Assembly (NCBI GenBank): GCA_964344635.1
Contig: CAYFOE010000002.1
Coordinates: forward strand, 34,953 to 98,952
Length of the DNA: 64,000 nt
Origin: Candidatus Woesearchaeota archaeon
GTDB lineage: Archaea > Nanobdellota > Nanobdellia > SCGC-AAA011-G17 > UBA489
Direction of reading: 5' to 3'
Shown here: in pieces, positions 1 through 64,000 of the stretch
How the letters are laid out: each line of letters begins with the position of its first letter
How positions within the stretch are numbered: position 1 is the first letter of the stretch
Position numbers and translations under genes: made by a program
The notes under the pieces: generated by a model
What the model saw: only the letters and a program-made list of their open reading frames with translations
Database searches by the model: none
Told to the model about the DNA's origin: nothing

Positions 1-357
1 CTTAGGCCTATTTACAAGTTAGAGGTAACTGAGATTAAGGATTCTTCTAGGGGTGAGGAATCAAAGAAAATATTAAACTTACTTGAAAAAAGGGAGAATA
101 AGCACATAATTGTGCTTTCTGAGGAGGGTAAACAGTTTACCTCGTTAAGTTTTGCGAAAAAGTTCAAAAACCAAGAGAGGGATTTGGTTTTCATAATTGG
201 TGGGGCTGATGGAATAAATCAGGAAGTTAAGGATGCTTCGGATGAGGTCTTATCTCTTTCGGGAATGACTTTTTTGCATGATATGGCTAGGTTGTTTTTA
301 GTAGAGCAGATTTATAGGGCTCAAAAAATAAATCGTGGAGAGAGATACCACCGATGA
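1..357 (+). CDS. rlmH: 23S rRNA (pseudouridine-N3)-methyltransferase RlmH (SPOUT family). 5' end truncated by the window edge; frame 1 is open from position 1.
   Basis: Translation from nt 1 gives LRPIYKLEVTEI...LVFIIGGADGI...LSLSGMTFLHDMARLFLVEQIYRAQKINRGERYHR. The C-terminal HR and the IGG.DG motif are typical of RlmH/YbeA. Confidence 0.65.
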   Translation, partial: LRPIYKLEVTEIKDSSRGEESKKILNLLEKRENKHIIVLSEEGKQFTSLSFAKKFKNQERDLVFIIGGADGINQEVKDASDEVLSLSGMTFLHDMARLFLVEQIYRAQKINRGERYHR

Positions 358-989
358 TTGCTGAGCTTTTATTCCAGATGGTTACATTTCTTGTAATCAC
401 TATTGGTTCTTGGGGGTATATTGGTATAGTTTTACTGATGATGATTGAGAGTACTTTCATTCCGTTTCCAAGTGAACTGGTGCTTATTCCTGCTGGTGTT
501 TTGATTGCTAAGGGTGAGATGAGTTGGGCGGGTGTGATACTTTATGCTACGTTTGGTTCGTGGTTGGGTGCGACAATTAATTATTTGCTTGCTAGAGAGT
601 TGGGGAAGAGGATGACGAATAGATTCTTGTTAGATCACAAGAGGGTTTTTTTCATAAGTAAAAATAATTTGTTAAAGGCTGAAAAGTATTTTAAAAAACA
701 TGGTGATATCACTATCTTTATTGGTCGTTTGATTCCTGTGATTAGGCAGCTGATATCTCTTCCGGCAGGGTTTGCAAGGATGAATTTCTTTAAATTTTCA
801 TTGTTTACAAGTTTCGGAGCATTAGTGTGGATTGTAGTTTTAGCTTATTTGGGGTACTTCTACGACACTAATTTAGAGTTGCTTCATCAGAATATAAAGG
901 CTTTAACTTGGATTGTTTTGGGCTTTGTAAGCCTTCTTGTGTTGATTTATGTGCTCTGGAGAAGGAAAGCTAATAATAACAAGACTTAA
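354..989 (+). CDS. DedA/TVP38 (SNARE-associated) family membrane protein
   Basis: Multi-TM ORF with the motif VLIPAGVLIAKGEMSWAGVILYATFGSWLGATINYLLARELGKR, typical of DedA. Start overlaps the rlmH stop (ATGA). Confidence 0.55.
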   Translation: MIAELLFQMVTFLVITIGSWGYIGIVLLMMIESTFIPFPSELVLIPAGVLIAKGEMSWAGVILYATFGSWLGATINYLLARELGKRMTNRFLLDHKRVFFISKNNLLKAEKYFKKHGDITIFIGRLIPVIRQLISLPAGFARMNFFKFSLFTSFGALVWIVVLAYLGYFYDTNLELLHQNIKALTWIVLGFVSLLVLIYVLWRRKANNNKT

Positions 990-1013
990 TAATTTCTAAG
1001 TACTTGTTATACC

Positions 1014-1412
1014 ATGCTAAATTTGACGGAGCAGGCTGCAAAATTAAAAATAAATAATATTTATAGGGATTACTTGATTCTTAGTTATTATAAGTCTGGA
1101 CTTTTAAGGAATACAAACTTGAATGATGAGAATTTGGTCAAACTTGAGGGTATTAAACAAAGAATTATTTTAGAAACAGGTGAATCTATTCAAAAGGTAA
1201 GGGAGATAACAGAAAAAAATATAGAAATTAAGGATTATATTGATCCATTAAAATCTTGTGCTGATTTAATTAATTCTGAATATTTTTATCAATTGAATGA
1301 GGTTATTTCTAAAGTCTTGGAGATTTATGAGTTATATCTAAAAAATATTAGGGATGATTTTCAGATAAGTCCTTTGGATCAGATGAAGTTGACTAAGATT
1401 GATTTTATTTAA
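1014..1412 (+). CDS. hypothetical protein
   Basis: 132-aa ORF with no recognisable motifs. Converges on, and overlaps by 4 nt, the minus-strand ORF 1409..1870. Confidence 0.3.
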   Translation: MLNLTEQAAKLKINNIYRDYLILSYYKSGLLRNTNLNDENLVKLEGIKQRIILETGESIQKVREITEKNIEIKDYIDPLKSCADLINSEYFYQLNEVISKVLEIYELYLKNIRDDFQISPLDQMKLTKIDFI

Positions 1413-1870
1413 AAAAATTCTTCATATCTAAAGTCTTTCAGATAGGTTTCCAGATCTGGGGGTCTCCATAATTCTATGTGATCTAATACGCCCAAAACGC
1501 TTGCACTTAGCTTTCTTTTGTTAGATTTAATTTTATCTCTATAAACTGCACTGTTTCCAAATATTGCGGCAACATGTTCGAGTGATAAACTAACTAGGTT
1601 GTTTTTAATAAGGTTTAAACTTTTAGAATTTCTTAAAACTCCTATGTCTCTTGGAAATTCTTTAGATATTGTCATAAAATGAATGCCTTCGGATGTCGTT
1701 CCTATACTTGCAACCATGCCAACTAAATCTTTAGCATCCATTCCGTGCGGTAGAACTGAAACGCTCCCAAAGCAGGGTATTTTTAGTAAGTAGCCTGAAT
1801 GTTTTTCTGAGAAAGTTAGTGTTCTTCTAAATTTTCCGCTATAAATTCCGGAAGTTTCTTCACCAATCAT
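1409..1870 (-). CDS. hypothetical protein
   Basis: 153-aa ORF with an ATG start. The GIY...GYL spacing weakly recalls GIY-YIG but is not convincing. Confidence 0.3.
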   Translation of the reverse strand: MIGEETSGIYSGKFRRTLTFSEKHSGYLLKIPCFGSVSVLPHGMDAKDLVGMVASIGTTSEGIHFMTISKEFPRDIGVLRNSKSLNLIKNNLVSLSLEHVAAIFGNSAVYRDKIKSNKRKLSASVLGVLDHIELWRPPDLETYLKDFRYEEFF

Positions 1871-2207
1871 GGTAGTTGTTTGATGCTAAGCCATATATAT
1901 AAGTATTACTATCTGCAAAGTTGTATGTGCTTCTTAGATTGTTTGACTGGTAATTCATGAAATTGTTTGGTCTTCCGTAGCTGTAGCTTCCGCAATTGCT
2001 GTAGGATCCGTAGTAGCCGTTACATCTGCCGTAGGAGTAATAGTTGCCGCCATACATATAAGGACTAGTGTGACTTCCATAATGGCCGTGAGTGTGGTAG
2101 TTGTGAGCTCCGTATGCAGACCAAAAGCCAAGGTATGCGCTAGCATCACTTGCTACGAATAGTGCAAAAATTGCTAACATTCCGATTAAGATTAATCCTT
2201 TTTTCAT
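1860..2207 (-). CDS. secreted low-complexity Tyr/Gly/Ser/Asn-rich protein
   Basis: N-terminal signal peptide MKKGLILIGMLAIFALFVASDASA, then YGSHTSPYMYGGNYYSYGRCNGYYGSYSNCGSYSYG. Composition resembles the C-terminus of the ORF at 48134..48559. Confidence 0.4.
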   Translation of the reverse strand: MKKGLILIGMLAIFALFVASDASAYLGFWSAYGAHNYHTHGHYGSHTSPYMYGGNYYSYGRCNGYYGSYSNCGSYSYGRPNNFMNYQSNNLRSTYNFADSNTYIYGLASNNYHDW

Positions 2208-2294
2208 GGTTTTAAGTCCTCAAATTATTATTTAAACCTTTCCATTGTAATCACTGTTTAGAGGTAAAATAAACACTGATTTAGCACCTCTAGA

Positions 2295-2316
2295 GTTTAA
2301 AAAACTATATAAATCG
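2295..2316 (+). promoter_or_regulatory. putative archaeal BRE/TATA element for thrS (leaderless transcript)
   Basis: The sequence gtTTAAAAAACTATATAAATC is centred about 30 nt upstream of the thrS ATG at 2337. No Shine-Dalgarno motif is present. Confidence 0.3.
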
Positions 2317-2336
2317 TCCAAAACTAGATAAAAAGA

Positions 2337-4064
2337 ATGGATAAGAACCAAATCAAAGATTACGCGTTAAAACATAGTACTTCTCATTTAATGGCTTCCG
2401 CAATTAAGGAATTATATCCTGACGTTAAAGTTACAATTGGCCCACCTACTGCTGAAGGTTTCTATTATGATTTTGACAATCTTAACATTTCTGAGCAAGA
2501 CTTTAAGAAAATTGAAAAAAAGATGAGGCAGATTGCAGAAAAAAACTTGCCTTTTGAAGTTAGAGAGCATCCAAAGGAAGAAGCTGAAAAAGAACTGAAA
2601 GACGAACCGTTCAAATTAGAAATTTTAAAAGATTTAGATGGTAAGATTACATTCTACACCCATGGAGACTTTACAGATTTATGTGAAGGTCCGCATGTTG
2701 ATTCAACAAAAGAGATTAGACATTTCAAATTAATGAAGGTTGCTGGAGCTTATTGGAGGGGAGACTCAAACAATAAGATGCTTACAAGAGTTTATGGTGT
2801 TGTATTCAAGACAGAAAAAGAGCTGAAAGACTATTTAGCATTTTTAGAAGAGGCTAAGAAAAGGGATCATAAAAAGCTGGGGAAAGACTTAGACTTGTTC
2901 ACATTCTCGGAACTAGTCGGTCCGGGTCTACCGCTTTGGACTCCGAGAGGGACAATGCTAAGGCAGATCTTGGATGATTTCATTTGGTCTATGAGAAAAG
3001 AAAAGGGTTACCAAAAGGTTGCAATTCCTCACATCACAAAAAAAGATCTTTATGAGAAAAGTGGGCATTGGTCTAAATTCAAGGATGATTTATTTCATGT
3101 AAAGACTAGAGAGAATCATGAATTTGTTATGAAGCCCATGAATTGTCCACACCACACTCAAATATTTGCGTCGAGATTAAGAAGTTACAAGGATATGCCG
3201 CAAAGGTATTCAGAAACTACTATGGTTTATAGGGATGAACAAAGTGGGGAATTACAAGGGCTTTCTAGAGTTAGGAGTATTAGTCAGGATGATGCACATG
3301 TTTTCTGTACAAAAGAGCAGGTTAATGATGAGATTAATGCCATCTGGGATATTATAGATAAATTCTATTCAAGTTTTGGTTTCCCTTTGCAAGTTAGGTT
3401 TTCAACTCACGATCCAGATAACTTTGATGCATATATGGGTTCAAAAGAAGCCTGGAGTAATGCTGAGGCTAAAATCTTAGAGGTTATCAAGAAGAGGGGT
3501 GTTGATTACATTGAGGGTGTTGGTGAAGCTGCATTCTATGGTCCTAAGATTGATTTTATGGCAAAAGATTCTCTAGATAGGGAATGGCAGGTTGCAACGA
3601 TACAATTAGATTTTAATCAGCCAGAAGGATTTAACCTAAACTTTACAAATGAAAAGGGAGAAAAAGAACGAGCAGTAATGATTCATGCTGCAATTACTGG
3701 GTCTTTAGAGAGATTCCTTAGTATTTTGATTGAACATGTTGCTGGAAACTTCCCTCTTTGGCTAAGCCCAGAACAGATAAGGGTTTTGACTGTTAATGAA
3801 AGTAATAAGGAGTATGCTGCAAAGGTATACGATGCACTTAAACGAGAAGGATTCAGGGTTAATTTGGATTCAAAGTCTAATTCAATAAGTAAGAAGGTAA
3901 AAGAATCACAATTGTTAAAGATTAATTATATGTTGACTATTGGGGACAAGGAAGTTGAGAATGAAACAATTTCTATTAGGTCAAGAACTGGGGATGTTAA
4001 GTTCGGAGTCAAATTGGAAGATTTCATAAAGCAGGTAAGGAAAAAGGTAGATGATAAAAAATGA
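2337..4064 (+). CDS. thrS: threonyl-tRNA synthetase, bacterial-type (N2 editing domain present, N1/TGS domain absent)
   Basis: N2 editing-domain residues: HSTSHLMASAIKELYP...GPPTAEGFYYDFD, FTDLCEGPHVDST. Class II core: HRDLGK-like KRDHKKLGKDLDLF, NCPHHTQIF. C-terminal anticodon-binding domain present. Confidence 0.9.
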   Translation: MDKNQIKDYALKHSTSHLMASAIKELYPDVKVTIGPPTAEGFYYDFDNLNISEQDFKKIEKKMRQIAEKNLPFEVREHPKEEAEKELKDEPFKLEILKDLDGKITFYTHGDFTDLCEGPHVDSTKEIRHFKLMKVAGAYWRGDSNNKMLTRVYGVVFKTEKELKDYLAFLEEAKKRDHKKLGKDLDLFTFSELVGPGLPLWTPRGTMLRQILDDFIWSMRKEKGYQKVAIPHITKKDLYEKSGHWSKFKDDLFHVKTRENHEFVMKPMNCPHHTQIFASRLRSYKDMPQRYSETTMVYRDEQSGELQGLSRVRSISQDDAHVFCTKEQVNDEINAIWDIIDKFYSSFGFPLQVRFSTHDPDNFDAYMGSKEAWSNAEAKILEVIKKRGVDYIEGVGEAAFYGPKIDFMAKDSLDREWQVATIQLDFNQPEGFNLNFTNEKGEKERAVMIHAAITGSLERFLSILIEHVAGNFPLWLSPEQIRVLTVNESNKEYAAKVYDALKREGFRVNLDSKSNSISKKVKESQLLKINYMLTIGDKEVENETISIRSRTGDVKFGVKLEDFIKQVRKKVDDKK

Positions 4065-4630
4065 TTAATCCGAAAAAAGATTTGCAAAGATTATTGGACT
4101 CAAAGGAGTTTAAAGAGTGGTTGGAAAAATATCCTAATACTTACTTATCAGATTTCTTCTGTATTTTAGATAAAGATTCTTCGGATGACAATATTTGGCA
4201 GATAGACTACTACAATCCTGAAACAGATAACATTACTTCCTTTGAACTTCCTGCAGATAAAAGGAAAAAATGCACACTGAAGGAAGCAGAGTCAAAGATT
4301 TTCAAACAAGATCATGAGAAGGTAAATGAGCTGCATCTTGAGAAAATAGACCTTAATGATCAGGATTCAATAGATAGGGCTAAGGAATTCTTAAAGGAAA
4401 AACATCCAGGGGAGACTCCAATAAAAACGATATTAATTTTACAACATAGTAAGGACTTCAAAAAACCAATCTGGAATTTAACATTTATGACTACTAGTTT
4501 CAATATGTTTAATGCAAAGATTGATGCAGGTAATGGTGATGTTTTAGAACATTCTCTAAAGAATGCAATGTCTCTAAAGAAAGAGATTCTTCCTGGGACA
4601 AAGAAGGACGATAAACCTTCTGCAAGTTAA
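4061..4630 (+). CDS. hypothetical protein, translationally coupled to thrS (ATGA overlap)
   Basis: 189-aa ORF with an ATG start overlapping the thrS stop. No recognisable motifs. Confidence 0.35.
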   Translation: MINPKKDLQRLLDSKEFKEWLEKYPNTYLSDFFCILDKDSSDDNIWQIDYYNPETDNITSFELPADKRKKCTLKEAESKIFKQDHEKVNELHLEKIDLNDQDSIDRAKEFLKEKHPGETPIKTILILQHSKDFKKPIWNLTFMTTSFNMFNAKIDAGNGDVLEHSLKNAMSLKKEILPGTKKDDKPSAS

Positions 4631-5271
4631 TTGCTTTTTGTTACTCCAGTTTTGGGGCATAGTTTAGAAATTGGACATTTGCTGCATTGGGGTTTCTGTG
4701 ATTTACAAATTGCACGCCCATGGTGCACTCCAAGAATGTTAAAGTGTGTCCAGTTTTTCTTAGCTAGGTTATTCATCAAGTCTTTTTCAATTATTATGGG
4801 GTCTTGGCTTTTTGTAAAACCTAGTCTGTAACTAATTCTCTTAACGTGAGTATCTACAGCGATACCTTCCACGTGTCCAAAGGCATGGTTCAGTACTACA
4901 TTTGCCGTCTTTCTTCCGACTCCTGCAAGTTTTGTTAGTTCTTCCATGGATTGAGGAACTTTTCCATCAAAATTGTCGACAAGTATCCTTCCGGTTTCTC
5001 TGATGTTTTTAGCTTTGTTTCTGTAAAATCCGGTTGATTTGATGTATTTTTCTAAGACTTTTTGTTTAACTTGAGCATAGTCTTCTGCTGTTTTGAAGTC
5101 TTTAAACAATTTTTTAGTTACAATGTTGACTCTTGCATCAGTGCATTGTGCGGATAATATGGTTGCGATTAGCATTTCTAGGGGATCCTTATAGTCTAGG
5201 GAAGAGTCTAATTCTTTATAATTTTTTAATAAAATCTTAATAATTTTATCTGAAACTTTTTTGTCAACCAT
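4627..5271 (-). CDS. nth: endonuclease III (HhH-GPD DNA glycosylase with a 4Fe-4S cluster)
   Basis: LIATILSAQCTDARVN, LAGVGRKTANVVL, and the C-terminal CKSQKPQCSKCPISKLCP cluster. The tabulated ORF starts at a TTG (5310); the first ATG is at 5271. Confidence 0.8.
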   Translation of the reverse strand: MVDKKVSDKIIKILLKNYKELDSSLDYKDPLEMLIATILSAQCTDARVNIVTKKLFKDFKTAEDYAQVKQKVLEKYIKSTGFYRNKAKNIRETGRILVDNFDGKVPQSMEELTKLAGVGRKTANVVLNHAFGHVEGIAVDTHVKRISYRLGFTKSQDPIIIEKDLMNNLAKKNWTHFNILGVHHGRAICKSQKPQCSKCPISKLCPKTGVTKSN

Positions 5272-5331
5272 ATTTTTAAGCCCTATAACATCATTTTTAA
5301 CTCTTTTCAAAAAACTTATATACTACAACCT

Positions 5332-5847
5332 ATGTATTACAGTATGCCTTCAGATGATAATTTTTTAAGAAGTTGTAAGAAAACACAAACTCTCAGAGAA
5401 TATCATGGCCTTTTAAGTTTTTTAGAAAAGTATCCTTCAGTGCCTTCAGATTTTTCTGCTAGAAAGGAAATGATAGTTTCTAGGTATGGCCCTACAATTA
5501 GAGATAGGTCTGTTGAAAGCATGAGCGAAAATCAGGTGTATAGTATTTCTAAAAGCATAGATCGTTGTGCAAGAAAAAAAATTGAAGAATTTGGATTAGA
5601 AAATGTTATTGCGCAAAACATTAATGATGTTTTAAGATTTGGTTCTCTGTTGAATGAAGCAATAAGGTATGGGGCTGTGCCTCCTAATAGAACTAAAGTA
5701 GTTCAAGCTGCACGGTTAGTTCCACATACAACCCCGCTTAGAGGTATAATCATGAGCATGTTGAAAGAAAGAAGGAGCTATTTCCCTCATGAGCTTCCAA
5801 AAGAATTGCCTAAGGAACCTAGCTTAGAGCAAGAATCTTTGTTTTAG
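5332..5847 (+). CDS. hypothetical protein
   Basis: 171-aa ORF, no motifs recognised. Confidence 0.3.
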   Translation: MYYSMPSDDNFLRSCKKTQTLREYHGLLSFLEKYPSVPSDFSARKEMIVSRYGPTIRDRSVESMSENQVYSISKSIDRCARKKIEEFGLENVIAQNINDVLRFGSLLNEAIRYGAVPPNRTKVVQAARLVPHTTPLRGIIMSMLKERRSYFPHELPKELPKEPSLEQESLF

Positions 5848-6037
5848 ATTTTAATCCCTTAACAATTTTGGCTTGTTTCTTAAATTTTTTAGAAAAAAAT
5901 TTGGTAATTTCTAGGTTGGCTTCATTATTCTCGGGCTTACCTTTTGCGTTTATCTCGAAATAATTTTCATCTTCAGAAGTAATTTCAGTTTTTCTACAAC
6001 CAGTTCGTTTAACTTTAACTTGAATAGTTTTTACCAT
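5819..6037 (-). CDS. small basic hypothetical protein, start-stop coupled (TAATG) to the upstream pilin-like gene
   Basis: 72-aa lysine-rich ORF. Its ATG overlaps the stop of 6037..7935. Confidence 0.25.
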   Translation of the reverse strand: MVKTIQVKVKRTGCRKTEITSEDENYFEINAKGKPENNEANLEITKFFSKKFKKQAKIVKGLKSKTKILALS

Positions 6038-7935
6038 TAAGTGTATCTTGCGTAATCACTGACTCTAACTTCGTCGATGTATCCTTTGAAGTGTTCGTTG
6101 TTTTGGACGTTTGATCCCATTATTAAATATGCTCCGCCTGTGTCTACATCTCCAGTTTGTCCTTTTGGCGAGTCTCCTATGATCGGTCCATTTAAGACTC
6201 CATCGACGTAAATTCTCATTTCAGTTCCATCATAAACTCCTGCAACATGGTACCAGGTATTTGCGCTTGGTAGTTGTGCACTTGTTGATTTCCATGATCC
6301 TCCCCCATTGGATGTATCTATAAAGAACACTACGTTGTCATCAACAACTGAAATTGCCCATTCGCCGTTCTTGAATACGGCTCTTTGTGTTCCAGTTAAT
6401 TTCTTAGGATAAATCCATGCCTCTACAGTTAATTGGTCGGTTATACCTGATCCATCGTAATTTATTACGACTTGATCGTCATTGCCGTTAAACTCTAGTG
6501 CTGATCCATATTTTCCTGTGACCCATTTGTTTAGGTATGTGACTGGATTGCTGATCATTGATAGTGCATCAATTCCCATTGCATAATCTCCTGTTTGTTG
6601 AAAGTTTAGTAGCATTACTATTTTTGCGAATTTGGTTCCTCTCCACCAGGCTCCATATGCTGTACCATACAAGTTTTCCCCTGTTGTGGTTCCATCATAT
6701 TCTTTCCAAGTATAAAGTGCATGATCAGGAGGTCCTTGATCATATGCTTCGTACATATATGATCCTGCTCCTTTGTGCTGTCTAACTTTTGTTCCTGCAA
6801 TGAAGTCTACGTTTGCTGTTCCTTCCAATACTAGCTCCCAATAACCTTGTCCTGAATAGTCTAGAATGTCTGTTATTTTAGTAGTTAAGTCCCTGTTAGG
6901 TAAATCTGCATAGGCTCCTGAATCATCGATGTCAAATGCTGCATAAACTGATGAGCCATCATTAAGCCAGTTAGTACCATCTACAATTCTTACTGTTGTG
7001 TCTGTGGACTGTACATCCGCATAGAGTGTTGTTTCTGTAACTGCAGTAGTTACAGGATTAATTTCTTCTGATCTAATTCTAATTTGGTTTTCATCAAATG
7101 GAACATAGCCAAAAAAGAATTTACTCTTTCCTTCGCTTCCGGTAGATACAAAATGGCCACTCAAGGTGTATGTCTTTGCTAGATCTACTGCTATAAATTC
7201 TTCGCTCCATACATCATAAGGTTGTCCTGCTTTGGTGAAGCAGTAATCTCCATCATAACATTTTGCAGGGTCATAAATTGCTCCATCAAAATTATTGAAA
7301 TTAAACATTGATCCCTCTTCAGCATCTCCATTATCTATTAATTCTCCTTGAGTGTTAAATGTTCCATCTAATTTGTTGCTGCTTGAATCTCCAATAGTGC
7401 TGCCGTCTCCTTCATCAAATTTGTATAAAACTACTGTGTTTCCATCGGAATGGTATCCATTTCCGCCTTGGCTTCCTCCAAAATTTTGGTTGGATCCAAT
7501 TTCAACAACTGCAGTAATGACTGCATCTTTCATGTGTTCGATTCCACCATTCAAAAAACTATAATTGATAGTGAGAGGTTCTTCAATTAGATCATCTGGG
7601 TTAAAGTTACAATCAGATAAAGTAAACAATCCTTCGGCACCGTTGTCCAATCTCATACTGTCTGAAGAAATTCCACAACTTGCACTGCCGATTGAAAAGG
7701 TTTCAACGTCTTTGCCTAAACTATTTCTTACACTCATACTTATTGAGTCTTCATATACTGCAAAGTCATCACAACTTAATCCTGGGCCTAAAAAGCATGC
7801 TTTTGCTGCAAATGCTTTTGTATCAAATCCTAGATAGGATGTTAGAGAGCTTAATGCAACTAGAATAACTATAAGGGCCCAGCCATAAGTCATTACAAAC
7901 TCCATAGCACCTTGACCTCTTTTCCCAAAAAGCAT
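6037..7935 (-). CDS. pilin-like surface protein: class III (DUF361-type) signal peptide plus a C-terminal laminin-G (LamG_3, ConA-like lectin) domain
   Basis: N-terminus MLFGKRGQGAMEFVMTYGWALIVILVAL (K/R-G-Q then AMEF and a hydrophobic helix). C-terminus GSALEFNGNDDQVVINYDGS...LTVEAWIYP...WYHVAGVYDGTEMRIYVDGVLNG...HFKGYIDEVRVSDYARY, a canonical LamG pattern. Confidence 0.65.
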   Translation of the reverse strand: MLFGKRGQGAMEFVMTYGWALIVILVALSSLTSYLGFDTKAFAAKACFLGPGLSCDDFAVYEDSISMSVRNSLGKDVETFSIGSASCGISSDSMRLDNGAEGLFTLSDCNFNPDDLIEEPLTINYSFLNGGIEHMKDAVITAVVEIGSNQNFGGSQGGNGYHSDGNTVVLYKFDEGDGSTIGDSSSNKLDGTFNTQGELIDNGDAEEGSMFNFNNFDGAIYDPAKCYDGDYCFTKAGQPYDVWSEEFIAVDLAKTYTLSGHFVSTGSEGKSKFFFGYVPFDENQIRIRSEEINPVTTAVTETTLYADVQSTDTTVRIVDGTNWLNDGSSVYAAFDIDDSGAYADLPNRDLTTKITDILDYSGQGYWELVLEGTANVDFIAGTKVRQHKGAGSYMYEAYDQGPPDHALYTWKEYDGTTTGENLYGTAYGAWWRGTKFAKIVMLLNFQQTGDYAMGIDALSMISNPVTYLNKWVTGKYGSALEFNGNDDQVVINYDGSGITDQLTVEAWIYPKKLTGTQRAVFKNGEWAISVVDDNVVFFIDTSNGGGSWKSTSAQLPSANTWYHVAGVYDGTEMRIYVDGVLNGPIIGDSPKGQTGDVDTGGAYLIMGSNVQNNEHFKGYIDEVRVSDYARYT

Positions 7936-7956
7936 ATTAAATTCTAAAAAAATAAC

Positions 7957-8682
7957 TTATTTAAATCTTTTTAAAAGGTCTTCTTCGACAAAATGTAGAT
8001 TTCCTGGAATAATGATGCATTGAGGTGTTAACTTAATGTCTAGATCTTTAACATTTCCAAATTTAATTTCGTAATTTTCACTTCCTAGTCCGCCGCAGGC
8101 AACAACTTCACCTTCGAATCCCATCTTCACTAGATAGTCCATGCCTTCTCTTGCAGTCATTAATTCAAATTCTCCGTCAGTGCTTCCGACATCTAATAAA
8201 ATTAGGGTATGTAGTCCTGCTTTGATGTTTTCTTGTAACATTTCGTAGGGACTCACTACATTTTCATTATTTCTGGGTATGGTTATTACTCTTCCAAATT
8301 TATACAAACTTAGCCCTACAACACCGACTGCACTTAGGATTCCTGCATTGTCAATAACTTTATTCTCTATTCCTAATTCTTTTGCACGTTGTAATATGTC
8401 TGAGTGTGTGGTTGCCCCTAAGGGACTTCCCACAATTAACAATGCTACATTGCTTTCTTTTGCTGGGTTTAACATTTCTTCTTCACATTTTTTTTCAACA
8501 ACGTCTCTGTCTGCAAGGGTTATTTTCTTGCCGTATAGTTCTTCCATTTTTTTAATATCAAAATCGACTAATTTGCTGGTATAACATTCTAAGAAAACTT
8601 TATCGCATGACTTGACTGCTTCTAAACCTTTGACGGTTATGTCTTTCTCGTCTCCCATTCCAATACCTATTAGATAAAACAT
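7957..8682 (-). CDS. dph5: diphthine synthase (diphthamide biosynthesis methyltransferase)
   Basis: MFYLIGIGMGDEKDITVKGLEAVKSCDKVFLECYTS, the tetrapyrrole-methylase-fold Dph5 N-terminus. Length 241 aa. Confidence 0.85.
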   Translation of the reverse strand: MFYLIGIGMGDEKDITVKGLEAVKSCDKVFLECYTSKLVDFDIKKMEELYGKKITLADRDVVEKKCEEEMLNPAKESNVALLIVGSPLGATTHSDILQRAKELGIENKVIDNAGILSAVGVVGLSLYKFGRVITIPRNNENVVSPYEMLQENIKAGLHTLILLDVGSTDGEFELMTAREGMDYLVKMGFEGEVVACGGLGSENYEIKFGNVKDLDIKLTPQCIIIPGNLHFVEEDLLKRFK

Positions 8683-8694
8683 ATTTTTATTACC

Positions 8695-10158
8695 TTAATT
8701 TGGTTTAATAACCTTTCCAACCACACTCCTCAACATGTGGTCTACAACTTCGATATCGTAACTCTTTCTAATATCTATTTTTTCTTTGACGCCCACAATT
8801 AGTGGATAACTGCCCATTTGTCTTCCAAATGTGTGATTTCCATCATGAACTTCCATCCAGACGTCTTTCAAGATTGTGCCTTTTGGGACTAGTTTCTTTA
8901 ACATTTCAAAATCGATTTCTTTTCTTATTTTGTTTCTCCATTTCCAGTAGTTTGATTTGTTTTTCCTAATGAACTTGGTTCCTACATCCCACATTGCTGT
9001 TTCGGGCATGGGTGTAACTTGCCTGATGTTGATTCTTCTTAACAAAAGTCCTTCATCTAGCATCTTCTTTAGGTATTCGTAATTTATGCCTCCGGTTTTT
9101 TTGGATTCGTTTTTTAAACCGAATACTAGGTTCAGTCCAGGTAGTAGGTACTGCATTCCATTTGGTCCTCTTTTACTTCCAAATTTATTGATTATTCTAA
9201 CTGCTTTCATTGCAACTTCTGGTGCAGTGTTCAAGGTGTTGGCCTTAACTACTTCCATGTCAAAGCTTTCAACACCAAATGCGGCAACATTTCCTTCGGT
9301 ACAATGTTTAACAACTAGTTTGGTTCTTTCTTCATCGACTAAAGAAGGAATAACATTATCTATATGTAAACAGTTTAGTTTTAGCTTGCTTTCTCTTCCG
9401 ATGGGTTTCAATAATTTTTCAATTTCTTTGGTATTGATTCCTTTGTAACTAAAGAAGCAGGATTGTTTTCCTAGTCTGAAGTTTCTTTCTCCTAGGTCAT
9501 AAAATTTTTTGATTTCTTTATGGATGTCTTTTTGTTCTCGCCATTCTACTCTCGATTTCAGGGGTTCTGTGCAAAAACTACATTTGCCCATGATGCAACC
9601 TCTTCCAGTTTCAATCTCGATCATTTTTGGCCAAGGGATTTGTTTAGCGATTGAGGCTCCTTTAACTGCTAACGGGGCTAGATCGTCGTAATCTCCAAAG
9701 ACTTCGCCCATTCTTCCGTCGAATATATCTCCGGGAATTCTTTCGGCAACTCTTCCGCCTTGAAGTTGTGTTCCTGTACTGACTACTGGTCCGTATAGGA
9801 TTTTTTTGGCATTGATTTTGTCTAAGAATAGTTTTAATTCTCTGATTGTTCCTGGCAGTGCGCTCAAATATTTTCCGGGTGTTTGGATTCCTACAACACA
9901 GTAGAGTGTTTTGGTTTTTTCTAGGACTTCGCCAATATTTTTCCTGGTTAGGTTATAAATTTTGATATCTGTTTTTCTGGATCTCTTTTCTTTGTTTTTA
10001 TGATTGAAGTAGAATCTTAAATCGTCAATGGTGATGTAATTAACTTTTCCTTTCAAGTGTCCTGCTAGGTATCTAGGATGTACACCTAGATAGGGTGGAA
10101 CTCCTAGGCCTGCTGGCTCATCTGTGTAACAATCTAAGATTGTATCTTCATGTATCAT
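8695..10158 (-). CDS. radical SAM-like enzyme with non-canonical CX4CX2C cysteine spacing; 12 nt upstream of dph5 and probably co-transcribed
   Basis: IETGRGCIMGKCSFCTEP. The tabulated ORF starts at a TTG (10188); the first ATG at 10158 gives MIHEDTILDCYTDEPAGLG. About 487 aa. Confidence 0.45.
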   Translation of the reverse strand: MIHEDTILDCYTDEPAGLGVPPYLGVHPRYLAGHLKGKVNYITIDDLRFYFNHKNKEKRSRKTDIKIYNLTRKNIGEVLEKTKTLYCVVGIQTPGKYLSALPGTIRELKLFLDKINAKKILYGPVVSTGTQLQGGRVAERIPGDIFDGRMGEVFGDYDDLAPLAVKGASIAKQIPWPKMIEIETGRGCIMGKCSFCTEPLKSRVEWREQKDIHKEIKKFYDLGERNFRLGKQSCFFSYKGINTKEIEKLLKPIGRESKLKLNCLHIDNVIPSLVDEERTKLVVKHCTEGNVAAFGVESFDMEVVKANTLNTAPEVAMKAVRIINKFGSKRGPNGMQYLLPGLNLVFGLKNESKKTGGINYEYLKKMLDEGLLLRRINIRQVTPMPETAMWDVGTKFIRKNKSNYWKWRNKIRKEIDFEMLKKLVPKGTILKDVWMEVHDGNHTFGRQMGSYPLIVGVKEKIDIRKSYDIEVVDHMLRSVVGKVIKPN

Positions 10159-10159
10159 T

Positions 10160-10675
10160 TTAGTATCTTGAAAGGATTTTGTATGCAAAGCTCAAAATAA
10201 ATCCTGAAACAAAAGAAATAACCAATGCTTCATTGAGGTAACTGTTGATTCCAAAATGAATCAAGACTATTGCAGGTAATACGAAATAGAATAGGTTCTC
10301 AAATAATAAATTTTTCTTCCAATTTAAACTTGATTCTAGCATTCCGAACCAGAATATTAGGGCTGCGATTACAACTCCTGATTTGGCTGCAACAAAGGGA
10401 ATGAATATTGCAAAGACTGGATATGCATTTTTGATAAAAAATCCGAACAACAAACCTACAAAGAATAATCCGTAGGTCCAGTGAGTCATATCAGTAAAAA
10501 TTAATGAAAGTGAAACCAGTCCAATAACTATGGCTATGGCCATTTGGAAATACTTATAGTAGATTTTTCCTGGAACCATTTCTTCGGGTGAAATCTTCTT
10601 CAGGATGTATCCTGAGATAAGGCCTAAATAGGCGAATAATACTAACCAAATTGCCATTGTCTCTAAAAAAACCAT
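10160..10675 (-). CDS. polytopic membrane protein, hypothetical
   Basis: 171 aa and almost entirely hydrophobic helices. ATG start. Confidence 0.4.
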   Translation of the reverse strand: MVFLETMAIWLVLFAYLGLISGYILKKISPEEMVPGKIYYKYFQMAIAIVIGLVSLSLIFTDMTHWTYGLFFVGLLFGFFIKNAYPVFAIFIPFVAAKSGVVIAALIFWFGMLESSLNWKKNLLFENLFYFVLPAIVLIHFGINSYLNEALVISFVSGFILSFAYKILSRY

Positions 10676-10733
10676 AATCTTAGTCAGAGGGTAGCATATA
10701 AAAAGGTTTTCAGAATCAGATTATTAGATTAAA

Positions 10734-12791
10734 ATGTGCGGAATTATTGGGGCAATCAATCATATAGATCATAAGAAACTTGCTAGCAAGGCTCTCAAAG
10801 AGATAATTTATAGGGGGATTGACAATCAAGATTCCATATCTACAAAAAACTTCACATTCTCCCATTGTCTGCATTCTGTTGTTGGGAATAAACCTCAGCC
10901 TTTAGAAAATGATGATTTTATATTTTTGACAAATTGTGAGATCTATAATTGGGAAGAATTAAATGAGAGGTATAATTTTGATTCAGAGAATGATGCTGAG
11001 CTTCTGTTTAATCTTTTGACAACTCAAAAACTTGAGAAGGTTCTTCCTCAGTTGGATGGTGTTTTTGCATTTGCTTTGTATGATAAGAAAACAAAAAAGA
11101 CTGTGCTTGCGAGGGATCTTCTGGGTGTAAAACCTATTTGGTTCCACCATGACAAACATTTATTGTTCGCATCTGAAAAAAAGGCGATAGAATCCAAAGA
11201 GGTAGATCCTGAAGAACTAAATCCAAGAAAGATAATAATTTATGATCACCAAACAAAGAAGTTGGAGTTTTCTCAACAAGAGTTTTTTAGGATAGATCAT
11301 AGAGAGATAGATTTAAACAAAGAAAAGAAAAAAATAAAGGAACTTTTAGAGGATGCAGTAATCAAAAGAATACCTTCTAAGGGCCTAGGGGTGCTATTTT
11401 CTGGAGGTATTGACTCTACACTGCTTGCACATATTTTGAAGCAGAATAATGTTGATTTCACTGCGTACATGACTGTTTCTGAGACTAAGTCTAAGGAGAT
11501 TGAGAATGCTAAGAACATTGCTGAAAGATTAGGCTTCAAACTAAAATTAGTAAAGATTAACAAATCTATATTAAAGGAAGAACTTCCAAACATTATCCGA
11601 CTTATTGAGACTGCAGATCCGGTAAAGGTTGAAGTTGGGGCTACAATGTATTTTTCGTTGAAGGAGGCTCAAAAAGATAGGATGAAGGTTATCTTCTCGG
11701 GTGTGGGTGCAGATGATATTTTTGTGGGTTATAAACGGATGCATATGTCCCAGGATGTTTCTTTAGATTCACTTTCAAACTTGAGGAGAATTTATGAACG
11801 TGACTTGTATAGGGATGATGTTCTTTCAATGGCGAACAATATTGAGTTACGTTTACCTTATTTGGATAAAAAGTTGGTTCAAGCTTGTTTGAATGTTCCT
11901 AATGAGTATAAGATTTCTGATACTCCTAAAACTTTGTTGAGAGAAATTGCTAGAGATTTGAAACTTCCAAGAGAATTTTCTGAACTTAAGAGGAATGCCG
12001 CACAGTATAGTAGTGGTATTGGGAAGCTTACTTCTTCTTTGGTTAAGGATTCTAAGGTTCCTTACAAGGGTAAGTATTTTTCTAATATCTTAAAAGGGAA
12101 GAATTTGAGGCTGGGAGCTCTTCTCTCTACTGGGAAGGATAGTGTGTATGCTTTTCACATACAGGATAGGCTAAACTATGAGATTGCATCTTTGATTACT
12201 ATTGATTCTCAGAATAAAGATTCTTACATGTACCATACTCCTACTATTAATTTAGCTAAAAAACAATCTGAATCCCTAAATATTCCGTTGATTATTGAAA
12301 AAACTGTTGGAAAAAAGGAGGTTGAATTAAAGGAACTTGAAAAGGCATTGTCTAAGGCTAAAAGAGTGCATAGGATTCAGGGAATTACTACGGGTGCTTT
12401 GTTTTCTAATTACCAGAGAACTAGGATTGAGGAAATTTGTGATAAACTAAATTTGAAATGTTACTCGCCGCTCTGGCATATGGATCAGGAAAAAGAGATG
12501 GAGTACTTGATTAATAATGGTTATAAGTTCATAATGACTAAGGTTGCTGCTGATGGTTTGGATAAATCTTGGTTGGGTAAAATAATTTCAGAGGATCATC
12601 TAAAAAAATTGGTTCAATTGAATAAGAAGAATTATCTTAACATTGCAGGTGAGGGTGGTGAGTTTGAGACTTTGGTTTTGGATGCACCTATGTTCAAAAA
12701 ACAGATTATAATAAAGGAGTCTGAGGTTTTAGAAGAATCGAAGAATTCGGCAACTTTGGTAATCAAAAAATCGTCTTTAAAGAAAAAATGA
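10734..12791 (+). CDS. fusion protein: AsnB-type class II glutamine amidotransferase / asparagine synthetase domain (aa 1 to about 450) plus a Dph6/MJ0570-family diphthine-ammonia ligase domain (aa about 455 to 685)
   Basis: N-terminus MCGIIG (Cys2 nucleophile), LDGVFAFALYD, the PP-loop SGGIDSTLLAHIL. C-terminus has a second PP-loop LSTGKDSVYAFH, then DSYMYHTPT, SPLWHMDQEKEM, KVAADGLDKSWLGK, EGGEFETLVLDAPMFKK. Confidence 0.75.
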   Translation: MCGIIGAINHIDHKKLASKALKEIIYRGIDNQDSISTKNFTFSHCLHSVVGNKPQPLENDDFIFLTNCEIYNWEELNERYNFDSENDAELLFNLLTTQKLEKVLPQLDGVFAFALYDKKTKKTVLARDLLGVKPIWFHHDKHLLFASEKKAIESKEVDPEELNPRKIIIYDHQTKKLEFSQQEFFRIDHREIDLNKEKKKIKELLEDAVIKRIPSKGLGVLFSGGIDSTLLAHILKQNNVDFTAYMTVSETKSKEIENAKNIAERLGFKLKLVKINKSILKEELPNIIRLIETADPVKVEVGATMYFSLKEAQKDRMKVIFSGVGADDIFVGYKRMHMSQDVSLDSLSNLRRIYERDLYRDDVLSMANNIELRLPYLDKKLVQACLNVPNEYKISDTPKTLLREIARDLKLPREFSELKRNAAQYSSGIGKLTSSLVKDSKVPYKGKYFSNILKGKNLRLGALLSTGKDSVYAFHIQDRLNYEIASLITIDSQNKDSYMYHTPTINLAKKQSESLNIPLIIEKTVGKKEVELKELEKALSKAKRVHRIQGITTGALFSNYQRTRIEEICDKLNLKCYSPLWHMDQEKEMEYLINNGYKFIMTKVAADGLDKSWLGKIISEDHLKKLVQLNKKNYLNIAGEGGEFETLVLDAPMFKKQIIIKESEVLEESKNSATLVIKKSSLKKK

Positions 12792-12958
12792 GTCTGATAA
12801 TAACAGTTAAATGTACTAAGTGTGGAAAACTTCAAAAAATGGAGCTTAGACAGCCTAAAATTACTGTTTTTAATAAGCCTGATTTGACAAAGAAGAGGAA
12901 AAAGTGTGTTTGGTGTGAAAAATCTTTTAAAATTGATAGGGATTCTATTGTCAAATAG
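12788..12958 (+). CDS. small zinc-ribbon protein (56 aa); ATG overlaps the stop of the preceding gene
   Basis: MSLIITVKCTKCGKLQKMELRQPKITVFNKPDLTKKRKKCVWCEKSFKIDRDSIVK, with a CxxC...CxxC arrangement. Absent from the ORF table (under 60 aa). Confidence 0.35.
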   Translation: MSLIITVKCTKCGKLQKMELRQPKITVFNKPDLTKKRKKCVWCEKSFKIDRDSIVK

Positions 12959-12990
12959 CTTAAATATTTCTTGTACTCCTATAATTTACA

Positions 12991-13989
12991 GTGATTCGTT
13001 GGAGTGCCTCTAAAATTAAGTCTGCAACTACTTGTGCGCATATGATTTTTTTAAGGTATTTAAAAAAGGTTCAGGATCAGATGAGTGTGCCTCTTGCGGC
13101 GGGACTTTACATCCATTCTGGTTGTGAAAAATTTAATAATCCGAAATTGAAGAGGAGAAATTTTAAATCTTCGGAGAGTTATGCTAATTCTAGGGTTGGT
13201 ACTTGGAAAAGTTTTGTTGCATCAAAAGGTGTTTATGCAGGTCAGGAGATAGAGGAGAGTTTTGATGGGGAGATTTGGGCTGCGGCAGAGGGAATAATTA
13301 AGCCTTGTTCGCAAAGTTTTTATGAAACTTTTTGTGGGAGGGAAAAACCAATTGCCTCTGAAAGAAAGTTTACGTTGTCTGCTGGAGATTTTAGGATAAC
13401 TGGAGGTATTGATTGTATTGATCCGAATTTGGTTTATTGGGATTTTAAGAGTGGTTGGGGCGATAACCCCCCTACTAAGGAAACTTTGCAGAATGATTAT
13501 CAGTTTACGATTTATTCTGCTGCTTTGCCTTTGATTCTTGCTAGTGACCCGGTTCTAGCCAGCTTATCCGATTTAACTGATGCCCAAAGAAAAGCTCTTA
13601 GGGTGGATCCTTTGTCGCTTATGGAGGAAGTGGAGGGTAGATACTTTCACCTAAAGTCTGGAATTTTTGTTCCAACGAGAAGGACTAAGTCTGATTTGAT
13701 AGATCTCTTAAACACTATTGAGGCGCAGTCAATAAGGTTTGAACAAGGTGATTTTACTAGGTCTAAGGGAAAGCATTGTGATTGGTGCCATGTGCGGGAT
13801 GCATGCCATGCTGAAACTCTTGAAGATGAGATTGAGTTTCGTAATATAAAGAAAGAGAATGATGGGTCTTTGTTGTTTCCTCCGAGGAGGGATTTGACTT
13901 TTTATACTGGGGTTCCTTCTAATACAAGGTTGGTTTCTAAGCCTTCTAGGAGGAAGAAGAAACTTCAGGAACCTAATTTGTTTGATTAA
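12991..13989 (+). CDS. PD-(D/E)xK nuclease of the Cas4/RecB family with Fe-S cluster cysteines (solo Cas4-like)
   Basis: GGIDCID...VYWDFKSG (D...D-x-K), QNDYQFTIYSAA (QhxxY), N-terminal Cys (ATTCAHM) plus the C-terminal CDWCHVRDAC (C-x2-C-x5-C). GTG start. Confidence 0.6.
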   Translation: MIRWSASKIKSATTCAHMIFLRYLKKVQDQMSVPLAAGLYIHSGCEKFNNPKLKRRNFKSSESYANSRVGTWKSFVASKGVYAGQEIEESFDGEIWAAAEGIIKPCSQSFYETFCGREKPIASERKFTLSAGDFRITGGIDCIDPNLVYWDFKSGWGDNPPTKETLQNDYQFTIYSAALPLILASDPVLASLSDLTDAQRKALRVDPLSLMEEVEGRYFHLKSGIFVPTRRTKSDLIDLLNTIEAQSIRFEQGDFTRSKGKHCDWCHVRDACHAETLEDEIEFRNIKKENDGSLLFPPRRDLTFYTGVPSNTRLVSKPSRRKKKLQEPNLFD

Positions 13990-15200
13990 TAGTTGTTTGG
14001 GTCTACTTCTTCGTAGGTTCCGCCGATTCTTATTTCGTCGTAATAAACGTAGTTGTTCATTCTTGCGCTTGGCCCTCGATACAATCCAACTTTAAGATTT
14101 TTTGGTGTGGGGTTATACATGTTGATTCCATAAAATGGGTCTGCTGTGAATAATTCTCCGTTCAACCATCCCCGGATATATCCGTCGGTGTCTGTTGACC
14201 ATTTTATTTCAAATATTATGTCGTTCCATTCTCCTAGGTTGATTTCTTTTTCTGCAATGGATGCTGCTGGTGTTTCGGGTGTTGGTTTCCATACTAATCC
14301 GATTCCTTTTTCTCCGGTTATTAGTTCGGCATATTCTAGGTGTAGTGATGGTGGCATTCTTTTTCCGTCATAGAGGTCAAACCAGTCTTCCCAGGTTTGT
14401 CCATTACCTATGTCAGGCCTATGGAACCATTGTCCTATGATGTTGAAATTGTCTGGTGCGCTTATGTTGTATTCGTAACCTGGTGGGAAGTAGATACTCC
14501 ATCCGTAGAATATTGGTTCTCCGTTCATTGGGTATTGGTCTGCGTATTCTTCTCTTAGTGATAATTCTGCCCTACTTTTGTTTGTTGGCCAGTCTGCAGG
14601 GACAGCATAGTCCAGGTAGCTTACATTGAATTTTAGTGAGTAGTCTCCGTTCCTTGAAATATCGTCTACGATGGTTATTGATTCTGAATTGTTTATTTGT
14701 AGGTTCCAAAAACTAGAGATTCCTCCGTCGTCTACATTAGTTTCTAAGGATAGTATTCCCATTGCTGCTTGGACTATTGCAGTGACTGTTATGTTTCTAA
14801 TATGGTTTATCGAACTTCCTTCAAACATGTAACTTAGGTTTAAGTCTTCATTGACTAGTTCGTTTGAGTTAAAACTGCAACCACTCATTGTGAAGATTAA
14901 TTCTTCTCCGTTTTCTAGTACATAATTACTTGGTGGGTTTGAACAGTCTGCGTGGTTTATTGATATTTCACTTAGGTCTCTGCCTAGGCTATTCAAAACA
15001 ACTAAATTGATAGAGTCTTCATGGACTACAAAGTCTTTACAAAACAAACCTGGCCCTAGAATACATGATTCACTGACAAAACCTGCACTGTCCCTCTCCC
15101 AGAACACGTTCAAAGCTCCAATTGCTACTATTGCAACTAGTATTGTCCAACCGTAGGATGCTAAAAATTCCATAGCTGCCTGCCCTCTTTTTAAATACAT
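13986..15200 (-). CDS. pilin-like surface protein: class III (DUF361-type) signal peptide plus a C-terminal jelly-roll (lyase/lectin-like) domain. Its N-terminal region is paralogous to 6037..7935.
   Basis: MYLKRGQAAMEFLASYGWTILVAIVAIGAL. The conserved N-terminal region CILGPGLFCKDFVVHEDSINLVVLNSLGRD matches CFLGPGLSCDDFAVYEDSISMSVRNSLGKD in the paralog. C-terminus ...KVGLYRGPSARMNNYVYYDEIRIGG. Confidence 0.55.
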   Translation of the reverse strand: MYLKRGQAAMEFLASYGWTILVAIVAIGALNVFWERDSAGFVSESCILGPGLFCKDFVVHEDSINLVVLNSLGRDLSEISINHADCSNPPSNYVLENGEELIFTMSGCSFNSNELVNEDLNLSYMFEGSSINHIRNITVTAIVQAAMGILSLETNVDDGGISSFWNLQINNSESITIVDDISRNGDYSLKFNVSYLDYAVPADWPTNKSRAELSLREEYADQYPMNGEPIFYGWSIYFPPGYEYNISAPDNFNIIGQWFHRPDIGNGQTWEDWFDLYDGKRMPPSLHLEYAELITGEKGIGLVWKPTPETPAASIAEKEINLGEWNDIIFEIKWSTDTDGYIRGWLNGELFTADPFYGINMYNPTPKNLKVGLYRGPSARMNNYVYYDEIRIGGTYEEVDPNNY

Positions 15201-15263
15201 AATATTAAGTTAATGAAAATTTATTTAAAAGTTTTTAAAATTTAGATACTTTGAATGTCTCTC

Positions 15264-15668
15264 TTATTGAGTATATTTATCATACCCATACGCTTCAGTT
15301 GGATTAAAATGTATTTTCTCAGCTATTCTAGGTTTTATTAAACCAGCTTCAGTATCACTTGTAAGAATTCTGGAATATTTTCTTAAGTTGATATCCAATT
15401 TATCTTTAAAATTTCTATAATGAGTTTTGTCATAATAGTCTATTTTAACTTCTCTCAAAATTATGTCAAATCCTTTTCGATCCCACACAAAGATTATCCT
15501 AAGATGTTTCTTATCGATCAAAAATCTCTTTTCATAAAATAACATTGAAAAAACTGCACCACCTAAAATGGTTTGATCTCGTTTTTTTACAAGCCTATTC
15601 TGAGAAATTTTATATTTTAAATCTTTAGAGCCACTTTCTTTTAAAATTTGATCTCCAATTCTTAACAA
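15264..15668 (-). CDS. hypothetical protein
   Basis: 134-aa ORF with a TTG start and no motifs. Confidence 0.25.
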   Translation of the reverse strand: MLRIGDQILKESGSKDLKYKISQNRLVKKRDQTILGGAVFSMLFYEKRFLIDKKHLRIIFVWDRKGFDIILREVKIDYYDKTHYRNFKDKLDINLRKYSRILTSDTEAGLIKPRIAEKIHFNPTEAYGYDKYTQ

Positions 15669-15868
15669 ATAATCAGTTCAGTTTAGAAATTATTTTATCA
15701 ATCTTAGTAGTATTATTACGTCTAGGTTTAATTCTCCCTCTTAAAGGTTCATAGGATTCACCACTTTCCATAAGCTTCTTTTAACAATTTCGTTTATATA
15801 ATTTGTTATCCTAGATAACTAATGTTTAAAGATAAAAATTTCTTCCGGCTTTGTACCTCGAGGTTGAG

Positions 15869-15951
15869 CGCCACGACCCGGATTTGAACCGGGATACCCC
15901 GAAGGGTCTGGATTAGCAGTCCAGTGCGATACCAGGTTACGCGATCGTGGC
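15869..15951 (-). tRNA. tRNA-Ser (anticodon GCU), long variable arm, no encoded CCA
   Basis: The reverse complement reads GCCACGA..CTGGA-CTGCTAA-TCCAG..(long variable arm CCCTTCGGGG)..CCGGG-TTCAAAT-CCGGG-TCGTGGC-G. A TATA-like CTTATAAAG lies about 30 nt upstream. Confidence 0.7.
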
Positions 15952-15999
15952 AATGATTTGATTCGGTCGGACTTTCTTTATAAGCTTTTATCTTAGAAT

Positions 16000-17982
16000 T
16001 TATTGGTAGTTTACCCAGATTGGTGATATCCAGATTCTTTCGCCGTCTTCTTGTATTCCTTTGACGTAGTAGTTGTATGAGTTTCCACTAGTGACGTTCA
16101 GGTCTTTCCATTTGATTTGAACATTTTTACTCATGGGTTGTGTATAATAAACTAGGTCTTCCCCATTTCTGTAAACAAATACTTCGGTGAATCTGTCTGT
16201 TCCGTGTAAAACAATATCTAGATTAGGATATTTTGTGGTGTTGAATTCGCTTCCGACGAAGTGTTTATTCACTCTGAAGGATCCGATTATTCTTGCTCCT
16301 GTTGTTCCGTAGGTTCTTCTGTTATTTAGTGCTTCCCAGATTGCGTCTCTTGAGTATTCTTTTGTATATACACCAGTGATTCCCATTCTTGTGTAGTAGT
16401 CGTCCCATGTTCCGCCGTTGGAGTTTGATGCTGGTTTACCTACGTGATTGTCTGAGTCTGCTGTGAATCCAAATTTATAACCATCTTTCAATGCTTCTTG
16501 GACGAATACTCCGCTTCCTTTGGGATGTTGGTTGCTTGTGGAGAATCTTGAGGGTAGTCCACTGTCGTAGTGTTCGTTGCCTCCGTGCCAGGAGTACATT
16601 TCGATTAGTGGTTGGTTTGGGTGGTCTTTCCATGATCCCCATTTTACTGGCCCTGCAAAGGTCCATCCGGTGTGGTGGGGGATTGCTAGGGAGTCTGTTC
16701 CTGTTAGATTGTTTAATAGGTCGTCAATTTTTGATAGTTTGTAGGTTCCTGTTGATTTTTGGTTGCATGGAACTTCGCCCCAGTTTTCTGCATTTTTTAG
16801 TAGTACATGTCTGTGACCTTCTTGGTTGCTGGTCCATTCATATCCTGCGAATGCTATGAAGTTTGGTGAGTTATAGTTTACACCGTAGTCTTTTACTTTT
16901 ACCCAGTCGAATGGTAGTTCGTTTGAAACTGCTGTGCAATGTTCTGATATTGAGAAGAAGTCTAGTCCTTCAACGTTTTTTGCCCAGTCGTATGCAAAGT
17001 CTGTTGTGTGTAGTGCATGTCCTCCGATTGAGCTGTGTGTATGTATTGCTCCCCAGTATACTGCGTAGTCTTTGTATTTTCCGTTTCCTTTGATTACTGC
17101 TGGGTTGCTTGTTCCGTTGATGGTTTGGTTTCCAATTTCATAAACGAATATTTCTAGGAGGCCTCTCTTTTTAGGTATTATTTCGAACTCTACTATTCCT
17201 CTGTCTGATTCTTTGAATGTGTATTGGTTTGGCAGGATTACTTTAGCGTCTTTTGCATAGAATCCTATTGTTCCGGTATAATTTCTTACTAGTGGGTTTG
17301 CTATTTTATTGCTTGGGAATCCTTGTATTGCTTGTACTTTCATCTTCAGGGATTCGTTTATGTTTCCTACTGATCTGGTTACTACTTTGAATCTGCTTAT
17401 TGAGGTTCCACTTACTTCGATTTTTGGGTATAAACTTTCTGAGTATGCAACTTCCCAGTCACTGTTTCCGTCTTTTTTTTCTTCTACGAATATTCTAGCT
17501 TCGGCTGCATCTCTGCTTAGTTGCCAGCCTTTGCTTGCTTGACTTGTGTCTCCTAGTGTGAATTCAACTATGTCTCCTGTTTTGAAGGGGTTTGAGTTGT
17601 TTGATTGCCATACTTCGAAGCCGAATTCGCTTGGTTTGAAGTCCATGCTGTTTGGTTGGTTTAGTGAGAATTCTCTGTTTTCGATTTTTACTGTTGAATA
17701 TCCTTGTAGTGTTGGGCGGTCGATGTTGAAGTTCATCCAATAACCGTATCTTAGTTTAAAATTAGTTTCATTTTGCCACATGTGGCCGAGGTATACTCTT
17801 ACACCTCCATCATTTCCGAAGTCTTGGCTGATTGTGTAGTTTAAGTTTAAGGTTGTGAAGACTCTTTCGATTCCTTTGTCTTCCATTGATGGGTAAAAGG
17901 TATCTCCTTCCATGTTAATTTGTGCGCTAACAATTGGTAGAATTAACATTAGTGTCGTCAAAATAATTGTAATCTTTCTCAT
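16000..17982 (-). CDS. secreted metal-dependent hydrolase, PHP/CehA-McbA-like (tentative)
   Basis: Signal peptide MRKITIILTTLMLILPIVSA, plus YWGAIHTHSSIGGHA, ISEHC, LAIPHHTGW and FTADSDNHVG His/Asp clusters suggesting a PHP-type metal site. Confidence 0.35.
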   Translation of the reverse strand: MRKITIILTTLMLILPIVSAQINMEGDTFYPSMEDKGIERVFTTLNLNYTISQDFGNDGGVRVYLGHMWQNETNFKLRYGYWMNFNIDRPTLQGYSTVKIENREFSLNQPNSMDFKPSEFGFEVWQSNNSNPFKTGDIVEFTLGDTSQASKGWQLSRDAAEARIFVEEKKDGNSDWEVAYSESLYPKIEVSGTSISRFKVVTRSVGNINESLKMKVQAIQGFPSNKIANPLVRNYTGTIGFYAKDAKVILPNQYTFKESDRGIVEFEIIPKKRGLLEIFVYEIGNQTINGTSNPAVIKGNGKYKDYAVYWGAIHTHSSIGGHALHTTDFAYDWAKNVEGLDFFSISEHCTAVSNELPFDWVKVKDYGVNYNSPNFIAFAGYEWTSNQEGHRHVLLKNAENWGEVPCNQKSTGTYKLSKIDDLLNNLTGTDSLAIPHHTGWTFAGPVKWGSWKDHPNQPLIEMYSWHGGNEHYDSGLPSRFSTSNQHPKGSGVFVQEALKDGYKFGFTADSDNHVGKPASNSNGGTWDDYYTRMGITGVYTKEYSRDAIWEALNNRRTYGTTGARIIGSFRVNKHFVGSEFNTTKYPNLDIVLHGTDRFTEVFVYRNGEDLVYYTQPMSKNVQIKWKDLNVTSGNSYNYYVKGIQEDGERIWISPIWVNYQ

Positions 17983-18028
17983 GGGGTTTACGACATCAAA
18001 CTTATTTAAAAAATTAACTAAAGTTTAG

Positions 18029-18111
18029 CGCCGCAGGCAGGATTTGAACCTGCATATCCAGAGGAAACCGGTTTTCGAGACCGGCGCGATACCAGATTAC
18101 GCGACCGCGGC
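18029..18111 (-). tRNA. tRNA-Ser (anticodon CGA), long variable arm, no encoded CCA
   Basis: The reverse complement reads GCCGCGG..CCGGT-CTCGAAA-ACCGG..(long variable arm)..GCAGG-TTCAAAT-CCTGC-CTGCGGC-G. Confidence 0.7.
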
Positions 18112-18217
18112 GTATCTTCAAAAATAGCTGAAACCTTTATTAACTTACTCATCGAAAGATTTATATACTAAATCATATAGTCTGGAGTATATAGTTAGTC
18201 TAAAAGAGGCTATTAAA

Positions 18218-19009
18218 ATGACTCAAAGCAGAAACAAGGGATTTATGCCTAACGGTAAGAATGGAAGTCCTGAATGGATTGAAGAACTGTTGGCATACCA
18301 TAGGGAAAACCCTGATGGAGACGCAGAAGAAATACTCTTTCAAGCAATGCATACTGATAGTTTGACTGGTGTTCTTGCTAGAAGCGGTATCGAACATGTT
18401 ATTGATCAAATAGAGGAATCTAGGACGCCTACTGGTGTTGCATTCTTTGATTTAATGGATTTTAAGCAAATTAATGATGAAATAGGTCACGATGCAGGAG
18501 ATAGAGCGATTTCTTATACTGCAAACACTTTAGCAAAGATACTCCGTACGGGAAAAACTGGAGATAGAAGACAATCAGAGAGAATAGTTTTCCAATCTGG
18601 TCCGGATAGAAGGTCTTATTCTCTAAAGGAAGATATTGTTTTTAACAAATTAGTTGAAAGGTCAGAAGTCGGAAGAATGGGCGGAGATGAATTCTTGGTT
18701 TTACTTCCAAGAGTTAGAACTTATGCTGCACTAGAAAATATTGGATTTAGGGTGGCTGATGCGATTAACAGTGATCCGGATTGTCAACCAACTTCTATTG
18801 GTTTTGCACTTTACCAACCTGATAAGGTGGGTATGGCTGAAACAATTGCACATGCAGATAAGGCAATGTATGCTGCTAAAAAAGAACTCAAATTAGACAA
18901 GAAGGAAAGGAATCTTTCTAGGTCAGAAAGTGGGTTCGGAATCCACCAACCTGATAAAGATTTCAAGATTTATCTTCCTGGAGATATCAAAAGTAAAAAG
19001 ATAGCGTGA
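18218..19009 (+). CDS. GGDEF-domain protein (putative diguanylate cyclase; intact GGDEF A-site, no RxxD I-site)
   Basis: DSLTGVLARSG, FFDLMDFKQINDEIGHDAGDRAI, RMGGDEFLVLLP, HADKAMYAAKKE. An AAGAGG SD-like motif sits about 10 nt upstream of the ATG. Visibly GC-richer than the flanks. Confidence 0.7.
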   Translation: MTQSRNKGFMPNGKNGSPEWIEELLAYHRENPDGDAEEILFQAMHTDSLTGVLARSGIEHVIDQIEESRTPTGVAFFDLMDFKQINDEIGHDAGDRAISYTANTLAKILRTGKTGDRRQSERIVFQSGPDRRSYSLKEDIVFNKLVERSEVGRMGGDEFLVLLPRVRTYAALENIGFRVADAINSDPDCQPTSIGFALYQPDKVGMAETIAHADKAMYAAKKELKLDKKERNLSRSESGFGIHQPDKDFKIYLPGDIKSKKIA

Positions 19010-19052
19010 GCTTATCAAAACACTTAAAAGAGAACTAAATGTCCTATACCAC

Positions 19053-19127
19053 AGCGAGGTAGGACAGTTAGGAGTGTCCGTCGGGCTCATAACCCGGAGG
19101 TCGCTGGTTCAAATCCAGCCCTCGCTA
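19053..19127 (+). tRNA. tRNA-Met (anticodon CAU), initiator-type (A1:U72, GGG/CCC anticodon stem)
   Basis: AGCGAGG-TA-GGAC..GTCC-G-TCGGG-CTCATAA-CCCGG-AGGTC-GCTGG-TTCAAAT-CCAGC-CCTCGCT-A. The tabulated ORF 19074..20054 begins (GTG) inside this tRNA, so that ORF was trimmed. Confidence 0.7.
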
Positions 19128-19136
19128 CTTCTAAAA

Positions 19137-20054
19137 ATGGAATATCCAAAACTAGAAAACAAATTAATTTTGGCCCCTATGGCAGAGGTTACTTCTAAAG
19201 CTTTTAGATTACTGTCTAAGGATTTTGGAGCTGCTATGACTTATACTGAACAGATTTCGGCGCTAGCAGTGACAAGAGATTCAGAGAAAACTTTAGGGAT
19301 GGCTTCAACGTCTAAAGTGGATTCGCCAGTTGGTTTACAATTGTTTGGGAGGAATCCTAAAATTTTAGTTGAGGCTGCAAAAAAGTTATACAAAGATTTT
19401 GATGTTGTTGATTTAAACTTGGGTTGTCCTTCTAAAAAAATTGTAAAGAATGGTTATGGTTCAGCATTACTTAAAGAGAAGGATAGGATTTATGAGATTA
19501 TTTCTCAGTTGGTTAAAAATATTCCAAGACCTATTACTGTTAAGATGCGTTCTGGTTTCAAAAAGCAGGAGGCCCTTTCTATTGCAAGGGTGATTGAATC
19601 GGCAGGAGCTTCTGCGATAACTATTCATGCAAGGACTCAGGAACAGGGTTATTCTGGCCATGCAGATTGGAATCTTATCAAACAGTTGAAAGAAAATTTA
19701 TCAATTCCTATTATTGGGAATGGTGATGTAACGGATCCGATTTCTGCTAGAAAGATGTTAGAAATGACAGGTTGTGATTATGTTATGGTTGGTCGTGCTG
19801 CGAGAAATAATCCTTGGATTTTCAAACAGATTAACCACTATTTAGAAACTGGAGAGATTATTGAACAAACAACTAATGAAAGGATTGAGATGTTCAAGAA
19901 ATATTGTAAGCTTGAGAACAATTTTAAGTTGATAAAGATGCGTGCACTAGACTTTACGAAGGGAATTCCGAATAGTCACCAATTAAGAAACAGAATAAGT
20001 CAAACTAAAAACATAACAGAAATAGAAGGATTATTAAGCACGTTAAACAACTAA
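19137..20054 (+). CDS. dus: tRNA-dihydrouridine synthase (Dus family, FMN-dependent)
   Basis: MEYPKLENKLILAPMAEVTS, VDLNLGCPSKKIVKNGYGSALLK, ITIHARTQEQGYSG. Start reset to the first ATG downstream of the tRNA. Confidence 0.7.
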   Translation: MEYPKLENKLILAPMAEVTSKAFRLLSKDFGAAMTYTEQISALAVTRDSEKTLGMASTSKVDSPVGLQLFGRNPKILVEAAKKLYKDFDVVDLNLGCPSKKIVKNGYGSALLKEKDRIYEIISQLVKNIPRPITVKMRSGFKKQEALSIARVIESAGASAITIHARTQEQGYSGHADWNLIKQLKENLSIPIIGNGDVTDPISARKMLEMTGCDYVMVGRAARNNPWIFKQINHYLETGEIIEQTTNERIEMFKKYCKLENNFKLIKMRALDFTKGIPNSHQLRNRISQTKNITEIEGLLSTLNN

Positions 20055-20060
20055 GTTAAA

Positions 20061-20708
20061 ATGAAAGTTTGTGGAATTGATGAAGCAGGTAGGGGGCCGG
20101 TGATGGGTCCTTTAGTTATGGCTGGCGTTATGGTTGACGAAACAGAGAGACATGTTCTAAAAAAATTAAATGTGAAGGATTCTAAGATGCTTTCAAAAAG
20201 AAGGAGGGAAGATTTATTTGAACAAATCAAGAGTATTTCAACATATTTTATACTGGTTGTAGAGCCTGAAGAGATTGATGCTGCGCTTAACAATCCTGAA
20301 CTTAACTTAAACAAACTTGAAGGGTTAAAGATTGCAGAGATTATTAACAACTTAAATCCAGATAAGGCGATCATTGATGCTCCAAGTAACAACATTGAAG
20401 CATTTAAAGAATTTTTAAAAAATCTTGTTGAAAACCCAGACACTGAACTGCATTTAGAACATAAAGCGGATGAAAAGTATGAAGTTTGTTCAGCTGCTTC
20501 TATTTTAGCGAAGGTTGTTAGGGATAGAGAGATGGAAAATATTTCTGATAAGTTGGGAGATTGCGGTTCTGGTTACCCTAGTGATCCGAGAACTAAAGAG
20601 TTTTTACAAAATAATTGGGATAAACATCCTGAAGTATTTAGGAAAACTTGGGCTACGTATGAAAAGGTTGCTAATACTAAGAAACAAAAAAGTTTGAGTG
20701 ATTTCTAA
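20061..20708 (+). CDS. rnhB: ribonuclease HII
   Basis: MKVCGIDEAGRGPVMGPLVMAGV (DEAGRG catalytic motif). 215 aa. Confidence 0.8.
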   Translation: MKVCGIDEAGRGPVMGPLVMAGVMVDETERHVLKKLNVKDSKMLSKRRREDLFEQIKSISTYFILVVEPEEIDAALNNPELNLNKLEGLKIAEIINNLNPDKAIIDAPSNNIEAFKEFLKNLVENPDTELHLEHKADEKYEVCSAASILAKVVRDREMENISDKLGDCGSGYPSDPRTKEFLQNNWDKHPEVFRKTWATYEKVANTKKQKSLSDF

Positions 20709-21622
20709 GCTGCTTTAGATCCAATAACCTTTACTTGCTTTTCATATATTGCTTCCATAATTCCTTCTAGAGATCTAACGTCACTCTGTCCAACAAAGTC
20801 GCCTTCTTCTTCACGTTTAGATAATTGTTTAGATAATGATTTTAGATTATTTCCAGCTTTTCTATAGAAGTTTTTCCAGTATTTTACTGCAGATTCCTCA
20901 TCCATAAACTCAAAGACTGTAACTTTGTCTCCATCTTGGCCTACAGGTTTTCCTCCAACTTCCGGGTCTCCAAATCTGTCATATAAATCATCTCCAATTT
21001 GGTAAGCAATTCCTAGGTTGTGACCGAATGTTCTCAATGTTTTAATTTCGTTAGGTTTTGCATTCCCTGCAATTCCTCCAATAACTACTGAAGCTGCAAA
21101 TAAGTCTCCTGTTTTTTGTTTGTGAAGTTCTACCATTTCATCTAAACTTTCAGGAACTTGTTTTAGGTCTTTTCTTTGGCCAATACATAAACCGCTTGCA
21201 GCTCTAGCTGCTTCTTCATGTATCGCACTTCTTTGTTCATAGGAAAGATGATCGTTTTTTGCATTAAGTTCTAGTGCTAAGGATGCAGTTATATATTGCG
21301 CTACAAGGATTGTATTATCAGGACCATATTTAACATGAAATGCAGTTCTTCCATTTCTTTTTTCAGAATTATCCATTTGGGGTGCATCATCCAATATTAG
21401 TGTTGCTCTATGGACGAATTCTTGAGCTGTAGCTGGTGCTATCAGACTATTTCTTGGAACACCATAAACTTCTCCTGTTCTTATGACTAGTTGGGGTCTA
21501 AGCATTCCTCCATCGCCTTTAACAACATATTTCATCATTTCAGACATAGCTGGGTCTTCGATTTTATCCACAGAATCATCCATATGTTTTCTAATACAAT
21601 GTTTTAGATCTACACTGTTCAT
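20705..21622 (-). CDS. idsA: polyprenyl (geranylgeranyl) diphosphate synthase
   Basis: LILDDAPQMDNSEKRNGRTAFH (first DDxxD-like region) and GIAYQIGDDLYD (second DDxxD). Confidence 0.7.
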   Translation of the reverse strand: MNSVDLKHCIRKHMDDSVDKIEDPAMSEMMKYVVKGDGGMLRPQLVIRTGEVYGVPRNSLIAPATAQEFVHRATLILDDAPQMDNSEKRNGRTAFHVKYGPDNTILVAQYITASLALELNAKNDHLSYEQRSAIHEEAARAASGLCIGQRKDLKQVPESLDEMVELHKQKTGDLFAASVVIGGIAGNAKPNEIKTLRTFGHNLGIAYQIGDDLYDRFGDPEVGGKPVGQDGDKVTVFEFMDEESAVKYWKNFYRKAGNNLKSLSKQLSKREEEGDFVGQSDVRSLEGIMEAIYEKQVKVIGSKAA

Positions 21623-21778
21623 TTATTTTTCAACCCCCAAAGTTGACATATAATTTAGAAAATATAGGTTTAAAAGATTATATGGTTCGATATTCTGCAT
21701 TTTTAGGCTCTTAAACAACAAAATAGAAGAAGATTTATAAAAGAAAACTGCTCTCAAAAAGAAAAGAAGTGACAAAAT

Positions 21779-24700
21779 ATGGCAATAATTAAATCCATGA
21801 AGCTGAAGGGTTTCAAAAGTTTTGCAAAACAATTAGATTTGGAGTTTGGTCCGGGATTTAACTGCATTATTGGTCCGAATGGTTCTGGTAAGTCGAATGT
21901 TATGGATGCGTTGTGTTTTGTTTTGGGGAAGCTTTCTGCTAAGTCTATGAGGGCTGAAAAATCTTCAAACTTAATTTTTAATGGCGGTAAGAAGGGTTCG
22001 CCTCTAAGAGAAGCTGAGGTTTCTTTAACGTTTACAAATGATGATAATGAGTTTCCGATTGAGGCGAATGAAGTTAAACTTTCTAGGATTATTAAACAGA
22101 CTGGGAATTCTGTTTACAAGATTAATGATCAGGTTATGACGAGGCAACAGATTCTGGAGTTACTTGCAAGGGCTAAAATTGATCCGGATGGTCACAATAT
22201 TATTTTGCAGGGAGATATTGTTAGGTTTATGGAGATGAAGGCTGATCATAGGAGAGAGCTGATAGAAGACATTGCTGGAATTTCAATTTATGAGGATAAA
22301 AAGAACAAGGCAATGAATTCTTTGACCAAAGTTGAGGCTCAATTAAATGATGTAACAATTATTTTGAAGGAACGTGAAGCGTATCTAAAGGAGCTTAGGA
22401 AAGAAAAAGAGCAGGCAGAGAAATATAGGAAGCTTGAAAAGAATATTAAATCGAATAAGGCTACATTCTTGAATATTCAGATTAATGATAAGGAAAAGAA
22501 GTTAGAGGACATTGCAAGTAGGATTAAAAAACAAGAGGCTCAACTAAAGAAGTTTGAAGAGAATGAACAAAACATTAGGGAGAAAATCAAGATAAAGAAA
22601 GGTGAGTTAGAGGCGTTAAACCATGAAATTGAAGAAAAGGGGGAAAAAGACGCTATAACACTCCAAGAGGAAATTGAAAAACTAAAAACCGAGACGGCAA
22701 GAAATTCTGAGAGAATCTCTACTTGTAAATCTGAGATATCTAAGATAACTGAAAGAAAAAAACAATTAGAAGCTTCTTTGGAAGATACTAAAAAGACCAT
22801 TAATGGCTTGGAAGAAAGTAAGAATAAATTAACTGAGGAAGTTACAAAACTAAAGGAAAAAGAAACTAAGGAATCTTCTAGGATTAATCAGGTTAAATCT
22901 AGTTTGGGTCTTTCAGATAATACTGAGCTTGATTCACTGGAAACAACTTTGGACAAAAAGCTTGCAGAGTTTGAAGAATTACAATCTAAAAATCAAGAAC
23001 TTCTTCAAAAGAAATTTCAATTAGATGCTGAGTTAAGTAATTTGAATGAAAAAATAAATGCAATACAAGAATTGGAAAAGTCAACGGATTTGAAGAATGC
23101 TAAAAAGGAATTTGAAAGGGTATCTAAGGAATTAAATAAAAGGTTGAATGAGGATACTGTTCTTTCAACTCAGGTGAGGAAGGCTAAAGAGGAATATGCC
23201 TTACTGAATGAAAGGTTGTTTAAGATTCAAACTCAGAAGAGTAGTATGAAGGCTTCAGCCTCTTTTGATTTGGCAATTAAAAAAATTAAAGATCTAAAAA
23301 ATCCTAAGGTATTTGGGACTGTTAGTGAGCTGGGAGAGGTTGACAAAAAGTTCTCGTCTGCGTTGGAGGTTGCTGCAGGACCAAGGATAAGGTCTTTGGT
23401 GGTTCAGGATGATAGGGTTGCAGCAGAGTGTATTAAGACCTTGAAGGCCTCAAGAACAGGGACTGCGACATTCCTTCCTATGAATAAGATTAGGGGAAGG
23501 CCAGCTACTAGGATTAAGGGCACTGGGGTGTATGGTTCTGCAGTGGACTTGATTGATTTTGATCCCAGGTTCAAGGAAATTTTCTCTTATGTTTTTGCTA
23601 ACACTTTAGTTGTAGAGAATATTGAAACTGCGAGAAAAGTAGGTATTGGAAAAGTTAGGATGGTTACTCTTGAGGGAGATTTAGTTGAGGCTTCGGGGGC
23701 TATGATTGGAGGGTATAGGACTAAAAGAATTGGTTTGGGCTTCCAAGAAAAGAACCTTAACACAGATTTAGATAATCTAAGTAAAAAGATTGACAAGGCG
23801 AGTCAAACTAAAGAGGTAATTGAGGGTAGAAAGGTAGAGAATGAAAACAAGATTTCAGAATTAAGGAATAATAAATCTCATTTAGAGGCTGAGATAATTA
23901 AACATGAGAGGTCTACTTCTGGTTTAAACTCGATTGAATTAAAGAATAGAATCTCTAAGATAAAAGGCGATTCAACATACTCTGAATTTTCTAATTTAGG
24001 GAAAATAATGAATTCCTTAAACTTAGAAATACAGAAATTAAAAGCAGAAAAAGAAAAATTAAAGAAAACTTCTTCTGGTAATGAAGGACGGTCTCAATTA
24101 GAAGCTTTAGAAGGTAAAAGGTTGAAGACTAGGGAAGAGGTTGTGGAGAAGAATACGCAGATAAGAAATATTGAGATCCAGAAGCAAAATATTTACATTC
24201 CTGAAAAAGAAAAGATTCAGCAATTAATCAAGAATAGTGAAAAAGAATTGATAGATTTCAATGGGGAGTTCAAAACGCTTGGGAGTCTTCTTAAGGATCA
24301 AAGTTCAAGGTTAAATAAGAAGGAAGGGGAAAAGTCTAAGTTCCAAAAACTGTATAAGGATTTATTCTCTAAGAGAAACAAAATAAGTGAGGAGACTCAA
24401 AAACTCGAGGCTTCCATAATTCTTGAGGCTAATAAGGAAAAAACAGTTAATGAAAAGATTAACGAACTTTCTATTGGCAGGGCGAAGGTAACTGCTGAGA
24501 TTGAAGCCCTTAACGGTGAATTTGAAGAATTTGAAGGAATCTCGCTAAGGAGGGGTTTAACTCTTGATCAATTAAAGTTAGAAATAAAGAACTTTGAATC
24601 TATGTTGAGTAAGATAGGTAATGTTAACATGCGTGCATTGGAAGTTTATGAGGAAATCTTGAATGAATATGAAAAACTGATTGAGAAGAAGGACAAATTG

Positions 24701-25204
24701 AATTCTGAAAAGGAAGATGTTCATACAATGATTGATGAAATTGAAAAGAACAAAAAGACTATATTCATGAAAACTTTCAAAGAGTTAAATAAGAATTTTG
24801 CAAGGATTTTCCTTTCACTTTCTAGAAAGGGAGAAGCTAGTCTAGAATTAGAGAATAAGTTAGATCCTCTGAGTGAAGGTGTGGATATTAAGGTAAGAAT
24901 TACAGGTAATAGGTTCTTGGATATCAAGTCTCTTTCGGGTGGTGAAAAGACTATGGCTGCTTTAGCTTTCATTTTTGCAATTCAAGAATATCAACCTATG
25001 GCTTTCTATTTACTTGATGAAGTTGATGCTGCATTAGATAAAAGAAATTCAGAATTGTTATCAGAGTTGGTTTCAAAGTATTCTGGAACCGCTCAGTATA
25101 TCATGATTTCCCATAATGATAATGTTATCTCTGAAGCTGACTATGTTTATGGCGTGAGTATGCATGAGACTGGAATCTCGAAGGTAGTTAGTTTAAAATT
25201 ATGA
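21779..25204 (+). CDS. smc: chromosome segregation protein SMC
   Basis: Walker A GPNGSGKSN, long coiled coils, hinge (VFGTVSELGEVDKKFSSALEVAAGPRIRSLVVQDD), signature LSGGEKTMAALAFIFA and Walker B YLLDEVDAALD. 1141 aa. Confidence 0.85.
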   Translation: MAIIKSMKLKGFKSFAKQLDLEFGPGFNCIIGPNGSGKSNVMDALCFVLGKLSAKSMRAEKSSNLIFNGGKKGSPLREAEVSLTFTNDDNEFPIEANEVKLSRIIKQTGNSVYKINDQVMTRQQILELLARAKIDPDGHNIILQGDIVRFMEMKADHRRELIEDIAGISIYEDKKNKAMNSLTKVEAQLNDVTIILKEREAYLKELRKEKEQAEKYRKLEKNIKSNKATFLNIQINDKEKKLEDIASRIKKQEAQLKKFEENEQNIREKIKIKKGELEALNHEIEEKGEKDAITLQEEIEKLKTETARNSERISTCKSEISKITERKKQLEASLEDTKKTINGLEESKNKLTEEVTKLKEKETKESSRINQVKSSLGLSDNTELDSLETTLDKKLAEFEELQSKNQELLQKKFQLDAELSNLNEKINAIQELEKSTDLKNAKKEFERVSKELNKRLNEDTVLSTQVRKAKEEYALLNERLFKIQTQKSSMKASASFDLAIKKIKDLKNPKVFGTVSELGEVDKKFSSALEVAAGPRIRSLVVQDDRVAAECIKTLKASRTGTATFLPMNKIRGRPATRIKGTGVYGSAVDLIDFDPRFKEIFSYVFANTLVVENIETARKVGIGKVRMVTLEGDLVEASGAMIGGYRTKRIGLGFQEKNLNTDLDNLSKKIDKASQTKEVIEGRKVENENKISELRNNKSHLEAEIIKHERSTSGLNSIELKNRISKIKGDSTYSEFSNLGKIMNSLNLEIQKLKAEKEKLKKTSSGNEGRSQLEALEGKRLKTREEVVEKNTQIRNIEIQKQNIYIPEKEKIQQLIKNSEKELIDFNGEFKTLGSLLKDQSSRLNKKEGEKSKFQKLYKDLFSKRNKISEETQKLEASIILEANKEKTVNEKINELSIGRAKVTAEIEALNGEFEEFEGISLRRGLTLDQLKLEIKNFESMLSKIGNVNMRALEVYEEILNEYEKLIEKKDKLNSEKEDVHTMIDEIEKNKKTIFMKTFKELNKNFARIFLSLSRKGEASLELENKLDPLSEGVDIKVRITGNRFLDIKSLSGGEKTMAALAFIFAIQEYQPMAFYLLDEVDAALDKRNSELLSELVSKYSGTAQYIMISHNDNVISEADYVYGVSMHETGISKVVSLKL

Positions 25205-26260
25205 TTTTTTCTTAAGAATTACTTTATTTATTCCACGCATTTCTTTGTTGTAGATTAAGAAAGATACGACTAGCATAACTGCTATCAATAAGATCAATAG
25301 CTTGAATGTGTTTTCGCTCATCTTAAAGTCTTCTTCTATTCTGCTGGGTTTTTCTAAATGTGCTGCTTTAGAGTCTATGGTTATTACTGCTGAATCAACT
25401 AGGGTGATGCCTTTGTATCTTACTTCTACACCTACCACATATAGGCCGTTGCCTAAGCCTTGTGGTAAGGATAGAGTCTTGTCTAATTTTAAGGAGTCTT
25501 TCACTGTCAAAAACTGGGATGTCCTCATAATCTCCTGATTATATGAGTTCTTAACAATGTAAACTACTTCAACTCTGTCATTTGAGAATCCTTCCATGTT
25601 CAAAGAAACTAGTACATCTCCGCTCTCGATCATTGTAACAAATTGTTTTGGAAGATTTACACTTAATTTTCCTACTGCTTTGGAGGATCCAATATTCAAT
25701 ATTACAGGTACCAGTGATCTCAAACCTCCACCTGTTGCCGAGATATATCCGGTGAAAACTCCTGATTCAGTTCCGATAAATCTTACAATTACTGTCCCTT
25801 TTTCTCCTGGTTCAAGAATTATCCTTAAGGGTTCAAATTCTATGAGGTCTTTCAAGGTCGTTCCAAATGAAAATTCAACTGTATTAGGCGCAGTATTTTC
25901 TATCATTAGTTCTTCAGAGGCACTTCCTCCTTTTAACAGGTCTATTTCAAATCTATCATTTCCTCCGATACCTACCTTGCTTCCGGATTTAAATAATGCT
26001 ACAGAAGGTGCTGCTTCTTCAACTGCAGCGGCTGCAGCGGCTGCTTCTTCTGCTTCAGGTCTTTCGATAATAGTAATATTCATACTTCCGGTCGCATCTC
26101 CGGTTATGTATGATCTTTCTATTTCTTTCTCCCCAATTCTTTCAAGGATATTTGAAGAGCCAATTAAGACTACAACGACTAATGTCAACAAGAGCAATGA
26201 AACTGTATTGATCTTTCTATTAAATTCCGCGGCAGTAAGTTTGAATTTGTTTTTTGCCAT
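25199..26260 (-). CDS. membrane-anchored surface protein (N-terminal signal-anchor, C-terminal TM), last gene of the surface operon
   Basis: LLLLTLVVVVLIGSS near the N-terminus, an EAEEAAAAAAAVEEAAPS linker, and C-terminal LLILLIAVMLVVSFLIY followed by a basic tail. Confidence 0.4.
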   Translation of the reverse strand: MAKNKFKLTAAEFNRKINTVSLLLLTLVVVVLIGSSNILERIGEKEIERSYITGDATGSMNITIIERPEAEEAAAAAAAVEEAAPSVALFKSGSKVGIGGNDRFEIDLLKGGSASEELMIENTAPNTVEFSFGTTLKDLIEFEPLRIILEPGEKGTVIVRFIGTESGVFTGYISATGGGLRSLVPVILNIGSSKAVGKLSVNLPKQFVTMIESGDVLVSLNMEGFSNDRVEVVYIVKNSYNQEIMRTSQFLTVKDSLKLDKTLSLPQGLGNGLYVVGVEVRYKGITLVDSAVITIDSKAAHLEKPSRIEEDFKMSENTFKLLILLIAVMLVVSFLIYNKEMRGINKVILKKKS

Positions 26261-26261
26261 A

Positions 26262-26666
26262 TTAAACTCTTAGATAAACTAAGGATAATTTACCAGTATA
26301 ATAGCCCATTTCATAATTTTCAGGAATTTTTAATGAGAGGACTAGTGTTTTTTTCTCGCCTGCAGGCAGATAAAATCCATTATCGCTTATATCGATATTC
26401 TCTATACCGAATAAGTATGCATTAACAATAACGTCTTCATCGGAAATAATTTCTATTTCTCTTTCAAAAACCATGTTTTCACTAATTGTCCCAAAATGGA
26501 TTGCGTCTTCATCTAAGTTTATTCCCATATATTCTCCATGAACATAATCAATGGGGTAAGATGCATAACCTGCAATGTTTATTTTTACGTAAAGCAACAA
26601 ACCTAAAATCACCAAAACTAAAAAAGAAACTAGGAATATTGCTAGATTCTTATGCTGTTTCTTCAT
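26262..26666 (-). CDS. small signal-anchored extracellular protein
   Basis: N-terminal TM segment IFLVSFLVLVILGLLLYV. 134 aa. Start-stop overlap with the upstream gene. Confidence 0.35.
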   Translation of the reverse strand: MKKQHKNLAIFLVSFLVLVILGLLLYVKINIAGYASYPIDYVHGEYMGINLDEDAIHFGTISENMVFEREIEIISDEDVIVNAYLFGIENIDISDNGFYLPAGEKKTLVLSLKIPENYEMGYYTGKLSLVYLRV

Positions 26667-27847
26667 TTTCCTAGTTTCTCCTGTAAATCGCTCATCTTAT
26701 CGTTAAATTTGGGTTTTTCACTAGCGTGCTTCATATGTCTCAACCAAAGAATATTTGCTATAATCAAGAAGATTACAAGTAAGGCTATACCTACCACATT
26801 CCAGTTTACACTGAACTTGTCAACAACTTCAAAGGCTACTCTTTCTTCTTCAAATGAATTGGGAAGACGAGTTATCATTACTAGAGTATACTCTCCAACA
26901 GGAACATTTGTAACATCCAAAAATACAGATACATCGCCCTTACCTAAGGGTTTCAGCATAATACTGTTTGAAACAGATCTCTCTGTGTAAGGCACTCCAT
27001 TTTTTTCTAAAAATACTTCTAAATAAATATCGTCAAACTTATTGTTCCACATATTTTCTAATGAAAATACTACTTTTCTAATTCCTCCAACAAGAACTTC
27101 ATTTGTAAAGTTTATTATGTCTACATCTTCGTAACCTACTGTGAAAGAAACATTTTGATGTTCTGTCATCAGTCCATCATAGTCTATGAAAGAATCTGCT
27201 ACAAATTTACCTTTTCCAAAAACAGAACTATTTATAACAATCGATCTTGTAAGAGATTTTCCAGCAATCAAAGAGCTTGCCTTGTATTCCTCTCTAAAGA
27301 TTTCTTCAGTTAAATCTTCGGTATAGATAATTAGATTGGGCTTAACTCCAAAGATGTTTTCATCTCCTCTGTTTGCAATGCCAAAATTAAAACTTATGTT
27401 TTCTCCATCGTTTACACTTTCTACTTTGAGGTCATATTCAACGTATCTTTTAGGATAAGGCACGCTTACTACAACTCTAGAGACTACACTTAATGATGCA
27501 GTAATCCCTTCTTGAGGTTTTACAATCCGGTTAACCCTTAAATCATGAGTTATCCTTCCAGATTGTTCAAATTTCCCCGGGAAAGTATAATAGACTGTGT
27601 ATAGTGCGGAGTCTCCAGATTTGATTTCTTGAATCCCTCCTTCTATTTCAAAATATTTTTCAAGAGGACCGCTTATACTTAGCGAAGCATTAACATCTTC
27701 TTCGGATGTCCCGATTAAACGAATTTCAAAACTACCGCTCCCATAAGGTTCAAAATCTAAAAAGGTATCACTGGGAGCTATTCCAATTCCCATGACTGGC
27801 AATGAAAATAAGACCAAAAAAAATAGATAAACTATACCTCTTTTCAT
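26663..27847 (-). CDS. surface protein with signal peptide and C-terminal TM anchor (CARDB-like beta-sandwich repeats, tentative); paralog of 28781..29983
   Basis: Signal peptide MKRGIVYLFFLVLFSLPVMGIGIAPS. The shared motif SVVSRVVVSVPYPKRYVEYDLKV corresponds to LTTQLILEVPYSEKYIEPELFIV in the paralog. C-terminal VVGIALLVIFLIIANILW. Confidence 0.45.
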   Translation of the reverse strand: MKRGIVYLFFLVLFSLPVMGIGIAPSDTFLDFEPYGSGSFEIRLIGTSEEDVNASLSISGPLEKYFEIEGGIQEIKSGDSALYTVYYTFPGKFEQSGRITHDLRVNRIVKPQEGITASLSVVSRVVVSVPYPKRYVEYDLKVESVNDGENISFNFGIANRGDENIFGVKPNLIIYTEDLTEEIFREEYKASSLIAGKSLTRSIVINSSVFGKGKFVADSFIDYDGLMTEHQNVSFTVGYEDVDIINFTNEVLVGGIRKVVFSLENMWNNKFDDIYLEVFLEKNGVPYTERSVSNSIMLKPLGKGDVSVFLDVTNVPVGEYTLVMITRLPNSFEEERVAFEVVDKFSVNWNVVGIALLVIFLIIANILWLRHMKHASEKPKFNDKMSDLQEKLGK

Positions 27848-27882
27848 ATTATTCTAAACTTAAAAGAAGTTTATAAGTTTAC

Positions 27883-28548
27883 CTAACTACCTAACGATAT
27901 TGCAGTAAATTGTATGTGGTCGTTACCTGTTCCGTTTACTGTGCTGTTTAATGTTAACAAGATTGAAACATTAATCTCGTCTGTGAATGCGCTGCTGTTT
28001 GCATAAGACATGTTAGGACAAACAATTTTTTCATAAGTTTGTAGGTCTTGTGCAATTAATGCGTAAGCCATTTTATCTTCTGCTGCACCACCACCAACAT
28101 AATCAAAGCAAGAGGAATTGGTCCATTCATTGTGGCTTGTATTCTCTAGCCTGTATTGGTAGCTTGGAATTGCAGTACTGAATAGGTCGTTAGCATCTTG
28201 TGTACTGTTCACTGAAAGATTGACATAAACATTTCCGTCATTTCTTAACCAGAAAGATGTTGGACTACTAAACCCGTTAGGATTATCATTAGGTTCTGTG
28301 GTATTAATCAGGGTACTTCCTGCTGCATTTATGTATCCTGTTCCGAAATTAACATTGCTGTTCAACAACGCCATGGATACAGTGGTTGAAACTGTAACAT
28401 TGACAGTTCCATGAGTTTCATTTATGATAGATAAACCTACAATTCCGCCAACACCACCAGTTACGGATAAAACTGTAATTATAGATCCTAAAACTGCTAC
28501 AAAGGCTAAAATTCCTGTAATAACTAATGTTCTATCATCAACTCTCAC
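27883..28548 (-). CDS. secreted or anchored Asn/Ser/Thr-rich protein with many N-glycosylation sequons
   Basis: N-terminal hydrophobic segment LVITGILAFVAVLGSIITVLSV, multiple N-x-S/T sites. GTG start. Confidence 0.3.
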   Translation of the reverse strand: MRVDDRTLVITGILAFVAVLGSIITVLSVTGGVGGIVGLSIINETHGTVNVTVSTTVSMALLNSNVNFGTGYINAAGSTLINTTEPNDNPNGFSSPTSFWLRNDGNVYVNLSVNSTQDANDLFSTAIPSYQYRLENTSHNEWTNSSCFDYVGGGAAEDKMAYALIAQDLQTYEKIVCPNMSYANSSAFTDEINVSILLTLNSTVNGTGNDHIQFTAISLGS

Positions 28549-28765
28549 TTACATCATCTCCTGTGGACTCAGGTAAAACTTTGATACTTAACTTAGCCCC
28601 TTCTTCATTTTCGTAAAGCTCAGCATCATAAGAATTGTTAGGTGTCTCTTCAACCGAATCGACAACTGACCAGGTGATCAGTAAACTAACAAAAATAATT
28701 ATAATAAATAAAGCTAATAACAATTCTCTTTTAACACCTGTCTTTTTTGCTTTCGCCACACCCAA
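28538..28765 (-). CDS. small single-TM protein with an acidic tail
   Basis: LLLALFIIIIFVSLLITW followed by an acidic C-terminus. TTG start, uncertain. Confidence 0.2.
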   Translation of the reverse strand: MGVAKAKKTGVKRELLLALFIIIIFVSLLITWSVVDSVEETPNNSYDAELYENEEGAKLSIKVLPESTGDDVSES

Positions 28766-28780
28766 TAACCCTCCTTTGTC

Positions 28781-29983
28781 CTATTTAAATATTTTGCTAC
28801 TGTCCTTGCCATGCATTTTCATCCTATGGTGCCATACCATCCAGATTAAATTAATGATTAACAACGCTCCAAGCCCAATTAAAATTTTGATTAATAAACT
28901 GTGTTTCTTTTTTACAAATTCACTTCTTTCAAAGTTGATTTCTATTTTTTCGTTGAATATTTCGGTTTCAAATTCTCTCTCTATTTGTGAGCTTCCATAA
29001 TAAACTGACAATCTTGTGATATATTCGGATTCATTAAACTCTCCTAGGTTGATATGGCCATTTAAAACCACATCCTCTCCGTTTGCTAGATTTACTCTTG
29101 AGGTTTCAAATGAGCCAACGAGATTGTTATGTTTATCATAGACTTGGACTTCGGCATAGACTCTTTCTAAGTCTGCATCTTGAATGTTTCTTAGTTCAAT
29201 TTCAAAGCTTGCAACTCCTTCAACTAGATTCTTAGCATAAAAATCTTCTAGAACAATTTTTGGTCCGATTACTTCAAATTCTCCGCTAAGAGTTTTTACT
29301 ATGTCTTCATAACTAACAATCAATTCTGCAGAATAAGTTCCTAATTCTCCTTCGTTATCCCACAAGAAGTTAACTTCTCTATTTTTTTCAAGGCCTACAT
29401 AAGAAATACTTTTATTCATCCTAACTTCGCTATCATCATTACTAATCACTAATTCGACACCTAAGTTCTCAACAATTTCTGAGCCTTTGTTCTTGAGAGA
29501 AACTAAGAATTTTGTACTTTCTCCTACACCTCCTTCGACAATGAACAGTTCAGGTTCAATGTATTTTTCACTGTAGGGCACTTCTAAGATTAACTGAGTT
29601 GTTAAGGAAACGCTTGCACTAACTTTATTTTCTTCGATACCGTTTAATTCTTTAACAATAAGGTTTATTTCGTTTCTGCCTTCAACCATGCCTTGAGGAT
29701 ATCCTTCTGGCAAATTCAAAAAGTACCTTATACTTTTTTCGGACAATTCTTTAACATTAAATGAGGTTTCTTCAAAATTTACGTAAGTTGCCATTGCTCC
29801 AGTTTTGCCTAAAACAATATTGATTGGCCTATTTTCGGTGTTTACAACTTTGAAACTGCCTTCAAAGTTTAGGCCCGGTTCGTAACTTATTATCTTTTTT
29901 GCAGGAGTAATTCCTAAACCTAAAACTAATGATGAACTCAAAATAAATAAAATACAAATTCCGAAGATTAATTTAAACTTCAT
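28781..29983 (-). CDS. surface protein with signal peptide and C-terminal TM anchor; paralog of 26663..27847. Its ATG overlaps the stop of the giant gene (ATGA).
   Basis: Signal peptide MKFKLIFGICILFILSSSLVLGLGITPA, C-terminal LLIKILIGLGALLIINLIWMVW. Confidence 0.45.
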   Translation of the reverse strand: MKFKLIFGICILFILSSSLVLGLGITPAKKIISYEPGLNFEGSFKVVNTENRPINIVLGKTGAMATYVNFEETSFNVKELSEKSIRYFLNLPEGYPQGMVEGRNEINLIVKELNGIEENKVSASVSLTTQLILEVPYSEKYIEPELFIVEGGVGESTKFLVSLKNKGSEIVENLGVELVISNDDSEVRMNKSISYVGLEKNREVNFLWDNEGELGTYSAELIVSYEDIVKTLSGEFEVIGPKIVLEDFYAKNLVEGVASFEIELRNIQDADLERVYAEVQVYDKHNNLVGSFETSRVNLANGEDVVLNGHINLGEFNESEYITRLSVYYGSSQIEREFETEIFNEKIEINFERSEFVKKKHSLLIKILIGLGALLIINLIWMVWHHRMKMHGKDSSKIFK

Positions 29984-32900
29984 CCTCCTCCAACCTCACC
30001 ATACCATGTAGTTAATTCTAAAACCATTCCTTTTGCACCAACTATTTCTTCATCTGGTACTGAAATATTAAAGTCTATTCTGGCTTCGTCGGATGCATCA
30101 TCCTTGCTAAGGTTATTGATGAATTTCTCATCAGCACCTGATGCGGGCATTATCCTATAGGTTATGTTTGAATCTGCTGCATCAAATGATGTGCCTTCTG
30201 TTCCGTCTCCAACTTTAACTGAGAAATAATCTATGCTATGTGGGAGACTCTGGGTTGTCCAGAATGCAACACTTGGGCCTGTAATGTTCACGTCTGCATC
30301 AACATTTCCTGAGTTTTCAATCCATATTGGACAAGGGGTGGGCGTCTGGGTTGCTAGATCGCATCCTGAGGTCTCTGACCTAACTCCTAGGCCTAATAAG
30401 CCGAAGTCAACAACTTGGTCTAAAATGTCCAATGCCACATATACGCTAAGGTTGTAATAAAATGTGTCTGGAACATTTTCTTCTGTAACGTATGGGTCTG
30501 AGGTTTTTACTGTCCATTCATAGTATCTGTTGTCATCATAGAAGTAGATTAAGTCTGTTGGCAACGTAAAGGTACAGTTGTCTTCGTTATCTAAGTATCC
30601 GTTGGCGTTAGCATCACAATTGGTTGAGTTCTCCTCAACAGTGTAAGTTCTTGCATCGTCGCATGATCCTCCACCGACTAAGAAGCAACTAATATTGATG
30701 TCATAATCTACTTGGTCTTGGTCTGGGTCTGAAGTTCTGTCTTGGCAGAAGAATTCTCCTTCTGAGACACATGAAGAGTTCCCTACTGCTGGCAATCTTG
30801 CAAATTCATTTGCAGGTGTCCAATTGAAAGTTGGCGTCCTATTTGTGTGAGTTGTTGTGTTTATTGGTGTGTTCAAGATTGCAGTTCCCGGCTCATAATT
30901 TTCAATGAATATGTAATCTGAGTCTACTTGGTCTGAAACACTGGATCTACTGTCAGTTGCTGTTACGTTACAGCTGTAATTTTCAAAATGATTGTACGTA
31001 AATGCAGACAAGTTATCTGTATATGGGTACCCTGATGGAATACCTGTTGGAGAGTTGGTTGCAAACAGAGTGGTTTGATTATAGTATTTGATTGTCAGGT
31101 CTACTGTCCCATCCACATCATCTGTTGCTGTAAAGGTGCAGTTAATTCCTGTAGTCCTATTAACGCCTGTAGGGCCTATTGATAGGTCACTAATTTCTGG
31201 TTTCCTATCTACTGTGAACATCCAGGACTCGCTTTCATTTAAAAGGTCTGAGATAGATTCTTCATCATCGTGATCGTAGGCTTCTATAAACCAGGAATGG
31301 TCTCCTGCTTTTAACCTGTACATGTCTAGAACTTCTGAGGCATTTAAACTTTTGTTTAGTATTGCAAATTCGTCTATTGATCCGTTGAAAGGATACGCAG
31401 CAGTATCGAAATCATTCCTTCCTGTCCCAATATAAACATCCCCAATATTATTTTCTGTGAAAGGCACAAAAGTATAAGATGTATTAAAAATACCATTCCG
31501 GTAAACTGAAACTTGATCACTTTCATTAAAACTAACTACAATATGTGTCCAAGTGTCTATCTCGAAAGCTCCATCCAGTATGGTTGTGGTTGTCCCAAGT
31601 TTTAATCTCAATTCATCACTAACCATCCTAATTGCAAACCCATTTGAGGAAGCCCTTTTATCAAATATTCCTCGAGTATTCCCTATAAAACGAGGTTTAA
31701 CCCAGAATGCATAAGAAATATTATTATTACGCATCCAATCATCTTGGTCCCCAAAGTTCACCCTGCTAGTATCTGAGGTTGCTTTTGAAAAAAACGTTCC
31801 TCCTAATTTTCCACCAGATTTATTTATTCTTGCATTACTTTCAATAGTCCCATTTTGTACCCCATCAGCATCTGCAAAATCAAATACTCTGGTACTGTTC
31901 TCCCCATATTTTGTATTATTGTCAAAATGAGCTAATAACAAGTAATTCCCATCTGGGACTAGAACCGGAGCTGTCCAATTATATGTTAAGTCTGTGTTGT
32001 TTTGCCAGCTTTGATTTTGGTATAACATGTCAGAATAAGCAACATCCGATTTGGATTGACCACTTGAGCCATAAATTGTTACAAATGTTAATGAGTCAGT
32101 GGAATCGTATACTGTTGAGTTCAGTAAGATTTCTCCTGTATCTGTAAAGTTAGTAGTATTAGCTGGAGCGTTTAATGTTATTTTTGGGGCTGTGTTGCTT
32201 AGTATTCCTAGTCCGAAATTAAACAGCTCAGAATTATTGACTAACTCGCTGTCATCTCCTGAGGCATTCCAGTAGTGTGTTGCACTGGTTAATTTTAAAG
32301 TGTCATTTATTTCTGAGCCAGTTAGGGTCCTATTAATTAGAATGACATCATCTAGTCCCCCATCCCAAGGAACTGGATTTCCTCCACCTGTTGAGGCTCC
32401 TGCTGCTAGCCTGTGTGAAAGTATTGCTGCAGTGTACATTGCCTGAGCATTTTCATAGGTGTCGATTACTATTCCATTTTTATAGAGAGTATAACTCCCA
32501 TTTTTATACTTAGTTAATGCTACATGGTTCCATTCTCCTGCGGTATCAAAGAATCCTGCCGTGTCTGTATTTTTTTCAGCTGCACCATTTCCTTGAATAA
32601 CTGTTATCGCACCACTTTTCTGTCCTATAAACCACCCTACATATTTTCCTGGAGCTAAAGTTGGATCGTAAACCCCTTGAGATGCAATAAATCCATTTTG
32701 GGAAAGATCATTAGATTTAACCCATCCCATCCAGGTTAGATTCCAACCATGTTGAATTTCAGTATAACCAGTACCTAAGTGTAACCAGTCTCCAGTCCCA
32801 TCAAACTCATAATGGCCACCAAATACATCGTTTGAGAAATTAACTACGGCATTTCCTGCTGGTGTTCCATTTTTATTTCCCGCCCAGTCTAAAACTAGAT

Positions 32901-35900
32901 TTGGAGTTTCTCCTACACCTAAGACTTCATCAAAATGGAATCCATATTGAGTATCTGCTACTATATCAAATGGGTATTTACTCCAATTATAAGTTATTTG
33001 GGTTCCATTACTCACGTTAAATTTATACAATAGATCATGTAACGAAGGATTTGCATTACTTGCACCATATATGCTTAATGTAACGTTATCTACTGGTAAC
33101 AAATCATCCTCAACTCTAACTTGTAGTTCTACACCTGCAGTTCCTGCATCAAAGTGAGAGTTATTTACAGGGCTTTCGAGAGTTACATTTGAGACTTCAT
33201 TGGGATCAGTAATGTGATCAAACTCTAAATACTTTTCCGTTAAGCCATCTTCATTGATAACTTTCAGATCAAATGTGTCATTCATACCGACCATGTCTGT
33301 TAAATAAGCTTTGTAATACCCTTCAGAATCAATAATTGGGAAGGTTGCAACTAGGCTAGTGGTGTTGGCTACATAAACCTCTACACGAGTATTTGCTCCT
33401 TGTACATTCCTAACATAAATTTTAACATGATGGTTTGCTGTTAGATTTTGTATGAATTCTGCTCTTATAATTTCTGTGTGGTTGATGAATTCTGTCCAGT
33501 TTCCATCTAGATATCTTGATTCATTATACACATCTGAAATAAATGAATAGTTTTCATCTAGGTGTTGTGCTGCTGAAATATTGATTTCTCCAAATCCTGG
33601 GTCGTTAGGGTAGAGTGTGATGTTGTATTCTTCTCCAGGTGTTAGTCCTGTTTTCAATAATTTCCAGGAACCACCACAGGATTGTTCGGTGTAATTCCAT
33701 TCTTGACATTTATACAAGGTATCTGCAGTTGCAACAACAGTCACAGTGGCATTAGTGAAGTTTTCTGTTTTTGGATTGATTGCATAGGTTTTTTGGAATT
33801 CTTCAAGTTCGAAAGATTCATCTAGATCGACTAACTGATTAATTGGGCTTGCAACGTTATAATCATCAAATATTACTTGCTTAATTTTTCCACTTGAAGG
33901 TTTATAGATAATATCGTACATTCCTGGAACAACACTTAGATTATGTACGGTTCCATTCCTGCCATATATTAAATCTCCAGTGTCAGATTTAACTTCTAGG
34001 AATACGTTTACTAATACTCCTCTTCCGTCTTCAACTGATTCCATAACAGTGACATTGAATCCGTTTTCGAAAATAGGGTCTTCTATTAGGTCCCATTCTA
34101 AATATGCATCATCAATCAAATTTTTGTTCATGACTTTGAGGTTAAATTCGTTCGAACTTCCGTTAAATCCGTCTAGATTCAAGGAATAATATCCTTCTCC
34201 TATGATTAATGAAGAGTCCATGATTTTATTTTTCAAATCACTAGTATAGATTTCGAATAGGTTCTTTGATTCTTGTACATTTCTTAGATACATTCCGATA
34301 GAGTTTTCTCCAGTTAAATTTCCTTCAAAAACAACTCTCAAGTATTCTCCATGGTGTATCTTGCTTCCATAAACTCCATCTTGAGCAATGGTTGTAGCTT
34401 CTAAATTTGAAATGTATCTATCTGTTTTATCTCTGTGTTCTACAGTAACAGAACTAATCAATAATTCATAGGTTTCGTTTCCTAAAACTGGAACTATCCA
34501 TTCAATGTAATCAATTTTTCCATCTTCGTTGGTGTCATGTCCGGTAAAATTGATCTTAACTCTTTTAGTATCATTTTTGCCTTGTAAATTAAACAGGTAA
34601 ATATCCTTTAAATCACTCTCCGGAATATTCGCAAATGAAAGAACGTCTTTATATTCTACAACTGAGCCTAGGATTATTTTCATTCCATTATTTAGTGTTT
34701 CAATTTGGATTGTGGGTGCAGGCGTTTCATATTCTACGATGATTTCATCGACTTTATCATTAACTAAGATAGTATCATTAACCTGTTCCTTTAAACTATC
34801 TGCAACTGCCATTCCAGTTATTGCGTTTCCGGTAATTCTGTTTACTAATTGGTCGATGAAGGAGTCGGATCCAACACCTAACTCGATAATTGTCCCATTG
34901 CCTTCGTCTAATTCTGCTGATTCAATTTCTCCTTGCCTGCCGTTTAGTATTTTCTTTAAAGAGATGTTTCCTGCTTCTTCGGGCATGTCAAATTCGACAT
35001 TGCTTTGTTCACTGCCTAAAACAATTTTTTTCTTCCATTGGACTGGCTCACCTATTACTGCGCCATATTGTATAACTTCTTCAGTATAACTTCCTTTATC
35101 TACAACGTCTCCAGCTTCTTCCTCACTAGAGGTATTGGATTTTGAGGAATCATTGTCTTCAAAATCATCTTCGATAATTAAAACATTAAACCCGTCAGAA
35201 TCTCTCAACTCAATTGAATAATTAGCTCCCTCCAAGGGCCCATATCCTATTTCTAAGGATTCTAAACCTAAAACTGAATCTTGGATATAAAATTTGATAA
35301 TGTATTCTCTTCCGATTGCATTTCTTAATCTGCAGGCGTCTTCACAAACATTTTCAAATTCTTCAATAGTATGATTGCTAATATTCAATGATTCTAAATA
35401 GTCTTTCAATAAATCTTCTTTAACTTCTTCTTCGACAATTTCGATTTCTTCTTCTACGTCTTCAACATCTTCTTTCTTAATTTCAAATACTCCCTCAGCA
35501 AAAGCTACAATTTCATTTGTCAAATTAATAGTGTAGTTTTCTGAAATATTGATATCTAATAAGTATTCCCAGTTGGTTAAACAAATTCCGTATTCAAAGT
35601 CCCACAGACTGCAACCGTATAGGTATTCTCCTTCGGCAGTTGAACTCAGTGTTAGGTTGGATTCATTAAATTTGGAGAAATTGAGGCCTGAAAAGTCGAA
35701 TCCGAATACTTTTTCAAAACTAATGTTTACTGGTTCGATTAATCCTCTTGCAGAATACTCTTCGTAGGCTAACCAACCACCTTTTTCAGGATATTTAATT
35801 TCTAAAAAATCTCCTAATCCTAGAATAAAACTTTCATTAGTTGAATTAAGATAGTTGTAAATTACGTTTTCTCCTCTAGAATTCAAAACTCCAAAATCTT

Positions 35901-36657
35901 CTAAGAGATTTCCAATTTCCTTATAGTTTAGAGGCTCTATGGCTTCTTCTTCAAAAATGACGTTTCCTGTGATGCTTGGGGCTTCAAAATCTTCTTCGGT
36001 TTCACTTTCATAAACTAGGTAAGTGTCTCCCGAGTTAATATCTGATAAAAACACTTTTGCGGAACCGTCATCTAATGAAACAAACTCTCCGCTAACTTTC
36101 AAACTGTCTAGTCTCTCAATTCCTGAGACGGTTAGTGTATATTCTTGGCTTACATCAATAATTGATTTGAGGTTATGCTCGCCGTAAAGGGTTTCTTTTT
36201 TGTCAAAGAATATTGCGTCGCCTGTGATTTTATTTCCTCCTAAAACTGCATTTCCGGTTAAATGGTTTCCTCCTTCAGAGAATACGTTGAAGTCTACTGC
36301 AAATCCGCTGATAGCTCCTGAGTCACTTACAATTCCTATGATTCCTCCAAAGAACATGAATCCTGCAAGCATTACAACTAATACGAAAGATAGGAATATT
36401 CTGTCATGAAATTTTATTTGGTCATGTCGACTTAATTTGTGAACTCTTCGAGGGTTCAAGGATTTCTTGAGGGTTGCACTACTTCTTTTTTCAACGTCTT
36501 TGGACGTTTCTTGTTTAAGAATTTTTAGTTTAGCTTTTGCTTTTTTCAAGTCGCTGCCAAGATAAACGGATTTCACTTTACCGTCTTTCATCCTTACACT
36601 GTCATAGTAGTAAGGTCCAGATTTCTTACCTTTCTTTGTAATGTATTTTTTATACAA
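29980..36657 (-). CDS. giant (about 2225-aa) type-II-anchored surface protein with multiple LamG (ConA-like lectin) domains and many N-glycosylation sequons; candidate adhesin
   Basis: Cytoplasmic basic N-terminus (KKGKKSGPYYYDSVRMKDGKVKSVYLG), then a TM segment IFLSFVLVVMLAGFMFFGGIIGIV. LamG patterns include GGHYEFDGTGDWLHLG...WVKS, and KLGGTFFSKATSDTSRVNFGD...ISYAFWVKP...FAIRM. The tabulated start is a TTG (36657); the first ATG is at 36591. Confidence 0.6.
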   Translation of the reverse strand: MYKKYITKKGKKSGPYYYDSVRMKDGKVKSVYLGSDLKKAKAKLKILKQETSKDVEKRSSATLKKSLNPRRVHKLSRHDQIKFHDRIFLSFVLVVMLAGFMFFGGIIGIVSDSGAISGFAVDFNVFSEGGNHLTGNAVLGGNKITGDAIFFDKKETLYGEHNLKSIIDVSQEYTLTVSGIERLDSLKVSGEFVSLDDGSAKVFLSDINSGDTYLVYESETEEDFEAPSITGNVIFEEEAIEPLNYKEIGNLLEDFGVLNSRGENVIYNYLNSTNESFILGLGDFLEIKYPEKGGWLAYEEYSARGLIEPVNISFEKVFGFDFSGLNFSKFNESNLTLSSTAEGEYLYGCSLWDFEYGICLTNWEYLLDINISENYTINLTNEIVAFAEGVFEIKKEDVEDVEEEIEIVEEEVKEDLLKDYLESLNISNHTIEEFENVCEDACRLRNAIGREYIIKFYIQDSVLGLESLEIGYGPLEGANYSIELRDSDGFNVLIIEDDFEDNDSSKSNTSSEEEAGDVVDKGSYTEEVIQYGAVIGEPVQWKKKIVLGSEQSNVEFDMPEEAGNISLKKILNGRQGEIESAELDEGNGTIIELGVGSDSFIDQLVNRITGNAITGMAVADSLKEQVNDTILVNDKVDEIIVEYETPAPTIQIETLNNGMKIILGSVVEYKDVLSFANIPESDLKDIYLFNLQGKNDTKRVKINFTGHDTNEDGKIDYIEWIVPVLGNETYELLISSVTVEHRDKTDRYISNLEATTIAQDGVYGSKIHHGEYLRVVFEGNLTGENSIGMYLRNVQESKNLFEIYTSDLKNKIMDSSLIIGEGYYSLNLDGFNGSSNEFNLKVMNKNLIDDAYLEWDLIEDPIFENGFNVTVMESVEDGRGVLVNVFLEVKSDTGDLIYGRNGTVHNLSVVPGMYDIIYKPSSGKIKQVIFDDYNVASPINQLVDLDESFELEEFQKTYAINPKTENFTNATVTVVATADTLYKCQEWNYTEQSCGGSWKLLKTGLTPGEEYNITLYPNDPGFGEINISAAQHLDENYSFISDVYNESRYLDGNWTEFINHTEIIRAEFIQNLTANHHVKIYVRNVQGANTRVEVYVANTTSLVATFPIIDSEGYYKAYLTDMVGMNDTFDLKVINEDGLTEKYLEFDHITDPNEVSNVTLESPVNNSHFDAGTAGVELQVRVEDDLLPVDNVTLSIYGASNANPSLHDLLYKFNVSNGTQITYNWSKYPFDIVADTQYGFHFDEVLGVGETPNLVLDWAGNKNGTPAGNAVVNFSNDVFGGHYEFDGTGDWLHLGTGYTEIQHGWNLTWMGWVKSNDLSQNGFIASQGVYDPTLAPGKYVGWFIGQKSGAITVIQGNGAAEKNTDTAGFFDTAGEWNHVALTKYKNGSYTLYKNGIVIDTYENAQAMYTAAILSHRLAAGASTGGGNPVPWDGGLDDVILINRTLTGSEINDTLKLTSATHYWNASGDDSELVNNSELFNFGLGILSNTAPKITLNAPANTTNFTDTGEILLNSTVYDSTDSLTFVTIYGSSGQSKSDVAYSDMLYQNQSWQNNTDLTYNWTAPVLVPDGNYLLLAHFDNNTKYGENSTRVFDFADADGVQNGTIESNARINKSGGKLGGTFFSKATSDTSRVNFGDQDDWMRNNNISYAFWVKPRFIGNTRGIFDKRASSNGFAIRMVSDELRLKLGTTTTILDGAFEIDTWTHIVVSFNESDQVSVYRNGIFNTSYTFVPFTENNIGDVYIGTGRNDFDTAAYPFNGSIDEFAILNKSLNASEVLDMYRLKAGDHSWFIEAYDHDDEESISDLLNESESWMFTVDRKPEISDLSIGPTGVNRTTGINCTFTATDDVDGTVDLTIKYYNQTTLFATNSPTGIPSGYPYTDNLSAFTYNHFENYSCNVTATDSRSSVSDQVDSDYIFIENYEPGTAILNTPINTTTHTNRTPTFNWTPANEFARLPAVGNSSCVSEGEFFCQDRTSDPDQDQVDYDINISCFLVGGGSCDDARTYTVEENSTNCDANANGYLDNEDNCTFTLPTDLIYFYDDNRYYEWTVKTSDPYVTEENVPDTFYYNLSVYVALDILDQVVDFGLLGLGVRSETSGCDLATQTPTPCPIWIENSGNVDADVNITGPSVAFWTTQSLPHSIDYFSVKVGDGTEGTSFDAADSNITYRIMPASGADEKFINNLSKDDASDEARIDFNISVPDEEIVGAKGMVLELTTWYGEVGGG

Positions 36658-36734
36658 CCCAAATCCCTCTTTTAAAAATTAAACAATTGTTAGGAAAAAA
36701 GTTGCACTACAGCATTATAAATATTATGGTTAAC

Positions 36735-37742
36735 CTATAATGGCAGATTATTAGTTCCATCTACATGGAATCTATAACTGAAGGCAGTTTTACCATTGTC
36801 TGCTTCGTCTAGATCACTGACTACATACCTGATATCCACTTTATCGCTATCTGCAATTATTTCGTAGTATCCTACTTCATCTGATCCCCAGATACCTTCG
36901 CTATAGTCTGCAACACCGTTATAATCGTAATCCATTACATCCATAAACCAAGGGAGTTTAGCCCAGGGAGCTCCAACTCCTGAGGATTTTCCTCCGGAGA
37001 TGTAATAAACACCCTCGCCATGGTTGGTTGCGTTTTGTTTTTCACCAATAACTGCCACGTGATCGTGACTCAAGAAGAAGAACTGGCCGTTATATTTCTT
37101 CATTAGATCGTGTAAGATTCTTTGTTCTCCTAGGAATGTACCATTGATCAAACCGTTGTCGGTTGCTCTCAAACTACTTCTCCCGTAATAATAGCAAGAT
37201 ACTGAGGGGTTAGGATCTGTAACTCCTCCGTCCATGTGTTCCATGAATACAAATTTCCAAGTTCTGTCTGAGGTTTTTAGTACTTCTTCGAACCATGCTA
37301 GTTGCTCTTTTCCGAGAGTCCAATCATCAACGTCTTGGGGGATGTCGTCTGGTCCACGCATTACGTTTAAGACAATTATCTGAACGTCTCCTGAAGTAAA
37401 TGTGTAATAGTCTCCTTTAGGGTGTCCGATGAATGTATCGCTTGGATTTGGCAAGTATTTCATTCGTGCTGTGTGACTTAAGTTGGTTAGTTCATATGAA
37501 TGGTTACATTGGTTGAATGAACTGTATGGGTCGCCAAAACTTGTTTCTCCATCGTGGTTCCCTAATTTATACACTAAGGGTAGTGAATCTGTGATTGCTC
37601 CGTAGACTTTTTCTCCAAGTATTAGTTCATATCTTAATTCTGCTTCTCTAATGTTTTCAACGCTGGTATCTCCTGAATATTCTCCGTTCACATTACAACC
37701 ATTGCAACCTGAACAGTGAGTCATTGCTTCGTCTCCGCCCAT
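36735..37742 (-). CDS. purple-acid-phosphatase-like metallophosphoesterase, C-terminal part (motifs GD.., GNHD, downstream His motifs)
   Basis: Starts MGGDEAM; ...EYSGDTSV...LVYKLGNHDGE...FLSHDHVAV. The ATG overlaps the TAA of 37742..38341 (TAATG). The tabulated ORF extends to a TTG at 37850. Confidence 0.45.
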   Translation of the reverse strand: MGGDEAMTHCSGCNGCNVNGEYSGDTSVENIREAELRYELILGEKVYGAITDSLPLVYKLGNHDGETSFGDPYSSFNQCNHSYELTNLSHTARMKYLPNPSDTFIGHPKGDYYTFTSGDVQIIVLNVMRGPDDIPQDVDDWTLGKEQLAWFEEVLKTSDRTWKFVFMEHMDGGVTDPNPSVSCYYYGRSSLRATDNGLINGTFLGEQRILHDLMKKYNGQFFFLSHDHVAVIGEKQNATNHGEGVYYISGGKSSGVGAPWAKLPWFMDVMDYDYNGVADYSEGIWGSDEVGYYEIIADSDKVDIRYVVSDLDEADNGKTAFSYRFHVDGTNNLPL

Positions 37743-38341
37743 TACAAAGAATCTGCTTGTGGTGTGTAGGTTCTTACATTTTCCAGGGTTAGTTTGTGTA
37801 GGTCCATTCCATCGATAGCTCTTTGATTGGGAACTCCTCCAGGAATGCAAACTCCATTCCTATTCCCTCTGGAATACAGGCCGTAGTAGTGTGAATCTGC
37901 CATAGCGATGAAAGTCACTGCTTTGTCATCGTTTCTATCTTTTAGGGTTCTAAAGGTGTATTCTTCTCTGACACCAAAGTCTGTATCATTTGCGCCTTTG
38001 CAATTAGTCCTATAGAAGTATCTTTTTCCTGGATTAAGACCGTTCAGATTAAAAGTTACTCTTTCTCCAGCTAAAATTGATTGTGTTGCGGTTGATCTAA
38101 TGTATTTTCCTTTTTTCTTTCCGTATTCAATAAAGATTTCTGCATCTTCTTTTGGGACCATGCTAACTTGCATTACATTGTAATATGGGTTAGACAGTGT
38201 TTCTTCAACAACGAATTCAATGTCACAGGTGTATTTTTTTAGATCTACAAGGTTTTGTGCATATATTGAGTGAATTGAAACTATTGCTACGAACAAAAAT
38301 ATTATTGCAGAGAAAATAACTGATGCTCTTTTTGTATACAT
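37742..38341 (-). CDS. purple-acid-phosphatase-like protein, N-terminal part (signal peptide, FN3-like PAP N-domain, first metal-binding motif)
   Basis: Signal peptide MYTKRASVIFSAIIFLFVAIVSIHSIYA, an FN3-like region, then VTFIAMADSHYYG (D and H of motif I). Ends just before the remaining phosphoesterase motifs, which continue in 36735..37742. Confidence 0.45.
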   Translation of the reverse strand: MYTKRASVIFSAIIFLFVAIVSIHSIYAQNLVDLKKYTCDIEFVVEETLSNPYYNVMQVSMVPKEDAEIFIEYGKKKGKYIRSTATQSILAGERVTFNLNGLNPGKRYFYRTNCKGANDTDFGVREEYTFRTLKDRNDDKAVTFIAMADSHYYGLYSRGNRNGVCIPGGVPNQRAIDGMDLHKLTLENVRTYTPQADSL

Positions 38342-38415
38342 GAACTTTAGAAATAATTCTTCAGTTTATAAGATTTCTTACAATAAAAGATATAATAAAA
38401 TTTTAAATTTTAACC

Positions 38416-38814
38416 CTAATTTACATAGGATTGAAATGATAAGTCTACTTCTGTAGAACCATCTCTTAATTTAAATCTGTGATTCACATGAGTATCTACA
38501 TACTGCCTACTTCTGTCTTCGTAAGAAACTATGGATCTTCCAAGAAATCCACCGTAACTGTCTATTCCGTCAAAAGATTTTGCCATGTCTGTATAAGCAT
38601 TTCTGAATTCATCAGAATCGGTAAAGGGCACTAATATGTCTATGTCTCTATATTGTCTTGGCATTCCTCTGAGTGCATTTTTCATTGCAGAGCCTGTTAA
38701 CATATATTCTAGTCCTCTTGATTCAAGAAAGTTGGTTACTGCGTTAAATAATTTAAGGTCTTTTCCTTTGATTAGACTTTTGTCAATTCCGTCTGTTTTT
38801 TGATGCAGTTCCAT
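38416..38814 (-). CDS. minimal nucleotidyltransferase-fold protein (pol-beta superfamily, MNT-like)
   Basis: LTGSAMKNALRGMPRQYRDIDILVPF matches G[SG]-x(9-13)-DhDhhV. 132 aa. No adjacent HEPN partner recognised. Confidence 0.4.
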   Translation of the reverse strand: MELHQKTDGIDKSLIKGKDLKLFNAVTNFLESRGLEYMLTGSAMKNALRGMPRQYRDIDILVPFTDSDEFRNAYTDMAKSFDGIDSYGGFLGRSIVSYEDRSRQYVDTHVNHRFKLRDGSTEVDLSFQSYVN

Positions 38815-38884
38815 TTTGAGTGTTAGTTTTGTTATTTTTGATTATGATAAAAAGAAAAAAAAAGAGGGGTTAACCTCTGTTTTC

Positions 38885-40192
38885 TTACTTACCTGGGTAA
38901 TATTGGTAGTAGGTTTGGCCTTCAAGAGCGCTTGTCTCTTCGTCTTCATCGTCGCCTCTAACTTTTCTAAAAGCGATGATAACCGCCAAAGCAACCAATA
39001 CAATCAGTAAGATAAAGAAGATTGCAGTTAATACTGATTTAACAGTATCGTTTGTTCTTACAATTTCTTCAGCTTCTACTCTTGTAGTGAATACTAATTC
39101 GCTTAGAACGTCTGTTCCAAGGGAAACTTTTGCTACCCATGTGTAAGCTGCAGTTTCTGCTGAGTCGTATGGTGTTACAAGGATTGTAACTTCGCCAGTT
39201 GAATCAGGCATAACGGTTAGGAAACTTGGTTGAACTGTAGCTTCTCCCCATGCTGATACTCCATCAACACTTACTGAGTAAACTCCAGGTTCTAAACCTA
39301 GGTTAGCCATCATTACCTTGTATTCTACTGCTTCTCCAGCATTAACTGTTTTTGAACTTGAGTCACTGTTGATAACTGTTTGTGCTCCAGGTCCTTGTGT
39401 TACACCTTCAACGTTCAAGTCTAATGATCTTGTCAAGAAGCTGTGGCCTCTATCATATTCAACATCGATTTGAACAGTGTATGTTCCTGTTGCAGCGTCA
39501 GCAGGGATTCTCAATAATAGGTCCATTTGCTTGCTGTTATCTTGTCTCAAGTGGTCTTCATTCTCTTCCTGTGTTTCGGTGTTTAACTCGTCAAGGTAAT
39601 TAACGGTGCTAACTCCTAGTTCAGGAATAGATGCTGTAATCTTGATATCGTTTTCTTCTTTTTCACCTAAGTTTTCTAATCTTACTGTAACAAATAGTGA
39701 GTTACCAGCGCCGATTGTGCTGCTTGGGTTCAATAGAACGTCATAGATTGCTAAATTGTGTCTTGATTCATCAATGAATAAGCTAAACTCTTCTGTAACC
39801 ATGTCGGTCTTGTCTGAAGCTTCAATTCTCAAGGTGTATTCCTCGGAAGAATCAATGTCTTCAGGTACGTATATTGTTAGAGTTTTCTTGTAGGTTCTTC
39901 CTTCATCAATTGAAAACATTTCAGTTGAATCTGAAACTGAACCGTACTCGTAGCCCATTAATTTAGCTGTAACTCTTAGATCATCTTTAGTTGCATTTGC
40001 TTCCAAATACACTTCGATTTCTAAGATTTCTCCCCTCTCAACGTCAAGGGAAGTACCTGCCATGTTCAGATCATTTACTTCAACGGAACTAATTATATAG
40101 TCGTCAGCACTAACTGATACGGATGCACCAACTAGGGCAATAAATGCTAGAACAAAAAAGGTAAATTTCTTCATGTGTCTTGTCATTTCCAT
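38885..40192 (-). CDS. abundant-type surface (S-layer-like) protein: signal peptide, beta-sandwich repeats, C-terminal TM and acidic tail
   Basis: MKKFTFFVLAFIALVGASVSVSA (alternative start at 40174), C-terminal FFILLIVLVALAVIIAF then RKVRGDDEDEE. Confidence 0.5.
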   Translation of the reverse strand: MEMTRHMKKFTFFVLAFIALVGASVSVSADDYIISSVEVNDLNMAGTSLDVERGEILEIEVYLEANATKDDLRVTAKLMGYEYGSVSDSTEMFSIDEGRTYKKTLTIYVPEDIDSSEEYTLRIEASDKTDMVTEEFSLFIDESRHNLAIYDVLLNPSSTIGAGNSLFVTVRLENLGEKEENDIKITASIPELGVSTVNYLDELNTETQEENEDHLRQDNSKQMDLLLRIPADAATGTYTVQIDVEYDRGHSFLTRSLDLNVEGVTQGPGAQTVINSDSSSKTVNAGEAVEYKVMMANLGLEPGVYSVSVDGVSAWGEATVQPSFLTVMPDSTGEVTILVTPYDSAETAAYTWVAKVSLGTDVLSELVFTTRVEAEEIVRTNDTVKSVLTAIFFILLIVLVALAVIIAFRKVRGDDEDEETSALEGQTYYQYYPGK

Positions 40193-40405
40193 TTTTTTAG
40201 TTAACCCCCCTAAGGATCATAATTTGTCAGTTTCATTTTATAAAACTGTTACTATTGCTCGGTTAAGAATGCTATATAAACCTTTCGATAGCAAATATAT
40301 TTTTTATTACTTACTAATAATAATATATTACAGAGCCTCTATTTGCCATCTACATTATCTATCCCAGAAGCTTTTTAAATTAAACCCACAAAAACATTAG
40401 TCAAA

Positions 40406-40479
40406 GGGGATATAGCATAACCTGGCTAGTGTGGTCGGCTCCAGACCGATTGATTCAGGTTCGAATCCTGATATCCCCA
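40406..40479 (+). tRNA. tRNA, most likely Trp (anticodon CCA), intronless, no encoded CCA
   Basis: GGGGATA...GTCGG-CTCCAGA-CCGAT..TCAGG-TTCGAAT-CCTGA-TATCCCC-A. The register giving U33-CCA-G37 is preferred over a CUC reading with G33. TTTTTAAATTAAA lies about 30 nt upstream. Confidence 0.55.
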
Positions 40480-40481
40480 TA

Positions 40482-40871
40482 CTATTCCTCAAATTCTTTC
40501 TTAAAGGTGGAGGCTATGTCTATTACATACTTTCCGTCTGATAATTTATAGACTAATGGTTCACCCTTGAACAGGTCAACTAAATCTATTTCAAAATGGC
40601 CTGGCTTCAAAACACGGATAGATTCCAGATCTAAAACGACTGGCAAATCTTTTGAAACTTCGGTCTCAGTCTTATCTCCGACTAATTCCATAGCATCTTT
40701 TTCAATCTGCTTTTTATCGTTATCAGTTAATTTGGTTGTAAGTTTTTTTGCTTCCTCAACTGACTTTTCCTTCATAAAAAAGAAAAATCTTCCGCCACAA
40801 CTACATCCAGTGAGAACTTCTCTAGATCCATCCTCGTATAATTTAGAACATCTAACACATTGGTGAGGCAT
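40482..40871 (-). CDS. zinc-ribbon protein (archaeal DUF2072-like), third gene of the GTPase triad
   Basis: MPHQCVRCSKLYEDGSREVLTGCSCGG. 129 aa. Its ATG abuts the stop of the upstream gene. Confidence 0.4.
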   Translation of the reverse strand: MPHQCVRCSKLYEDGSREVLTGCSCGGRFFFFMKEKSVEEAKKLTTKLTDNDKKQIEKDAMELVGDKTETEVSKDLPVVLDLESIRVLKPGHFEIDLVDLFKGEPLVYKLSDGKYVIDIASTFKKEFEE

Positions 40872-41366
40872 TTACTTGCGCCCCCTCTTAACGGTTCTTC
40901 TTGCAGTCCTAACAGTTCTTTTCTTAGAAGCCTTTTTTGTAGTCTTCTTAGCCCTCTTACTGCTTGCTTTCTTCCTTGGTTTAGAAGCAAATGCTCCCAT
41001 CCCAGGCATGGTAAATAGTTCAATCTTGTTAGGATTCCTTCTAATTTCCTTAACAACTGTTGAAGGACCGATTATAGTAACTCCATCCCTATTACCTATC
41101 AGAAACTTCACCATTTCTTTCTTAATTTTATTAAAAAATTGTAAATTGTTTTCTTCAGGATAAATTGTACAGATTTCAACACCAATGAATTTCTTGTGAA
41201 TCTGAGACATAGTCTCCATAATCAATAAAGTTTCTTCTTCAGGTTTCAACCTACCTTGCATCAGAACTATCTTATCCTGTTTAACTATATTCAAAAGTTT
41301 ATCAATTCTATCTTTTGAAGATAAATTTTCAATCTCTCCGTATGGCACAAATTGTAATGTTAACAT
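40872..41366 (-). CDS. conserved archaeal protein (DUF2073-like) with a Lys/Arg-rich C-terminal tail
   Basis: 164 aa. C-terminal tail KPRKKASSKRAKKTTKKASKKRTVRTARRTVKRGRK. Confidence 0.4.
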   Translation of the reverse strand: MLTLQFVPYGEIENLSSKDRIDKLLNIVKQDKIVLMQGRLKPEEETLLIMETMSQIHKKFIGVEICTIYPEENNLQFFNKIKKEMVKFLIGNRDGVTIIGPSTVVKEIRRNPNKIELFTMPGMGAFASKPRKKASSKRAKKTTKKASKKRTVRTARRTVKRGRK

Positions 41367-41377
41367 CTTATCACCTC

Positions 41378-42163
41378 TTAAATGAGTCTGAACAATGATT
41401 CATAAAATTCCTCCATGTTCTTTCCCTTCTCAGCACTAATTCCTACAACATCGTATTGGGGGAATGCATTTTCGACTCTTCTAATATTAGATTTCCTTAA
41501 ATCGGATTTGTTTGCAACAATTAAAACAGGGATGTCTCTTGCTGCTAGATTACCTATTATAGTAACATTAACTTGAGAATATGGATTTTCAGTTGAATCT
41601 AGAACCACTAAGCATACATCAACTTGATCTAACCACTTAATTGCTTCAATAACTCCTTTTGTTGCTTCTTTGGCTCTATCTTTAGCTTGCTTATTCTTCA
41701 TCTTAAATGTCAAGAATTCTTCAAAGTCAATCTTTGTTGCAATACCTGGAGTATCTACAATGTTGAAAGACATTTCTTTATCGTTATACTTGATGGTTAC
41801 TTGTTCTTTAACTTGAACATTTCTTGTTTCGTGAGGTATCTTAGAAACTGATCCCATCCTTTCACCTAACCAATCTTTACAGATTTTATTTGCCAAGGTT
41901 GTCTTTCCAGCGTTAGGCGGACCATAAATTCCTAATTTGATGTCCTTCTTTTTAGCGAACATCTTGTTGATCATTCTTCTAACAAAATTTCTAATAAATT
42001 TAACAACTAAACCGTCTTCTTTCTTCTCAACTTTTTTTGTTTCTTTCTTAGTTTTAGCTACTTTCTTTGTTGTCTTTGAAGTTTTAGCTCTAGAACTCTT
42101 TGGTTTGGCCCTGCTTCTCTTTGCAGTTTTTGCTCTTTTTTTTGCAGTTTTTTTTGCCGCCAT
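41378..42163 (-). CDS. small GTPase (P-loop, NKxD) with a histone-H1-like Lys/Ala-rich N-terminal tail
   Basis: Tail MAAKKTAKKRAKTAKRSRAKPKSSRAKTSKTTKKVAKTKKETKK, P-loop GPPNAGKTTLANKI, G4 motif LIVANKSDL. Confidence 0.6.
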   Translation of the reverse strand: MAAKKTAKKRAKTAKRSRAKPKSSRAKTSKTTKKVAKTKKETKKVEKKEDGLVVKFIRNFVRRMINKMFAKKKDIKLGIYGPPNAGKTTLANKICKDWLGERMGSVSKIPHETRNVQVKEQVTIKYNDKEMSFNIVDTPGIATKIDFEEFLTFKMKNKQAKDRAKEATKGVIEAIKWLDQVDVCLVVLDSTENPYSQVNVTIIGNLAARDIPVLIVANKSDLRKSNIRRVENAFPQYDVVGISAEKGKNMEEFYESLFRLI

Positions 42164-42246
42164 TAAAATATCATCCTCTTGCGAAGTTACACAACCTAAA
42201 AATAAATTTTACATTTTTAAGTATTTCGTTGCTAAAAAGCCTATTG

Positions 42247-42678
42247 TTAAATATCTAGGACCACAGACGCCTTATAAACGCCCTTTTCCTTAATCAAACT
42301 AAATCTGTGCATTGTAACTGCTTTGACATCAACTTTCAAACTTTGGGTTTCAGGATTGATTAAATCTCCGACAAATTTAACTTTCAATACGTATTTTCCA
42401 TTATTTTTAACAATCTCAACCTTGGACTCCTTGAACAAAACTGAATTAACGTCTTTTAGATAAACAATTTCTTCTAGAAAGTCATAAAGTAGTTTTTCAA
42501 GATTTTCATTTGAACTAACGTATCCTTCAATAACAGAATCTCCTAAAGTTTTTACATCAACCATGGTGTCAAAAACCGCGTCTGCGCAAGCTTCAAAAAC
42601 TTCATTCAAAGTACTGCCTTTGGCTTCAAATGCAACATCTGCAATTGCAACGTCCTCTAAAAATTTGTGCGATTTCAT
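42247..42678 (-). CDS. archease (RtcB cofactor)
   Basis: MKSHKFLEDVAIADVAFEAKGSTLNEVFEACADAVFDTMVD. 143 aa. Lies immediately downstream of the rtcB operon genes. Confidence 0.7.
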   Translation of the reverse strand: MKSHKFLEDVAIADVAFEAKGSTLNEVFEACADAVFDTMVDVKTLGDSVIEGYVSSNENLEKLLYDFLEEIVYLKDVNSVLFKESKVEIVKNNGKYVLKVKFVGDLINPETQSLKVDVKAVTMHRFSLIKEKGVYKASVVLDI

Positions 42679-42681
42679 TTA

Positions 42682-43236
42682 CTAATAATTCCTCACTTCC
42701 CATATAACTGTGTTTCGTCCTGGAATATCTCCCAAACAATAAGCATAGGTGCTGAACTCTACAACGTGGTCTTCGAACATATCTAATAAAGCTTCCAAGT
42801 CTGCATAGCTTGAAGGCGTCATTGTTTTTTCTAAAATTTTTTTTGCAATGAGTCCGCTTACGTTTTTTGCGTCTTTTCTAATCATAGCATCCCTCATTTT
42901 CATCTGTTTTGTTGAATAAAATAAGTCTAAACCTCTAAAACTTCTTTGAACTTCGCCTTGTATGACTAAGTCATGGTCGGGAGCACTTTCATTAAAAGAG
43001 ATCCTCGAAACGTCCAAGCCTTTTTTTGTCCATATTTTTCCAACAGAGTCTATTTTATCTAATTCGACTTCGTAAGCATATTCTGAACCTCCGCCGTTTC
43101 CACGATAACGCATAGTTACGGTTCCTTCATAGCCACTCTCAAGAATTTCTTCTTTGGAACCCCAGGTTCTTAATTTATTTCCAAAAACTCCCGATTGTAA
43201 TAACTCAAAATTTCTGATTTTACTATTAACTTCCAT
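42682..43236 (-). CDS. uncharacterised protein encoded between rtcB and archease (3-nt and 36-nt gaps)
   Basis: 184-aa ORF with an ATG start, tightly packed in the operon, no recognisable motifs. Confidence 0.35.
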   Translation of the reverse strand: MEVNSKIRNFELLQSGVFGNKLRTWGSKEEILESGYEGTVTMRYRGNGGGSEYAYEVELDKIDSVGKIWTKKGLDVSRISFNESAPDHDLVIQGEVQRSFRGLDLFYSTKQMKMRDAMIRKDAKNVSGLIAKKILEKTMTPSSYADLEALLDMFEDHVVEFSTYAYCLGDIPGRNTVIWEVRNY

Positions 43237-43272
43237 TTAGTGTTAATCTAAAAAATTAATAAAAAAAGATTT

Positions 43273-44730
43273 CTATCCTTTAACATTACCAATTGGGTTA
43301 AACCCGACTACTTTTTTGGCAATTCCGAAACTGTCTAAAACGTCAACTACGGAATCAATGTTTTTGTAAGCACTTCCTGCTTCTTCTGCAAGGCCTTGCA
43401 TGCTTGCTGATCTGACATAAATTCCTTTTTTCATCATTGTTTCTTGTAACTCTTTACCTTTGAATTCATGTTTAGCTTTGGTTCTTGACATTGTTCTTCC
43501 AGAACCGTGAGCTGTGCTTCCGAATGTTTCGTCCATTGCTTTTTTTGTTCCGACTAATAAGTGTGATCCGGTTTCCATGCTCCCTCCTAGGATTACGGGT
43601 TGGCCGACTGGCCTATATTGTGGACAAAGTTCGGCGTGTTTTGGTGGAAATGCTCTGGTTGCACCTTTTCTATGCACTACAACTTTTTTCATTTTGCCTT
43701 CAATCTTATGTTTTTCAACTTTGGCTATGTTGTGTGCAACATCATAAACTAGGTTCATGTCCATGTTTTCATGGTTTTGTTTGAAGATTTTTGAAAATGC
43801 TTCTCTAATTCTATGGGTGATTATTTGCCTATTCACAAAAGCCATATTTGCAGAGCATGCCATTGCACTATAATAGTCCTGGCCTTCATCTGAATTGAAT
43901 GGAGCGCAGGCTAATTCTTTATCATTAACTTGGATATTGTATTTATTCATTGAATCGTTAAAGACTTTCAGATAGTCCGTTGCGACTTGATGTCCTAATC
44001 CTCTTGATCCACAATGAACCATGATGACAACTTGATCGTCTCCATATACACCAAATTTTTTTGCAACCTCTTCATCAAAAACATTTACTGATTTCGCTAA
44101 CTGGATTTCTAAATAATGATTTCCTGAACCTAGAGTTCCTAGTTGGTTCATTCCTCTTCCTCTAGCTCTTTGTGAAACTTTTTCTACATTTGCCCCTTCA
44201 ATAAAGCCATAACCTTCGGTGTTCCACAAATCTTTTTCAACGGCATACCCGTTTTCAACACACCACTTAACTCCGGTTTCCATGATGTCATTGAACTCTT
44301 GATTTTTAAGATTAAGAAAGCCTTTACACCCTACACCTGAGGGAACTGTAACAAATAAGTGATCGACTAATTTCTTTAGCTGGGGTTTAACATCTTTATA
44401 ACTCATGTTAGTTGTGATTAATCTCATTCCACAATTAATGTCGAAGCCGATCCCTCCGGGACTGATTATTCCTTCATCTACATCAAAGGCTGCCACACCT
44501 CCAATCGGAAAACCGTAACCCCAATGTCCGTCTGGCATACAGAAGGCATTTTTTTGGATTCCTGGTAGGGATGCTACATTACTCAGTTGGTCAAAAACTC
44601 CATCGTCCATTCCCTTCAAGAGAGATTCGCTTGCAATAATTTTTCCTGGAACGTTCATTCCTTTCTTAAAACTGGTTGGAAGTTCCCATTCAAAACCAGA
44701 AATTTTTTTTATTTCTTTTGGCACAGACAT
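43273..44730 (-). CDS. rtcB: RNA-splicing ligase RtcB (3'-phosphate/5'-OH tRNA ligase)
   Basis: Typical RtcB core with the His/Cys metal site and the GxGxxxxR-type HGSGRTMSR region. 485 aa, no intein. Confidence 0.9.
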   Translation of the reverse strand: MSVPKEIKKISGFEWELPTSFKKGMNVPGKIIASESLLKGMDDGVFDQLSNVASLPGIQKNAFCMPDGHWGYGFPIGGVAAFDVDEGIISPGGIGFDINCGMRLITTNMSYKDVKPQLKKLVDHLFVTVPSGVGCKGFLNLKNQEFNDIMETGVKWCVENGYAVEKDLWNTEGYGFIEGANVEKVSQRARGRGMNQLGTLGSGNHYLEIQLAKSVNVFDEEVAKKFGVYGDDQVVIMVHCGSRGLGHQVATDYLKVFNDSMNKYNIQVNDKELACAPFNSDEGQDYYSAMACSANMAFVNRQIITHRIREAFSKIFKQNHENMDMNLVYDVAHNIAKVEKHKIEGKMKKVVVHRKGATRAFPPKHAELCPQYRPVGQPVILGGSMETGSHLLVGTKKAMDETFGSTAHGSGRTMSRTKAKHEFKGKELQETMMKKGIYVRSASMQGLAEEAGSAYKNIDSVVDVLDSFGIAKKVVGFNPIGNVKG

Positions 44731-44808
44731 AATTTCAGGACGCCTTAGAGTTTATTTAAAGGTTCCTAGAAAAGTTAAGTTTATTAATGTACAGCCATCA
44801 ACAATTTC

Positions 44809-45021
44809 ATGCTTAACAGGTTAAAAAAATTAAGGCCAATTAACAAGGCAATTTTTACTTTGATGGTTGGTTTTTCTGTTGTGGCTTTCTGGAGAGGTGC
44901 GTGGGGCCTAATGGATACTTACCTCTATCCGAGTAATTACGAGTTGAGTTCTTGGATTTCAATTGTTCTCGGACTATTTGTCTTAGCAATTACGCATTAC
45001 TGGACTAAGGAATTAGTCTAA
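44809..45021 (+). CDS. small membrane protein
   Basis: 70 aa with two hydrophobic helices. Confidence 0.2.
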   Translation: MLNRLKKLRPINKAIFTLMVGFSVVAFWRGAWGLMDTYLYPSNYELSSWISIVLGLFVLAITHYWTKELV

Positions 45022-45054
45022 AACTTTAAATAACGTTCAATTTCCATTTAAGAA

Positions 45055-45321
45055 ATGGAATTAATATTGACTATTATCACTGTCTTGTATGCGGGCACGG
45101 GAGTTGTTGCAGCGATAGGTTATCTTCCTACATTGAGGGATTTGTTCAATCATGTTAAAAGTGCAAATGTGAATTCATACTTGATCTGGACTTGCACTAG
45201 TTTGGTTGCATTTCTTTACGCGACATTGATTATCTCTGATTTGTTATTAGAAATTGTGACTGGAGTAAATCTGTTATTTTGTGCATTAATTTTATTCCTT
45301 TCACTAAAAATAAAAAAGTAG
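45055..45321 (+). CDS. small membrane protein
   Basis: 88 aa with three hydrophobic helices. Confidence 0.25.
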   Translation: MELILTIITVLYAGTGVVAAIGYLPTLRDLFNHVKSANVNSYLIWTCTSLVAFLYATLIISDLLLEIVTGVNLLFCALILFLSLKIKK

Positions 45322-45328
45322 AGGTTTG

Positions 45329-45910
45329 TTATAACCTCTTTTCTAATGCATCCCAGTTGATTATTTTGAAAAAGTTTTCAATCCAGTCAGCTCGTCTGTT
45401 TTGGTATTTCAGGTAATATGCATGTTCCCAGACATCGCATACTAAAAGAATTTTATATCCTGGGATGAAAACTTTTTGATGATTTTCTACAGAAAATATC
45501 TTTAGATCTCCATCTGGACCTTTTGCTAAGACGCCCCAACCTGAACCTTCAACTGCTAAGGTTACTTTTGAAAATTCTTCTCTAAATTTGTCAAAACTTC
45601 CAAATGTTTCTTCGATAGCTTCAAAGATTGCTCCGGCAGGCTTGTTTTCTTCACTTCCAGGCATTAAGTTTTCCCAGAATAGGGTATGTAATGCATGGCC
45701 TGCGCCATGGAATGCAAGTTCTTTTTCCCAATGCTTAACTAAGGAATAGTCGCCAGAATTTCTAGCTTCTTCTAATTTAGTTACGGCATTGTTTAATCCT
45801 GCAACATAACCTGCATGGTGTTTGCTATGGTGCAATTCAACAGTTTCTTTGTCATAATATGGCTCAAGTGCATCGTACTCATATTCTAGTTTAGGTAATT
45901 CGTAAGCCAT
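45329..45910 (-). CDS. sod: Fe/Mn superoxide dismutase
   Basis: MAYELPKLEYEYDALEPYYDKETVELHHSKHH...DVWEHAYYLKYQNRR. Classic Fe/Mn-SOD ligand motifs. Confidence 0.85.
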   Translation of the reverse strand: MAYELPKLEYEYDALEPYYDKETVELHHSKHHAGYVAGLNNAVTKLEEARNSGDYSLVKHWEKELAFHGAGHALHTLFWENLMPGSEENKPAGAIFEAIEETFGSFDKFREEFSKVTLAVEGSGWGVLAKGPDGDLKIFSVENHQKVFIPGYKILLVCDVWEHAYYLKYQNRRADWIENFFKIINWDALEKRL

Positions 45911-45911
45911 T

Positions 45912-46490
45912 TTAGATCTTCCCTACTAAGTCCATTCCTGGTTTTAATGTGTCTTTTCCTGGTTCCCAGTTTACTGGGCAGACTTGGTCGCCGTGTTCGG
46001 CTACAAATTGTGCAGCTTTGATCTTTCTCAATAGTTCTGCATTGTTTCTTCCAATAGAGTTGTCGTGTAATTCATATGCTTTCAGGTTTCCTTCTGGGTC
46101 GATTATGAAAGTTCCTCTCAATGCCAATCCTTCTTCTCTGATGTAGGTTCCATATGCTTTGCAAACTTTTCCTGTAGGGTCTGCTAGCATTGGGAAATTA
46201 ATCTTCTTGATTGTTTCAGAATTATCTTTCCATGCTTTGTGTACGAAAGCAGTGTCAGTACTTACACTGATTACTTCCGTATTCATTGACTTAAAGTCTT
46301 CATACCTGTCAGCTAAATCTCCAAGTTCTGTTGGACATACAAATGTAAAGTCTGCTGGGTAAAAGTAGAGTACTACCCATTTTCCTTTGTAATCACTTAG
46401 ACTTAATTTTTTAGTATCATTTCCAACTAAAGCTTCAGCTGTAAATTCTGGTGCCGGGGCCCCAATTTCTAATTTTATATCATTATCCAT
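45912..46490 (-). CDS. peroxiredoxin (AhpC/TSA family)
   Basis: FTFVCPTE peroxidatic Cys motif. The tabulated start is 46526; the internal ATG at 46490 is preceded by AAGGAGG about 8 nt upstream (SD-like) and gives MDNDIKLEIGAPAPEF. Confidence 0.85.
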   Translation of the reverse strand: MDNDIKLEIGAPAPEFTAEALVGNDTKKLSLSDYKGKWVVLYFYPADFTFVCPTELGDLADRYEDFKSMNTEVISVSTDTAFVHKAWKDNSETIKKINFPMLADPTGKVCKAYGTYIREEGLALRGTFIIDPEGNLKAYELHDNSIGRNNAELLRKIKAAQFVAEHGDQVCPVNWEPGKDTLKPGMDLVGKI

Positions 46491-46588
46491 TTTATTCCTC
46501 CTTAGAATACAAATGCTTGTAAGCATCTAAACATATGAAAATTTATAGAGCATATTTATTAATATTTCTGTACTTTAGTAAACAATTG

Positions 46589-47185
46589 TTAATTTTTGAT
46601 CAAAAATCTGCCAAAAATCAGGCCCAAGATTGCTCCAACCATGTTATAGAGCATATCAAACATTGTATTGAACCATTCTGAATTAAAGAATTCTGTGTTA
46701 ATATCTCCTAGGCCATGCCCAAATACACCTGCACCTTCACCTATCAGAAAGTATCCTATGAATTCCAAGAACTCAACAAAGGCTCCGACACCTAATGCGA
46801 TCAAAACTATGAATAAAGATAAGACAACTTTTTTTGAGAGTGTGTTCATTAGTTTTTCTTTAACAAAGAAATTGTAGACTACCCTTGTTGCAGCAAAACT
46901 TCCAAACATGTGGGTGATGTGATCCCACTGGATAAATACGGGGGATTGACTGTAAAAACCGAAGACTCCCATGTTGTGCAGAACAAATCCTAGAACTACG
47001 ACTAAATAAACTCTATTGTCTGTTTTGAAATCTCCACTATAAATGTACAGTATAGATAAAACGATTATTATGAGTAAGCTATCATTGGCATAGTCCATTA
47101 CTCCTGAGACAAAAGCCACTACGATGAATCCGAAAAATAGAATAAGGGAAGCTACATATAACTTAAAATTAACAGTTCTTTTCAT
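46589..47185 (-). CDS. polytopic membrane protein, hypothetical
   Basis: 198 aa with five to six hydrophobic helices. Confidence 0.35.
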   Translation of the reverse strand: MKRTVNFKLYVASLILFFGFIVVAFVSGVMDYANDSLLIIIVLSILYIYSGDFKTDNRVYLVVVLGFVLHNMGVFGFYSQSPVFIQWDHITHMFGSFAATRVVYNFFVKEKLMNTLSKKVVLSLFIVLIALGVGAFVEFLEFIGYFLIGEGAGVFGHGLGDINTEFFNSEWFNTMFDMLYNMVGAILGLIFGRFLIKN

Positions 47186-47188
47186 AAT

Positions 47189-47473
47189 CTATCTCTTCCC
47201 AAATTTACTTAGAGGTTTTTTTAATTTTACAAATGGAAATGGCCTTTCATTGTTTACAAATGTAATATATCTTAAAAAAACATAAACTTGAGTATTCCAA
47301 ATCTCACATAATTCTGCAAGCTCTCTATTTCTCTTCCCGGTAACTAATGTAACTAAAAAATTAACTACGAATAATATTTGTATCAAAAACTTCCAAACAC
47401 TTAAGATTAGGCCCGACACAAAGATCACTACGATCCTCATTAGAACTTCGAGTCTTTCATCCACTTTTTTCAT
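47189..47473 (-). CDS. small membrane protein
   Basis: 94 aa with two hydrophobic helices. Confidence 0.25.
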   Translation of the reverse strand: MKKVDERLEVLMRIVVIFVSGLILSVWKFLIQILFVVNFLVTLVTGKRNRELAELCEIWNTQVYVFLRYITFVNNERPFPFVKLKKPLSKFGKR

Positions 47474-47558
47474 AATATTCTCTTAAAAAGCCAGTTTTAT
47501 AAACTTTTCCAAGACTAAAAAAATTTATAAACAATCCTTCAAACATCAAATCAATAAG

Positions 47559-48104
47559 ATGAGCATCAAAAACAAGATTAAGAACGTTAAAATGTTCGGT
47601 TTTAGGAGCGTTATGCCAAAAAGAAGCCACCAACTCGTGATTGGTCTTGTACTTGTTGCAGTGTTCTTCTCATTGGGTCAGATATTTGCTCATGATGAAA
47701 GCCCAAGCATTACTGGGAGGGTAGTTGAGGATTTCGGCCAAGAGGTCGTAGATGAGCCTACCTTTAATTCTGAAGAGGATTCTGAAGAGATTGAGGAAAC
47801 TAGCCAGGAAGAACTAGAAAAAGGGGAAGAATATGAGGTCTATGAGTACTATGAATATGGCGGAGAATGCTCATATGACATAAAACAGGCTGAAGATGAC
47901 ATAAATGATGTTCTTTCCTTCTTGGGAGACAACGAAAAAACCTACAATGATGTTAAAGATGAGTATGAGTCTAAATTAGAAAGCTTAAAAAATGAATACG
48001 AGCCTAGGATTGAAAGAGCTAGAGAAGAATATGAAATCGATCAAGAAACTCTAATCGAAGCTCAAGACAGATTGCAGGAATTGCAGGAAATCTGTTCATA
48101 CTAA
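47559..48104 (+). CDS. secreted acidic coiled-coil protein
   Basis: Signal-anchor LVIGLVLVAVFFSLGQIFA, followed by a Glu/Tyr-rich acidic region. Confidence 0.35.
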   Translation: MSIKNKIKNVKMFGFRSVMPKRSHQLVIGLVLVAVFFSLGQIFAHDESPSITGRVVEDFGQEVVDEPTFNSEEDSEEIEETSQEELEKGEEYEVYEYYEYGGECSYDIKQAEDDINDVLSFLGDNEKTYNDVKDEYESKLESLKNEYEPRIERAREEYEIDQETLIEAQDRLQELQEICSY

Positions 48105-48133
48105 AAAGAGGGGTCATCAACACGGAGGAAATT

Positions 48134-48559
48134 ATGATGAACTCAGATAATAAAAAACTACACGTTGCTTTAGGAATTGTAGTTGGACTTATCCTTCTTC
48201 TAAGCATCTTCACATTTGGATGGGTACTTGGAGAGGAAGAAAAAACGAACACTAATCAAATTTTAGTGGTTAACAATCTAAAGAACATTGATCAAAATGA
48301 GGTTCAAAAACAAACTGAACTGCCTAAACTTGACCAAAGTTTGAGAGAACAAGAGAGACAAAACGTGGAGACTACTCATAATAATATTGAGATCAATATT
48401 CATGACAGTCACTATCATGGAACAAGATATTATGGGTCTTCAAGCCATTACTATAATCCTTACAGGACTAGGTACTACAATGGTTACCATCCATATTATA
48501 GGCATGGATTTGCATACTCTACTAGTTGGGGCAATGGCTTCAACTACAGGTATTACTAA
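48134..48559 (+). CDS. membrane-anchored protein with a Tyr/His/Arg-rich low-complexity C-terminus
   Basis: TM segment LHVALGIVVGLILLLSIFTFGWVLG. C-terminus HYHGTRYYGSSSHYYNPYRTRYYNGYHPYYRHGFAYSTSWGNGFNYRYY. Confidence 0.4.
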   Translation: MMNSDNKKLHVALGIVVGLILLLSIFTFGWVLGEEEKTNTNQILVVNNLKNIDQNEVQKQTELPKLDQSLREQERQNVETTHNNIEINIHDSHYHGTRYYGSSSHYYNPYRTRYYNGYHPYYRHGFAYSTSWGNGFNYRYY

Positions 48560-48599
48560 AACATATAAATAAGAAGTTCTTAACAAGTTCATGTTAAAA

Positions 48600-49538
48600 A
48601 TGGGTGAGAAAGTTATTATTGCATTGGGTGGGAACTCTCTCATTAAAGAGGGTGAAAAGCCTTCTATTTCTAATCAGTTCAAAAATGCAAGAAAGACTAT
48701 GGAATATTTAATTCCGTTGATAAAAAATAAAAATAAAATAATTTTAACACACGGCAATGGTCCCCAGGTAGGCAACATATTGATCCGGGTTGAAGAAGCA
48801 CTAGGGAAGGCTTATTCTATTCCGCTGGAGATTTGTGTTGCAGAATCCCAAGGAGAACTAGGTTACATTATTGAGCAGAGTTTACAAAATGTTCTTACGA
48901 AAAATAAAATTAAAACTCCAGTGGTTAGTTTATTAACTCAGGTGGTTGTTGAGAAAAAAGATCCGGCTTTCAAAAATCCTACGAAACCAATAGGGCCGTT
49001 CTATAAAAAGCCCGAGGCAAAAAAGTTAGAAAAGAAGGGTTTCAATATTGTTCACCAGGTTGGGAGGGGTTGGAGAAAGGTAGTGCCTTCACCAAAACCT
49101 AAAAGTATAGATGATGTAAAAATAATAAAAACACTCTTAGAGAATAATTCAATAATTATCGCTGCAGGGGGTGGTGGCGTGCCAATAATAAAAAACAAGG
49201 GAAAGATAATTCAAGGAATTCCTGCAGTAATTGATAAGGACCTTGCATCTGCATGTCTTGCAAATTCTATAAAGGCTGAAAATTTAATAATTTTGATGAA
49301 TGAACCTTGCGCTTATACTAATTACAAAAAGAAAAACCAAAAGCCCATAAGGAATATGAATTTAACTGAAGCTAAGAAACTTCTAAAACGAGGAGAGTTT
49401 CCTCCTGGCTCAATGGGTCCAAAGATAGAAGCTGCTATAAACTTCATAAAAAAGGGCGGTAAAAATGCAATAATAACTTCACCTAAGAGTTTAAAGAAAG
49501 CTTTAATAGGAAAGGCAGGGACAGTTATTACGAGGTGA
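48600..49538 (+). CDS. arcC: carbamate kinase
   Basis: MGEKVIIALGGNSL, and IAAGGGGVPI. The tabulated ORF starts 9 nt upstream; the ATG here gives the usual N-terminus. Confidence 0.8.
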   Translation: MGEKVIIALGGNSLIKEGEKPSISNQFKNARKTMEYLIPLIKNKNKIILTHGNGPQVGNILIRVEEALGKAYSIPLEICVAESQGELGYIIEQSLQNVLTKNKIKTPVVSLLTQVVVEKKDPAFKNPTKPIGPFYKKPEAKKLEKKGFNIVHQVGRGWRKVVPSPKPKSIDDVKIIKTLLENNSIIIAAGGGGVPIIKNKGKIIQGIPAVIDKDLASACLANSIKAENLIILMNEPCAYTNYKKKNQKPIRNMNLTEAKKLLKRGEFPPGSMGPKIEAAINFIKKGGKNAIITSPKSLKKALIGKAGTVITR

Positions 49539-49541
49539 ACA

Positions 49542-50870
49542 ATGAAAAAAACAAATGTATTAATCATGGGTGCGGCGGGAAGAGATTTCCATAATTTCTT
49601 AACATATTTCAAGAACAATAAAAACTTCAGGGTGATTGGTTTTACTGCTGAACAAATTCCTGGAATATCTAATAGAAAATTTCCTGCTAAACTTTCTGGA
49701 AAACTTTACAAAAATGGAATTCCTATATTCCATGAATCTAAATTAAAAAGTTTGATTAAAAAATATAAAATAGATGATGTTTACCTTTCATACTCGGATT
49801 TGTCCCATTCGGATGTAATGAATAAAGCCTCTACAGTTTTGGCAGCGGGTGCTAATTTCTGTCTTTTGGGAACAGAAGAAACTCAGATTAAATCAAGAAA
49901 GCCGTTGATTTCTGTAACTGCTGTGAGGACTGGTGCAGGAAAATCTCAGACTTCAAGAAAGATTGCTAGAATTCTAAGAGATCGAGGGTATAAGGTTGTA
50001 GCAATAAGACATCCTATGCCTTATGGTGATTTGGTAAAACAGGAGGTTCAGAGGTTTACAACTTATGATGATATGTTAAAGCATAAGTGTACTATTGAAG
50101 AGAGGGAAGAATATGATCCTTGGGTAAAGCTTGGAATTCCTATTTATGCAGGTGTAGATTATTATAAGATTCTTAAATCTGCAGAAAAAGAGGCTGATGT
50201 TATAATCTGGGATGGAGGAAATAATGATATGTCCTTCTATAAGCCTGATTTAAACGTTGTAGTTTTGGATCCCCATAGGGCTGGACATGAAATGCAGTAT
50301 TATCCTGGGGAGGTTAACTTCAAAGCTGCTGATGTATTTGTGATCAATAAGGTTGACTCGGCTCCAAAGGAGGGAGTAAAAACTTTACTCGCGAACATAA
50401 AAGAACATAATTCTTCTGCGATAGTCATTAAGGCACAATCGCAACTGGTGATAGAAAAACCTCAGAGGTTGAAAAATAAAAAGGTCTTAATTGTGGGGGA
50501 TGGGCCTACTTTGACTCATGGGGGAATGAGCTTTGGAGCAGGGACCATTGCTGCAGACAAATACCATGCAAAAATTGTAAAGCCGTTCAAATTCATAACG
50601 GGGACTCTAAAAGAGACTTATAAAAAATATCCTCATTTAATAAAAAGTACTGAGCTCCCTGCAATGGGTTACACGCCAAAACAGAATAAAGACCTAGAAA
50701 ACACAATAAATAAGTCAAAAGTGGATCTCATCATTGATGGGACTCCTATAAATTTAAAGAAGCACATAAAGATTAAAAAAGAATTCATAGAGGTAAATTA
50801 TGTTCTAAAAGAAATTGGTAAAATAAAATTAACAGATGTTCTAAAAAGGGTAAAGATCAAGAAAAAATGA
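49542..50870 (+). CDS. P-loop protein, possibly cyclic 2,3-diphosphoglycerate synthetase-like (tentative)
   Basis: MKKTNVLIMGAAGRDFHNF and the P-loop-like VRTGAGKSQTS. 442 aa. Family assignment is from memory of CPGS N-termini and is unverified. Confidence 0.3.
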   Translation: MKKTNVLIMGAAGRDFHNFLTYFKNNKNFRVIGFTAEQIPGISNRKFPAKLSGKLYKNGIPIFHESKLKSLIKKYKIDDVYLSYSDLSHSDVMNKASTVLAAGANFCLLGTEETQIKSRKPLISVTAVRTGAGKSQTSRKIARILRDRGYKVVAIRHPMPYGDLVKQEVQRFTTYDDMLKHKCTIEEREEYDPWVKLGIPIYAGVDYYKILKSAEKEADVIIWDGGNNDMSFYKPDLNVVVLDPHRAGHEMQYYPGEVNFKAADVFVINKVDSAPKEGVKTLLANIKEHNSSAIVIKAQSQLVIEKPQRLKNKKVLIVGDGPTLTHGGMSFGAGTIAADKYHAKIVKPFKFITGTLKETYKKYPHLIKSTELPAMGYTPKQNKDLENTINKSKVDLIIDGTPINLKKHIKIKKEFIEVNYVLKEIGKIKLTDVLKRVKIKKK

Positions 50871-51799
50871 AGAATCTGCTGACGCTCTCAAGTTTAAAAC
50901 CTAAAGATTTCCATGAAATTCTTAATCTTGCTTCTGAGATAAAGAGTAAAAAATCTATGTATTCTAGGAGTTTATTCGAAAAAACTTTAATCATGATTTT
51001 TGAGGCTCCCTCACTTAGAACTAGGGTTTCATTCGAGGTTGCAATGACTCAGCTTCATGGTCATGCCATAAACTACTATTCTGAAAACTCGCCGTGGGGG
51101 CTTGGTAAGGAATCGATAGAGGATGTTGCTAAAACCTTGAGTCAATACTGTGATCTTATTTCTGCGAGAATCTATTCCCATTCAGAGTTAAAAAAACTGG
51201 CAAGAAACTCTGATGTGCCTGTAATTAATATGATGACTAATGAGGGGCATCCTTGCCAGGTACTTGGAGATTTTTTAACAATCAAGGAAAGGTTTGAGAA
51301 AGTTTCTGGACTAAAGATTGCATATTTGGGTGATGCAAAGAATAACGTAACTTATTCTTTGATGAGGGCCTGTGCAATTTTGGGAAATAAATTATCTATT
51401 GCATGTCCAAAAAAGAAGGAATATTTGCCTATTAAAAGAATAGTCGATGAAGCTGAGAACTTATCTAAGAAATATAAATCTCCTAAAGTTCAAATAACTG
51501 AGAATATTCGGTCTGCAACCAAGGACGCAGACGTGATTTATACTGATTCTTGGATGTCTTATAGGATTCCTATGGATGAAAAAGAAAAAAGGTTGAAAGA
51601 TCTAATGAAATTTCAAGTGAGTAAAAAAACTTTATCTAATGCGAAGAAGGATGCAGTCTTCATGCACTGTCTTCCTGCAATGAGGGGCCATGAGGTTACA
51701 AAGGAAGTAATTGATGGGGCAAAATCTGTGGTTTTTCCTCAGGCACAAAACAGACTTCATGTTCAAAAATCAATTCTAATGAAACTATCCGGGAAATAA
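50867..51799 (+). CDS. ornithine carbamoyltransferase-family transcarbamylase
   Basis: SLRTRVSFEVA (STRTR-type), HPCQVLGD (HPxQ), HCLPAMRG (HCLP). The DSWMSY motif deviates from the canonical DxWxSMG of OTC. Confidence 0.75.
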   Translation: MKNLLTLSSLKPKDFHEILNLASEIKSKKSMYSRSLFEKTLIMIFEAPSLRTRVSFEVAMTQLHGHAINYYSENSPWGLGKESIEDVAKTLSQYCDLISARIYSHSELKKLARNSDVPVINMMTNEGHPCQVLGDFLTIKERFEKVSGLKIAYLGDAKNNVTYSLMRACAILGNKLSIACPKKKEYLPIKRIVDEAENLSKKYKSPKVQITENIRSATKDADVIYTDSWMSYRIPMDEKEKRLKDLMKFQVSKKTLSNAKKDAVFMHCLPAMRGHEVTKEVIDGAKSVVFPQAQNRLHVQKSILMKLSGK

Positions 51800-51800
51800 G

Positions 51801-53129
51801 ATGGTTAACCAAAAAGTAATAGATTATGCGAGAGATCTAGCTAATAGGGGCTTTACAGAGGATGCAGCAAGAAGCATTCTCCAAACTAAGGGGTTTGCTC
51901 AAGATGATATCGAAAAGGCTATACAATTGGCTTCAAGACCCCCTAAAACAAATAGCAATCTTCAAGTATTCCTAGCAATATTTTTACTCTTGGTAGCTGG
52001 AGTAATAATTTTTGCATTAACTACTATTGATAATAATGAGTTGGAAGAAAGCGAATATGGAACCGATAACTTGGATAGCTTTGCAAATACGTTCGATAAA
52101 AGTGAAGAGGTGACTTTTACTTGTGGTTTTAATGATGAGTGCTTATTTGATGAATATTGTTTGAACAACCAATGTGAAAAACTAAACTGTTTGCCCTGTG
52201 AAGAAATATCTAATCATCAATGTGTTGAGCTCTCATGTGATGATCAAGATTCTTGTACGCTAGATGTTTGTTTGGAGGGAATTTGTTCAAATAACCTGAT
52301 AGATGTATGCAATAATGGCGATGGTTGTTGTCCGTCTGATTGTAATGTGACTTCTGATTCTGATTGCAGGTCTCTTAAGGAATGTGAGATTGACTTGGAC
52401 TGTTCTGATGATAATCCTCAAACAATAGATTCGTGCATAATTCAGAATGAAAGTTCAAAGTGTGAACATACTTTAATAAATTGTACAAATGATGACTTAA
52501 TCTGTCCGTCGGAATGTAACAGCTTGAATGATAATGACTGTCTTCCAATTTGTGGGAATCAGATTCTTGAATCTCCGGAAATCTGTGATGGTAATTGTCC
52601 ACTGAATCAGTCTTTTTGTAATGATAATAATACTTGTACAAATGATCTTTTGTTAGGATCTTCAGATTTGTGTACTGCTGAATGCATTCACTCGGAAATA
52701 TTGCTTTGTAATCATAATGATGGTTGTTGTCCTTCGGGCTGTATATACTCTTCAGATAATGATTGTCCTCCAAATTCCACGTTAGAAGCCCAAGGTTCTT
52801 TTGTGACTGTCCAGAGAACTACTCAGGGGATGGGAGAATTACTATCTTACGAGGATGGAACTTATAAGATGGTCTTCAATGAAGTTTTTGCGATATTGAA
52901 TGCTGAATTGAATCCGGATCTCAAGGTTTATTTGGCAATAAAACCTATAGTAACTAGTAAGGAGGATTTGAATTCTGGTAATTTATACATTGATGTTCTT
53001 AAACAAATTTCGGGTGAACAAGAGTATGTTATTTCAATTCCTCTTAGCCTTCAGGATTACAATAGTATTGTGATCTTTAGAGAAGACTTAAATTCTATAT
53101 ATTCTTATGCTACGTTAAACTTTGACTAA
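51801..53129 (+). CDS. membrane-anchored extracellular cysteine-rich repeat protein (myxococcal-type Cys-rich repeats)
   Basis: TM segment LQVFLAIFLLLVAGVIIFALT. Three repeats of the CNNGDGCCPSDCNVTSDSDC type, plus ICGNQILESPEICDGNCP (CGNG..E.CDDGN-like). Confidence 0.45.
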   Translation: MVNQKVIDYARDLANRGFTEDAARSILQTKGFAQDDIEKAIQLASRPPKTNSNLQVFLAIFLLLVAGVIIFALTTIDNNELEESEYGTDNLDSFANTFDKSEEVTFTCGFNDECLFDEYCLNNQCEKLNCLPCEEISNHQCVELSCDDQDSCTLDVCLEGICSNNLIDVCNNGDGCCPSDCNVTSDSDCRSLKECEIDLDCSDDNPQTIDSCIIQNESSKCEHTLINCTNDDLICPSECNSLNDNDCLPICGNQILESPEICDGNCPLNQSFCNDNNTCTNDLLLGSSDLCTAECIHSEILLCNHNDGCCPSGCIYSSDNDCPPNSTLEAQGSFVTVQRTTQGMGELLSYEDGTYKMVFNEVFAILNAELNPDLKVYLAIKPIVTSKEDLNSGNLYIDVLKQISGEQEYVISIPLSLQDYNSIVIFREDLNSIYSYATLNFD

Positions 53130-53440
53130 TGAAATCTTTTAATGAATGGTGTTACGAACTTTTAAAACAAGTTCCTAAGGGAAATGTAACTACTTACAAA
53201 GAGCTAGCTCATGCACTGAATACAAAAGCGTATCGTGCGGTTGGCAATGCTATGAATAAAAATCCTTACGCTCCAAAAGTTCCATGCCATAGGGTGGTAA
53301 ATTCTGATGGCTCAATCGGAGGCTTTGCTTCGGGATCTAAGAATAAAATAAAAATGTTGAAAAAAGAGGGCATTGAGATAAGAAATAATAAAATAGATTT
53401 AAAGAGATATCTCTTTAAACCTTGCAGATTCCGCACTTAG
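53129..53440 (+). CDS. ogt: short O6-alkylguanine-DNA alkyltransferase (MGMT C-terminal domain only, active-site Cys present)
   Basis: Active site VPCHRVVNSDGSIGGF (PCHRV). HTH region YKELAHALNTKAYRAVGNAM. 103 aa. Confidence 0.6.
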   Translation: MKSFNEWCYELLKQVPKGNVTTYKELAHALNTKAYRAVGNAMNKNPYAPKVPCHRVVNSDGSIGGFASGSKNKIKMLKKEGIEIRNNKIDLKRYLFKPCRFRT

Positions 53441-54521
53441 CTAAGACTCTTTCTTTTGCGATTTCCATTCCAAGTTTTCTTGGTGAAACGCCTTTTTCTT
53501 TAGCTTTGTCCAAGACCATTGAAGTGTTGTGGGTTACCTTTTCTTCTACCATCTTCCACATGTCTTCTTCGGTTCCGCCAGTGTATTCTACGTAACTGCT
53601 GATCACGCCTCCTGAATTAGCTACAAAGTCTGGAACAACTAAAACTCCTTTTTTGTGAAATAGCTCTTCGACTTCATGGACCATTGGGATGTTGCTTCCT
53701 TCGACAATAATGTTGAATTTCATGTCGTTAACATCTCCTGCGTTGATTAGGTCTGGTATTGCTGCTGTAACTAAAACGTCCGCTTCAACGTTCTTTATGT
53801 CGTGACTTGGTAAGGTTTCACCTTCGGGATATTTAGTAACTGTCCCTTCTTCTTTTTTTATTTTTACAAGTTTTTCGAAGTCGAGACCGTCTTTGTTGTA
53901 AATGACTCCTCTTGAGTCTGAAACCGCGACTAGTTTTGCTCCGGATTCAACCATGTATTTTGATACAAACCATCCGACATTACCGAAGCCTTCTACTGCA
54001 AAGCTTACGTCTTTTAGTTCTCTGCCTGAGTGTTCAATTGCAACTTTTGTTGCATGGAATACTCCAAAACCTGTACTTCCTAACTCGTGAGGTAATCCGC
54101 CCATGTCTGCAGGCTTCCCTGTACAAGCTTTCATGTCGCCAATTGTTTCTGCGAGTATTCTCATTTCGTCTTCGGCCATGTTCATGTCTGGGGCTGAGAC
54201 GTAATGTTCTGGGCAGATTACTTTTAGACCGTCTGCGAAAGCTTTCACAAATTCTTCTTTTTCTTCTTTGCTCATGTGTTTATCGTTTGCGATAATTCCA
54301 CCTTTTCCTCCACCGAATGGTAGGTCTGCTAGTGCATTTTTCCAGGTCATAGCTCTTGCTAATCTTGAAACTTCGTGTGGGGTGACTGTTGGAGTCATTC
54401 TGACTCCGCCTTTTGCAGGACCTAATGCAGTACTGTCGATTACTACAAAACCTCTCATCCCTGATTTGGGATGGTATACCTCTAGAACCTTTTCAGGTCC
54501 ATAACTATCATATTCAATCAT
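53415..54521 (-). CDS. Glu/Leu/Phe/Val-family amino-acid dehydrogenase (short form)
   Basis: GPAKGGVRM, FGGGKGG, and the Rossmann motif EGFGNVGW. 368 aa. Confidence 0.75.
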   Translation of the reverse strand: MIEYDSYGPEKVLEVYHPKSGMRGFVVIDSTALGPAKGGVRMTPTVTPHEVSRLARAMTWKNALADLPFGGGKGGIIANDKHMSKEEKEEFVKAFADGLKVICPEHYVSAPDMNMAEDEMRILAETIGDMKACTGKPADMGGLPHELGSTGFGVFHATKVAIEHSGRELKDVSFAVEGFGNVGWFVSKYMVESGAKLVAVSDSRGVIYNKDGLDFEKLVKIKKEEGTVTKYPEGETLPSHDIKNVEADVLVTAAIPDLINAGDVNDMKFNIIVEGSNIPMVHEVEELFHKKGVLVVPDFVANSGGVISSYVEYTGGTEEDMWKMVEEKVTHNTSMVLDKAKEKGVSPRKLGMEIAKERVLAKCGICKV

Positions 54522-55422
54522 TTTTCAACCTCGTTACATAGTGATAGGCACCTTGTGCCGCAATACTTCCTTCTGCTGCAGATGTAATAAACTGTTTCAG
54601 GCTAGTTGCATTTGTTATGTCTCCTGCTGCATAGAAACCATTAATGTTAGTTGCGTGTTCTTTGTTTACTTCTATAAATCCGTGATCGTCCACTTTAACT
54701 CCTACGTTTTTTGCGATTTCATTCAAGGGTATGTGGCCAATCTCGACAAACATTCCATCTAAACTCAATTCTTTGCCATTATCTAGTTTAACTTTGTTCA
54801 TTGACTTACCATTACCTAATACTTCAATAACATTTGTTTTATGTATAACTTCTATTTTCTCGTCGTCATAGACTTGCTTGGAACTAATTGGTTCTGCTCT
54901 TAATTTTTCTCCACGGTAGATAACATAAACTTTTTTTGCGTAGTCTTTCATAAAGATAGCACCCAGTGCTGCAGAATCGCTTCCGCCTATAACTGCTACA
55001 ATTTTGTCCCTGTAAAGCGGACCATCGCAGGTATAACAATAATGGACTCCTTTACTGGCATATTCTTTTTCTCCGGGAATATTCAATTCCCTGTGTTTCA
55101 TGCCCATTGCAAAGATTATGGATCTTCCGCGGTAGGTTTCTTTGTTACAGATTACTTCAAAGCCGCCTTCGATCTTTTTTATTTCGTTAATAGTGTCTGT
55201 GATCATAGGAACCTTATATTCCTTGACATGTGTAATGAACTTTTGCATTAAGTCAAAGCCATTTACGCCTGGCTCGCCAATCCAGTTGTCGACTTTATGG
55301 GCAATATTTCCAGTCCCACCAAATTCTTTAGCAATGCAAATTGTGTCCATGCTAAACCTTGCAGAATATAACGCAGCACCTAATCCTGCTGCACCACCGC
55401 CAAGAACTATCACATCTTTCAT
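54514..55422 (-). CDS. trxB: thioredoxin-disulfide reductase
   Basis: FAD-binding VIVLGGGAAGLGAALY, redox CYTCDG, NAD(P)-binding VAVIGGSDSA. Confidence 0.8.
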   Translation of the reverse strand: MKDVIVLGGGAAGLGAALYSARFSMDTICIAKEFGGTGNIAHKVDNWIGEPGVNGFDLMQKFITHVKEYKVPMITDTINEIKKIEGGFEVICNKETYRGRSIIFAMGMKHRELNIPGEKEYASKGVHYCYTCDGPLYRDKIVAVIGGSDSAALGAIFMKDYAKKVYVIYRGEKLRAEPISSKQVYDDEKIEVIHKTNVIEVLGNGKSMNKVKLDNGKELSLDGMFVEIGHIPLNEIAKNVGVKVDDHGFIEVNKEHATNINGFYAAGDITNATSLKQFITSAAEGSIAAQGAYHYVTRLKND

Positions 55423-55508
55423 AAAATTACAAAAAAGAAATCTCTATTTAAGGATTATGTTTATGTAGATTAATAAAACTGTTTATAATTAATTAAAATA
55501 GGTTTTAA

Positions 55509-56174
55509 TTATTCTTCGACAACTCTTTTTTCGTGGTGTTTGTCTGAGTCTTCATAATATGGCTCGTTTTTCTCAAATCCTTCATCAGAATTTTTGGCAA
55601 CTTCACTGTTTTCAGAGGGATAATATTCGTTTGCTTGTTTTTCTTCTGGTCTTTCTTCTACACTGTCTTTGCTTAATGCTTCGGCAATCTTCTTACCGAA
55701 TTCTCTTGAAGCCTGGGGGCCATCAGCAGTGATGATCTGTCCGTCTACTACGACGTGTCCATCTGAGGTTATTGCACTGGCTTCATCTAATGATTCTAGT
55801 TCGGATTCGTATGCAGTTGCGTTTTTTCCAGATAAAACTCCTGCTCTTGCTAATATTCCGGGAGCAATGCAGATTGCTGCTAGGATTTTACCTTGTTCTA
55901 TTGTCTGGTAACACATTTCAAGAACTTTTTCGTTATCGAAATAAATTTTGGCTCCAGTTCCACCGGAGAAAACTAGTGCGTCATAGTCTGCAACATCTGC
56001 CTCGTCAACCAGTAGGTCGGTGACAACTTCTCTTCCATCAACGGAGCTTACTGCGGAGTCATTCAAGCTTGCTACAGCCACTTTGTGGCCTGCATTCTCA
56101 AGTTCTTCTCTAACTTGAAAATATTCTTCATCCCTAAAGTTTTCGGGAGCAATTATTATCAAAACGTCTGCCAT
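55509..56174 (-). CDS. DJ-1/PfpI-family protein with an acidic C-terminal extension
   Basis: MADVLIIIAPENF, FSGGTGAKIY, AAICIAPGILARAG (nucleophile elbow Cys). The tabulated ORF starts 6 nt upstream at a TTG. Confidence 0.7.
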   Translation of the reverse strand: MADVLIIIAPENFRDEEYFQVREELENAGHKVAVASLNDSAVSSVDGREVVTDLLVDEADVADYDALVFSGGTGAKIYFDNEKVLEMCYQTIEQGKILAAICIAPGILARAGVLSGKNATAYESELESLDEASAITSDGHVVVDGQIITADGPQASREFGKKIAEALSKDSVEERPEEKQANEYYPSENSEVAKNSDEGFEKNEPYYEDSDKHHEKRVVEE

Positions 56175-56223
56175 TAGCAAACCTTCAACATAAATATCTT
56201 TTTAATATTTTTGTTTATATAGT

Positions 56224-56448
56224 CTATCTTTTCTGGACCCTTAAAGCTCCGCCACGCTTGTAGGGACTGCTTTTTCCACCTTTAGCCTTTCTATCTGAGT
56301 CGTCAGCTTCATATTCTACACTTTCATCAAAACCGCATTCCATACAGACTAGATAACTGAAAAAATCGTCTCCTTCTATTTCTACGTGTCCGCTTCCACA
56401 TCTAGGACATTTTTTATCGGAATTTCCACAAATTTTCGCACTAGTCAT
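56224..56448 (-). CDS. small zinc-ribbon protein
   Basis: CPRCGSG...CMECG. 74 aa. Confidence 0.3.
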   Translation of the reverse strand: MTSAKICGNSDKKCPRCGSGHVEIEGDDFFSYLVCMECGFDESVEYEADDSDRKAKGGKSSPYKRGGALRVQKR

Positions 56449-56626
56449 CTTAACTATTCTTCAGAATAAAATGGATTTAAAGTATCATCTACTTCATACC
56501 CTTCATAATAGCCTACTATCATTTGAAATGCTTCATCAAATGCATCTTGGCTATCAATCCTACATTCTTCCTTTTTAGATACTTTTTCCATAGAATTATA
56601 GGGTTTTAATATATTAAAAAACTTAC

Positions 56627-56881
56627 TCAAATCAGTTTTTCGCCATTTTCGTTGTAAATGTTGATTACGTTTACTGGACAGGCTTGTGCAGAATCCATAA
56701 TGGCTTCTAATTGTTCTTCAGTAAATTCATATTCGAATATTCCTGGTTTGACTTCGACACCGCCAACTAAATCAGCTTTACCGTCTTTGTCAGACATTTT
56801 CCATCTTTCTTCAAGTAATGCCGCACATGCAGCTGCACCAATGCAGGCTTTTCGGTCATAAACAACTTTGTATTTTGCCAT
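56627..56881 (-). CDS. small single-cluster ferredoxin-like protein; paralog of 57741..57983
   Basis: MAKYKVVYDRKACIGAAACAA...AQACPVNVI. The tabulated ORF is extended to 56956 with a non-ATG start. Confidence 0.5.
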   Translation of the reverse strand: MAKYKVVYDRKACIGAAACAALLEERWKMSDKDGKADLVGGVEVKPGIFEYEFTEEQLEAIMDSAQACPVNVINIYNENGEKLI

Positions 56882-56927
56882 AGTCTTCAAATTTGAAAGA
56901 GTCTTATAAATTTTCCTCCACTTGAAA

Positions 56928-57698
56928 CTATACGTATATTCCAACAATATTGGCAATTAATTGTCCTGCATAAAAGGCTACAAATGTTGCTAGGCCTCCT
57001 ACAAAAACCATCTCTAAGGCACTTTTCAGCCAATTCCTGCCTGTAAAATGAGTCTTTGCAGCCCCGGCTAAGAACAGGATTGCTAGGGAAGAGATTATTG
57101 CTGATTTTAGTGCAAAGTCCAGTGATAAGAACATGAATGATGAGAGAGGAATGAATGCTCCAAAGATAAATGCCCAAAACATTACAATGCTTGCAAGAAA
57201 TGCATTCTCCATTTTGGATTCATTTAATCCTAACTCTTCGTTGACTAAGACATCCAACCATATTTTTTTATTAGATGTTAGCTTTTCAACAATATCGTCA
57301 AGTTGTCTTCCTTTGAATCCTTTACTTGCATAGATTTCACGAACATGTTTCTTCTCAACTCCGGGGTAATTTTCCAATTCTTCCCTTTCTCTTTTTACTT
57401 CTCTTTTATAAAATTCTATTTGGCTTTTGGTGCTAATGTATGTTCCAAGCGACATAGAAATTGCTCCTGCTAACATTTCAGTTACGCCTGCGATTAACAC
57501 TATGTTCTTGCTCATTAAAGCTCCGGCCATTCCTGCTGAAAGAGCTAAGACACTAACCAGGCCGTCATTCATTCCGAATATTGCATGTCTCAAGAACTTT
57601 CCTGCGGGCGAATGCAATTCTTCGTGAAGATCTACATTTCTATTCTTTTTGTTCTTGGAATAAACTCTAAAAAAATCCAAACCTCTTACCATTTTCAC
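56928..57698 (-). CDS. VIT1/CCC1-family iron/manganese transporter
   Basis: FLRHAIFGMNDGLVSVLALSAGMAGA, and C-terminal TM helices. Alternative ATG at 57692. Confidence 0.65.
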   Translation of the reverse strand: MKMVRGLDFFRVYSKNKKNRNVDLHEELHSPAGKFLRHAIFGMNDGLVSVLALSAGMAGALMSKNIVLIAGVTEMLAGAISMSLGTYISTKSQIEFYKREVKREREELENYPGVEKKHVREIYASKGFKGRQLDDIVEKLTSNKKIWLDVLVNEELGLNESKMENAFLASIVMFWAFIFGAFIPLSSFMFLSLDFALKSAIISSLAILFLAGAAKTHFTGRNWLKSALEMVFVGGLATFVAFYAGQLIANIVGIYV

Positions 57699-57740
57699 CC
57701 CTTAATCAAATAAAAACGTACACCTATTAAAAACTAACTG

Positions 57741-57983
57741 TTAGATTAACTTTTTTTCTTTTTCGTAAAGGTGTATACAATTAACAGGACAGGCTTGTGC
57801 AGCTTCCATGTCTTTTTCTAAGCTGTCAATTTCTAGGACTTCGTCGGTTCCCACTTCATCTGAACCTACAAGATTGCTTTTGCCATCTTGGTTGGACATA
57901 ACCCAGTGTTCTGGGTTTATTGCGGCGCAAACGCCACATCCTATACAGGTTGGCCTATCATGGATTATTTTAAAATCGCTCAT
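57741..57983 (-). CDS. small single-cluster ferredoxin-like protein
   Basis: HDRPTCIGCGVCAA...AQACPVNCIHLYEKE. 80 aa. Confidence 0.5.
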   Translation of the reverse strand: MSDFKIIHDRPTCIGCGVCAAINPEHWVMSNQDGKSNLVGSDEVGTDEVLEIDSLEKDMEAAQACPVNCIHLYEKEKKLI

Positions 57984-57990
57984 AGAGCCT

Positions 57991-59145
57991 TCAGGCCCGA
58001 ATTTTGCTTATAAATTTATCCATGCGTCTTAGTGCTTCTTCTATTTGTTTAAGGTCTGTTGCATAACTGCATCTAATATATCCTTCACCGAATCTTCCGA
58101 ATTCTTTTCCAGGCACGACCCCTACTTTTGCTTTCCTTAATAGGTCGAATGAAAATTTGTAGCTATTGTCAGTCAAATGGCTGATGTCCGACATTGTGTA
58201 GAATGCTCCGTTGGGCATCACTGTCTTTAGTCCAATTTGGTTCAAGCCTTTAACGATGACTTTTCTTCTTTTGTCATATTCCTTGACCATGTTATCGATG
58301 TATGATTTTTTTAACTTTAATGCCTCGGTGGCAATCATTTGAGAGATGGTTGGGGCACAGGTAGTAGTATAAAGGTGGGCTTTCTTCATAGCCTCCATTA
58401 GGGGTGTGGGTCCGACTGCATAACCTACCCTAAAACCGCACATTGCGTTAGTCTTGCTAAATGATTGCATGGTTACAACATATTTGTCCATTCCATTAAA
58501 TGAACCTATGCTGTGGTGTTTCTTATCGTAGGTTAATTTTTCATAAGCTTCGTCACTGAAAACGTATAAGTCATTTTCTACTGCAATGTCTGCAACTTCT
58601 TCTAAAATTTTCTTTGATAAAACATTTCCAGTGGGATTGCCGGGCGTATTGATCAGAACCGCTTTTGTTTTTTTATTGATTAACTTTTTTAACTCGTCAG
58701 GATTAATGTTCCACCCATCTTCAGCTTTCAGCTCTAGGGAAACTGGAAATGCATTGAATAGTTCAAACATGGGTAGGTATCCTAGGTAGCTAGGATTTGG
58801 GATTATCACTTGTTCGCTAACATCTAGGGTGCATGCAGTTGTCAACAACAAAGCTTCTTGGCTTCCATTTGTAACCACGATATTGTCGGGGTTGACATCA
58901 ATCTTATTGTCTTTCTTCAATTTTTTGGCTAAGGCTTCTCTTAATTCTATTCTTCCACCTGGAGGACTATAATGATTGCTTTTGCCAATTACTTTACTAG
59001 CATATTCTACTAATGGTTCAGGCAGATCAAAATCTGGCTCGCCAGGACCTAAAGAAATCACGTCTTTATCTTCAACTGCAGCTTTCATTAGCTTCCCAAT
59101 AACTTCATCGGGAAGGTCTAGTTCTCTCTCAGATATATGTGTCAA
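57991..59145 (-). CDS. class I/II PLP-dependent aminotransferase (aspartate aminotransferase-like)
   Basis: GPGEPDFDLP, SFSKTNAMCGFRVGY (Schiff-base Lys), NPTG. TTG start as tabulated. Confidence 0.8.
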   Translation of the reverse strand: MTHISERELDLPDEVIGKLMKAAVEDKDVISLGPGEPDFDLPEPLVEYASKVIGKSNHYSPPGGRIELREALAKKLKKDNKIDVNPDNIVVTNGSQEALLLTTACTLDVSEQVIIPNPSYLGYLPMFELFNAFPVSLELKAEDGWNINPDELKKLINKKTKAVLINTPGNPTGNVLSKKILEEVADIAVENDLYVFSDEAYEKLTYDKKHHSIGSFNGMDKYVVTMQSFSKTNAMCGFRVGYAVGPTPLMEAMKKAHLYTTTCAPTISQMIATEALKLKKSYIDNMVKEYDKRRKVIVKGLNQIGLKTVMPNGAFYTMSDISHLTDNSYKFSFDLLRKAKVGVVPGKEFGRFGEGYIRCSYATDLKQIEEALRRMDKFISKIRA

Positions 59146-59495
59146 AAAACTTCACCTCTATGATATGACTTCTTGAGATGTTATATAAAACTTGTCTTGA
59201 ATTTATAAGAAAATTCACCACTAAAAAATTAAAATAATAATTTCGACGATAGATATAAATACAAGTTTTGACTACCCTACTTTCGAAGGCATAAGCCTGA
59301 AAAAAAGAGAAGTGATTGTATAAAATCCTTCTAAAAAACATCTGCAAAACCAACACACATCATAGTCAAGGATGCAGGCAGGGGGTTTCCTATCTTTCCC
59401 TAACACCTCTTTTCCCTCTGCCTCCTCCAAGACAAATACAATATAAAAGTTCTATCAAAGAAATCTTTAAAAGCGAAAATGGTAATATAATTTCT

Positions 59496-59780
59496 ATGGC
59501 AGAATACGATTCTGAAAGAAGAAACTCTGATGAAAGAGCGGGGATCTATTCCGACGAAGGAAGGGAAGATCTCATTGAAAAAGAGGACGAAATTACAGAT
59601 GTAGATGAAGGCTTTATGAAAGGCTATAATGACTACAGCGAGTCTACTCAATGTAAAAACTGCAAAAAAACATTAGAAGGTCACGAAGTTATTGAACGTG
59701 AATTCAAGGATGAGGTTTGCAGGTTCTGTTCTCAGCACTGTTTGACAGAGTTCGAAATAAACAACCAGGAAGAGGAATAG
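59496..59780 (+). CDS. small acidic zinc-finger protein
   Basis: MAEYDSERRNSDE...CKNCKK...CRFCSQHC. A TATA-like CTTTAAAAGC lies about 25 nt upstream. The tabulated ORF 59316..59780 begins at a TTG and is probably over-extended. Confidence 0.35.
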   Translation: MAEYDSERRNSDERAGIYSDEGREDLIEKEDEITDVDEGFMKGYNDYSESTQCKNCKKTLEGHEVIEREFKDEVCRFCSQHCLTEFEINNQEEE

Positions 59781-59817
59781 ATTCCAATTTTTTCTTTTAT
59801 TTTATAGATAGATCTCC

Positions 59818-60249
59818 CTAAGGTTGTTCTTTTAATGTTTTGAAACACATTTTTCTAAGGTGGCTATAGTGCCTCCATGATCTAAAACTTAACCTTCTAG
59901 TTTTTCTCATATTGGCTTTATAATTTCTTTCACCTTTTTCGAGTTCCGAAAATTTATCTGATCCAAAGGGTATGACTGTTACTTCTGTTTCAATGCCTTG
60001 AACTTGGTCTTCTGTAACGCCTACGTAGATTCCAAGATCGGAGTCTTTGTTTATCTCGTGTAAAAAAGGAGCTCCATCTTTTAGTCTGCCTATGACTCTT
60101 TCTAATCCAACAAATTCTTTTATCAATCTTGATCCATAACTGCAAGAACCTTGAGGGAAGTTAACTAAGTTTGTAGCCATAACTTCTCTAATAATTTTCA
60201 GTTGAGGATAATAGGCTAAATCAACACCTTCATAATGATCTAATTCCAT
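59818..60249 (-). CDS. hypothetical protein
   Basis: 143 aa, ATG start, no motifs recognised. Confidence 0.3.
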   Translation of the reverse strand: MELDHYEGVDLAYYPQLKIIREVMATNLVNFPQGSCSYGSRLIKEFVGLERVIGRLKDGAPFLHEINKDSDLGIYVGVTEDQVQGIETEVTVIPFGSDKFSELEKGERNYKANMRKTRRLSFRSWRHYSHLRKMCFKTLKEQP

Positions 60250-60725
60250 TAGAAAATCACTCCTACTAAAACTCCTTTAATATCCTTAAATCTTCTCTTC
60301 CCTGTATCCATTGAGCTTAATTCGTCTCCTTTTGTCAATGCATACCATCCTTCATTGTCGTAATCGATTTGGATAATCCTGTGAATATAGACTTCGCCAG
60401 AATATTCGAATGAAATAATATCGCCTATATAGATTTCATTTTCGTTTAATGGGACAAATTCAAGACCATTTCCATTTTCATTCATGAATAATCCCATGGA
60501 GCCAGTTTCAGTAAATTTTGATAGCCTGATATTTTTTCCATTTAGGTCGATGTTAATTGAATTTTTGTATAATTTTAAGTCACTTTCTTTGATATGGTCG
60601 TAAGAGCCTTCAGCTTCTTTTTCAAAAGCATATCCTTCAGTAAAACTACCAATAACTACACCTAAGCTCAAACCAAATAACATTGCCAAAAACAATATTC
60701 CTTTTCTAAAATTTTTAAGGTGCAT
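60249..60725 (-). CDS. signal peptidase I-like (archaeal Sec11-type), tentative
   Basis: N-terminal TM segment ILFLAMLFGLSLGVVIG, a GSM nucleophile-like motif (TETGSMGLF), and a His downstream (YIHRII). Confidence 0.35.
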   Translation of the reverse strand: MHLKNFRKGILFLAMLFGLSLGVVIGSFTEGYAFEKEAEGSYDHIKESDLKLYKNSINIDLNGKNIRLSKFTETGSMGLFMNENGNGLEFVPLNENEIYIGDIISFEYSGEVYIHRIIQIDYDNEGWYALTKGDELSSMDTGKRRFKDIKGVLVGVIF

Positions 60726-60776
60726 TTTATTCCTACACCTCTAAAAAGTCAGTCTAAATCTAATTTATTAACTTTA

Positions 60777-62678
60777 CTATCTAAGCCTTATACTTTCTAG
60801 GTTCTTAGGAGTGATTGTTTCCATCCTATAGGTCTTATGCAAGCTAGAAGCCAGGTCTAAACACCTTGTAACCTCTCCGTGCTGTACAATAACTCTCTTA
60901 GGTCTAGGGTTTAGGTCTTTAATGAATTTCATTAATTCGTTCCTTCCTGCATGACCTGTAAAGTCTGTGATAAAATGAATTCCTAGTTTAACTTCTATTT
61001 CTGAAGCTTTTCCTTCGTCTGTGAAGATGATTTTTCTTTCACCGTCTTGTATTCTTCTTCCTAGTGTTCCTTGGCCTTGGTATGTTACAAAAACCAAGCT
61101 ATTTTTGGGGTTGTCGGCCATTTTCTTGAAGTATTCTAGGCTTGCACCTGCGTTAAGCATTCCTGCGGTTGCTAAGATAATACATGATTCGTCACTTTCC
61201 ATGATTTGTTCTTGTTCTTTTCTGCTTCCAACTTTCTTGAAAACTTCGCTTAAGAAAGGGTTCTCGTCTTTATGATAGATTAATCTTCTTAGATCTCTGT
61301 TCAAGAAATCTGGGTAAGCAGTGTGGATTGCGGTAATATCCCAGACCATCCCTTGTACATAGATTGGCATTTTTTCTAACTTGCCTTCACGCATTGCTGC
61401 TTCTAAGACTAGTAGTAATTCTTGTGCTCTCCCTACGCCTAAAACTGGAATTAGGGTTTTACCTTTCTTTTTCTTGGTTTCACTGATGATCTCGATCAAA
61501 TCTTCTTCTGCTTTTTTCCTTGATCCTAATACGCTTTCTTTATTCCCGTATGTGCTTTCTACCATCACTGTTTCTAATCGTGGGAATTTGGTTGGCGCTG
61601 CATCTAGTGCTCTTGTTTTTAGGTACTTCATGTCTGCAGTGTACAAGAAGTTATGGGCGCCATTTCCAATGTTCAGATGGGTCATTGAACTTCCTAAGAT
61701 GTGCCCTGAATTATACAATGTAAGCCTTATGTCTGGAGTAATGTCTGTAACTTCTTCCCAATCTAGAGTAATTGTGTGTTTAACCATTTCTTTGACGTCT
61801 TGGATCTCGAATAGGTTTTTCTTTGCTTGTTTGAATGAAACGCCGATTGCATCTAGGCATGAGAGTGCTGAGATGTCTCTTGTAGGTTTGGTTGCATAGA
61901 CTGGTCCTCTATAGCCCATTTTGAATAAAAATGGAATGAAACCTGAGTGGTCCATGTGTGCATGTGATAAGACAATTGCGTCTAATTCAGATAGTTTGAA
62001 CTCGGGTGCGTCCAGAATGGGGTATGCTCCTGAACCGTGATCGATTCCGGGATTGATTCCACAGTCTAATAGTACATTGCTTTCAGGGGTTTGTAGTAAG
62101 ATTGCACTTCTCCCTACTTGTCTTCCTGCTCCGAGCATGGTTACTCTGACCCATTCTTCTTTCTTGCCTTTGGACCATCCATCGTAGATTCTATGACCTA
62201 CTTTGTTCAAGAATTTTTTTCTATAATCATTATTTTGGTACAATACACTTCTAATATTTTCAATAATTTGGCTTTTGATTATTGGCGTTCTCTTAACAAC
62301 TGGAACCCATAGTACTTTCTTTTTAATTTCTCTAAGAACTTCGCCTTGTTTTCCTATAACTGAGCCAGGCTTTTCTGCTTCAATGATAACGATTGATCTT
62401 TGAGGGTCAAAAATAACGTTTGTAACTTCGGCTTCTTTAGGCACTATTTTCTTGATTTCTTTTTCAGCTTTTTCCAGTTCCATACATAAACTTGGATCGG
62501 GCCTTAATTCAATTCTTTTCTTGATCTTACTAACCACTCTTCTGATAACATCACTGTTGTTTAGGAAGAAATCTTTACTGGTAGTATAAACTATAATGTT
62601 GGCACCTTCAAAAAAGGTGTCACTTACCTTAGCTTCGCTAGGTAATTCCTTCATGATTTCATCAATAATGTCTGCCAT
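60777..62678 (-). CDS. archaeal CPSF1 homolog: KH-domain beta-CASP metallo-beta-lactamase ribonuclease
   Basis: N-terminal KH domains, LSHAHMDHSG (HxHxDH), beta-CASP region. 633 aa. Confidence 0.85.
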   Translation of the reverse strand: MADIIDEIMKELPSEAKVSDTFFEGANIIVYTTSKDFFLNNSDVIRRVVSKIKKRIELRPDPSLCMELEKAEKEIKKIVPKEAEVTNVIFDPQRSIVIIEAEKPGSVIGKQGEVLREIKKKVLWVPVVKRTPIIKSQIIENIRSVLYQNNDYRKKFLNKVGHRIYDGWSKGKKEEWVRVTMLGAGRQVGRSAILLQTPESNVLLDCGINPGIDHGSGAYPILDAPEFKLSELDAIVLSHAHMDHSGFIPFLFKMGYRGPVYATKPTRDISALSCLDAIGVSFKQAKKNLFEIQDVKEMVKHTITLDWEEVTDITPDIRLTLYNSGHILGSSMTHLNIGNGAHNFLYTADMKYLKTRALDAAPTKFPRLETVMVESTYGNKESVLGSRKKAEEDLIEIISETKKKKGKTLIPVLGVGRAQELLLVLEAAMREGKLEKMPIYVQGMVWDITAIHTAYPDFLNRDLRRLIYHKDENPFLSEVFKKVGSRKEQEQIMESDESCIILATAGMLNAGASLEYFKKMADNPKNSLVFVTYQGQGTLGRRIQDGERKIIFTDEGKASEIEVKLGIHFITDFTGHAGRNELMKFIKDLNPRPKRVIVQHGEVTRCLDLASSLHKTYRMETITPKNLESIRLR

Positions 62679-62721
62679 CTTTAAATAAAAAAATAAAATA
62701 AATTATTAGAATAATAAAATT

Positions 62722-63378
62722 TTAACAAGTAATGTTTGTGTTTAACTTTTCTGCAAATACTTTCTTTACTCCTTTGTCGGTTATTGTATATACGTCAATA
62801 CCCTCTCCAGTTGCTGCATCTCTTTGCATAGCCGCATTAACAGCTTTAACAGCAAGTTTAACAGCCTCATTAACTTTTATACCTTTTTTGTATAATGTAT
62901 CTAAAACTCCGAAAGCCATCATAAATCCGCTTCCGTCAGTAACATAGTCTTCGTGTTCTAGAACACTTCCGTCAACCCCTACATCGTATAGGTGGTATCC
63001 TTCCGAATCAACTCCTCCTAATAAGAATCCTGTAATTCCCATGATTGGGCTAAGTCTTCTTACGTTTTGGTAAACGATTGATCCTAGTAAGTTTGAAGTT
63101 TCTTTAACATTCATGTCCATTCCGGTTCTGTATTTTTTTAATCTTAATTCTGCTTTGATTAATTTAGTGATTAGTTGGGCATCTGAAACCACACCTGCCA
63201 TTGTTACTGCAACATTATCAGAGATAGGAAAAACTTTATCTACAGTTTTATTACTGATTATTCTTCCACCCAAAGTTGCTCTTTTATCAGCAGCAAGGAC
63301 AATTCCGTCAACACATTTAATACCGACAGTTGTTGTACCTTTTTTGGTATGTTCCTTTAAGTCTTCGTTCACGCTCAT
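62722..63378 (-). CDS. psmB: proteasome subunit beta
   Basis: Propeptide MSVNEDLKEHTKKG, then the mature Thr1 sequence TTTVGIKCVDGIVLAADKRATLG. Confidence 0.85.
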   Translation of the reverse strand: MSVNEDLKEHTKKGTTTVGIKCVDGIVLAADKRATLGGRIISNKTVDKVFPISDNVAVTMAGVVSDAQLITKLIKAELRLKKYRTGMDMNVKETSNLLGSIVYQNVRRLSPIMGITGFLLGGVDSEGYHLYDVGVDGSVLEHEDYVTDGSGFMMAFGVLDTLYKKGIKVNEAVKLAVKAVNAAMQRDAATGEGIDVYTITDKGVKKVFAEKLNTNITC

Positions 63379-63453
63379 TTAGATTTCACCAGAATTGGTA
63401 ATTCAGAATACAATATAAAATTTTAACCGATTTATAAATCTTTCTGTCTTACA

Positions 63454-63990
63454 TTACATTGGTTTTTTGTTGGCCCATATTTCAAAATCATCCCAATACA
63501 TTTGAAGAGTCTTGCCGTTATCCTTCATGTAATTCAAAAGATCGTCAGAGGTATAAAGTTTCATTGGGTTAAACCTGTTGAATCCATCTGGACAAGGATC
63601 GTCAGGATGGTGTGTGTATCCTGTAACGTCAAAGATTGTTACTTTTTTTCCGGATTCGTCTGTAACTTCAAAGACAAATCTTCCAGTCTCTTCATCGCCT
63701 TCAACTAGATAGGTTTCAATTGTAATCCATTGATTGATTGGGACAACATAATCTTCATTTTCTTCTCTCCAGATGTCATTCCATCTTCCTTTTTCTTTTG
63801 TTTGTGCGTGTGTTCCGAAATGTAATTCGTCTTCACTCTTAACTAGCTTCCTCAGGTTTAGTGTTACCCTAAATGGATATTTTTTGCCTGTTGCATCGTT
63901 CCAAAATTCTTGGATTGTTAGCCAATTCACTTTTAGTGGATATGATTTCACTTGTTCAAAATCGTCTGTCAAAAATAATCTCTGTTTCAT
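63454..63990 (-). CDS. hypothetical cytoplasmic protein, possibly a ConA-like/lyase-type jelly-roll
   Basis: 178 aa, no signal peptide. C-terminus KLYTSDDLLNYMKDNGKTLQMYWDDFEIW loosely resembles the C-terminal jelly-roll of 13986..15200. Confidence 0.25.
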   Translation of the reverse strand: MKQRLFLTDDFEQVKSYPLKVNWLTIQEFWNDATGKKYPFRVTLNLRKLVKSEDELHFGTHAQTKEKGRWNDIWREENEDYVVPINQWITIETYLVEGDEETGRFVFEVTDESGKKVTIFDVTGYTHHPDDPCPDGFNRFNPMKLYTSDDLLNYMKDNGKTLQMYWDDFEIWANKKPM

Positions 63991-64000
63991 ATAAAATGAT

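Follow-up and report, generated by a model that had tools for sequence, protein, structure and literature searches.

Putative modular type IV pilins with carbohydrate-directed cargo in a Woesearchaeota-like DPANN archaeon

Introduction

Little is known of how DPANN archaea recognize a host or a surface and stay attached to it. The locus described here raises this question at the level of individual proteins: what would be the role of two polypeptides that begin as small pilins and continue into large domains directed at carbohydrates? These polypeptides, named ORF A and ORF B, are encoded on the minus strand of a 64-kb stretch of archaeal DNA (the window; all features below lie on that minus strand) and are concrete candidates for molecules of recognition and attachment. 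ORF A (6037..7935, 632 aa) consists of a pilin module, a linker, a CBM4_9-like region and a LamG_3 domain, and ORF B (13986..15200, 404 aa) of a pilin module, a short linker and a PL20-like lyase domain. Both quite probably serve a Woesearchaeota-like DPANN archaeon as modular type IV pilins, acting by the mechanism proposed below. By their architecture, they may be regarded as the archaeal analogue of PilC and PilB of Streptococcus sanguinis.

A common N-terminal module in two paralogs

The N-terminus reads MLFGKRGQGAMEFVMTYGWALIV... in ORF A and MYLKRGQAAMEFLASYGWTILV... in ORF B. Both start with K-R-G|Q-x-A-M-E-F, followed by an uncharged helix. BLASTP pairs residues 2-145 of ORF A with residues 1-144 of ORF B in a gap-free alignment of 144 aa at 42% identity (E 2e-40), and past this shared module no significant alignment between the two proteins is found by the same method. 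In a six-frame scan of the 64 kb, no long ORF other than ORF A and ORF B opens with the motif [KR]G[QA]x[AGS]x[ED][hydrophobic], and the sole other match is in a 25-codon frame. Both proteins contain the Cys-bearing stretch C[FI]LGPGLxCxDFxVxEDSI.....NSLGxD; the ORF A cysteines C47, C55, C87 and C109 are invariant or near-invariant throughout the wider pilin family. The coordinates, start motif, hydrophobic helix, paralogy and common Cys-containing domain reported in a first-pass annotation of this DNA are thus confirmed, and so is the divergence of the C-termini, which match PF13385 in ORF A and PF14099 in ORF B.

The ORF A leader MLFGKRG (aa 1-7; 7915..7935) has a predicted class III cleavage site between G7 and Q8. 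In the mature hydrophobic helix (aa 8-34; 7834..7914; residues 7-34 in the AlphaFold2 model), position +1 is Gln, position +5 is Glu, all residues between +6 and +28 are uncharged, and the mean Kyte-Doolittle hydropathy is 1.34. The helix is followed by a beta-domain (aa 35-147; 7495..7833), which contains cysteines 47, 55, 87 and 109, is homologous to standalone pilins of ~145 aa and is modeled as all-beta with pLDDT > 90. The leader of ORF B is MYLKRG (aa 1-6; 15183..15200), with predicted cleavage between G6 and Q7, and its mature module (aa 7-146; 14763..15182) is likewise a helix and then a beta-sandwich. The AlphaFold2 models have a mean pLDDT of 88.9 for ORF A and 89.4 for the ORF B module, the latter with a helix at residues 5-34 and seven strands of at least 3 residues. 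The helices span 28-30 residues, the cargo is modeled with confidence and the ORF A linker is disordered. The pilin module has no PDB match by sequence. A Foldseek search with the ORF B module finds two type IV pilins of archaea among generic Ig-fold matches. Both similarities are weak (TM ~0.34), with 8fk7 at rank 3 (E 1.5e-3) and 8q30 at rank 6 (E 4.6e-3).

At the syntenic site of a related genome, three such pilins lie in tandem, including an ortholog of ORF B at 59% identity. The two paralogs ORF A and ORF B would derive from a tandem pilin array that is still intact in this relative.

A large pilin family and its link to pilus machinery

By itself, the shared module amounts to an entire small pilin, and it belongs to a very large DPANN family that is missed by all Pfam and NCBIfam models. 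This family comprises 7,496 cluster representatives at E<=1e-3, mostly standalone proteins of 140-165 aa. Those with a source label are assigned to Woesearchaeota, Nanoarchaeota/Nanoarchaeia or Pacearchaeota. The family leaders have a median length of 6 aa, with G/A/S at -1 in 100%, K/R at -2 in 95% and K/R at -3 in 84%; across hundreds of members, Q+1, E+5, F+6 and a YGW motif are essentially invariant. Substrates of EppA are characterized by a leader of 5-13 aa with a Gly end, Gln at +1 and Glu at +5 (PMC3875500), and the leaders of ORF A and ORF B, as read from the sequence, have this motif.

The designation of both proteins as DUF361-type stands as a resemblance of motif and not as membership, because the PF04021 model (Class_IIIsignal, DUF361/UPF0333) does not recognize them: ORF A scores 10.6 bits (E 0.6) against a cut-off of 23.7 bits and ORF B has no match. 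Among the family modules, 4 of 118 reach E<=1 with PF04021, the best value being 0.13. Several family members carry the JGI label 'UPF0333 family'. The bacterial N-terminal methylation motif (PF07963/IPR012902) is absent from both ORFs.

The standalone members of ~145 aa are found in tandem, and in all three long metagenome contigs they adjoin a T2SSE gene (PilB-type ATPase) and two T2SSF genes (PilC-type platform), beside which five further class III-like genes are present in the same three of three contigs. Among 80 GTDB species loci, the ATPase lies within 10 kb of the pilin in 35 and at least one operon component does so in 51; the median distance from pilin to ATPase is ~2 kb. Modular members are also found within or near type IV pilus operons, with a CBM96 cargo at locus L043, directly after the tandem pilins, and with LamG_3 at locus L042. 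The pilin domain of ORF A and ORF B shares 30-45% identity with the operon-encoded pilins and retains the four conserved cysteines.

ORF A and ORF B themselves have housekeeping genes as neighbours and lie at a distance from any machinery. The window with its 10-kb flanks (83 kb of the 139.5-kb contig) contains no gene for an ATPase, a platform protein or an A24-type peptidase, so the machinery is demonstrated in relatives only. No gene for a prepilin peptidase was found in any locus examined, and the operons examined lack an EppA homologue.

A census of the cargo in the family found LamG_3 in 22 of 61 members, as well as DUF2341, CBM96, pentaxin, NosD/beta-helix, DUF4185 and others. Outside the census, a vWA cargo is carried by the same archaeal family at the genome locus L061.

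Carbohydrate-directed cargo of ORF A

The pilin module of ORF A is joined to its cargo by a flexible linker rich in Gly, Ser and Asn (aa 148-164; 7444..7494), of the sequence SNQNFGGSQGGNGYHSD and with pLDDT < 50. The first cargo region (aa 165-470; 6526..7443) is a CBM4_9-like beta domain, all-beta and with pLDDT > 90. This region itself has no Pfam match and no PDB sequence match; the homologous region of the relative P0282 matches PF02018 (CBM_4_9) at 28.1 bits (cut-off 25.9), and weak matches to the same model are found in the homologous region of P0285, P0288 and P0295. Residues 166-196 look like the strand with which a LamG_3 domain usually begins. The second part is the LamG_3 domain (aa 471-632; 6040..6525), of the ConA-like lectin/glucanase type, in which residues 483-630 match PF13385 (Laminin_G_3) at 93.9 bits against a cut-off of 27.6 bits (E 1.4e-26). 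By Foldseek, it resembles laminin LG, BoNT/NTNH H_CN and the carbohydrate-binding domain 4 of AbnA (E ~1e-6 to 1e-7). It is of the LamG_3 type by profile and by fold, and a predicted glycan binder. Approximately 14 full-length orthologs of ORF A exist at 39-52% identity, and wherever they are labelled by name, the label is Candidatus Woesearchaeota.

The same cargo is found on other carriers. Over 326 aa, it is 42% identical to the cargo of P0286, a prepilin of a CPR bacterium, which bears PF07963 and whose contig encodes NusA and LspA. It is also found on Pilin_N-like leaders, a second archaeal pilin type, in P0284, P0287, P0288 and P0289. Ordinary Sec-like leaders precede it in P0282 and P0283, and the cargo is therefore not pilus-specific. 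The identity with the CPR cargo hints at transfer between the domains, by which ultrasmall symbionts of two unrelated lineages would have come to use a common set of attachment tools.

A predicted polysaccharide lyase in ORF B

ORF B is identical to the family entry P0003 and has a full-length ortholog at 59% identity in GCA_018655015.1. After a short linker (aa 147-157; 14730..14762), its cargo (aa 158-404; 13989..14729) matches PF14099 (Polysacc_lyase) over residues 158-391, at 110.8 bits against a cut-off of 29.9 bits (E 1.1e-31) and across positions 3-210 of the 210 in the profile. In the PDB, this cargo has a single sequence relative, the PL20 enzyme glucuronan lyase A (2ZZJ; E 8e-7 and 1.2e-7), and the high-confidence aligned blocks are limited to approximately the C-terminal third of the lyase domain. 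The motifs RAEL210, GQWFH256 and KVGLY370 are kept in the ortholog, and in the forms RAEL, QxxH and KxGxY they presumably resemble signatures of the PL7 type. The cargo of ORF B is a predicted PL20-like polysaccharide lyase, that is, it belongs to an enzyme family with a jelly-roll and is no lectin. Of the earlier description of both cargos as lectin or jelly-roll domains, the LamG_3 of ORF A and the jelly-roll of ORF B are retained, and for ORF B the function is revised to that of a lyase family (PF14099, 2ZZJ).

Comparison with known systems

In bacteria, modular type IV pilins are known from Streptococcus sanguinis, where PilC carries a ConA-like lectin module and PilB a vWA module (PMC8179133; PMC9934059). 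ORF A and ORF B share with such proteins the order of a class III signal with a pilin module, a linker, and a module that is not specific to type IV pilus biology, and also the proposed role, adhesion to glycans via the pilus. PF13385 is among the commonest cargos of bacterial modular pilins (Raynaud et al. 2021, PMC8179133). The carriers differ: the bacterial ones are of the IPR012902/N-methyl-Phe type, in contrast to the EppA-type leader with Q+1 and E+5 and the Ig-like, four-cysteine beta-sandwich of ORF A and ORF B. As the bacterial survey took IPR012902/PF07963 as its criterion (Raynaud et al. 2021, PMC8179133), the archaeal carrier was out of its reach. Furthermore, the archaeal carrier is homologous to a presumed major pilin and not to a specialized minor pilin. 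The predicted enzymatic cargos in that survey were peptidase modules only (S74 and M26; Raynaud et al. 2021, PMC8179133), unlike the polysaccharide lyase of ORF B. The jelly-roll of this lyase is like that of glucuronan lyase A (2ZZJ), although the sequence similarity is low. Known PL20-type lyases are free secreted proteins, in contrast to the pilin fusion of ORF B, where the lyase is predicted from sequence.

Among archaea, the operon layout of the standalone relatives matches 'system 1' of the archaeal type IV filaments (TFF) and the Epd pilus of Methanococcus maripaludis. System 1 combines a single ATPase with two platform genes and numerous pilin-like genes, and it has been reported from DPANN (bioRxiv 10.64898/2026.04.22.720090). 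The leaders of the Epd pilins agree with those of ORF A and ORF B in all the features of the EppA motif given above (PMC3875500). The Methanococcus major pilin has ~74 aa without a globular domain, in contrast to the beta-domain of ~110 aa in the DPANN module family (PMC3875500; bioRxiv 10.64898/2026.04.22.720090). A further difference is that the EppA-processed pilins of M. maripaludis are DUF361 proteins, whereas PF04021 does not score the family of ORF A and ORF B.

Another example of archaeal functional proteins with class III signals is the bindosome of Sulfolobus solfataricus, in which sugar-binding proteins are assembled by BasEF and surface display needs a type IV pilus-like assembly system (PMC3047682). 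Its substrates are solute-binding proteins of ABC transporters, which share with pilins the signal and the hydrophobic segment only, whereas ORF A and ORF B keep the entire globular domain of the pilin. The latter also carry a lectin or lyase cargo, contain no solute-binding domain and have no adjacent ABC transporter.

Proposed mechanism and alternative explanations

In the proposed mechanism, ORF A and ORF B would be synthesized as preproteins with a basic leader of 6-7 residues, which a predicted class III signal peptidase of the EppA/PibD type would cut behind Gly, so that the mature protein begins with Gln and has Glu at +5. The mature helix and the four-cysteine beta-domain of ~110 residues form a complete pilin module, homologous to the tandem small pilins that relatives in the lineage encode for an Epd-like type IV pilus of 'system 1'. 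Via this module, the pilus machinery would build the proteins into the filament, at its tip or, by way of the flexible linker, interspersed along it; a short surface pseudopilus would be the minimal alternative. Such insertion would place the cargo outside the cell. There, ORF A would act as an adhesin through a tandem or nested carbohydrate-binding unit of the CBM4_9-like and LamG_3 domains. ORF B, as judged from its family membership, would act as a jelly-roll lyase of the PL20/PL13 type that cuts uronic-acid polysaccharides at the contact point, candidate targets being the capsule, EPS or the host envelope. A bulky C-terminal load on a carrier of the major-pilin type might not suit the filament lattice.

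The earlier proposal of a pilin N-terminus that displays a carbohydrate-directed domain is well supported by the standalone kin in pilus operons, by the same cargo on a bacterial prepilin and by the EppA-like leader. Its narrower form, a tip adhesin of the minor-pilin type, describes only one of the possible placements, because the homologue of the carrier in the operon is the presumed major pilin and none of the minor pilins.

The same proteins could be explained by machinery which only inserts the lectin and the lyase into the envelope and holds them there without an extended pilus, in the form of short oligomers or fixed in the S-layer, comparable to the class III sugar-binding proteins of Sulfolobus. 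Such anchoring has an archaeal precedent in functional class III proteins built into envelope complexes by a type IV pilus-like system (PMC3047682); it would also agree with the position of both genes among housekeeping genes, remote from machinery, and bulky cargo on a major-pilin-type carrier may impede polymerization. However, scattered pilin genes are normal in M. maripaludis, where they lie at several loci (PMC3875500), and in both proteins the globular pilin domain is complete, with its four cysteines and the identity to operon pilins given above. The modular members placed directly after the tandem pilins at L043 and the bearing of the same cargo by a bacterial pilin also argue against anchoring alone, which we consider rather unlikely.

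The probability is smaller still that the pilin module is an export handle, similar to type II secretion, from which the cargo is freed by proteolysis in the linker, so that ORF B would end up as an exo-enzyme and ORF A as a lectin, both free in the medium. The exposed, low-confidence linker between carrier and cargo in both proteins would permit such release, and the S. sanguinis PilC paper marks a spontaneous cleavage site in PilC. Nevertheless, no protease site or autoprocessing domain was detected in ORF A or ORF B, it is hard to see what a tiny, episymbiont-like cell would gain from an unanchored lectin, and the carrier module is strongly conserved in the orthologs (57-62% identity). That both are plain membrane-anchored exoproteins with a superficial likeness to prepilins is highly improbable: PF04021 stays below threshold and cargo relatives use Sec-like leaders, but the essentially invariant Q+1, E+5, F+6 and YGW, together with G/A/S at -1 and K/R at -2, are needless for a Sec signal, and members of the family are encoded close to genes for the pilus ATPase and platform.

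As modular type IV pilins, ORF A and ORF B would extend the 'modular pilin' principle from bacteria to archaea, with a highly conserved carrier family bearing exchangeable sugar-binding, protein-binding and enzymatic heads. A glycan-degrading enzyme, as predicted for ORF B, would join the list of pilus-borne cargo, and with the pair the archaeon could plausibly grip other cells by their surface sugars and cut these sugars. A curated model for the family would end annotations such as 'hypothetical' or mere 'LamG domain-containing'. A broader and more speculative view, which we hold to be rather improbable, is that DPANN type IV pili are display scaffolds with interchangeable cargo on subunits of the major-pilin type, and that the cassettes are swapped across the domain boundary with the type IV pilins of CPR bacteria, likewise ultrasmall episymbionts, so that only the domain-specific pilin handle differs. 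If this were true, interspersed or capping subunits would arm the filament with lectins, CBMs, vWA and a polysaccharide lyase, and an adhesive pilus would also cut glycans for an attack on host envelopes or EPS.

Flanking features

The stop codon of ORF A overlaps in TAATG with the start of a 72-aa ORF (5819..6037), and this coupling, noted in the first-pass annotation, is real. The small ORF was rejected as a pilus-linked gene: it belongs to the DUF167/YggU family (PF02594, E 2.7e-10), has no known pilus link and is a housekeeping neighbour outside the pilin system. The same DUF167 neighbour is found downstream of the ORF A ortholog at locus L012. The sequence TTTAAATA (15222..15229) lies in AT-rich surroundings, 22-29 nt ahead of the start codon of ORF B, and might be an archaeal TATA box.

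The two pilin-like genes and their surroundings

Both pilin-like proteins of the first-pass annotation are encoded on the minus strand, where ORF calling gives ORF A (6037..7935, 632 aa, starting MLFGKRGQGAMEFVMTYGWALIV) and ORF B (13986..15200, 404 aa, starting MYLKRGQAAMEFLASYGWTILV). As for the prepilin motif noticed at their starts, a six-frame scan of the whole window finds K/R-G-Q-x-A-x-E-hydrophobic opening a long ORF in these two genes only. The shared N-terminal domain is equally evident: the first 144-145 residues (the N-module) align in BLASTP with 42% identity and no gaps (E 2e-40), and past this point no significant alignment between the two proteins is obtained. The LamG_3 domain proposed for ORF A is recovered by Pfam at residues 483-630 (Laminin_G_3, E 1.4e-26). 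The second "jelly-roll", that of ORF B, indeed differs from the first, but it belongs to an enzyme family, Polysacc_lyase (PF14099, residues 158-391, E 1.1e-31). The designation "DUF361-type" describes a similar motif and no family membership, since PF04021 (Class_IIIsignal/DUF361) reaches 10.6 bits for ORF A against a cut-off of 23.7 bits, gives no match for ORF B, and matches 4 of 118 members of the family even at E<=1.

The 72-aa ORF described as coupled to ORF A does overlap the ORF A stop via TAATG. Pfam assigns it to DUF167/YggU, a housekeeping neighbour, and it was dropped as a functional partner. ORF A lies downstream of a Dph5-type methylase gene (7957..8682), starting 21 nt past its end; this spacing and the overlap with the DUF167 ORF suggest that ORF A may be co-transcribed with housekeeping genes. 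Diphthamide-pathway genes cluster between ORF A and ORF B (7957..12791), where the Dph5 gene is accompanied by genes for a radical SAM protein of 497 aa (8695..10188) and for a protein that joins an asparagine-synthase-like domain to a diphthamide-synthase (Dph6) domain (10734..12791). A convergent PD-(D/E)XK nuclease gene (12991..13989) overlaps the stop of ORF B by 4 nt (13986..13989). On the other side of ORF B, TTTAAATA, a weak candidate for an archaeal TATA box, is read 22-29 nt upstream of the ATG. Further upstream lie the genes for a 134-aa protein that Pfam does not match significantly and for a protein of 660 aa with a signal peptide and a DUF3604 domain (16000..17982 region). An origin of the pair by recent duplication or a mobile element was rejected, because the modules share just 42% identity, each gene has its own orthologs, and the syntenic site of a relative is occupied by a tandem array.

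The N-module defines a large archaeal pilin family

Sequence searches with the N-module against Pfam, NCBIfam and the PDB yielded nothing usable, NCBIfam giving no match at all. A single-sequence word-indexed search returned just two matches, standalone proteins (153 and 161 aa) made up of nothing but the module, and profile searches were therefore used instead. The exhaustive profile search collects 7,496 cluster representatives at E<=1e-3, of which 3,594 reach <=1e-10, and most of the best 150 of these 7,496 are 140-165 aa long. Together with the two standalone matches these 150 make up 152 sequences, 62 of which exceed 200 aa and carry the module at their N-terminus. In a second profile search (6,979 matches), the named sources are Candidatus Woesearchaeota or Nanoarchaeota, and several matches bear the JGI label "UPF0333 family". 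Because the query profiles skew the lists of top matches, the modular share is known only roughly, at ~3% in the second profile search, ~9% of 80 genome loci and 41% in the first profile search.

The family consensus reads KKGQAAMEFLMTYGWAILVVL-AIGALAYFGVL; the beta-domain after it has four cysteines that are invariant or nearly so. Aligned on the Gln, the leader (median 6 residues) has K/R at -2 in 95%, K/R at -3 in 84% and G/A/S at -1 in 100% of sequences, and positions +6 to +28 are uncharged in ORF A and ORF B. Such a leader fits the EppA-substrate pattern of Methanococcus maripaludis pilins, in which a leader of 5-13 aa with terminal Gly precedes Gln at +1 and Glu at +5 (PMC3875500). The AlphaFold2 models of full-length ORF A (pLDDT 88.9) and of the ORF B module (89.4) are confident and show an N-terminal helix of 28-30 residues and then a beta-sandwich. 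The Foldseek search with the pilin module gave weak matches to two archaeal type IV pilins, Pyrobaculum 8fk7 (rank 3) and Sulfolobus Aap 8q30 (rank 6), which stand at TM ~0.34 in a list of otherwise generic Ig-like matches; with the full ORF A model, it was dominated by LamG matches and carried no information on the pilin or middle domains.

Association with pilus operons

The function of the family is indicated by its genomic neighbours. In all three standalone members looked up on long contigs (L005, L006, L007), the pilin and a tandem second copy directly adjoin the genes for a T2SSE ATPase and for two T2SSF platform proteins. Ahead of these stand a gene for a protein of ~380-410 aa and five class III-like genes with N-termini such as KAQISMEYL, KKTQTAIEF, KKAQIWYTDF and KKGFFFT... 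No prepilin peptidase gene is found within these three operons. The gene set has the architecture of the "system 1" (Epd-like) type IV filament (TFF), in which many pilins accompany a single ATPase and two platform genes and which is described for methanogens, Thermococcales and DPANN (bioRxiv 10.64898/2026.04.22.720090). The linkage extends to 80 loci of species-representative genomes (ORF lengths taken as maximal ORFs), most of them labelled Woesearchaeota, Nanoarchaeota/Nanoarchaeia or Pacearchaeota, a few just "archaeon", and 11 with an unverified "uncultured Methanosarcinales" label. Within 10 kb of the pilin, the ATPase is present in 35/80, a platform gene in 36/80 and at least one operon component in 51/80; pilin and ATPase genes lie a median of ~2 kb apart, and many of the contigs end early. 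Given this linkage across loci, the N-module family is a type IV filament subunit, and its size, tandem duplication, conservation and position indicate that it is probably the major pilin. The three operons also encode a protein of 614-1,058 aa with the KKGFFFT... N-terminus and, in L005, faint vWA matches, which may be the dedicated large tip adhesin of the system and would then be separate from modular pilins such as ORF A and ORF B.

The window corresponds to ~38,865-102,864 of an identical 139.5 kb ENA metagenome contig (project PRJEB17505), and neither the window nor 10 kb on either side of it holds genes for the ATPase, the platform or an A24 peptidase. In M. maripaludis, the pilus genes are dispersed over at least four loci (PMC3875500). 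In the MAG H43-bin028_1, contig L042 holds the machinery, and a separate contig, L048, holds three modular pilins in tandem.

Exchangeable heads on the pilin module

Among 61 long members surveyed with Pfam, 22 carry LamG_3, and DUF2341, CBM96, pentaxin, NosD/beta-helix, DUF4185, phage Gp38 adhesin and fibrinogen_C domains occur as other heads. In species genomes, the cargo behind the module includes LamG_3 (L017, L042), CBM96 (L043, L044), fn3/PAP_N (L048) and vWA (L061). The CBM96 pilin of L043 directly follows two tandem small pilins beside ATPase and platform genes, and the LamG pilin of L042 lies ~5 kb from the ATPase. The carrier modules of fused proteins appear to cluster together by sequence, the nearest neighbour being also modular in 53/73 against 26% expected, in a sample enriched for ORF A orthologs.

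ORF A has about 14 full-length orthologs (39-52% identity). Its module is followed by a disordered G/S/N-rich linker of 17 residues (148-164, pLDDT <50) and a confident all-beta region in the AlphaFold2 model (165-470), which itself has no Pfam or PDB sequence match. The homologous region of a relative, P0282, matches CBM_4_9 with 28.1 bits against a cut-off of 25.9 bits, at a place that corresponds to roughly residues 199-280 of ORF A; in three further relatives the match is weak. The C-terminal LamG_3 resembles laminin LG, the BoNT/NTNH H_CN domain and carbohydrate-binding domain 4 of the arabinanase AbnA (Foldseek). Residues 166-196 (LYKFDEGDGSTIGDSSSNKLDGTF) resemble the usual first strand of LamG_3 and are separated by ~270 residues of CBM4_9-like domain from the remaining LamG_3 (471-632); the architecture may therefore be nested, with a CBM-like domain inserted in LamG.

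The same cargo is found outside the family. ORF A 170-489 aligns with P0286, a partial Candidatus Peribacteraceae (CPR) protein, with 42% identity over 326 aa (E 3e-65). P0286 (L013:4748-6141, GCA_023136675.1; cut by the contig end) is a CPR prepilin with an ...RQRG/FTLLELLIV start and PF07963 N_methyl, on a contig that also carries bacterial NusA and the lipoprotein signal peptidase LspA. ORF A-type cargo also stands behind archaeal Pilin_N-like leaders in P0284, P0287 (MNKRG/VSDVITTVLIILLV), P0288 and P0289, and behind Sec-like leaders in P0282 and P0283. That three unrelated pilin handles, from two domains of life, all bear this cargo is strong and independent evidence for its working on type IV filaments, and suggests that the cassette passed between CPR bacteria and DPANN archaea.

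The ORF B cargo spans the whole PF14099 profile, and its sole PDB relative is the PL20 glucuronan lyase 2ZZJ (E 8e-7 with a single sequence, 1.2e-7 with a two-sequence profile). A full-length ortholog with 59% identity occurs in GCA_018655015.1 (Candidatus Woesearchaeota), in which RAEL210, GQWFH256 and KVGLY370 of ORF B are conserved; these motifs may resemble PL7-type signatures. The syntenic order in this genome is radical SAM, Dph5, lyase-pilin, 2xLamG-pilin (P0004), ORF A ortholog (P0005) and DUF167, so that three tandem modular pilins of 406, 567 and 624 aa (L012:7033-11875) stand between Dph5 and DUF167. This intact array indicates that a tandem array of modular pilins is probably the ancestral state. 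In the window, 6 kb separate ORF B from ORF A, and there is no 2xLamG paralog, which was either lost or never present.

Presentation of the heads and alternative explanations

Homology and genomic context make it likely that ORF A and ORF B are leader-cleaved pilins inserted in the system-1 filament, presenting their heads to external glycans. A prepilin peptidase would take off the leader, the helix and beta-domain would then enter the filament, and the linker would expose the putative glycan-binding lectin/CBM head of ORF A or the predicted lyase of ORF B. For bacterial modular pilins, tip placement is favoured, although their authors also allow for a location in the filament body if the linker is flexible (PMC8179133, PMC9934059). 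Here, both placements are possible owing to the major-pilin-type carrier and the disordered linker of ORF A.

Anchoring in the envelope without a long filament, as in a bindosome, has an archaeal precedent (PMC3047682) but is rather unlikely in view of the whole pilin head domain kept in both proteins. Export via the pilin handle with subsequent release of the cargo is given little chance. A plain Sec signal anchor is scarcely credible and was dropped, as the leader motif is invariant across the family and the family is linked to pilus operons.

The closest system to such filament-borne heads is the pair of Streptococcus sanguinis PilC (ConA-like lectin; PMC9934059) and PilB (vWA), together with the bacterial modular-pilin survey of Raynaud et al. 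(PMC8179133), in which PF13385 is one of the leading cargos. That survey was keyed on the bacterial signature IPR012902, which places archaeal carriers beyond its detection, and its predicted enzymatic cargos are peptidases only, in contrast to the polysaccharide lyase head of ORF B. New here is a very large archaeal pilin family without Pfam or NCBIfam model, which, judged from sequence, carries exchangeable heads including a predicted polysaccharide lyase and has one head in common with CPR bacterial pilins. The finding fits the established modular-pilin principle and gives a concrete, testable handle on DPANN attachment biology.

Other genes of the window

A large surface-protein cluster on the minus strand (25199..36657) contains LamG_3, the same lectin-type domain as in ORF A. 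It is headed by a 2,225-aa protein with two LamG_3 stretches (29980..36657, minus), after which come five secreted or membrane proteins (353, 134, 394, 221 and 400 aa) with faint Ig-like/CARDB matches. On the plus strand, a 263-aa protein (18218..19009) carries a GGDEF (PF00990) diguanylate-cyclase-type domain according to the precomputed annotation of the identical contig, which is unusual in a DPANN archaeon. A 158-aa protein without Pfam match (60249..60725, minus), starting MHLKNFRKGILFLAMLFGLSLGVVIG, may have a different class III-like or signal-anchor N-terminus.

What the first reader, a model, noticed from the sequence alone, without database searches (positions are those of the whole stretch)
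18029..19127. Intact GGDEF diguanylate-cyclase gene in an archaeal-type genome, flanked by two tRNA genes and GC-richer than its surroundings
The ORF has every GGDEF hallmark: D-x-LTG, DxxxFKxIND..GHxxGD, RxGGDEF, HAD.AMY.AK. As far as I know, GGDEF/c-di-GMP signalling is essentially absent from archaea, which use c-di-AMP. The gene lies in the roughly 1 kb between tRNA-Ser(CGA) and initiator tRNA-Met, a classic integration hotspot. Its composition is visibly less AT-rich than neighbouring genes, and it carries a bacterial-style AGGAGG-like SD. This suggests horizontal acquisition, plausibly from a bacterial partner or neighbour. No EAL, HD-GYP or PilZ partner is seen in the window. The short N-terminus (about 50 aa) has no sensor domain, so it could be constitutively active or regulated in trans.
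Basis: partly seen in the sequence, partly recalled or inferred. Interest (0 to 1): 0.7.

Follow-up and report, generated by a model that had tools for sequence, protein, structure and literature searches.

The report
Native GGDEF cyclase gene in Woesearchaeota
A small archaeon of the Woesearchaeota group carries an intact, long-resident gene for the enzyme type that makes the "bacterial" messenger c-di-GMP. This gives a clean candidate for testing whether any archaea use that signal.

Summary

- Gene GC is 0.385 against 0.366±0.023 for the window's genes, and GC3 is below average.
- The GAGG Shine-Dalgarno-like motif occurs before a third of the window's genes.
- There is no integrase and no att-like repeat.
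- Orthologues (39-63% identical) occupy the same slot, tRNA-Ser / GGDEF / tRNA-Met / Dus / RNase HII / SMC, in at least six other related archaeal genomes.
- dN/dS is 0.26 on the one unsaturated pair.
- Bacterial GGDEFs are at most 33% identical over the aligned region and no donor is identifiable.

The family has no sensor domain. A roughly 35-aa Arg-rich disordered insertion replaces the RxxD inhibitory site. There is also a C-terminal hairpin extension.

No EAL, HD-GYP, PilZ or c-di-GMP riboswitch is in the 64 kb.

Most likely this is a constitutively competent diguanylate cyclase native to a DPANN lineage. Its activity and its receptors are untested.

The parts
18218..19009 (+). GGDEF-domain protein gene, 263 aa plus stop: predicted stand-alone diguanylate cyclase
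18218..18352 (+). N-terminal 45 aa. Holds the family-specific motif FMPxGKxxSxEWI and two helices (res 18-30, 36-45). Putative dimerisation stalk, with no sensor domain.
   Evidence: Invariant columns F9 M10 P11 G13 S17 W20 I21 among the 6 close members. Helices from the AF2 model. Long Foldseek alignments to stalk-containing DGCs 3i5c, 6ttr and 7e6g. The stalk role is inferred.
18548..18658 (+). Family-specific insertion of about 35 aa (res 111-147), Arg-rich (GDRR ... DRR) and predicted disordered. It sits where canonical GGDEF domains carry the RxxD inhibitory site.
   Evidence: The Pfam hit is split into two stretches. In the profile-PDB alignment, query 113 jumps to 144/148 while 6et7 runs continuously through 'LRDTDKFGRWGGEEF'. 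pLDDT is below 50 for res 113-138. D116 R117 R118 are invariant in A1, and R117 R118 are at least 90% conserved in A2.
18680..18694 (+). GGDEF active-site motif (G155 G156 D157 E158 F159)
   Evidence: GGC GGA GAT GAA TTC read from the sequence. G156 D157 E158 F159 are invariant in all 12 family members and G155 in 11 of 12.
18914..19006 (+). C-terminal extension (res 233-263): a beta-hairpin plus a helix beyond the canonical domain. The hairpin peptide SGFGIHQPDK repeats the beta4 peptide IGFALYQPDK.
   Evidence: AF2 strands 239-244 and 248-252 and helix 254-262, pLDDT about 90. Direct DNA repeat 18799-18825 / 18931-18957. 'SESGF..IYLP' is conserved in the family.
18153..18168 (+). Candidate archaeal BRE/TATA promoter of the GGDEF gene (CGAAAGATTTATATAC)
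   Evidence: 'GAAA.A.TTATATAC' is invariant in the six orthologous upstream regions (A3). The promoter assignment is inferred from position, about 50 nt upstream of the ATG.
18204..18209 (+). Shine-Dalgarno-like AAGAGG, 8 nt before the ATG
   Evidence: Sequence. Conserved in the orthologues. The same kind of core precedes 23 of 69 window ORFs.
18028..18111 (-). tRNA-Ser(CGA), transcribed divergently from the GGDEF gene
   Evidence: ARAGORN. Rfam 56.9 bits. The same tRNA sits upstream of the orthologues in L006, L007, L009, L012 and L020.
19053..19128 (+). Initiator-type tRNA-Met(CAT), 43 nt after the GGDEF stop and 5 nt before the Dus start codon
   Evidence: ARAGORN. Rfam 63.2 bits. A1:U72 and the GGG/CCC anticodon stem are read. 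The position is conserved in all orthologous loci.

Best explanation
The gene encodes a stand-alone diguanylate cyclase that is a native, vertically inherited gene of a clade of Woesearchaeota-type (DPANN) archaea. It is not a recent bacterial import.

Proposed mechanism. It is transcribed from its own archaeal BRE/TATA promoter. The protein dimerises, probably through its two N-terminal helices. Two GGDEF half-sites then condense two GTP into c-di-GMP.

Regulation. There is no sensor domain, and the canonical RxxD product-inhibition site is interrupted by a disordered Arg-rich insertion. Activity is therefore probably set by expression level or by a partner acting in trans, possibly on that insertion or on the conserved C-terminal hairpin.

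What is shown and what is inferred.
- Shown: domain identity, fold, conservation of the catalytic residues, archaeal context, synteny and purifying selection.
- Inferred: enzymatic product, dimerisation, mode of regulation and the existence of receptors.
For: Identity:
- Pfam and TIGRFAM GGDEF above their cut-offs.

Catalytic competence:
- D78 (metal), N86 and D95 (guanine), R153, G156-D157-E158-F159 and K221 are invariant in all 12 family members.
- They align with the equivalent residues of the GTP-bound phytochrome-DGC 6et7/5llx.
- PleD numbering (D327, N335, D344, R366, GGEEF 368-372, K442) is from my own knowledge.

Archaeal context:
- aCPSF1, dph5, proteasome beta, OapB/C and archease-RtcB lie in the same window.
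- Orthologues are annotated in Candidatus Woesearchaeota MAGs.

Not chimeric:
- The identical gene with the same flanks occurs in independent assemblies of several runs.

Long residence:
- Same slot in the genomes carrying P0002, P0003, P0004, P0006 and P0270.
- Upstream promoter elements are conserved.
- GC and GC3 are typical.
- dN/dS is 0.26 at dS 0.36 for the L006/L014 pair.
Against: - No biochemical data exist.
- No EAL, HD-GYP or PilZ protein and no c-di-GMP riboswitch lie in the 64 kb. A complete signalling circuit is therefore not demonstrated, and the rest of the genome could not be searched.
- c-di-GMP has never been detected in an archaeon (PMC10249747).
- The 35-aa insertion next to the active-site hairpin could impair or redirect activity.
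- The gene evolves faster than its neighbours: 61-63% identity against 74-79%. Three divergent types (41-44% identical to each other) occupy the same slot. That pattern also fits a relaxed or shifting function.
Confidence: 0.7

Rival explanations
1. One reading: a recently acquired bacterial gene, integrated as a small island at a tRNA hotspot, perhaps from a bacterial partner.
For: GGDEF domains are overwhelmingly bacterial. The gene lies between two tRNA genes. The segment just upstream, between the two tRNA-Ser genes, does vary between genomes, and one lineage has a LAGLIDADG ORF next to tRNA-Ser.
Against: Ordinary GC and low GC3. No integrase and no att-like repeat. Conserved synteny and conserved promoter in at least 6 divergent archaeal genomes. 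The nearest bacterial proteins are at most 33% identical over the aligned region and taxonomically scattered. Only 4 representatives reach E<=1e-30 in 1.84 billion.
Confidence: 0.04
2. Assembly or binning artefact: a bacterial fragment mis-joined into an archaeal contig. Galperin raises this concern for archaeal MAG GGDEF and HD-GYP hits.
For: A general caveat in the literature. Several assemblies break shortly after the gene.
Against: The gene is internal to contigs of 54-265 kb, with archaeal genes on both sides, in different samples and with different assemblers. The flanking tRNAs and intergenic DNA align across the orthologous loci.
Confidence: 0.01
3. A GGDEF-fold protein that is not a c-di-GMP synthase. 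It could make another product (a linear or hybrid dinucleotide), act as a GTP or c-di-GMP-binding receptor or scaffold, or have a lineage-specific role tied to the Arg-rich insertion, for example nucleic-acid binding.
For: There is a large conserved insertion beside the catalytic hairpin and a novel C-terminal hairpin. No turnover or receptor genes lie nearby. Evolution is fast. R110 and R178 are invariant, which fits retained nucleotide binding at a remodelled site. From my own knowledge these are the equivalents of the PleD I-site residues R359 and R390.
Against: Every catalytic residue is invariant, which degenerate receptor-type GGDEFs usually lose. D95 matches the canonical guanine-specific Asp rather than the Ser of Hypr cGAMP synthases (the Hypr rule is from my own knowledge of Hallberg 2016). 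No PADLOC defence family matches.
Confidence: 0.2
4. An archaeal GTP cyclohydrolase III (MJ0145-type) or a class III nucleotidyl cyclase, both of which share the palm fold.
Confidence: 0.01

Closest known systems
Bacterial stand-alone or stalk-GGDEF diguanylate cyclases (e.g. the GGDEF domains of DgcZ/YdeH, SiaD, DgcB, WspR, PleD)
   Different: Archaeal host. No REC, CZB, PAS or membrane sensor. The RxxD I-site is replaced by a roughly 35-aa disordered DRR-rich insertion. There is an extra C-terminal beta-hairpin and helix. Identity to any bacterial GGDEF is at most 33% (best BLASTP local alignment, covering about two-thirds of the protein).
Methanocella arvoryzae RCIX2274 (CAJ37382): REC-PAS-PocR-GGDEF-HD-GYP, described as the only GGDEF known from a complete archaeal genome
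   Same: A GGDEF domain encoded in an archaeon (bioRxiv 10.1101/2021.11.05.467447 and PMC5847659).
   Different: That protein is a single multidomain bacterial-type protein in one methanogen. This one is a minimal single-domain protein forming a small orthologous family conserved across several DPANN genomes.
REC-GGDEF (inactivated) response regulators reported in 'Candidatus Micrarchaeum acidiphilum' draft genomes
   Same: A GGDEF domain in a DPANN archaeon (PMC5847659).
   Different: Those are WspR-like with a degenerate GGDEF, and their authenticity was questioned. This one has no REC, has an intact GGDEF, and its archaeal context is verified by synteny.

Membership tests
GGDEF-domain diguanylate cyclase (PF00990 / TIGR00254) | Significant match to the family HMMs above their curated cut-offs | tested here: met
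   PF00990: 82.9 bits against 23.8. TIGR00254: 78.1 against 37.4.
GGDEF-domain diguanylate cyclase (PF00990 / TIGR00254) | Intact A-site GG[D/E]EF (criterion of PMC2952852) | tested here: met
   G155-G156-D157-E158-F159 at nt 18680-18694. Conserved in the family.
GGDEF-domain diguanylate cyclase (PF00990 / TIGR00254) | Metal-binding Asp in beta1, guanine-binding Asn and Asp, and the phosphate-binding Lys after alpha4 (PleD D327, N335, D344, K442; numbering from my own knowledge) | tested here: met
   D78, N86, D95 and K221 are invariant in 12 of 12 members. They align to the corresponding residues of 6et7.
GGDEF-domain diguanylate cyclase (PF00990 / TIGR00254) | GGDEF (palm-like) fold | tested here: met
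GGDEF-domain diguanylate cyclase (PF00990 / TIGR00254) | Synthesis of c-di-GMP from GTP by a homodimer | not testable with these tools
   Needs an enzyme assay. Dimerisation through the N-terminal helices is an inference.
Product-inhibited DGCs (I-site class) | [quoted passage not shown] | tested here: not met
   The four residues at that position are VERS. There is no RxxD in SLKEDIVFNKLVERSEVGRM. The insertion replaces the 'LRDTD' of 6et7. R110 is kept and the Asp is lost.
Hypr GGDEF (cGAMP synthases) | Ser in place of the guanine-specifying Asp (PleD D344 position; Hallberg 2016, from my own knowledge) | tested here: not met
   GHDAGD: D95 is invariant.
Complete c-di-GMP signalling module | A cognate phosphodiesterase (EAL or HD-GYP) and a receptor (PilZ, MshEN, degenerate GGDEF/EAL, or a riboswitch) in the same genome | tested here: inconclusive
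   None in the window ORFs scanned with Pfam (51 of 69 ORFs of >=70 aa, including all 46 without a recognisable function). No GEMM riboswitch.
tRNA-targeted genomic island / recent HGT | Atypical composition, an integrase, a duplicated tRNA 3' end (att), and patchy presence among close relatives | tested here: not met
   GC z = 0.8 and GC3 z = -1.2. No integrase. No att-like repeat. Present in the same slot in all related loci examined.
Archaeal GTP cyclohydrolase III (MJ0145 type) | Closest sequence and structure match to the GCH III family | tested here: not met

The most novel reading that the evidence does not exclude
A lineage of DPANN archaea really synthesises c-di-GMP with this minimal cyclase and uses it physiologically. 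Because no bacterial-type EAL, HD-GYP or PilZ components are visible nearby, turnover and reception would run through components not yet recognised. Alternatively, the nucleotide could act on the bacterial or archaeal cells these episymbionts attach to. Either way it would be the first c-di-GMP pathway native to Archaea.
Probability: 0.35. Interest if true: 0.8.

Novelty: new member of a known kind. Interest (0 to 1): 0.55.

Why it matters
Reviews state that c-di-GMP has never been detected in archaea. They also treat archaeal GGDEF and HD-GYP hits in MAGs as possible bacterial contamination. This locus removes the contamination objection for one family. The gene sits inside long archaeal contigs, is syntenic across several diverged genomes, is under purifying selection and keeps every catalytic residue. 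The question 'do any archaea make c-di-GMP?' therefore becomes directly testable with a 263-aa soluble protein. The locus also points to a natural GGDEF variant whose inhibitory site is replaced by an Arg-rich loop.

Tried and rejected
- Composition as a transfer signal was rejected: GC z = 0.8 and GC3 z = -1.2. The orthologues show the same small offset from their locus GC.
- The SD as a bacterial hallmark was rejected: it precedes 23 of 69 window ORFs.
- att-like repeats: only the generic similarity of tRNA T-arms turned up.
- I first thought the tRNA-Ser/GGDEF intergenic region was unusually conserved (73%), hinting at a leader RNA or operator. Two control intergenic regions are even more conserved (88% and 80%). 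I therefore claim only conserved promoter elements. The palindrome CTATATAC-TAGA-GTATATAG seen in some orthologues is degenerate in the window.
- Defence-system link: no PADLOC hit for the gene or its upstream neighbours.
- The GTDB genome scan returned only one archaeal representative and one weak Burkholderia hit.
- Contexts of the remote members P0125 and P0121 sit on contigs of about 1 kb and are uninformative. P0129 (Tara marine contigs, next to a TrmB-type regulator) and P0147 (next to MetRS) have different contexts and reveal no shared partner.
- The afdb50 fold library was unavailable.
- No bacterial donor could be named. The non-family hits come from Burkholderiales, Bacillales, Actinomycetota, Acidobacteriota and others.

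Full report
**1. What is at the coordinates**

The flagged interval 18029-19127 holds three features.
- tRNA-Ser(CGA) at 18028-18111 on the minus strand.
- A 263-aa ORF at 18218-19009 on the plus strand.
- tRNA-Met(CAT) at 19053-19128 on the plus strand.

The ORF matches Pfam GGDEF (PF00990) at E 2.7e-23, 82.9 bits against a cut-off of 23.8. It matches TIGR00254 at 78.1 bits against 37.4.

Read directly, the tRNA-Met has an A1:U72 pair and three G:C pairs closing the anticodon stem. That is the archaeal/eukaryal initiator type.

**2. Is the contig archaeal, and is the join real?**

The same window encodes several archaeal markers.
- aCPSF1 (TIGR03675, 866.9 bits against a cut-off of 580.2).
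- Diphthine synthase Dph5, plus a diphthamide-synthase fusion.
- An archaeal-type proteasome beta subunit.
- The origin-associated proteins OapC and OapB with their GTPase.
- Archease and RtcB.

Two surface proteins start with archaeal class III (pilin-like) signal peptides (translations).

The exact protein is carried by 11 contigs from several sequencing runs and assemblers, up to 265 kb, with identical flanks. Chimerism or contamination is therefore very unlikely.

The closest named relatives are annotated 'GGDEF domain-containing protein [Candidatus Woesearchaeota archaeon]'. That places them in kingdom Nanobdellati, the DPANN group.

**3. Composition and translation signals**

- Gene GC is 0.385. 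The 49 window genes average 0.366 with sd 0.023, so z = 0.8 and the gene ranks 12th of 49.
- GC3 is 0.261 against a mean of 0.311, z = -1.2.
- The orthologues show the same small offset from their own loci.
- The 'SD' is AAGAGG, 8 nt before the ATG. A GAGG/GGAG-type core precedes 23 of 69 ORFs in the window and is conserved in the archaeal orthologues.

Neither feature marks the gene as foreign.

**4. Relatives and synteny**

A word-indexed search of 5.8 billion proteins found five close relatives, 39-63% identical and all 261-267 aa. The next hits were bacterial GGDEF proteins at no more than 33% identity (best BLASTP local alignment) and E about 1e-14.

An exhaustive HMMER scan of 1.84 billion representatives found only four proteins at E<=1e-30. 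It added a few more distant members of the same architecture (12-sequence alignment A2).

Wherever the contig is long enough, the orthologues occupy the same slot: tRNA-Ser(CGA), GGDEF, tRNA-iMet, Dus, RNase HII, polyprenyl synthase, SMC. On the other side the block Dph6 / PD-(D/E)XK nuclease is shared. This was checked for:
- P0002 (L006, L007);
- P0003 (L014);
- P0004 (L009-L011);
- P0006 (L012);
- P0270 (L024, L025; upstream side only);
- P0121 (L020; the tRNA-Ser only).

The part that varies between genomes is the stretch between the two tRNA-Ser genes. Here it holds DUF3604; elsewhere it holds LemA/TPM phosphatase or small ORFs. The GGDEF gene itself does not vary in position.

There is no integrase and no tRNA-derived direct repeat around the gene.

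Neighbouring housekeeping proteins are 74-79% identical between these genomes. The GGDEF proteins are 61-63% identical, or 41-44% for two further types in the same slot. The gene therefore evolves faster than its neighbours, but it is constrained. For the only pair with unsaturated synonymous sites (L006/L014, dS 0.36), dN/dS is 0.26.

The upstream region carries an invariant 'GAAA.A.TTATATAC' (window 18153-18168). I read this as an archaeal BRE/TATA element, with the conserved SD-like motif and 'TTAAAATG' after it.

I checked whether this conservation is exceptional. It is not: two control intergenic regions are 88% and 80% conserved.

Conclusion: the gene is a long-standing resident of this clade. 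A bacterial origin of the domain remains the most parsimonious deep history, because GGDEF is overwhelmingly bacterial. But the transfer predates the divergence of these genomes, and no donor can be named.

**5. Anatomy of the protein**

Residues invariant in all 12 members are D47, T50, D78, N86, H91, D95, R110, R153, G156-D157-E158-F159, R178 and K221.

The profile alignment to the GTP-bound phytochrome-DGC 6et7/5llw gives these roles. PleD numbering is from my own knowledge.
- D78: the beta1 metal ligand (PleD D327).
- N86 and D95: the guanine-recognising pair (N335, D344).
- K221: the phosphate-binding lysine (K442).

D95 is the canonical Asp, not the Ser of Hypr cGAMP synthases.

Three features set the family apart.
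- *N-terminus.* It is 45 aa with a conserved FMPxGKxxSxEWI motif and two helices, and no sensor domain. Long Foldseek alignments to stalk-containing cyclases (GCN4-WspR, DgcB, SiaD) suggest a dimerisation stalk. This is an inference.
- *Insertion.* A roughly 35-aa insertion (res 111-147) is predicted disordered and carries conserved DRR motifs. It sits exactly where canonical domains have the RxxD inhibitory site. 6et7 reads LRDTDKFGRWGGEEF; this protein reads LRTGKTGDRR...(insertion)...SEVGRMGGDEF. By the published criterion (RxxD five residues upstream, or within 20 residues; PMC2952852) the I-site is absent. R110 and R178, the counterparts of PleD R359 and R390, are nevertheless invariant. 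A remodelled nucleotide-binding site is therefore possible but unproven.
- *C-terminus.* A confident beta-hairpin and helix (res 233-263) follow the canonical domain. The hairpin peptide SGFGIHQPDK echoes the beta4 peptide IGFALYQPDK, and this is visible as a DNA repeat.

**6. Partners**

I scanned 51 of the window's 69 ORFs of at least 70 aa against Pfam, including all 46 without a recognisable function; the other 18 are recognisable housekeeping genes. None carried EAL, HD-GYP or PilZ, and Pfam may not cover MshEN-type sites. Rfam found only four tRNAs and no c-di-GMP riboswitch. PADLOC found no defence-system link.

More distant family members sit in other contexts. One is next to a TrmB-type regulator on Tara marine contigs, and one is next to MetRS. 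No recurring partner appears. The rest of the genome could not be searched with these tools.

**7. Interpretation**

The best-supported reading (confidence about 0.7) is a catalytically competent, minimal diguanylate cyclase native to a Woesearchaeota-type lineage.
- It has its own archaeal promoter.
- It is probably active as a homodimer.
- It lacks classical product inhibition.
- It is regulated by expression or in trans.

The main rival (about 0.2) is a GGDEF-fold protein with a different product or a binding role. The insertion, the fast evolution and the lack of nearby turnover or receptor genes leave that open.

Recent island-type transfer (about 0.04), an assembly artefact (about 0.01) and GCH III or a class III cyclase (about 0.01) are essentially excluded.

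**8. Relation to what is known**

Published surveys say the following.
- The only GGDEF in a complete archaeal genome is the multidomain RCIX2274 of Methanocella arvoryzae.
- A REC plus degenerate GGDEF occurs in Ca. Micrarchaeum drafts.
- MAG-derived cases may be contamination.
- c-di-GMP has not been detected in any archaeon.

NCBI already labels two of these orthologues as GGDEF-domain proteins, so the annotation itself is not new. The new contribution is the demonstration that the gene is genuinely archaeal, conserved and catalytically intact, together with the description of its I-site insertion and terminal extensions.

I file it as a new member of a known kind, namely the GGDEF diguanylate cyclases. 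Its interest is moderate because of its host domain.

Noticed in passing
L007:1993-2751(-) with tRNA-Ser(cga) at L007:1971-2055(-); the same arrangement in L006 and L008: In the genomes carrying P0002, a 252-aa LAGLIDADG_3 ORF lies between tRNA-Ser(CGA) and the GGDEF gene and overlaps the tRNA's 5' end by about 60 nt. It is absent from the window. It may be a homing-endonuclease insertion beside the tRNA.
   Followed up: no
window 19128-19134; A5 alignment of L006, L009, L012 and L014: The Dus (tRNA dihydrouridine synthase) start codon lies 5 nt after the 3' end of the initiator tRNA-Met. The junction CTTCTNAAAATGGA is conserved in all the orthologous loci. This suggests a tRNA-mRNA co-transcript whose processing creates a near-leaderless Dus mRNA.
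   Followed up: partly
window 40482-42163 (-), with tRNA-Trp at 40406-40479: OapC, OapB and a small GTPase form the 'origin-associated protein' trio known from archaeal replication origins. A replication origin may lie nearby.
   Followed up: no
L012:10001-10786, L020:333-1118 and L024:10001-10786, compared with window 18218-19009: At least three divergent GGDEF types, 41-44% identical to each other, occupy the same syntenic slot. Flanking Dus, RNase HII and SMC stay 74-79% identical. This points to accelerated evolution or allele replacement within the family.
   Followed up: partly
window 15868-18111 (between tRNA-Ser(gct) and tRNA-Ser(cga)): The segment between the two tRNA-Ser genes is the truly variable spot. 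It holds a 660-aa DUF3604 protein here and in L006 and L012, LemA/TPM-phosphatase genes in L009, and small ORFs in L014.
   Followed up: partly
window 21623-21778, 19010-19052 and 18112-18217, with the orthologous loci: Intergenic DNA in this clade is 73-88% identical. Synonymous sites of the GGDEF gene, by contrast, are near saturation (pS 0.5-0.7 in the pairs involving the window). Non-coding conservation is unusually strong for such compact genomes.
   Followed up: partly
window 6037-7935 (-), 13986-15200 (-) and 29980-36657 (-): Two secreted proteins carry pilin-like class III signal peptides (…RGQGAMEF… and …RGQAAMEF…). One is fused to Laminin_G_3 and the other to a polysaccharide-lyase domain. 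There is also a 2225-aa surface protein with Laminin_G_3. This looks like a cell-surface or attachment repertoire typical of episymbiotic DPANN.
   Followed up: no
window 48591-51799 (+): Carbamate kinase and ornithine carbamoyltransferase (read from the translations) flank a 442-aa ORF whose only hit is a weak CobW-like P-loop match. This is an arginine-deiminase-pathway fragment with an unknown middle gene.
   Followed up: no
window 18799-18825 and 18931-18957: A 27-nt direct repeat inside the GGDEF gene encodes IGFALYQPDK and SGFGIHQPDK. The family's C-terminal hairpin may have arisen by partial duplication of strand beta4.
   Followed up: partly

Follow-up and report, generated by a model that had tools for sequence, protein, structure and literature searches.

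The window, that is, the entire 64,000-nucleotide stretch of DNA that was analysed, contains at 25199-36657 of its minus strand seven intact and tightly packed open reading frames, G1 to G7, each of which encodes a protein with a hydrophobic anchor (ORF calls and hydropathy; topology was assigned from hydropathy and AlphaFold helices). The junctions from G1 to G7 measure, in order, -4, +15, -11, +35, -4 and +1 nt; the start-stop overlap of G1 and G2 is an ATGA at 29980-29983. The 3' end of the operon is convergent with an SMC gene (21779-25204, plus strand), and the other neighbors are a phosphatase and housekeeping genes. In Pfam and NCBIfam searches none of the seven genes matched an ATPase, a peptidase or a secretion domain, and the operon neither contains nor adjoins genes for glycoside hydrolases, transporters or sugar metabolism. 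The preliminary description of this DNA had recognized a minus-strand unit of seven genes with overlapping or abutting codons, whose products are all extracytoplasmic and co-oriented and include no ATPase or secretion component; the coordinates, the junctions with the ATGA, the anchor in each protein and the domain searches all agree with this.

G1 (29980..36657, like all features below on the minus strand; 2225 aa, TTG start) is a giant surface protein that begins with an N-terminal module and a transmembrane (TM) segment, continues as a variable ectodomain containing two LamG domains, and carries at its C-terminus a domain that we call X. Its orthologs in the same operon position have 1793-2626 aa; their middle part diverges fast, and their length is strongly variable. 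The Lys-rich N-terminal module (36556..36657, residues 1-34, MYKKYITKKGKKSGPYYYDSVRMKDGKVKSVYLG) is 73% identical between orthologs. A phmmer search with this module (E<1e-3) retrieved at least 154 representative proteins or protein clusters, where it always occupies the extreme N-terminus, and each of the 57 matches of at least 600 aa has a TM inside the first 400 residues. The sequence evidence shows the module to be a leader that many giant archaeal surface proteins share; it had been singled out earlier as an unusual trait of G1, and it is real, but not peculiar to this protein.

The single hydrophobic segment of G1 (36319..36411, residues 83-113, by hydropathy) represents a signal anchor or else the h-region of a long leader. 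It is followed by the TG-containing motifs HLTGNA and KITGDA, and 52% of the N-module proteins vs 12% of the background have a post-TM [ST]G[FYLM] motif (p about 2e-19). A more distant homolog, from locus L018, has an ordinary cleavable signal peptide in place of the N-module and TM. The type-II anchoring that had been ascribed to G1 is uncertain in view of this homolog and of the conserved [ST]G[FYL] motif behind the TM, which suggests that the N-terminal part may be cleaved off as a leader. Should the N-terminal TM of the DPANN giant stay uncleaved, C-terminal docking of the kind discussed below would be unneeded for its attachment.

The Pfam family Laminin_G_3 (PF13385) is matched by two stretches of G1 at 108.8 bits (gathering cut-off 27.6, E 3.6e-31), and is also detected in the G1 orthologs. 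The first LamG (ConA-like) domain lies at 32368..32865 (approximate limits, about residues 1265-1430) and includes the HYEFDGTGDW motif at residue 1282; the second, with the best Laminin_G_3 stretch, lies at 31330..31770 (residues 1630-1776). LamG/ConA-like domains bind carbohydrates. Pfam finds no protease or nuclease domains in G1. The view of G1 as a LamG giant with dozens of N-x-S/T sequons can be kept, given 86 sequons vs 27 expected from composition, but the "several" LamG domains come down to two in Pfam. Giant surface proteins occur in DPANN archaea generally, and G1 is similar to them in being very large, LamG-containing, extracellular and glycosylated, and in belonging to a small-genome, presumably partner-dependent archaeon. 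It differs in being part of a fixed operon with a short protein that shares one of its domains and with dedicated anchors; its defined N-terminal module and its C-terminal X domain, common to many other giants, are further differences.

The short protein is G4 (27883..28548; 221 aa, GTG start), for which a pilin-like fold is predicted. A hydrophobic leader at its N-terminus precedes a conserved extension that resembles a β-strand (about residues 42-58); the X domain covers 51-220. The protein has 26 homologs of 211-233 aa, with the conserved motifs F-x-LRNDGN and VCPNMSY. Profile comparison indicates that G4 and the last ~150 residues of G1 (30007..30456, residues 2068-2217) share homologous domain X: hhalign aligns the G4 profile with the C-terminus of G1 over 143 columns (probability 93.7%, E 1.8e-7), and when the same profile is scanned along the whole of G1, it gives a single match (E 8.5e-6; the next best is 0.45 and a reversed control 0.19). 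Reciprocal X-domain HMM matches were obtained in the window and in loci L012, L014, L018, L020 and L021, and the G4 HMM matches the C-termini of the long proteins of L018 and L021 at 1e-9 and 3e-11. The domain is thus laid out as a docking domain would be, making up the whole of mature G4 and the extreme C-terminus of G1. The long X protein of L018 (58% GC, labelled Methanosarcinales), which has the cleavable signal peptide and no other anchor, argues that there X must attach the protein to the cell.

The AF2 model of G4 (pLDDT 74) has as its best Foldseek matches in the PDB almost exclusively donor-strand fibre subunits, with probability up to 0.98; these are TLP-1a (9ikj), the Saci_0406 thread (7pnb), CS20, CfaB, FimA, the Hyper2/CanA cannulae, CsuE and PapE. 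The scores are weak (E 5e-3 to 0.1, TM-scores 0.3-0.55), and no sequence similarity to solved pilins was found. The extension at about 42-58 (GTVNVTVSTTV in G4) is conserved, with the family pattern GYVNVTVxxxVAVTLV, alternates hydrophobic and polar residues, and is unstructured in AF2. The X domain of G1 aligns from G4 residue 51 on, so that most of the putative donor segment is kept in cis.

G2 (28781..29983, 400 aa) lies next to G1, and G5 (26663..27847, 394 aa) next to G4; in both, a signal peptide precedes three Ig-like domains, and a TM lies at the C-terminus. In the AF2 model of G5 (pLDDT 79) the Ig-like domains span residues 23-130, 135-237 and 242-342, and the TM 349-375. They are paralogs with a common VPYxxxY motif (BLASTP 8e-12, hhalign 4e-40), as the preliminary description had already stated, giving the motif as VPYxxxYxE and noting the signal peptide and the C-terminal TM. 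Together with, more distantly, G7, they are Ig-like arrays with a C-terminal TM that resemble WxLIP. In the WxL/Csc clusters of Lactobacillales and Bacillales, which comprise CscA (WxLIP), CscB (short WxL protein), CscC (long WxL protein) and CscD, WxLIP is built of a signal peptide, DUF916 (PGBD), DUF3324 (HBD), and a C-terminal TM helix. The combined G2 and G5 ectodomain profile aligns with the WxLIP ectodomain collinearly over both WxLIP domains (hhalign probability 89%, E 2.2e-6), whereas a control, a different membrane protein with multiple Ig domains from this genome, gives E 0.24; G5 alone or G7 alone, with the TM removed, is insignificant. The G5 model finds WxLIP in Foldseek (9i25_C and 9i1y, E 4e-10), with generic Ig arrays of the hydin/CFAP type scoring higher (E 1e-14). 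In Pfam, WxLIP_HBD is matched by 3 of the 15 members of the G2/G5 family (best 4e-6) and WxLIP_PGBD by one (0.011), CARDB being equally frequent. A disordered hairpin loop (residues 111-120, nt 27488-27517, pLDDT<50) lies in the first Ig domain of G5, the domain that hhalign aligns with the WxLIP PGBD.

G7 (25199..26260, 353 aa) is bounded by an N-terminal and a C-terminal TM, between which lie an ITGxA motif, an Ala/Glu linker and two Ig-like domains. Its ectodomain aligns with that of G2/G5 over 195 columns (hhalign probability 77%, E 2.1e-5), and it is a distant paralog of G2/G5 domains 1-2. In the HMM search of related loci it is restricted to the closer Woesearchaeota. G6 (26262..26666, 134 aa), which has a TM at its N-terminus and a single Ig-like domain with a DAIHFGT motif, is kept in every related locus, including the distant L018-L022, and has weak hhalign similarity to G7 and to the first domain of WxLIP. 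G3 (28538..28765, 75 aa) has one N-terminal TM and a short acidic extracellular tail; its orthologs (72-80 aa) are conserved, with HMM matches in L012-L014, L019 and L021, and it is absent from L018 by the same search.

The same gene order is observed in more than ten related archaeal loci. In L004-L014, all seven genes have same-length, same-order orthologs with 22-70% identity, which shows that these are intact rather than degraded genes. The core, i.e., a long X protein, an anchor, one or two short X proteins, another anchor, and G6, is kept in distant loci, and its fixed order and the strict co-occurrence of its parts persist at 22-40% identity and into the 58%-GC lineage. In L022 the core is split into two divergent halves, which supports the existence of two X-anchor pairs. 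The related module is present also in MAGs labelled Methanosarcinales (L018 and L021), a lineage generally not seen as episymbiotic. Sequons divide the operon along the same lines: only G1 and G4 (12 sequons vs 5 expected) exceed expectation, 2.5-2.8-fold and in all orthologs, and G2, G3, G6 and G7 are depleted. G4 is the most sequon-dense component and is among the best conserved. The enrichment marks G1 and G4 as the putative exposed parts, and the pattern fits an exposed cargo (G1, G4) vs a membrane-proximal machinery.

We propose, at about an even chance of being right, that the operon encodes a non-covalent surface-display complex that follows the logic of WxL/Csc clusters with an archaeal docking domain. 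The gene order would read as an X protein, an anchor and a small TM protein, twice over (G1-G2-G3 and G4-G5-G6), plus G7. G1 and G4 would be exported by Sec and heavily N-glycosylated; X, a β-sandwich of ~150 residues, would be held at the membrane by G2, G5 and perhaps G7 and G6, and the Ig-array proteins would stay in the membrane via their TM helices. Docking would most likely be β-strand complementation of an incomplete sandwich, with the strand donated by the anchor hairpin, as in the WxLIP-WxL prediction, and/or by the N-terminal extension of G4. The LamG lectin domains would be presented outward, for glycans of a partner cell or of a substrate. The "co-expressed structural surface module" of the preliminary description was right about a tight, conserved unit and missed the domain shared by G4 and G1 and the related Ig-array anchors G2, G5 and G7; with the shared X domain and the WxLIP-like anchors, it would become a specific docking or assembly system.

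Peptidoglycan is the proposed WxL ligand, and Archaea do not have it. In the WxL/Csc clusters, the short protein consists of a signal peptide and the shared domain, which in the long protein is always C-terminal and comes after variable domains, often ConA-like or β-helix; these clusters also encode a partner of the Ig-Ig-TM type and a tiny protein that is anchored (PMC1534035, PMC9772566, PMC10599100). The operon has in common with them that every product is secreted or anchored, that an ATPase is lacking, that the short protein adds to its leader a docking domain of ~160-190 aa, that the long protein combines variable adhesin domains with the same domain at the extreme C-terminus, that tiny extra anchored proteins are present, and that short-domain genes number one or two per cluster; their Ig-like partner with a C-terminal TM has profile and fold similarity to G2/G5. 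β-Strand insertion, which we propose here, is predicted there as well, WxLIP donating a strand from an unstructured PGBD hairpin loop (PMC10599100). In contrast, X could not be related to WxL by sequence and has no dual W-x-L motif: there is no Pfam WxL match in G1, G4 or 21 members of the G4 family (E up to 10), and hhalign with eight authentic WxL domains (L023-L027) gives probabilities of 0.1-0.2%. The operon also differs in its archaeal host, in the number of Ig domains (three) and of paralogous anchors (two to three, vs one WxLIP), in the absence of a sortase and peptidoglycan, and in a long protein of up to 2600 aa with heavy N-glycosylation signatures and, in DPANN, a special N-terminal module. 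None of the seven proteins has an LPxTG motif or Gram-positive anchor, the 75-aa G3 being found instead.

A possible but less probable explanation is that the operon builds a pilus or fibre by Sec-dependent export and donor-strand complementation, as in archaeal threads, TasA/bundling pili, Tafi or chaperone-usher pili. G4 would then be the polymerizing major subunit whose N-terminal strand inserts into the next one, G1 a tip adhesin of the FimH type in which a C-terminal, strand-accepting pilin domain comes after the lectin domains, and G2, G5 and G7 membrane anchors or an assembly platform. The Foldseek list of G4 favors it, as do the sequon density and conservation of G4, comparable to those of glycosylated thread pilins, and the alternating extension, which behaves like the TLP-1 donor strand, also predicted to be disordered by AF2 (PMC11494351). 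Archaeal donor-strand fibres (Saci_0406 threads, AbpA, Tafi, CanA) likewise have a glycosylated, Sec-exported small β-sandwich subunit, both properties being predicted for G4, with an N-terminal strand-like extension, and are the first matches of the G4 model; they too have no ATPase, and Tafi has a LamG-bearing minor subunit, TafC (PMC11821415), and Ig-like membrane proteins proposed as anchors (TafF). The fold scores are, however, weak, and no operon protein belongs to the TasA, TafA or TafE families (Pfam, NCBIfam) or to the sequence families of the other fibres just named. The NCBIfam match of G1 to TafC (residues 1688-1786) reaches only 30.8 bits vs a cut-off of 410 and covers the LamG part only, so that membership in Tafi was rejected; moreover, the pilin-like domain of G1 is C-terminal and G1 is 5-7 times larger than TafC. 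A TafD/SipW-type signal peptidase is lacking, and Pfam and NCBIfam found no peptidase S24/S26, usher or PapD in G1-G7. The layout of G1, with lectin domains ahead of a C-terminal pilin-like domain that would accept a strand, recalls chaperone-usher tip adhesins (FimH, PapG), and CfaB, FimA, PapE and CsuE are among the G4 fold matches, but the similarity is weak, and an outer membrane, an usher and a PapD-type chaperone are all lacking in this archaeon with a single membrane. The two or three WxLIP-like anchors set the operon apart from the archaeal fibres. The donor segment retained in cis in G1 argues against the fibre too, and two anchor paralogs, each with its own X protein, agree better with 1:1 docking than with one common fibre base. 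A type IV pilus-like system was discarded, as neither the operon nor its immediate neighbors have an ATPase or platform domain and inspection of the leaders found no [KR][GA]-hydrophobic prepilin site; nor is there an RR motif of a twin-arginine signal at the N-termini of G1 and G4.

It is improbable that the seven are independent, merely co-transcribed envelope proteins, S-layer-associated or pseudo-periplasmic, with no specific docking, X and the Ig arrays being common building blocks of archaeal surface proteins. Ig-like and CARDB-like domains with a C-terminal TM are indeed common in archaeal envelopes, the S-layer-like neighbor U4 (38885-40192) follows the same overall plan, with weak similarity to G2/G5, and docking between the products is something we infer. 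Against this stand the fixed core order and co-occurrence at low identity, the anchorless long X protein of L018, the complementary partitioning of sequons, and the overlapping start and stop codons. As to function, capture of polysaccharides or other glycans for nutrition, instead of host attachment, is compatible with either architecture and seems to us rather unlikely. It agrees with carbohydrate binding by LamG/ConA-like domains and with the occurrence of a related module in MAGs labelled Methanosarcinales, and the Csc clusters of Lactobacillus, which are under catabolite control and include CscC proteins with ConA-like domains, were first proposed to serve polysaccharide use (PMC1534035). 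The gene neighborhood, however, offers SMC, phosphatase and housekeeping genes rather than enzymes or transporters for sugars, and the variable length and fast-diverging middle of G1 are typical of partner-recognition proteins. Host attachment by G1 is a reasonable guess. The display complex based on β-strand complementation, possibly extended into a short fibre, would represent in Archaea a surface-display arrangement that has been described until now mainly in Gram-positive bacteria.

The preliminary description of a seven-gene run on the minus strand, at 25199-36657, is borne out by the ORF coordinates. All seven minus-strand ORFs are intact: G1 (29980-36657), which starts with TTG and encodes the giant LamG protein of 2225 aa, G2 (28781-29983, 400 aa), G3 (28538-28765, 75 aa), G4 (27883-28548, 221 aa), G5 (26663-27847, 394 aa), G6 (26262-26666, 134 aa) and G7 (25199-26260, 353 aa). 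The gene junctions from G1 to G7 measure -4, +15, -11, +35, -4 and +1 nt. Upstream of the G1 start, a TATA-like, AT-rich stretch is seen by eye, as is a GAGGG motif, and the SMC gene (21779-25204, plus strand) converges tail-to-tail on the 3' end of the operon. Membrane topology was derived from hydropathy, and every product has at least one strong hydrophobic segment in the position where it had been placed. The giant was thought to carry several laminin G domains; such domains are present, but they are two in number (Pfam Laminin_G_3, E 3.6e-31, two stretches). In Pfam searches with all seven proteins, Laminin_G_3 was found in G1 alone, and CARDB scored below threshold in G2 and G5; Pfam and NCBIfam together gave nothing beyond LamG and weak matches to CARDB and TafC, and neither database holds a curated family for G2-G7.

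The host of the operon is a DPANN archaeon; the G+C content of the window is ~35%, the homologs come from sources named Candidatus Woesearchaeota and Nanoarchaeota, and nearby genes include those for SMC and the origin-associated proteins OapB and OapC. Related loci were found via contigs encoding G4 homologs at 35-70% identity. Comparison with these relatives, which had been proposed, recovered the same seven genes, identically ordered and of near-equal lengths, in L004/L005, L006, L007/L008, L009, L010 and L011, and the same is true of L012-L014; the convergence with SMC is also kept in the related loci. Size variation among orthologs is confined to the giant (1793-2626 aa), and in pairwise comparison with the window proteins, G2 orthologs are 22-33% identical and identity in G4 reaches up to 36-70%. 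Such conservation of genes, order and lengths indicates that the genes are under selection and not decaying; gene degradation was ruled out, as the orthologs are equal in length and have no stop codons. In L006, a 156-aa transmembrane protein (8056-8526) is encoded between the giant and G2, and G6 and G7 are separated by a thioredoxin gene (12337-12657) of opposite orientation, so that the operon tolerates insertions at these two junctions.

Several features of the neighborhood deserve mention. Just upstream of the giant, a gene similar to PhoD and purple acid phosphatases (36735-38341, minus strand) consists of two overlapping ORFs of 199 and 371 aa in different frames, while its ortholog in L005 is a single 509-aa gene; the frame changes between ~37871 and 37751 (tblastn), and the same split is seen in the independent assembly L001. 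The split could reflect a pseudogene, a genuine frameshift or a sequencing error common to both assemblies. A GGDEF (diguanylate cyclase) protein is encoded at 18218-19009 on the plus strand (Pfam E 2.7e-23) and is conserved at 19589-20386 of L011; few archaea are known to carry genes for c-di-GMP signalling. The SMC orthologs beside the operon in L006 (13870-18930) and L007 (8122-13182), 1686 aa long, contain an intein (Intein_splicing and LAGLIDADG), which is absent from SMC of the window (1141 aa). A tRNA-Met gene (19053-19128) overlaps the listed GTG start of a dihydrouridine synthase ORF (19074-20054, plus strand), the true start of which is probably further downstream. OapC, OapB and a GTPase are encoded at 40482-42163 on the minus strand, ~4 kb upstream of the operon and beside tRNA-Trp, and a replication origin may be close.

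The giant and the small G4 protein share a domain, called X here. When the G4 profile (A1, 21 G4 homologs) was compared with the giant by hhalign, the last ~150 residues of the latter matched with probability 93.7% (E 1.8e-7, 143 columns), G4 residues 51-220 being aligned with G1 residues 2068-2217. The full-length giant alignment gave a single hit to the same profile (E 8.5e-6, next best 0.45), and the reversed-sequence control gave E 0.19. Reciprocal HMM searches concur in several loci: the HMM of the G1 C-terminus matches G4 ORFs, and the G4 HMM matches the C-termini of the long proteins in L018 (1e-9) and L021 (3e-11). G4 is essentially X preceded by three elements: a hydrophobic leader, then a hinge rich in Gly (GGVGGLTGFA), and a conserved strand with an alternating pattern (GYVNVTVxxxVAVTLV). 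In the AlphaFold2 model made from A1, X is a β-sandwich (mean pLDDT 74), the leader is helical, and residues ~30-58 are unstructured. Foldseek found no strong match to this model in PDB (best E 5e-3), and the top of the list is mostly made of donor-strand fibre subunits, i.e., TLP-1a (9ikj), the Sulfolobus thread protein Saci_0406 (7pnb), CS20, CfaB, FimA, PapE, CsuE and the Hyper2/CanA cannulae. TLP-1a forms an environmental donor-strand-exchange fibril, and its N-terminal strand is predicted by AF2 to be disordered (PMC11494351). The G4 profile found no similar protein among PDB sequences, the 21 family members had no match in Pfam, hhalign detected no relation of G4 to G2, G5, G6 or G7, and BLASTP comparison of the giant with itself revealed no significant internal repeats.

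G2 and G5 are paralogs (BLASTP 8e-12; hhalign 4e-40). The AF2 model of G5 (pLDDT 79) consists of three Ig-like sandwiches (residues 23-130, 135-237 and 242-342) followed by a transmembrane helix (349-375), and the first Ig domain has a single disordered hairpin at residues 111-120. The alignment behind this model is shallow because few homologs were retrieved: in the word-indexed search G2 found itself alone, and the G2+G5 profile found only 7 proteins. The best Foldseek matches of the model are generic Ig arrays (hydin/CFAP proteins), and the list also holds the Enterococcus faecium WxLIP, the membrane-anchored Ig partner in the WxL/Csc surface-protein clusters of Firmicutes, both by itself and in complex with a long WxL protein (9i1y, 9i25; E ~4e-10). 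Within the G2/G5 family, Pfam detected the WxLIP_HBD domain in 3/15 members (best 4e-6), WxLIP_PGBD in 1/15 and CARDB in 6/15. Against reference profiles from authentic clusters on plasmids of Bacillus, Listeria, Levilactobacillus and Enterococcus, the G2+G5 ectodomain profile, from which transmembrane segments and signal peptides had been removed, was collinear with both WxLIP domains (probability 89%, E 2.2e-6, 185 columns). The reversed control gave E 0.11, and the neighboring multi-Ig, S-layer-like protein U4 gave E 0.24; with control scores this weak, the similarity to WxLIP is more specific than "Ig-like", though still modest. G5 alone and G7 alone scored below significance against WxLIP, and the G2/G5 profile had no match among PDB sequences. 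G7 aligns through its two Ig domains with domains 1-2 of G2/G5 (probability 77%, E 2.1e-5), and G6 is a transmembrane helix with one Ig-like domain. U4 itself (38885-40192, minus strand, 435 aa) has a signal peptide, NEW3/CARDB-like Ig domains, a C-terminal transmembrane segment and a sub-threshold NCBIfam match to "putative S-layer protein" (PACE-CTERM-PROT, 1.4e-19); it is also found upstream of the giant in L004, L005, L008, L009 and L010, and is weakly similar to G2/G5 (probability 73%), though not to WxLIP.

More distant loci, two labelled Methanosarcinales (L018 and L021) and two Woesearchaeota (L020 and L022), retain a common core: a long X protein, an anchor, sometimes G3, one or two short X proteins, another anchor, and G6. 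L022 has the two halves of this core transcribed divergently, so that the unit looks like two X-anchor pairs, and this fits the order G1-G2-G3, G4-G5-G6, G7 in the window. L018, the one distant locus for which composition was measured, has a G+C content of 58%. Its long protein (726 aa) begins with a cleavable signal peptide of the ordinary kind (…PQAHA|A) and lacks a transmembrane segment; judging by this architecture, X would be the only plausible means of retaining it at the cell.

The Lys-rich residues 1-34 of G1 are the best-conserved part of the protein (73% identity). Exhaustive phmmer searches found this module in at least 154 representative proteins or clusters at E<1e-3, always at the extreme N-terminus of proteins as long as 4246 aa. 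A transmembrane segment is found within the first 400 residues in 57/57 module proteins of at least 600 aa, and at least 21/57 of these end with X. The motif [ST]G[FYLM…] directly follows the transmembrane segment in 52% of cases, compared to 12% of background windows (p ~2e-19), and also occurs in G4 (LTGFA) and G7 (ITGDA). From these sequence patterns we infer that module, transmembrane segment and motif may act as a common leader or as a processing signal, perhaps removed by cleavage; with a cleaved leader, the DPANN giants and the L018 version with its signal peptide would no longer be at odds. Beyond a weak match to DUF6788 (E 0.024), the module has no matches in Pfam or PDB, and it may be a leader dedicated to giant surface proteins. 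One module giant, P0088 (3467 aa), inspected by eye, combines an otherwise extracellular architecture rich in LamG and β-helix domains with a long hydrophobic, multi-pass region at its middle and a divergent, X-like C-terminus.

In all orthologs, N-glycosylation sequons are sharply partitioned among the products. Their density is 3.5 per 100 aa in G1 and 5.4 in G4, 2.5-2.8 times the expectation from composition; they are depleted in G2, G3, G6 and G7 (0.27-0.62 of expectation) and neutral in G5. By this measure, the X-domain proteins G1 and G4 appear to be the exposed parts, and the other products membrane-proximal.

In WxL/Csc clusters, the short protein is a signal peptide with a WxL domain, the long protein varies in its N-terminal adhesin domains (ConA-like lectin or β-helix) and in all cases has WxL at the C-terminus, WxLIP has two Ig-like domains and a C-terminal transmembrane segment, and there is also a very small anchored protein (PMC1534035, PMC9772566, PMC10599100). 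According to AlphaFold prediction, the WxL sandwich is completed by a strand formed from an unstructured hairpin of WxLIP (PMC10599100). All of these parts have counterparts in the archaeal operon: G1 corresponds to the long protein, G4 to the short one, G2 and G5 (and perhaps G7) to WxLIP, and G3 and G6 to the small anchored proteins. X, however, shows no relation to eight real WxL domains (probability 0.1-0.2%) and lacks W-x-L motifs; we therefore do not class the operon as a WxL cluster, and describe it as one that may work in a similar way. We found no paper in which DPANN archaea are linked to donor-strand fibres or to clusters of the WxL type.

We give an even chance to the best-supported reading, namely that the operon encodes a strand-complementation display complex, in which membrane-anchored Ig arrays would hold the X domains of the giant LamG adhesin and of its small companion G4. 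The main rival, conceivable if doubtful, is a thread-like fibre of polymerised G4 that has the giant at its tip, in the manner of FimH; the matches of the G4 fold to donor-strand subunits and its strand-like extension point in this direction, while the fold scores are weak, no assembly or processing gene is found in the operon, and the anchors come in pairs. Docking and fibre models share a physical principle, and both could be partly true, for example in a short stalk. That the genes are merely co-transcribed and their products otherwise unrelated envelope proteins is very unlikely, being hard to square with the conserved co-occurrence of the genes. The ligand may belong to a host cell or be a free glycan. 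Type IV pili were rejected (no ATPase, no prepilin leader), and so was archaeosortase-type sorting (no PGF/PEF C-terminal signal).

A bolder and rather unlikely reading is an unrecognised archaeal adhesion organelle, in which G4, polymerised by donor-strand exchange, would build a glycosylated stalk, the giant would be a LamG cap attached via the pilin-like domain at its C-terminus, and the membrane roots would be WxLIP-like proteins, with module, transmembrane segment and [ST]G[FYL] motif as a new export or processing signal of DPANN giants. If so, Gram-positive WxL clusters and archaeal strand-exchange fibres would belong to one ancient, ATPase-free display family of single-membrane cells.

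DPANN archaea are believed to need physical contact with partner cells, and to our knowledge little is established about the molecular parts of this contact. The operon offers a concrete, conserved and testable list of such parts: a giant lectin protein that is exposed, a small pilin-like companion with the same docking domain, and dedicated membrane anchors. If strand-complementation docking is real, it would extend the display principle of Gram-positive WxL clusters and pili to archaea, and would account for the fastening of giant adhesins where there is neither a cell wall nor an ATPase. The module and the X domain recur in many giants, and thus provide handles for finding adhesins across uncultured archaea.
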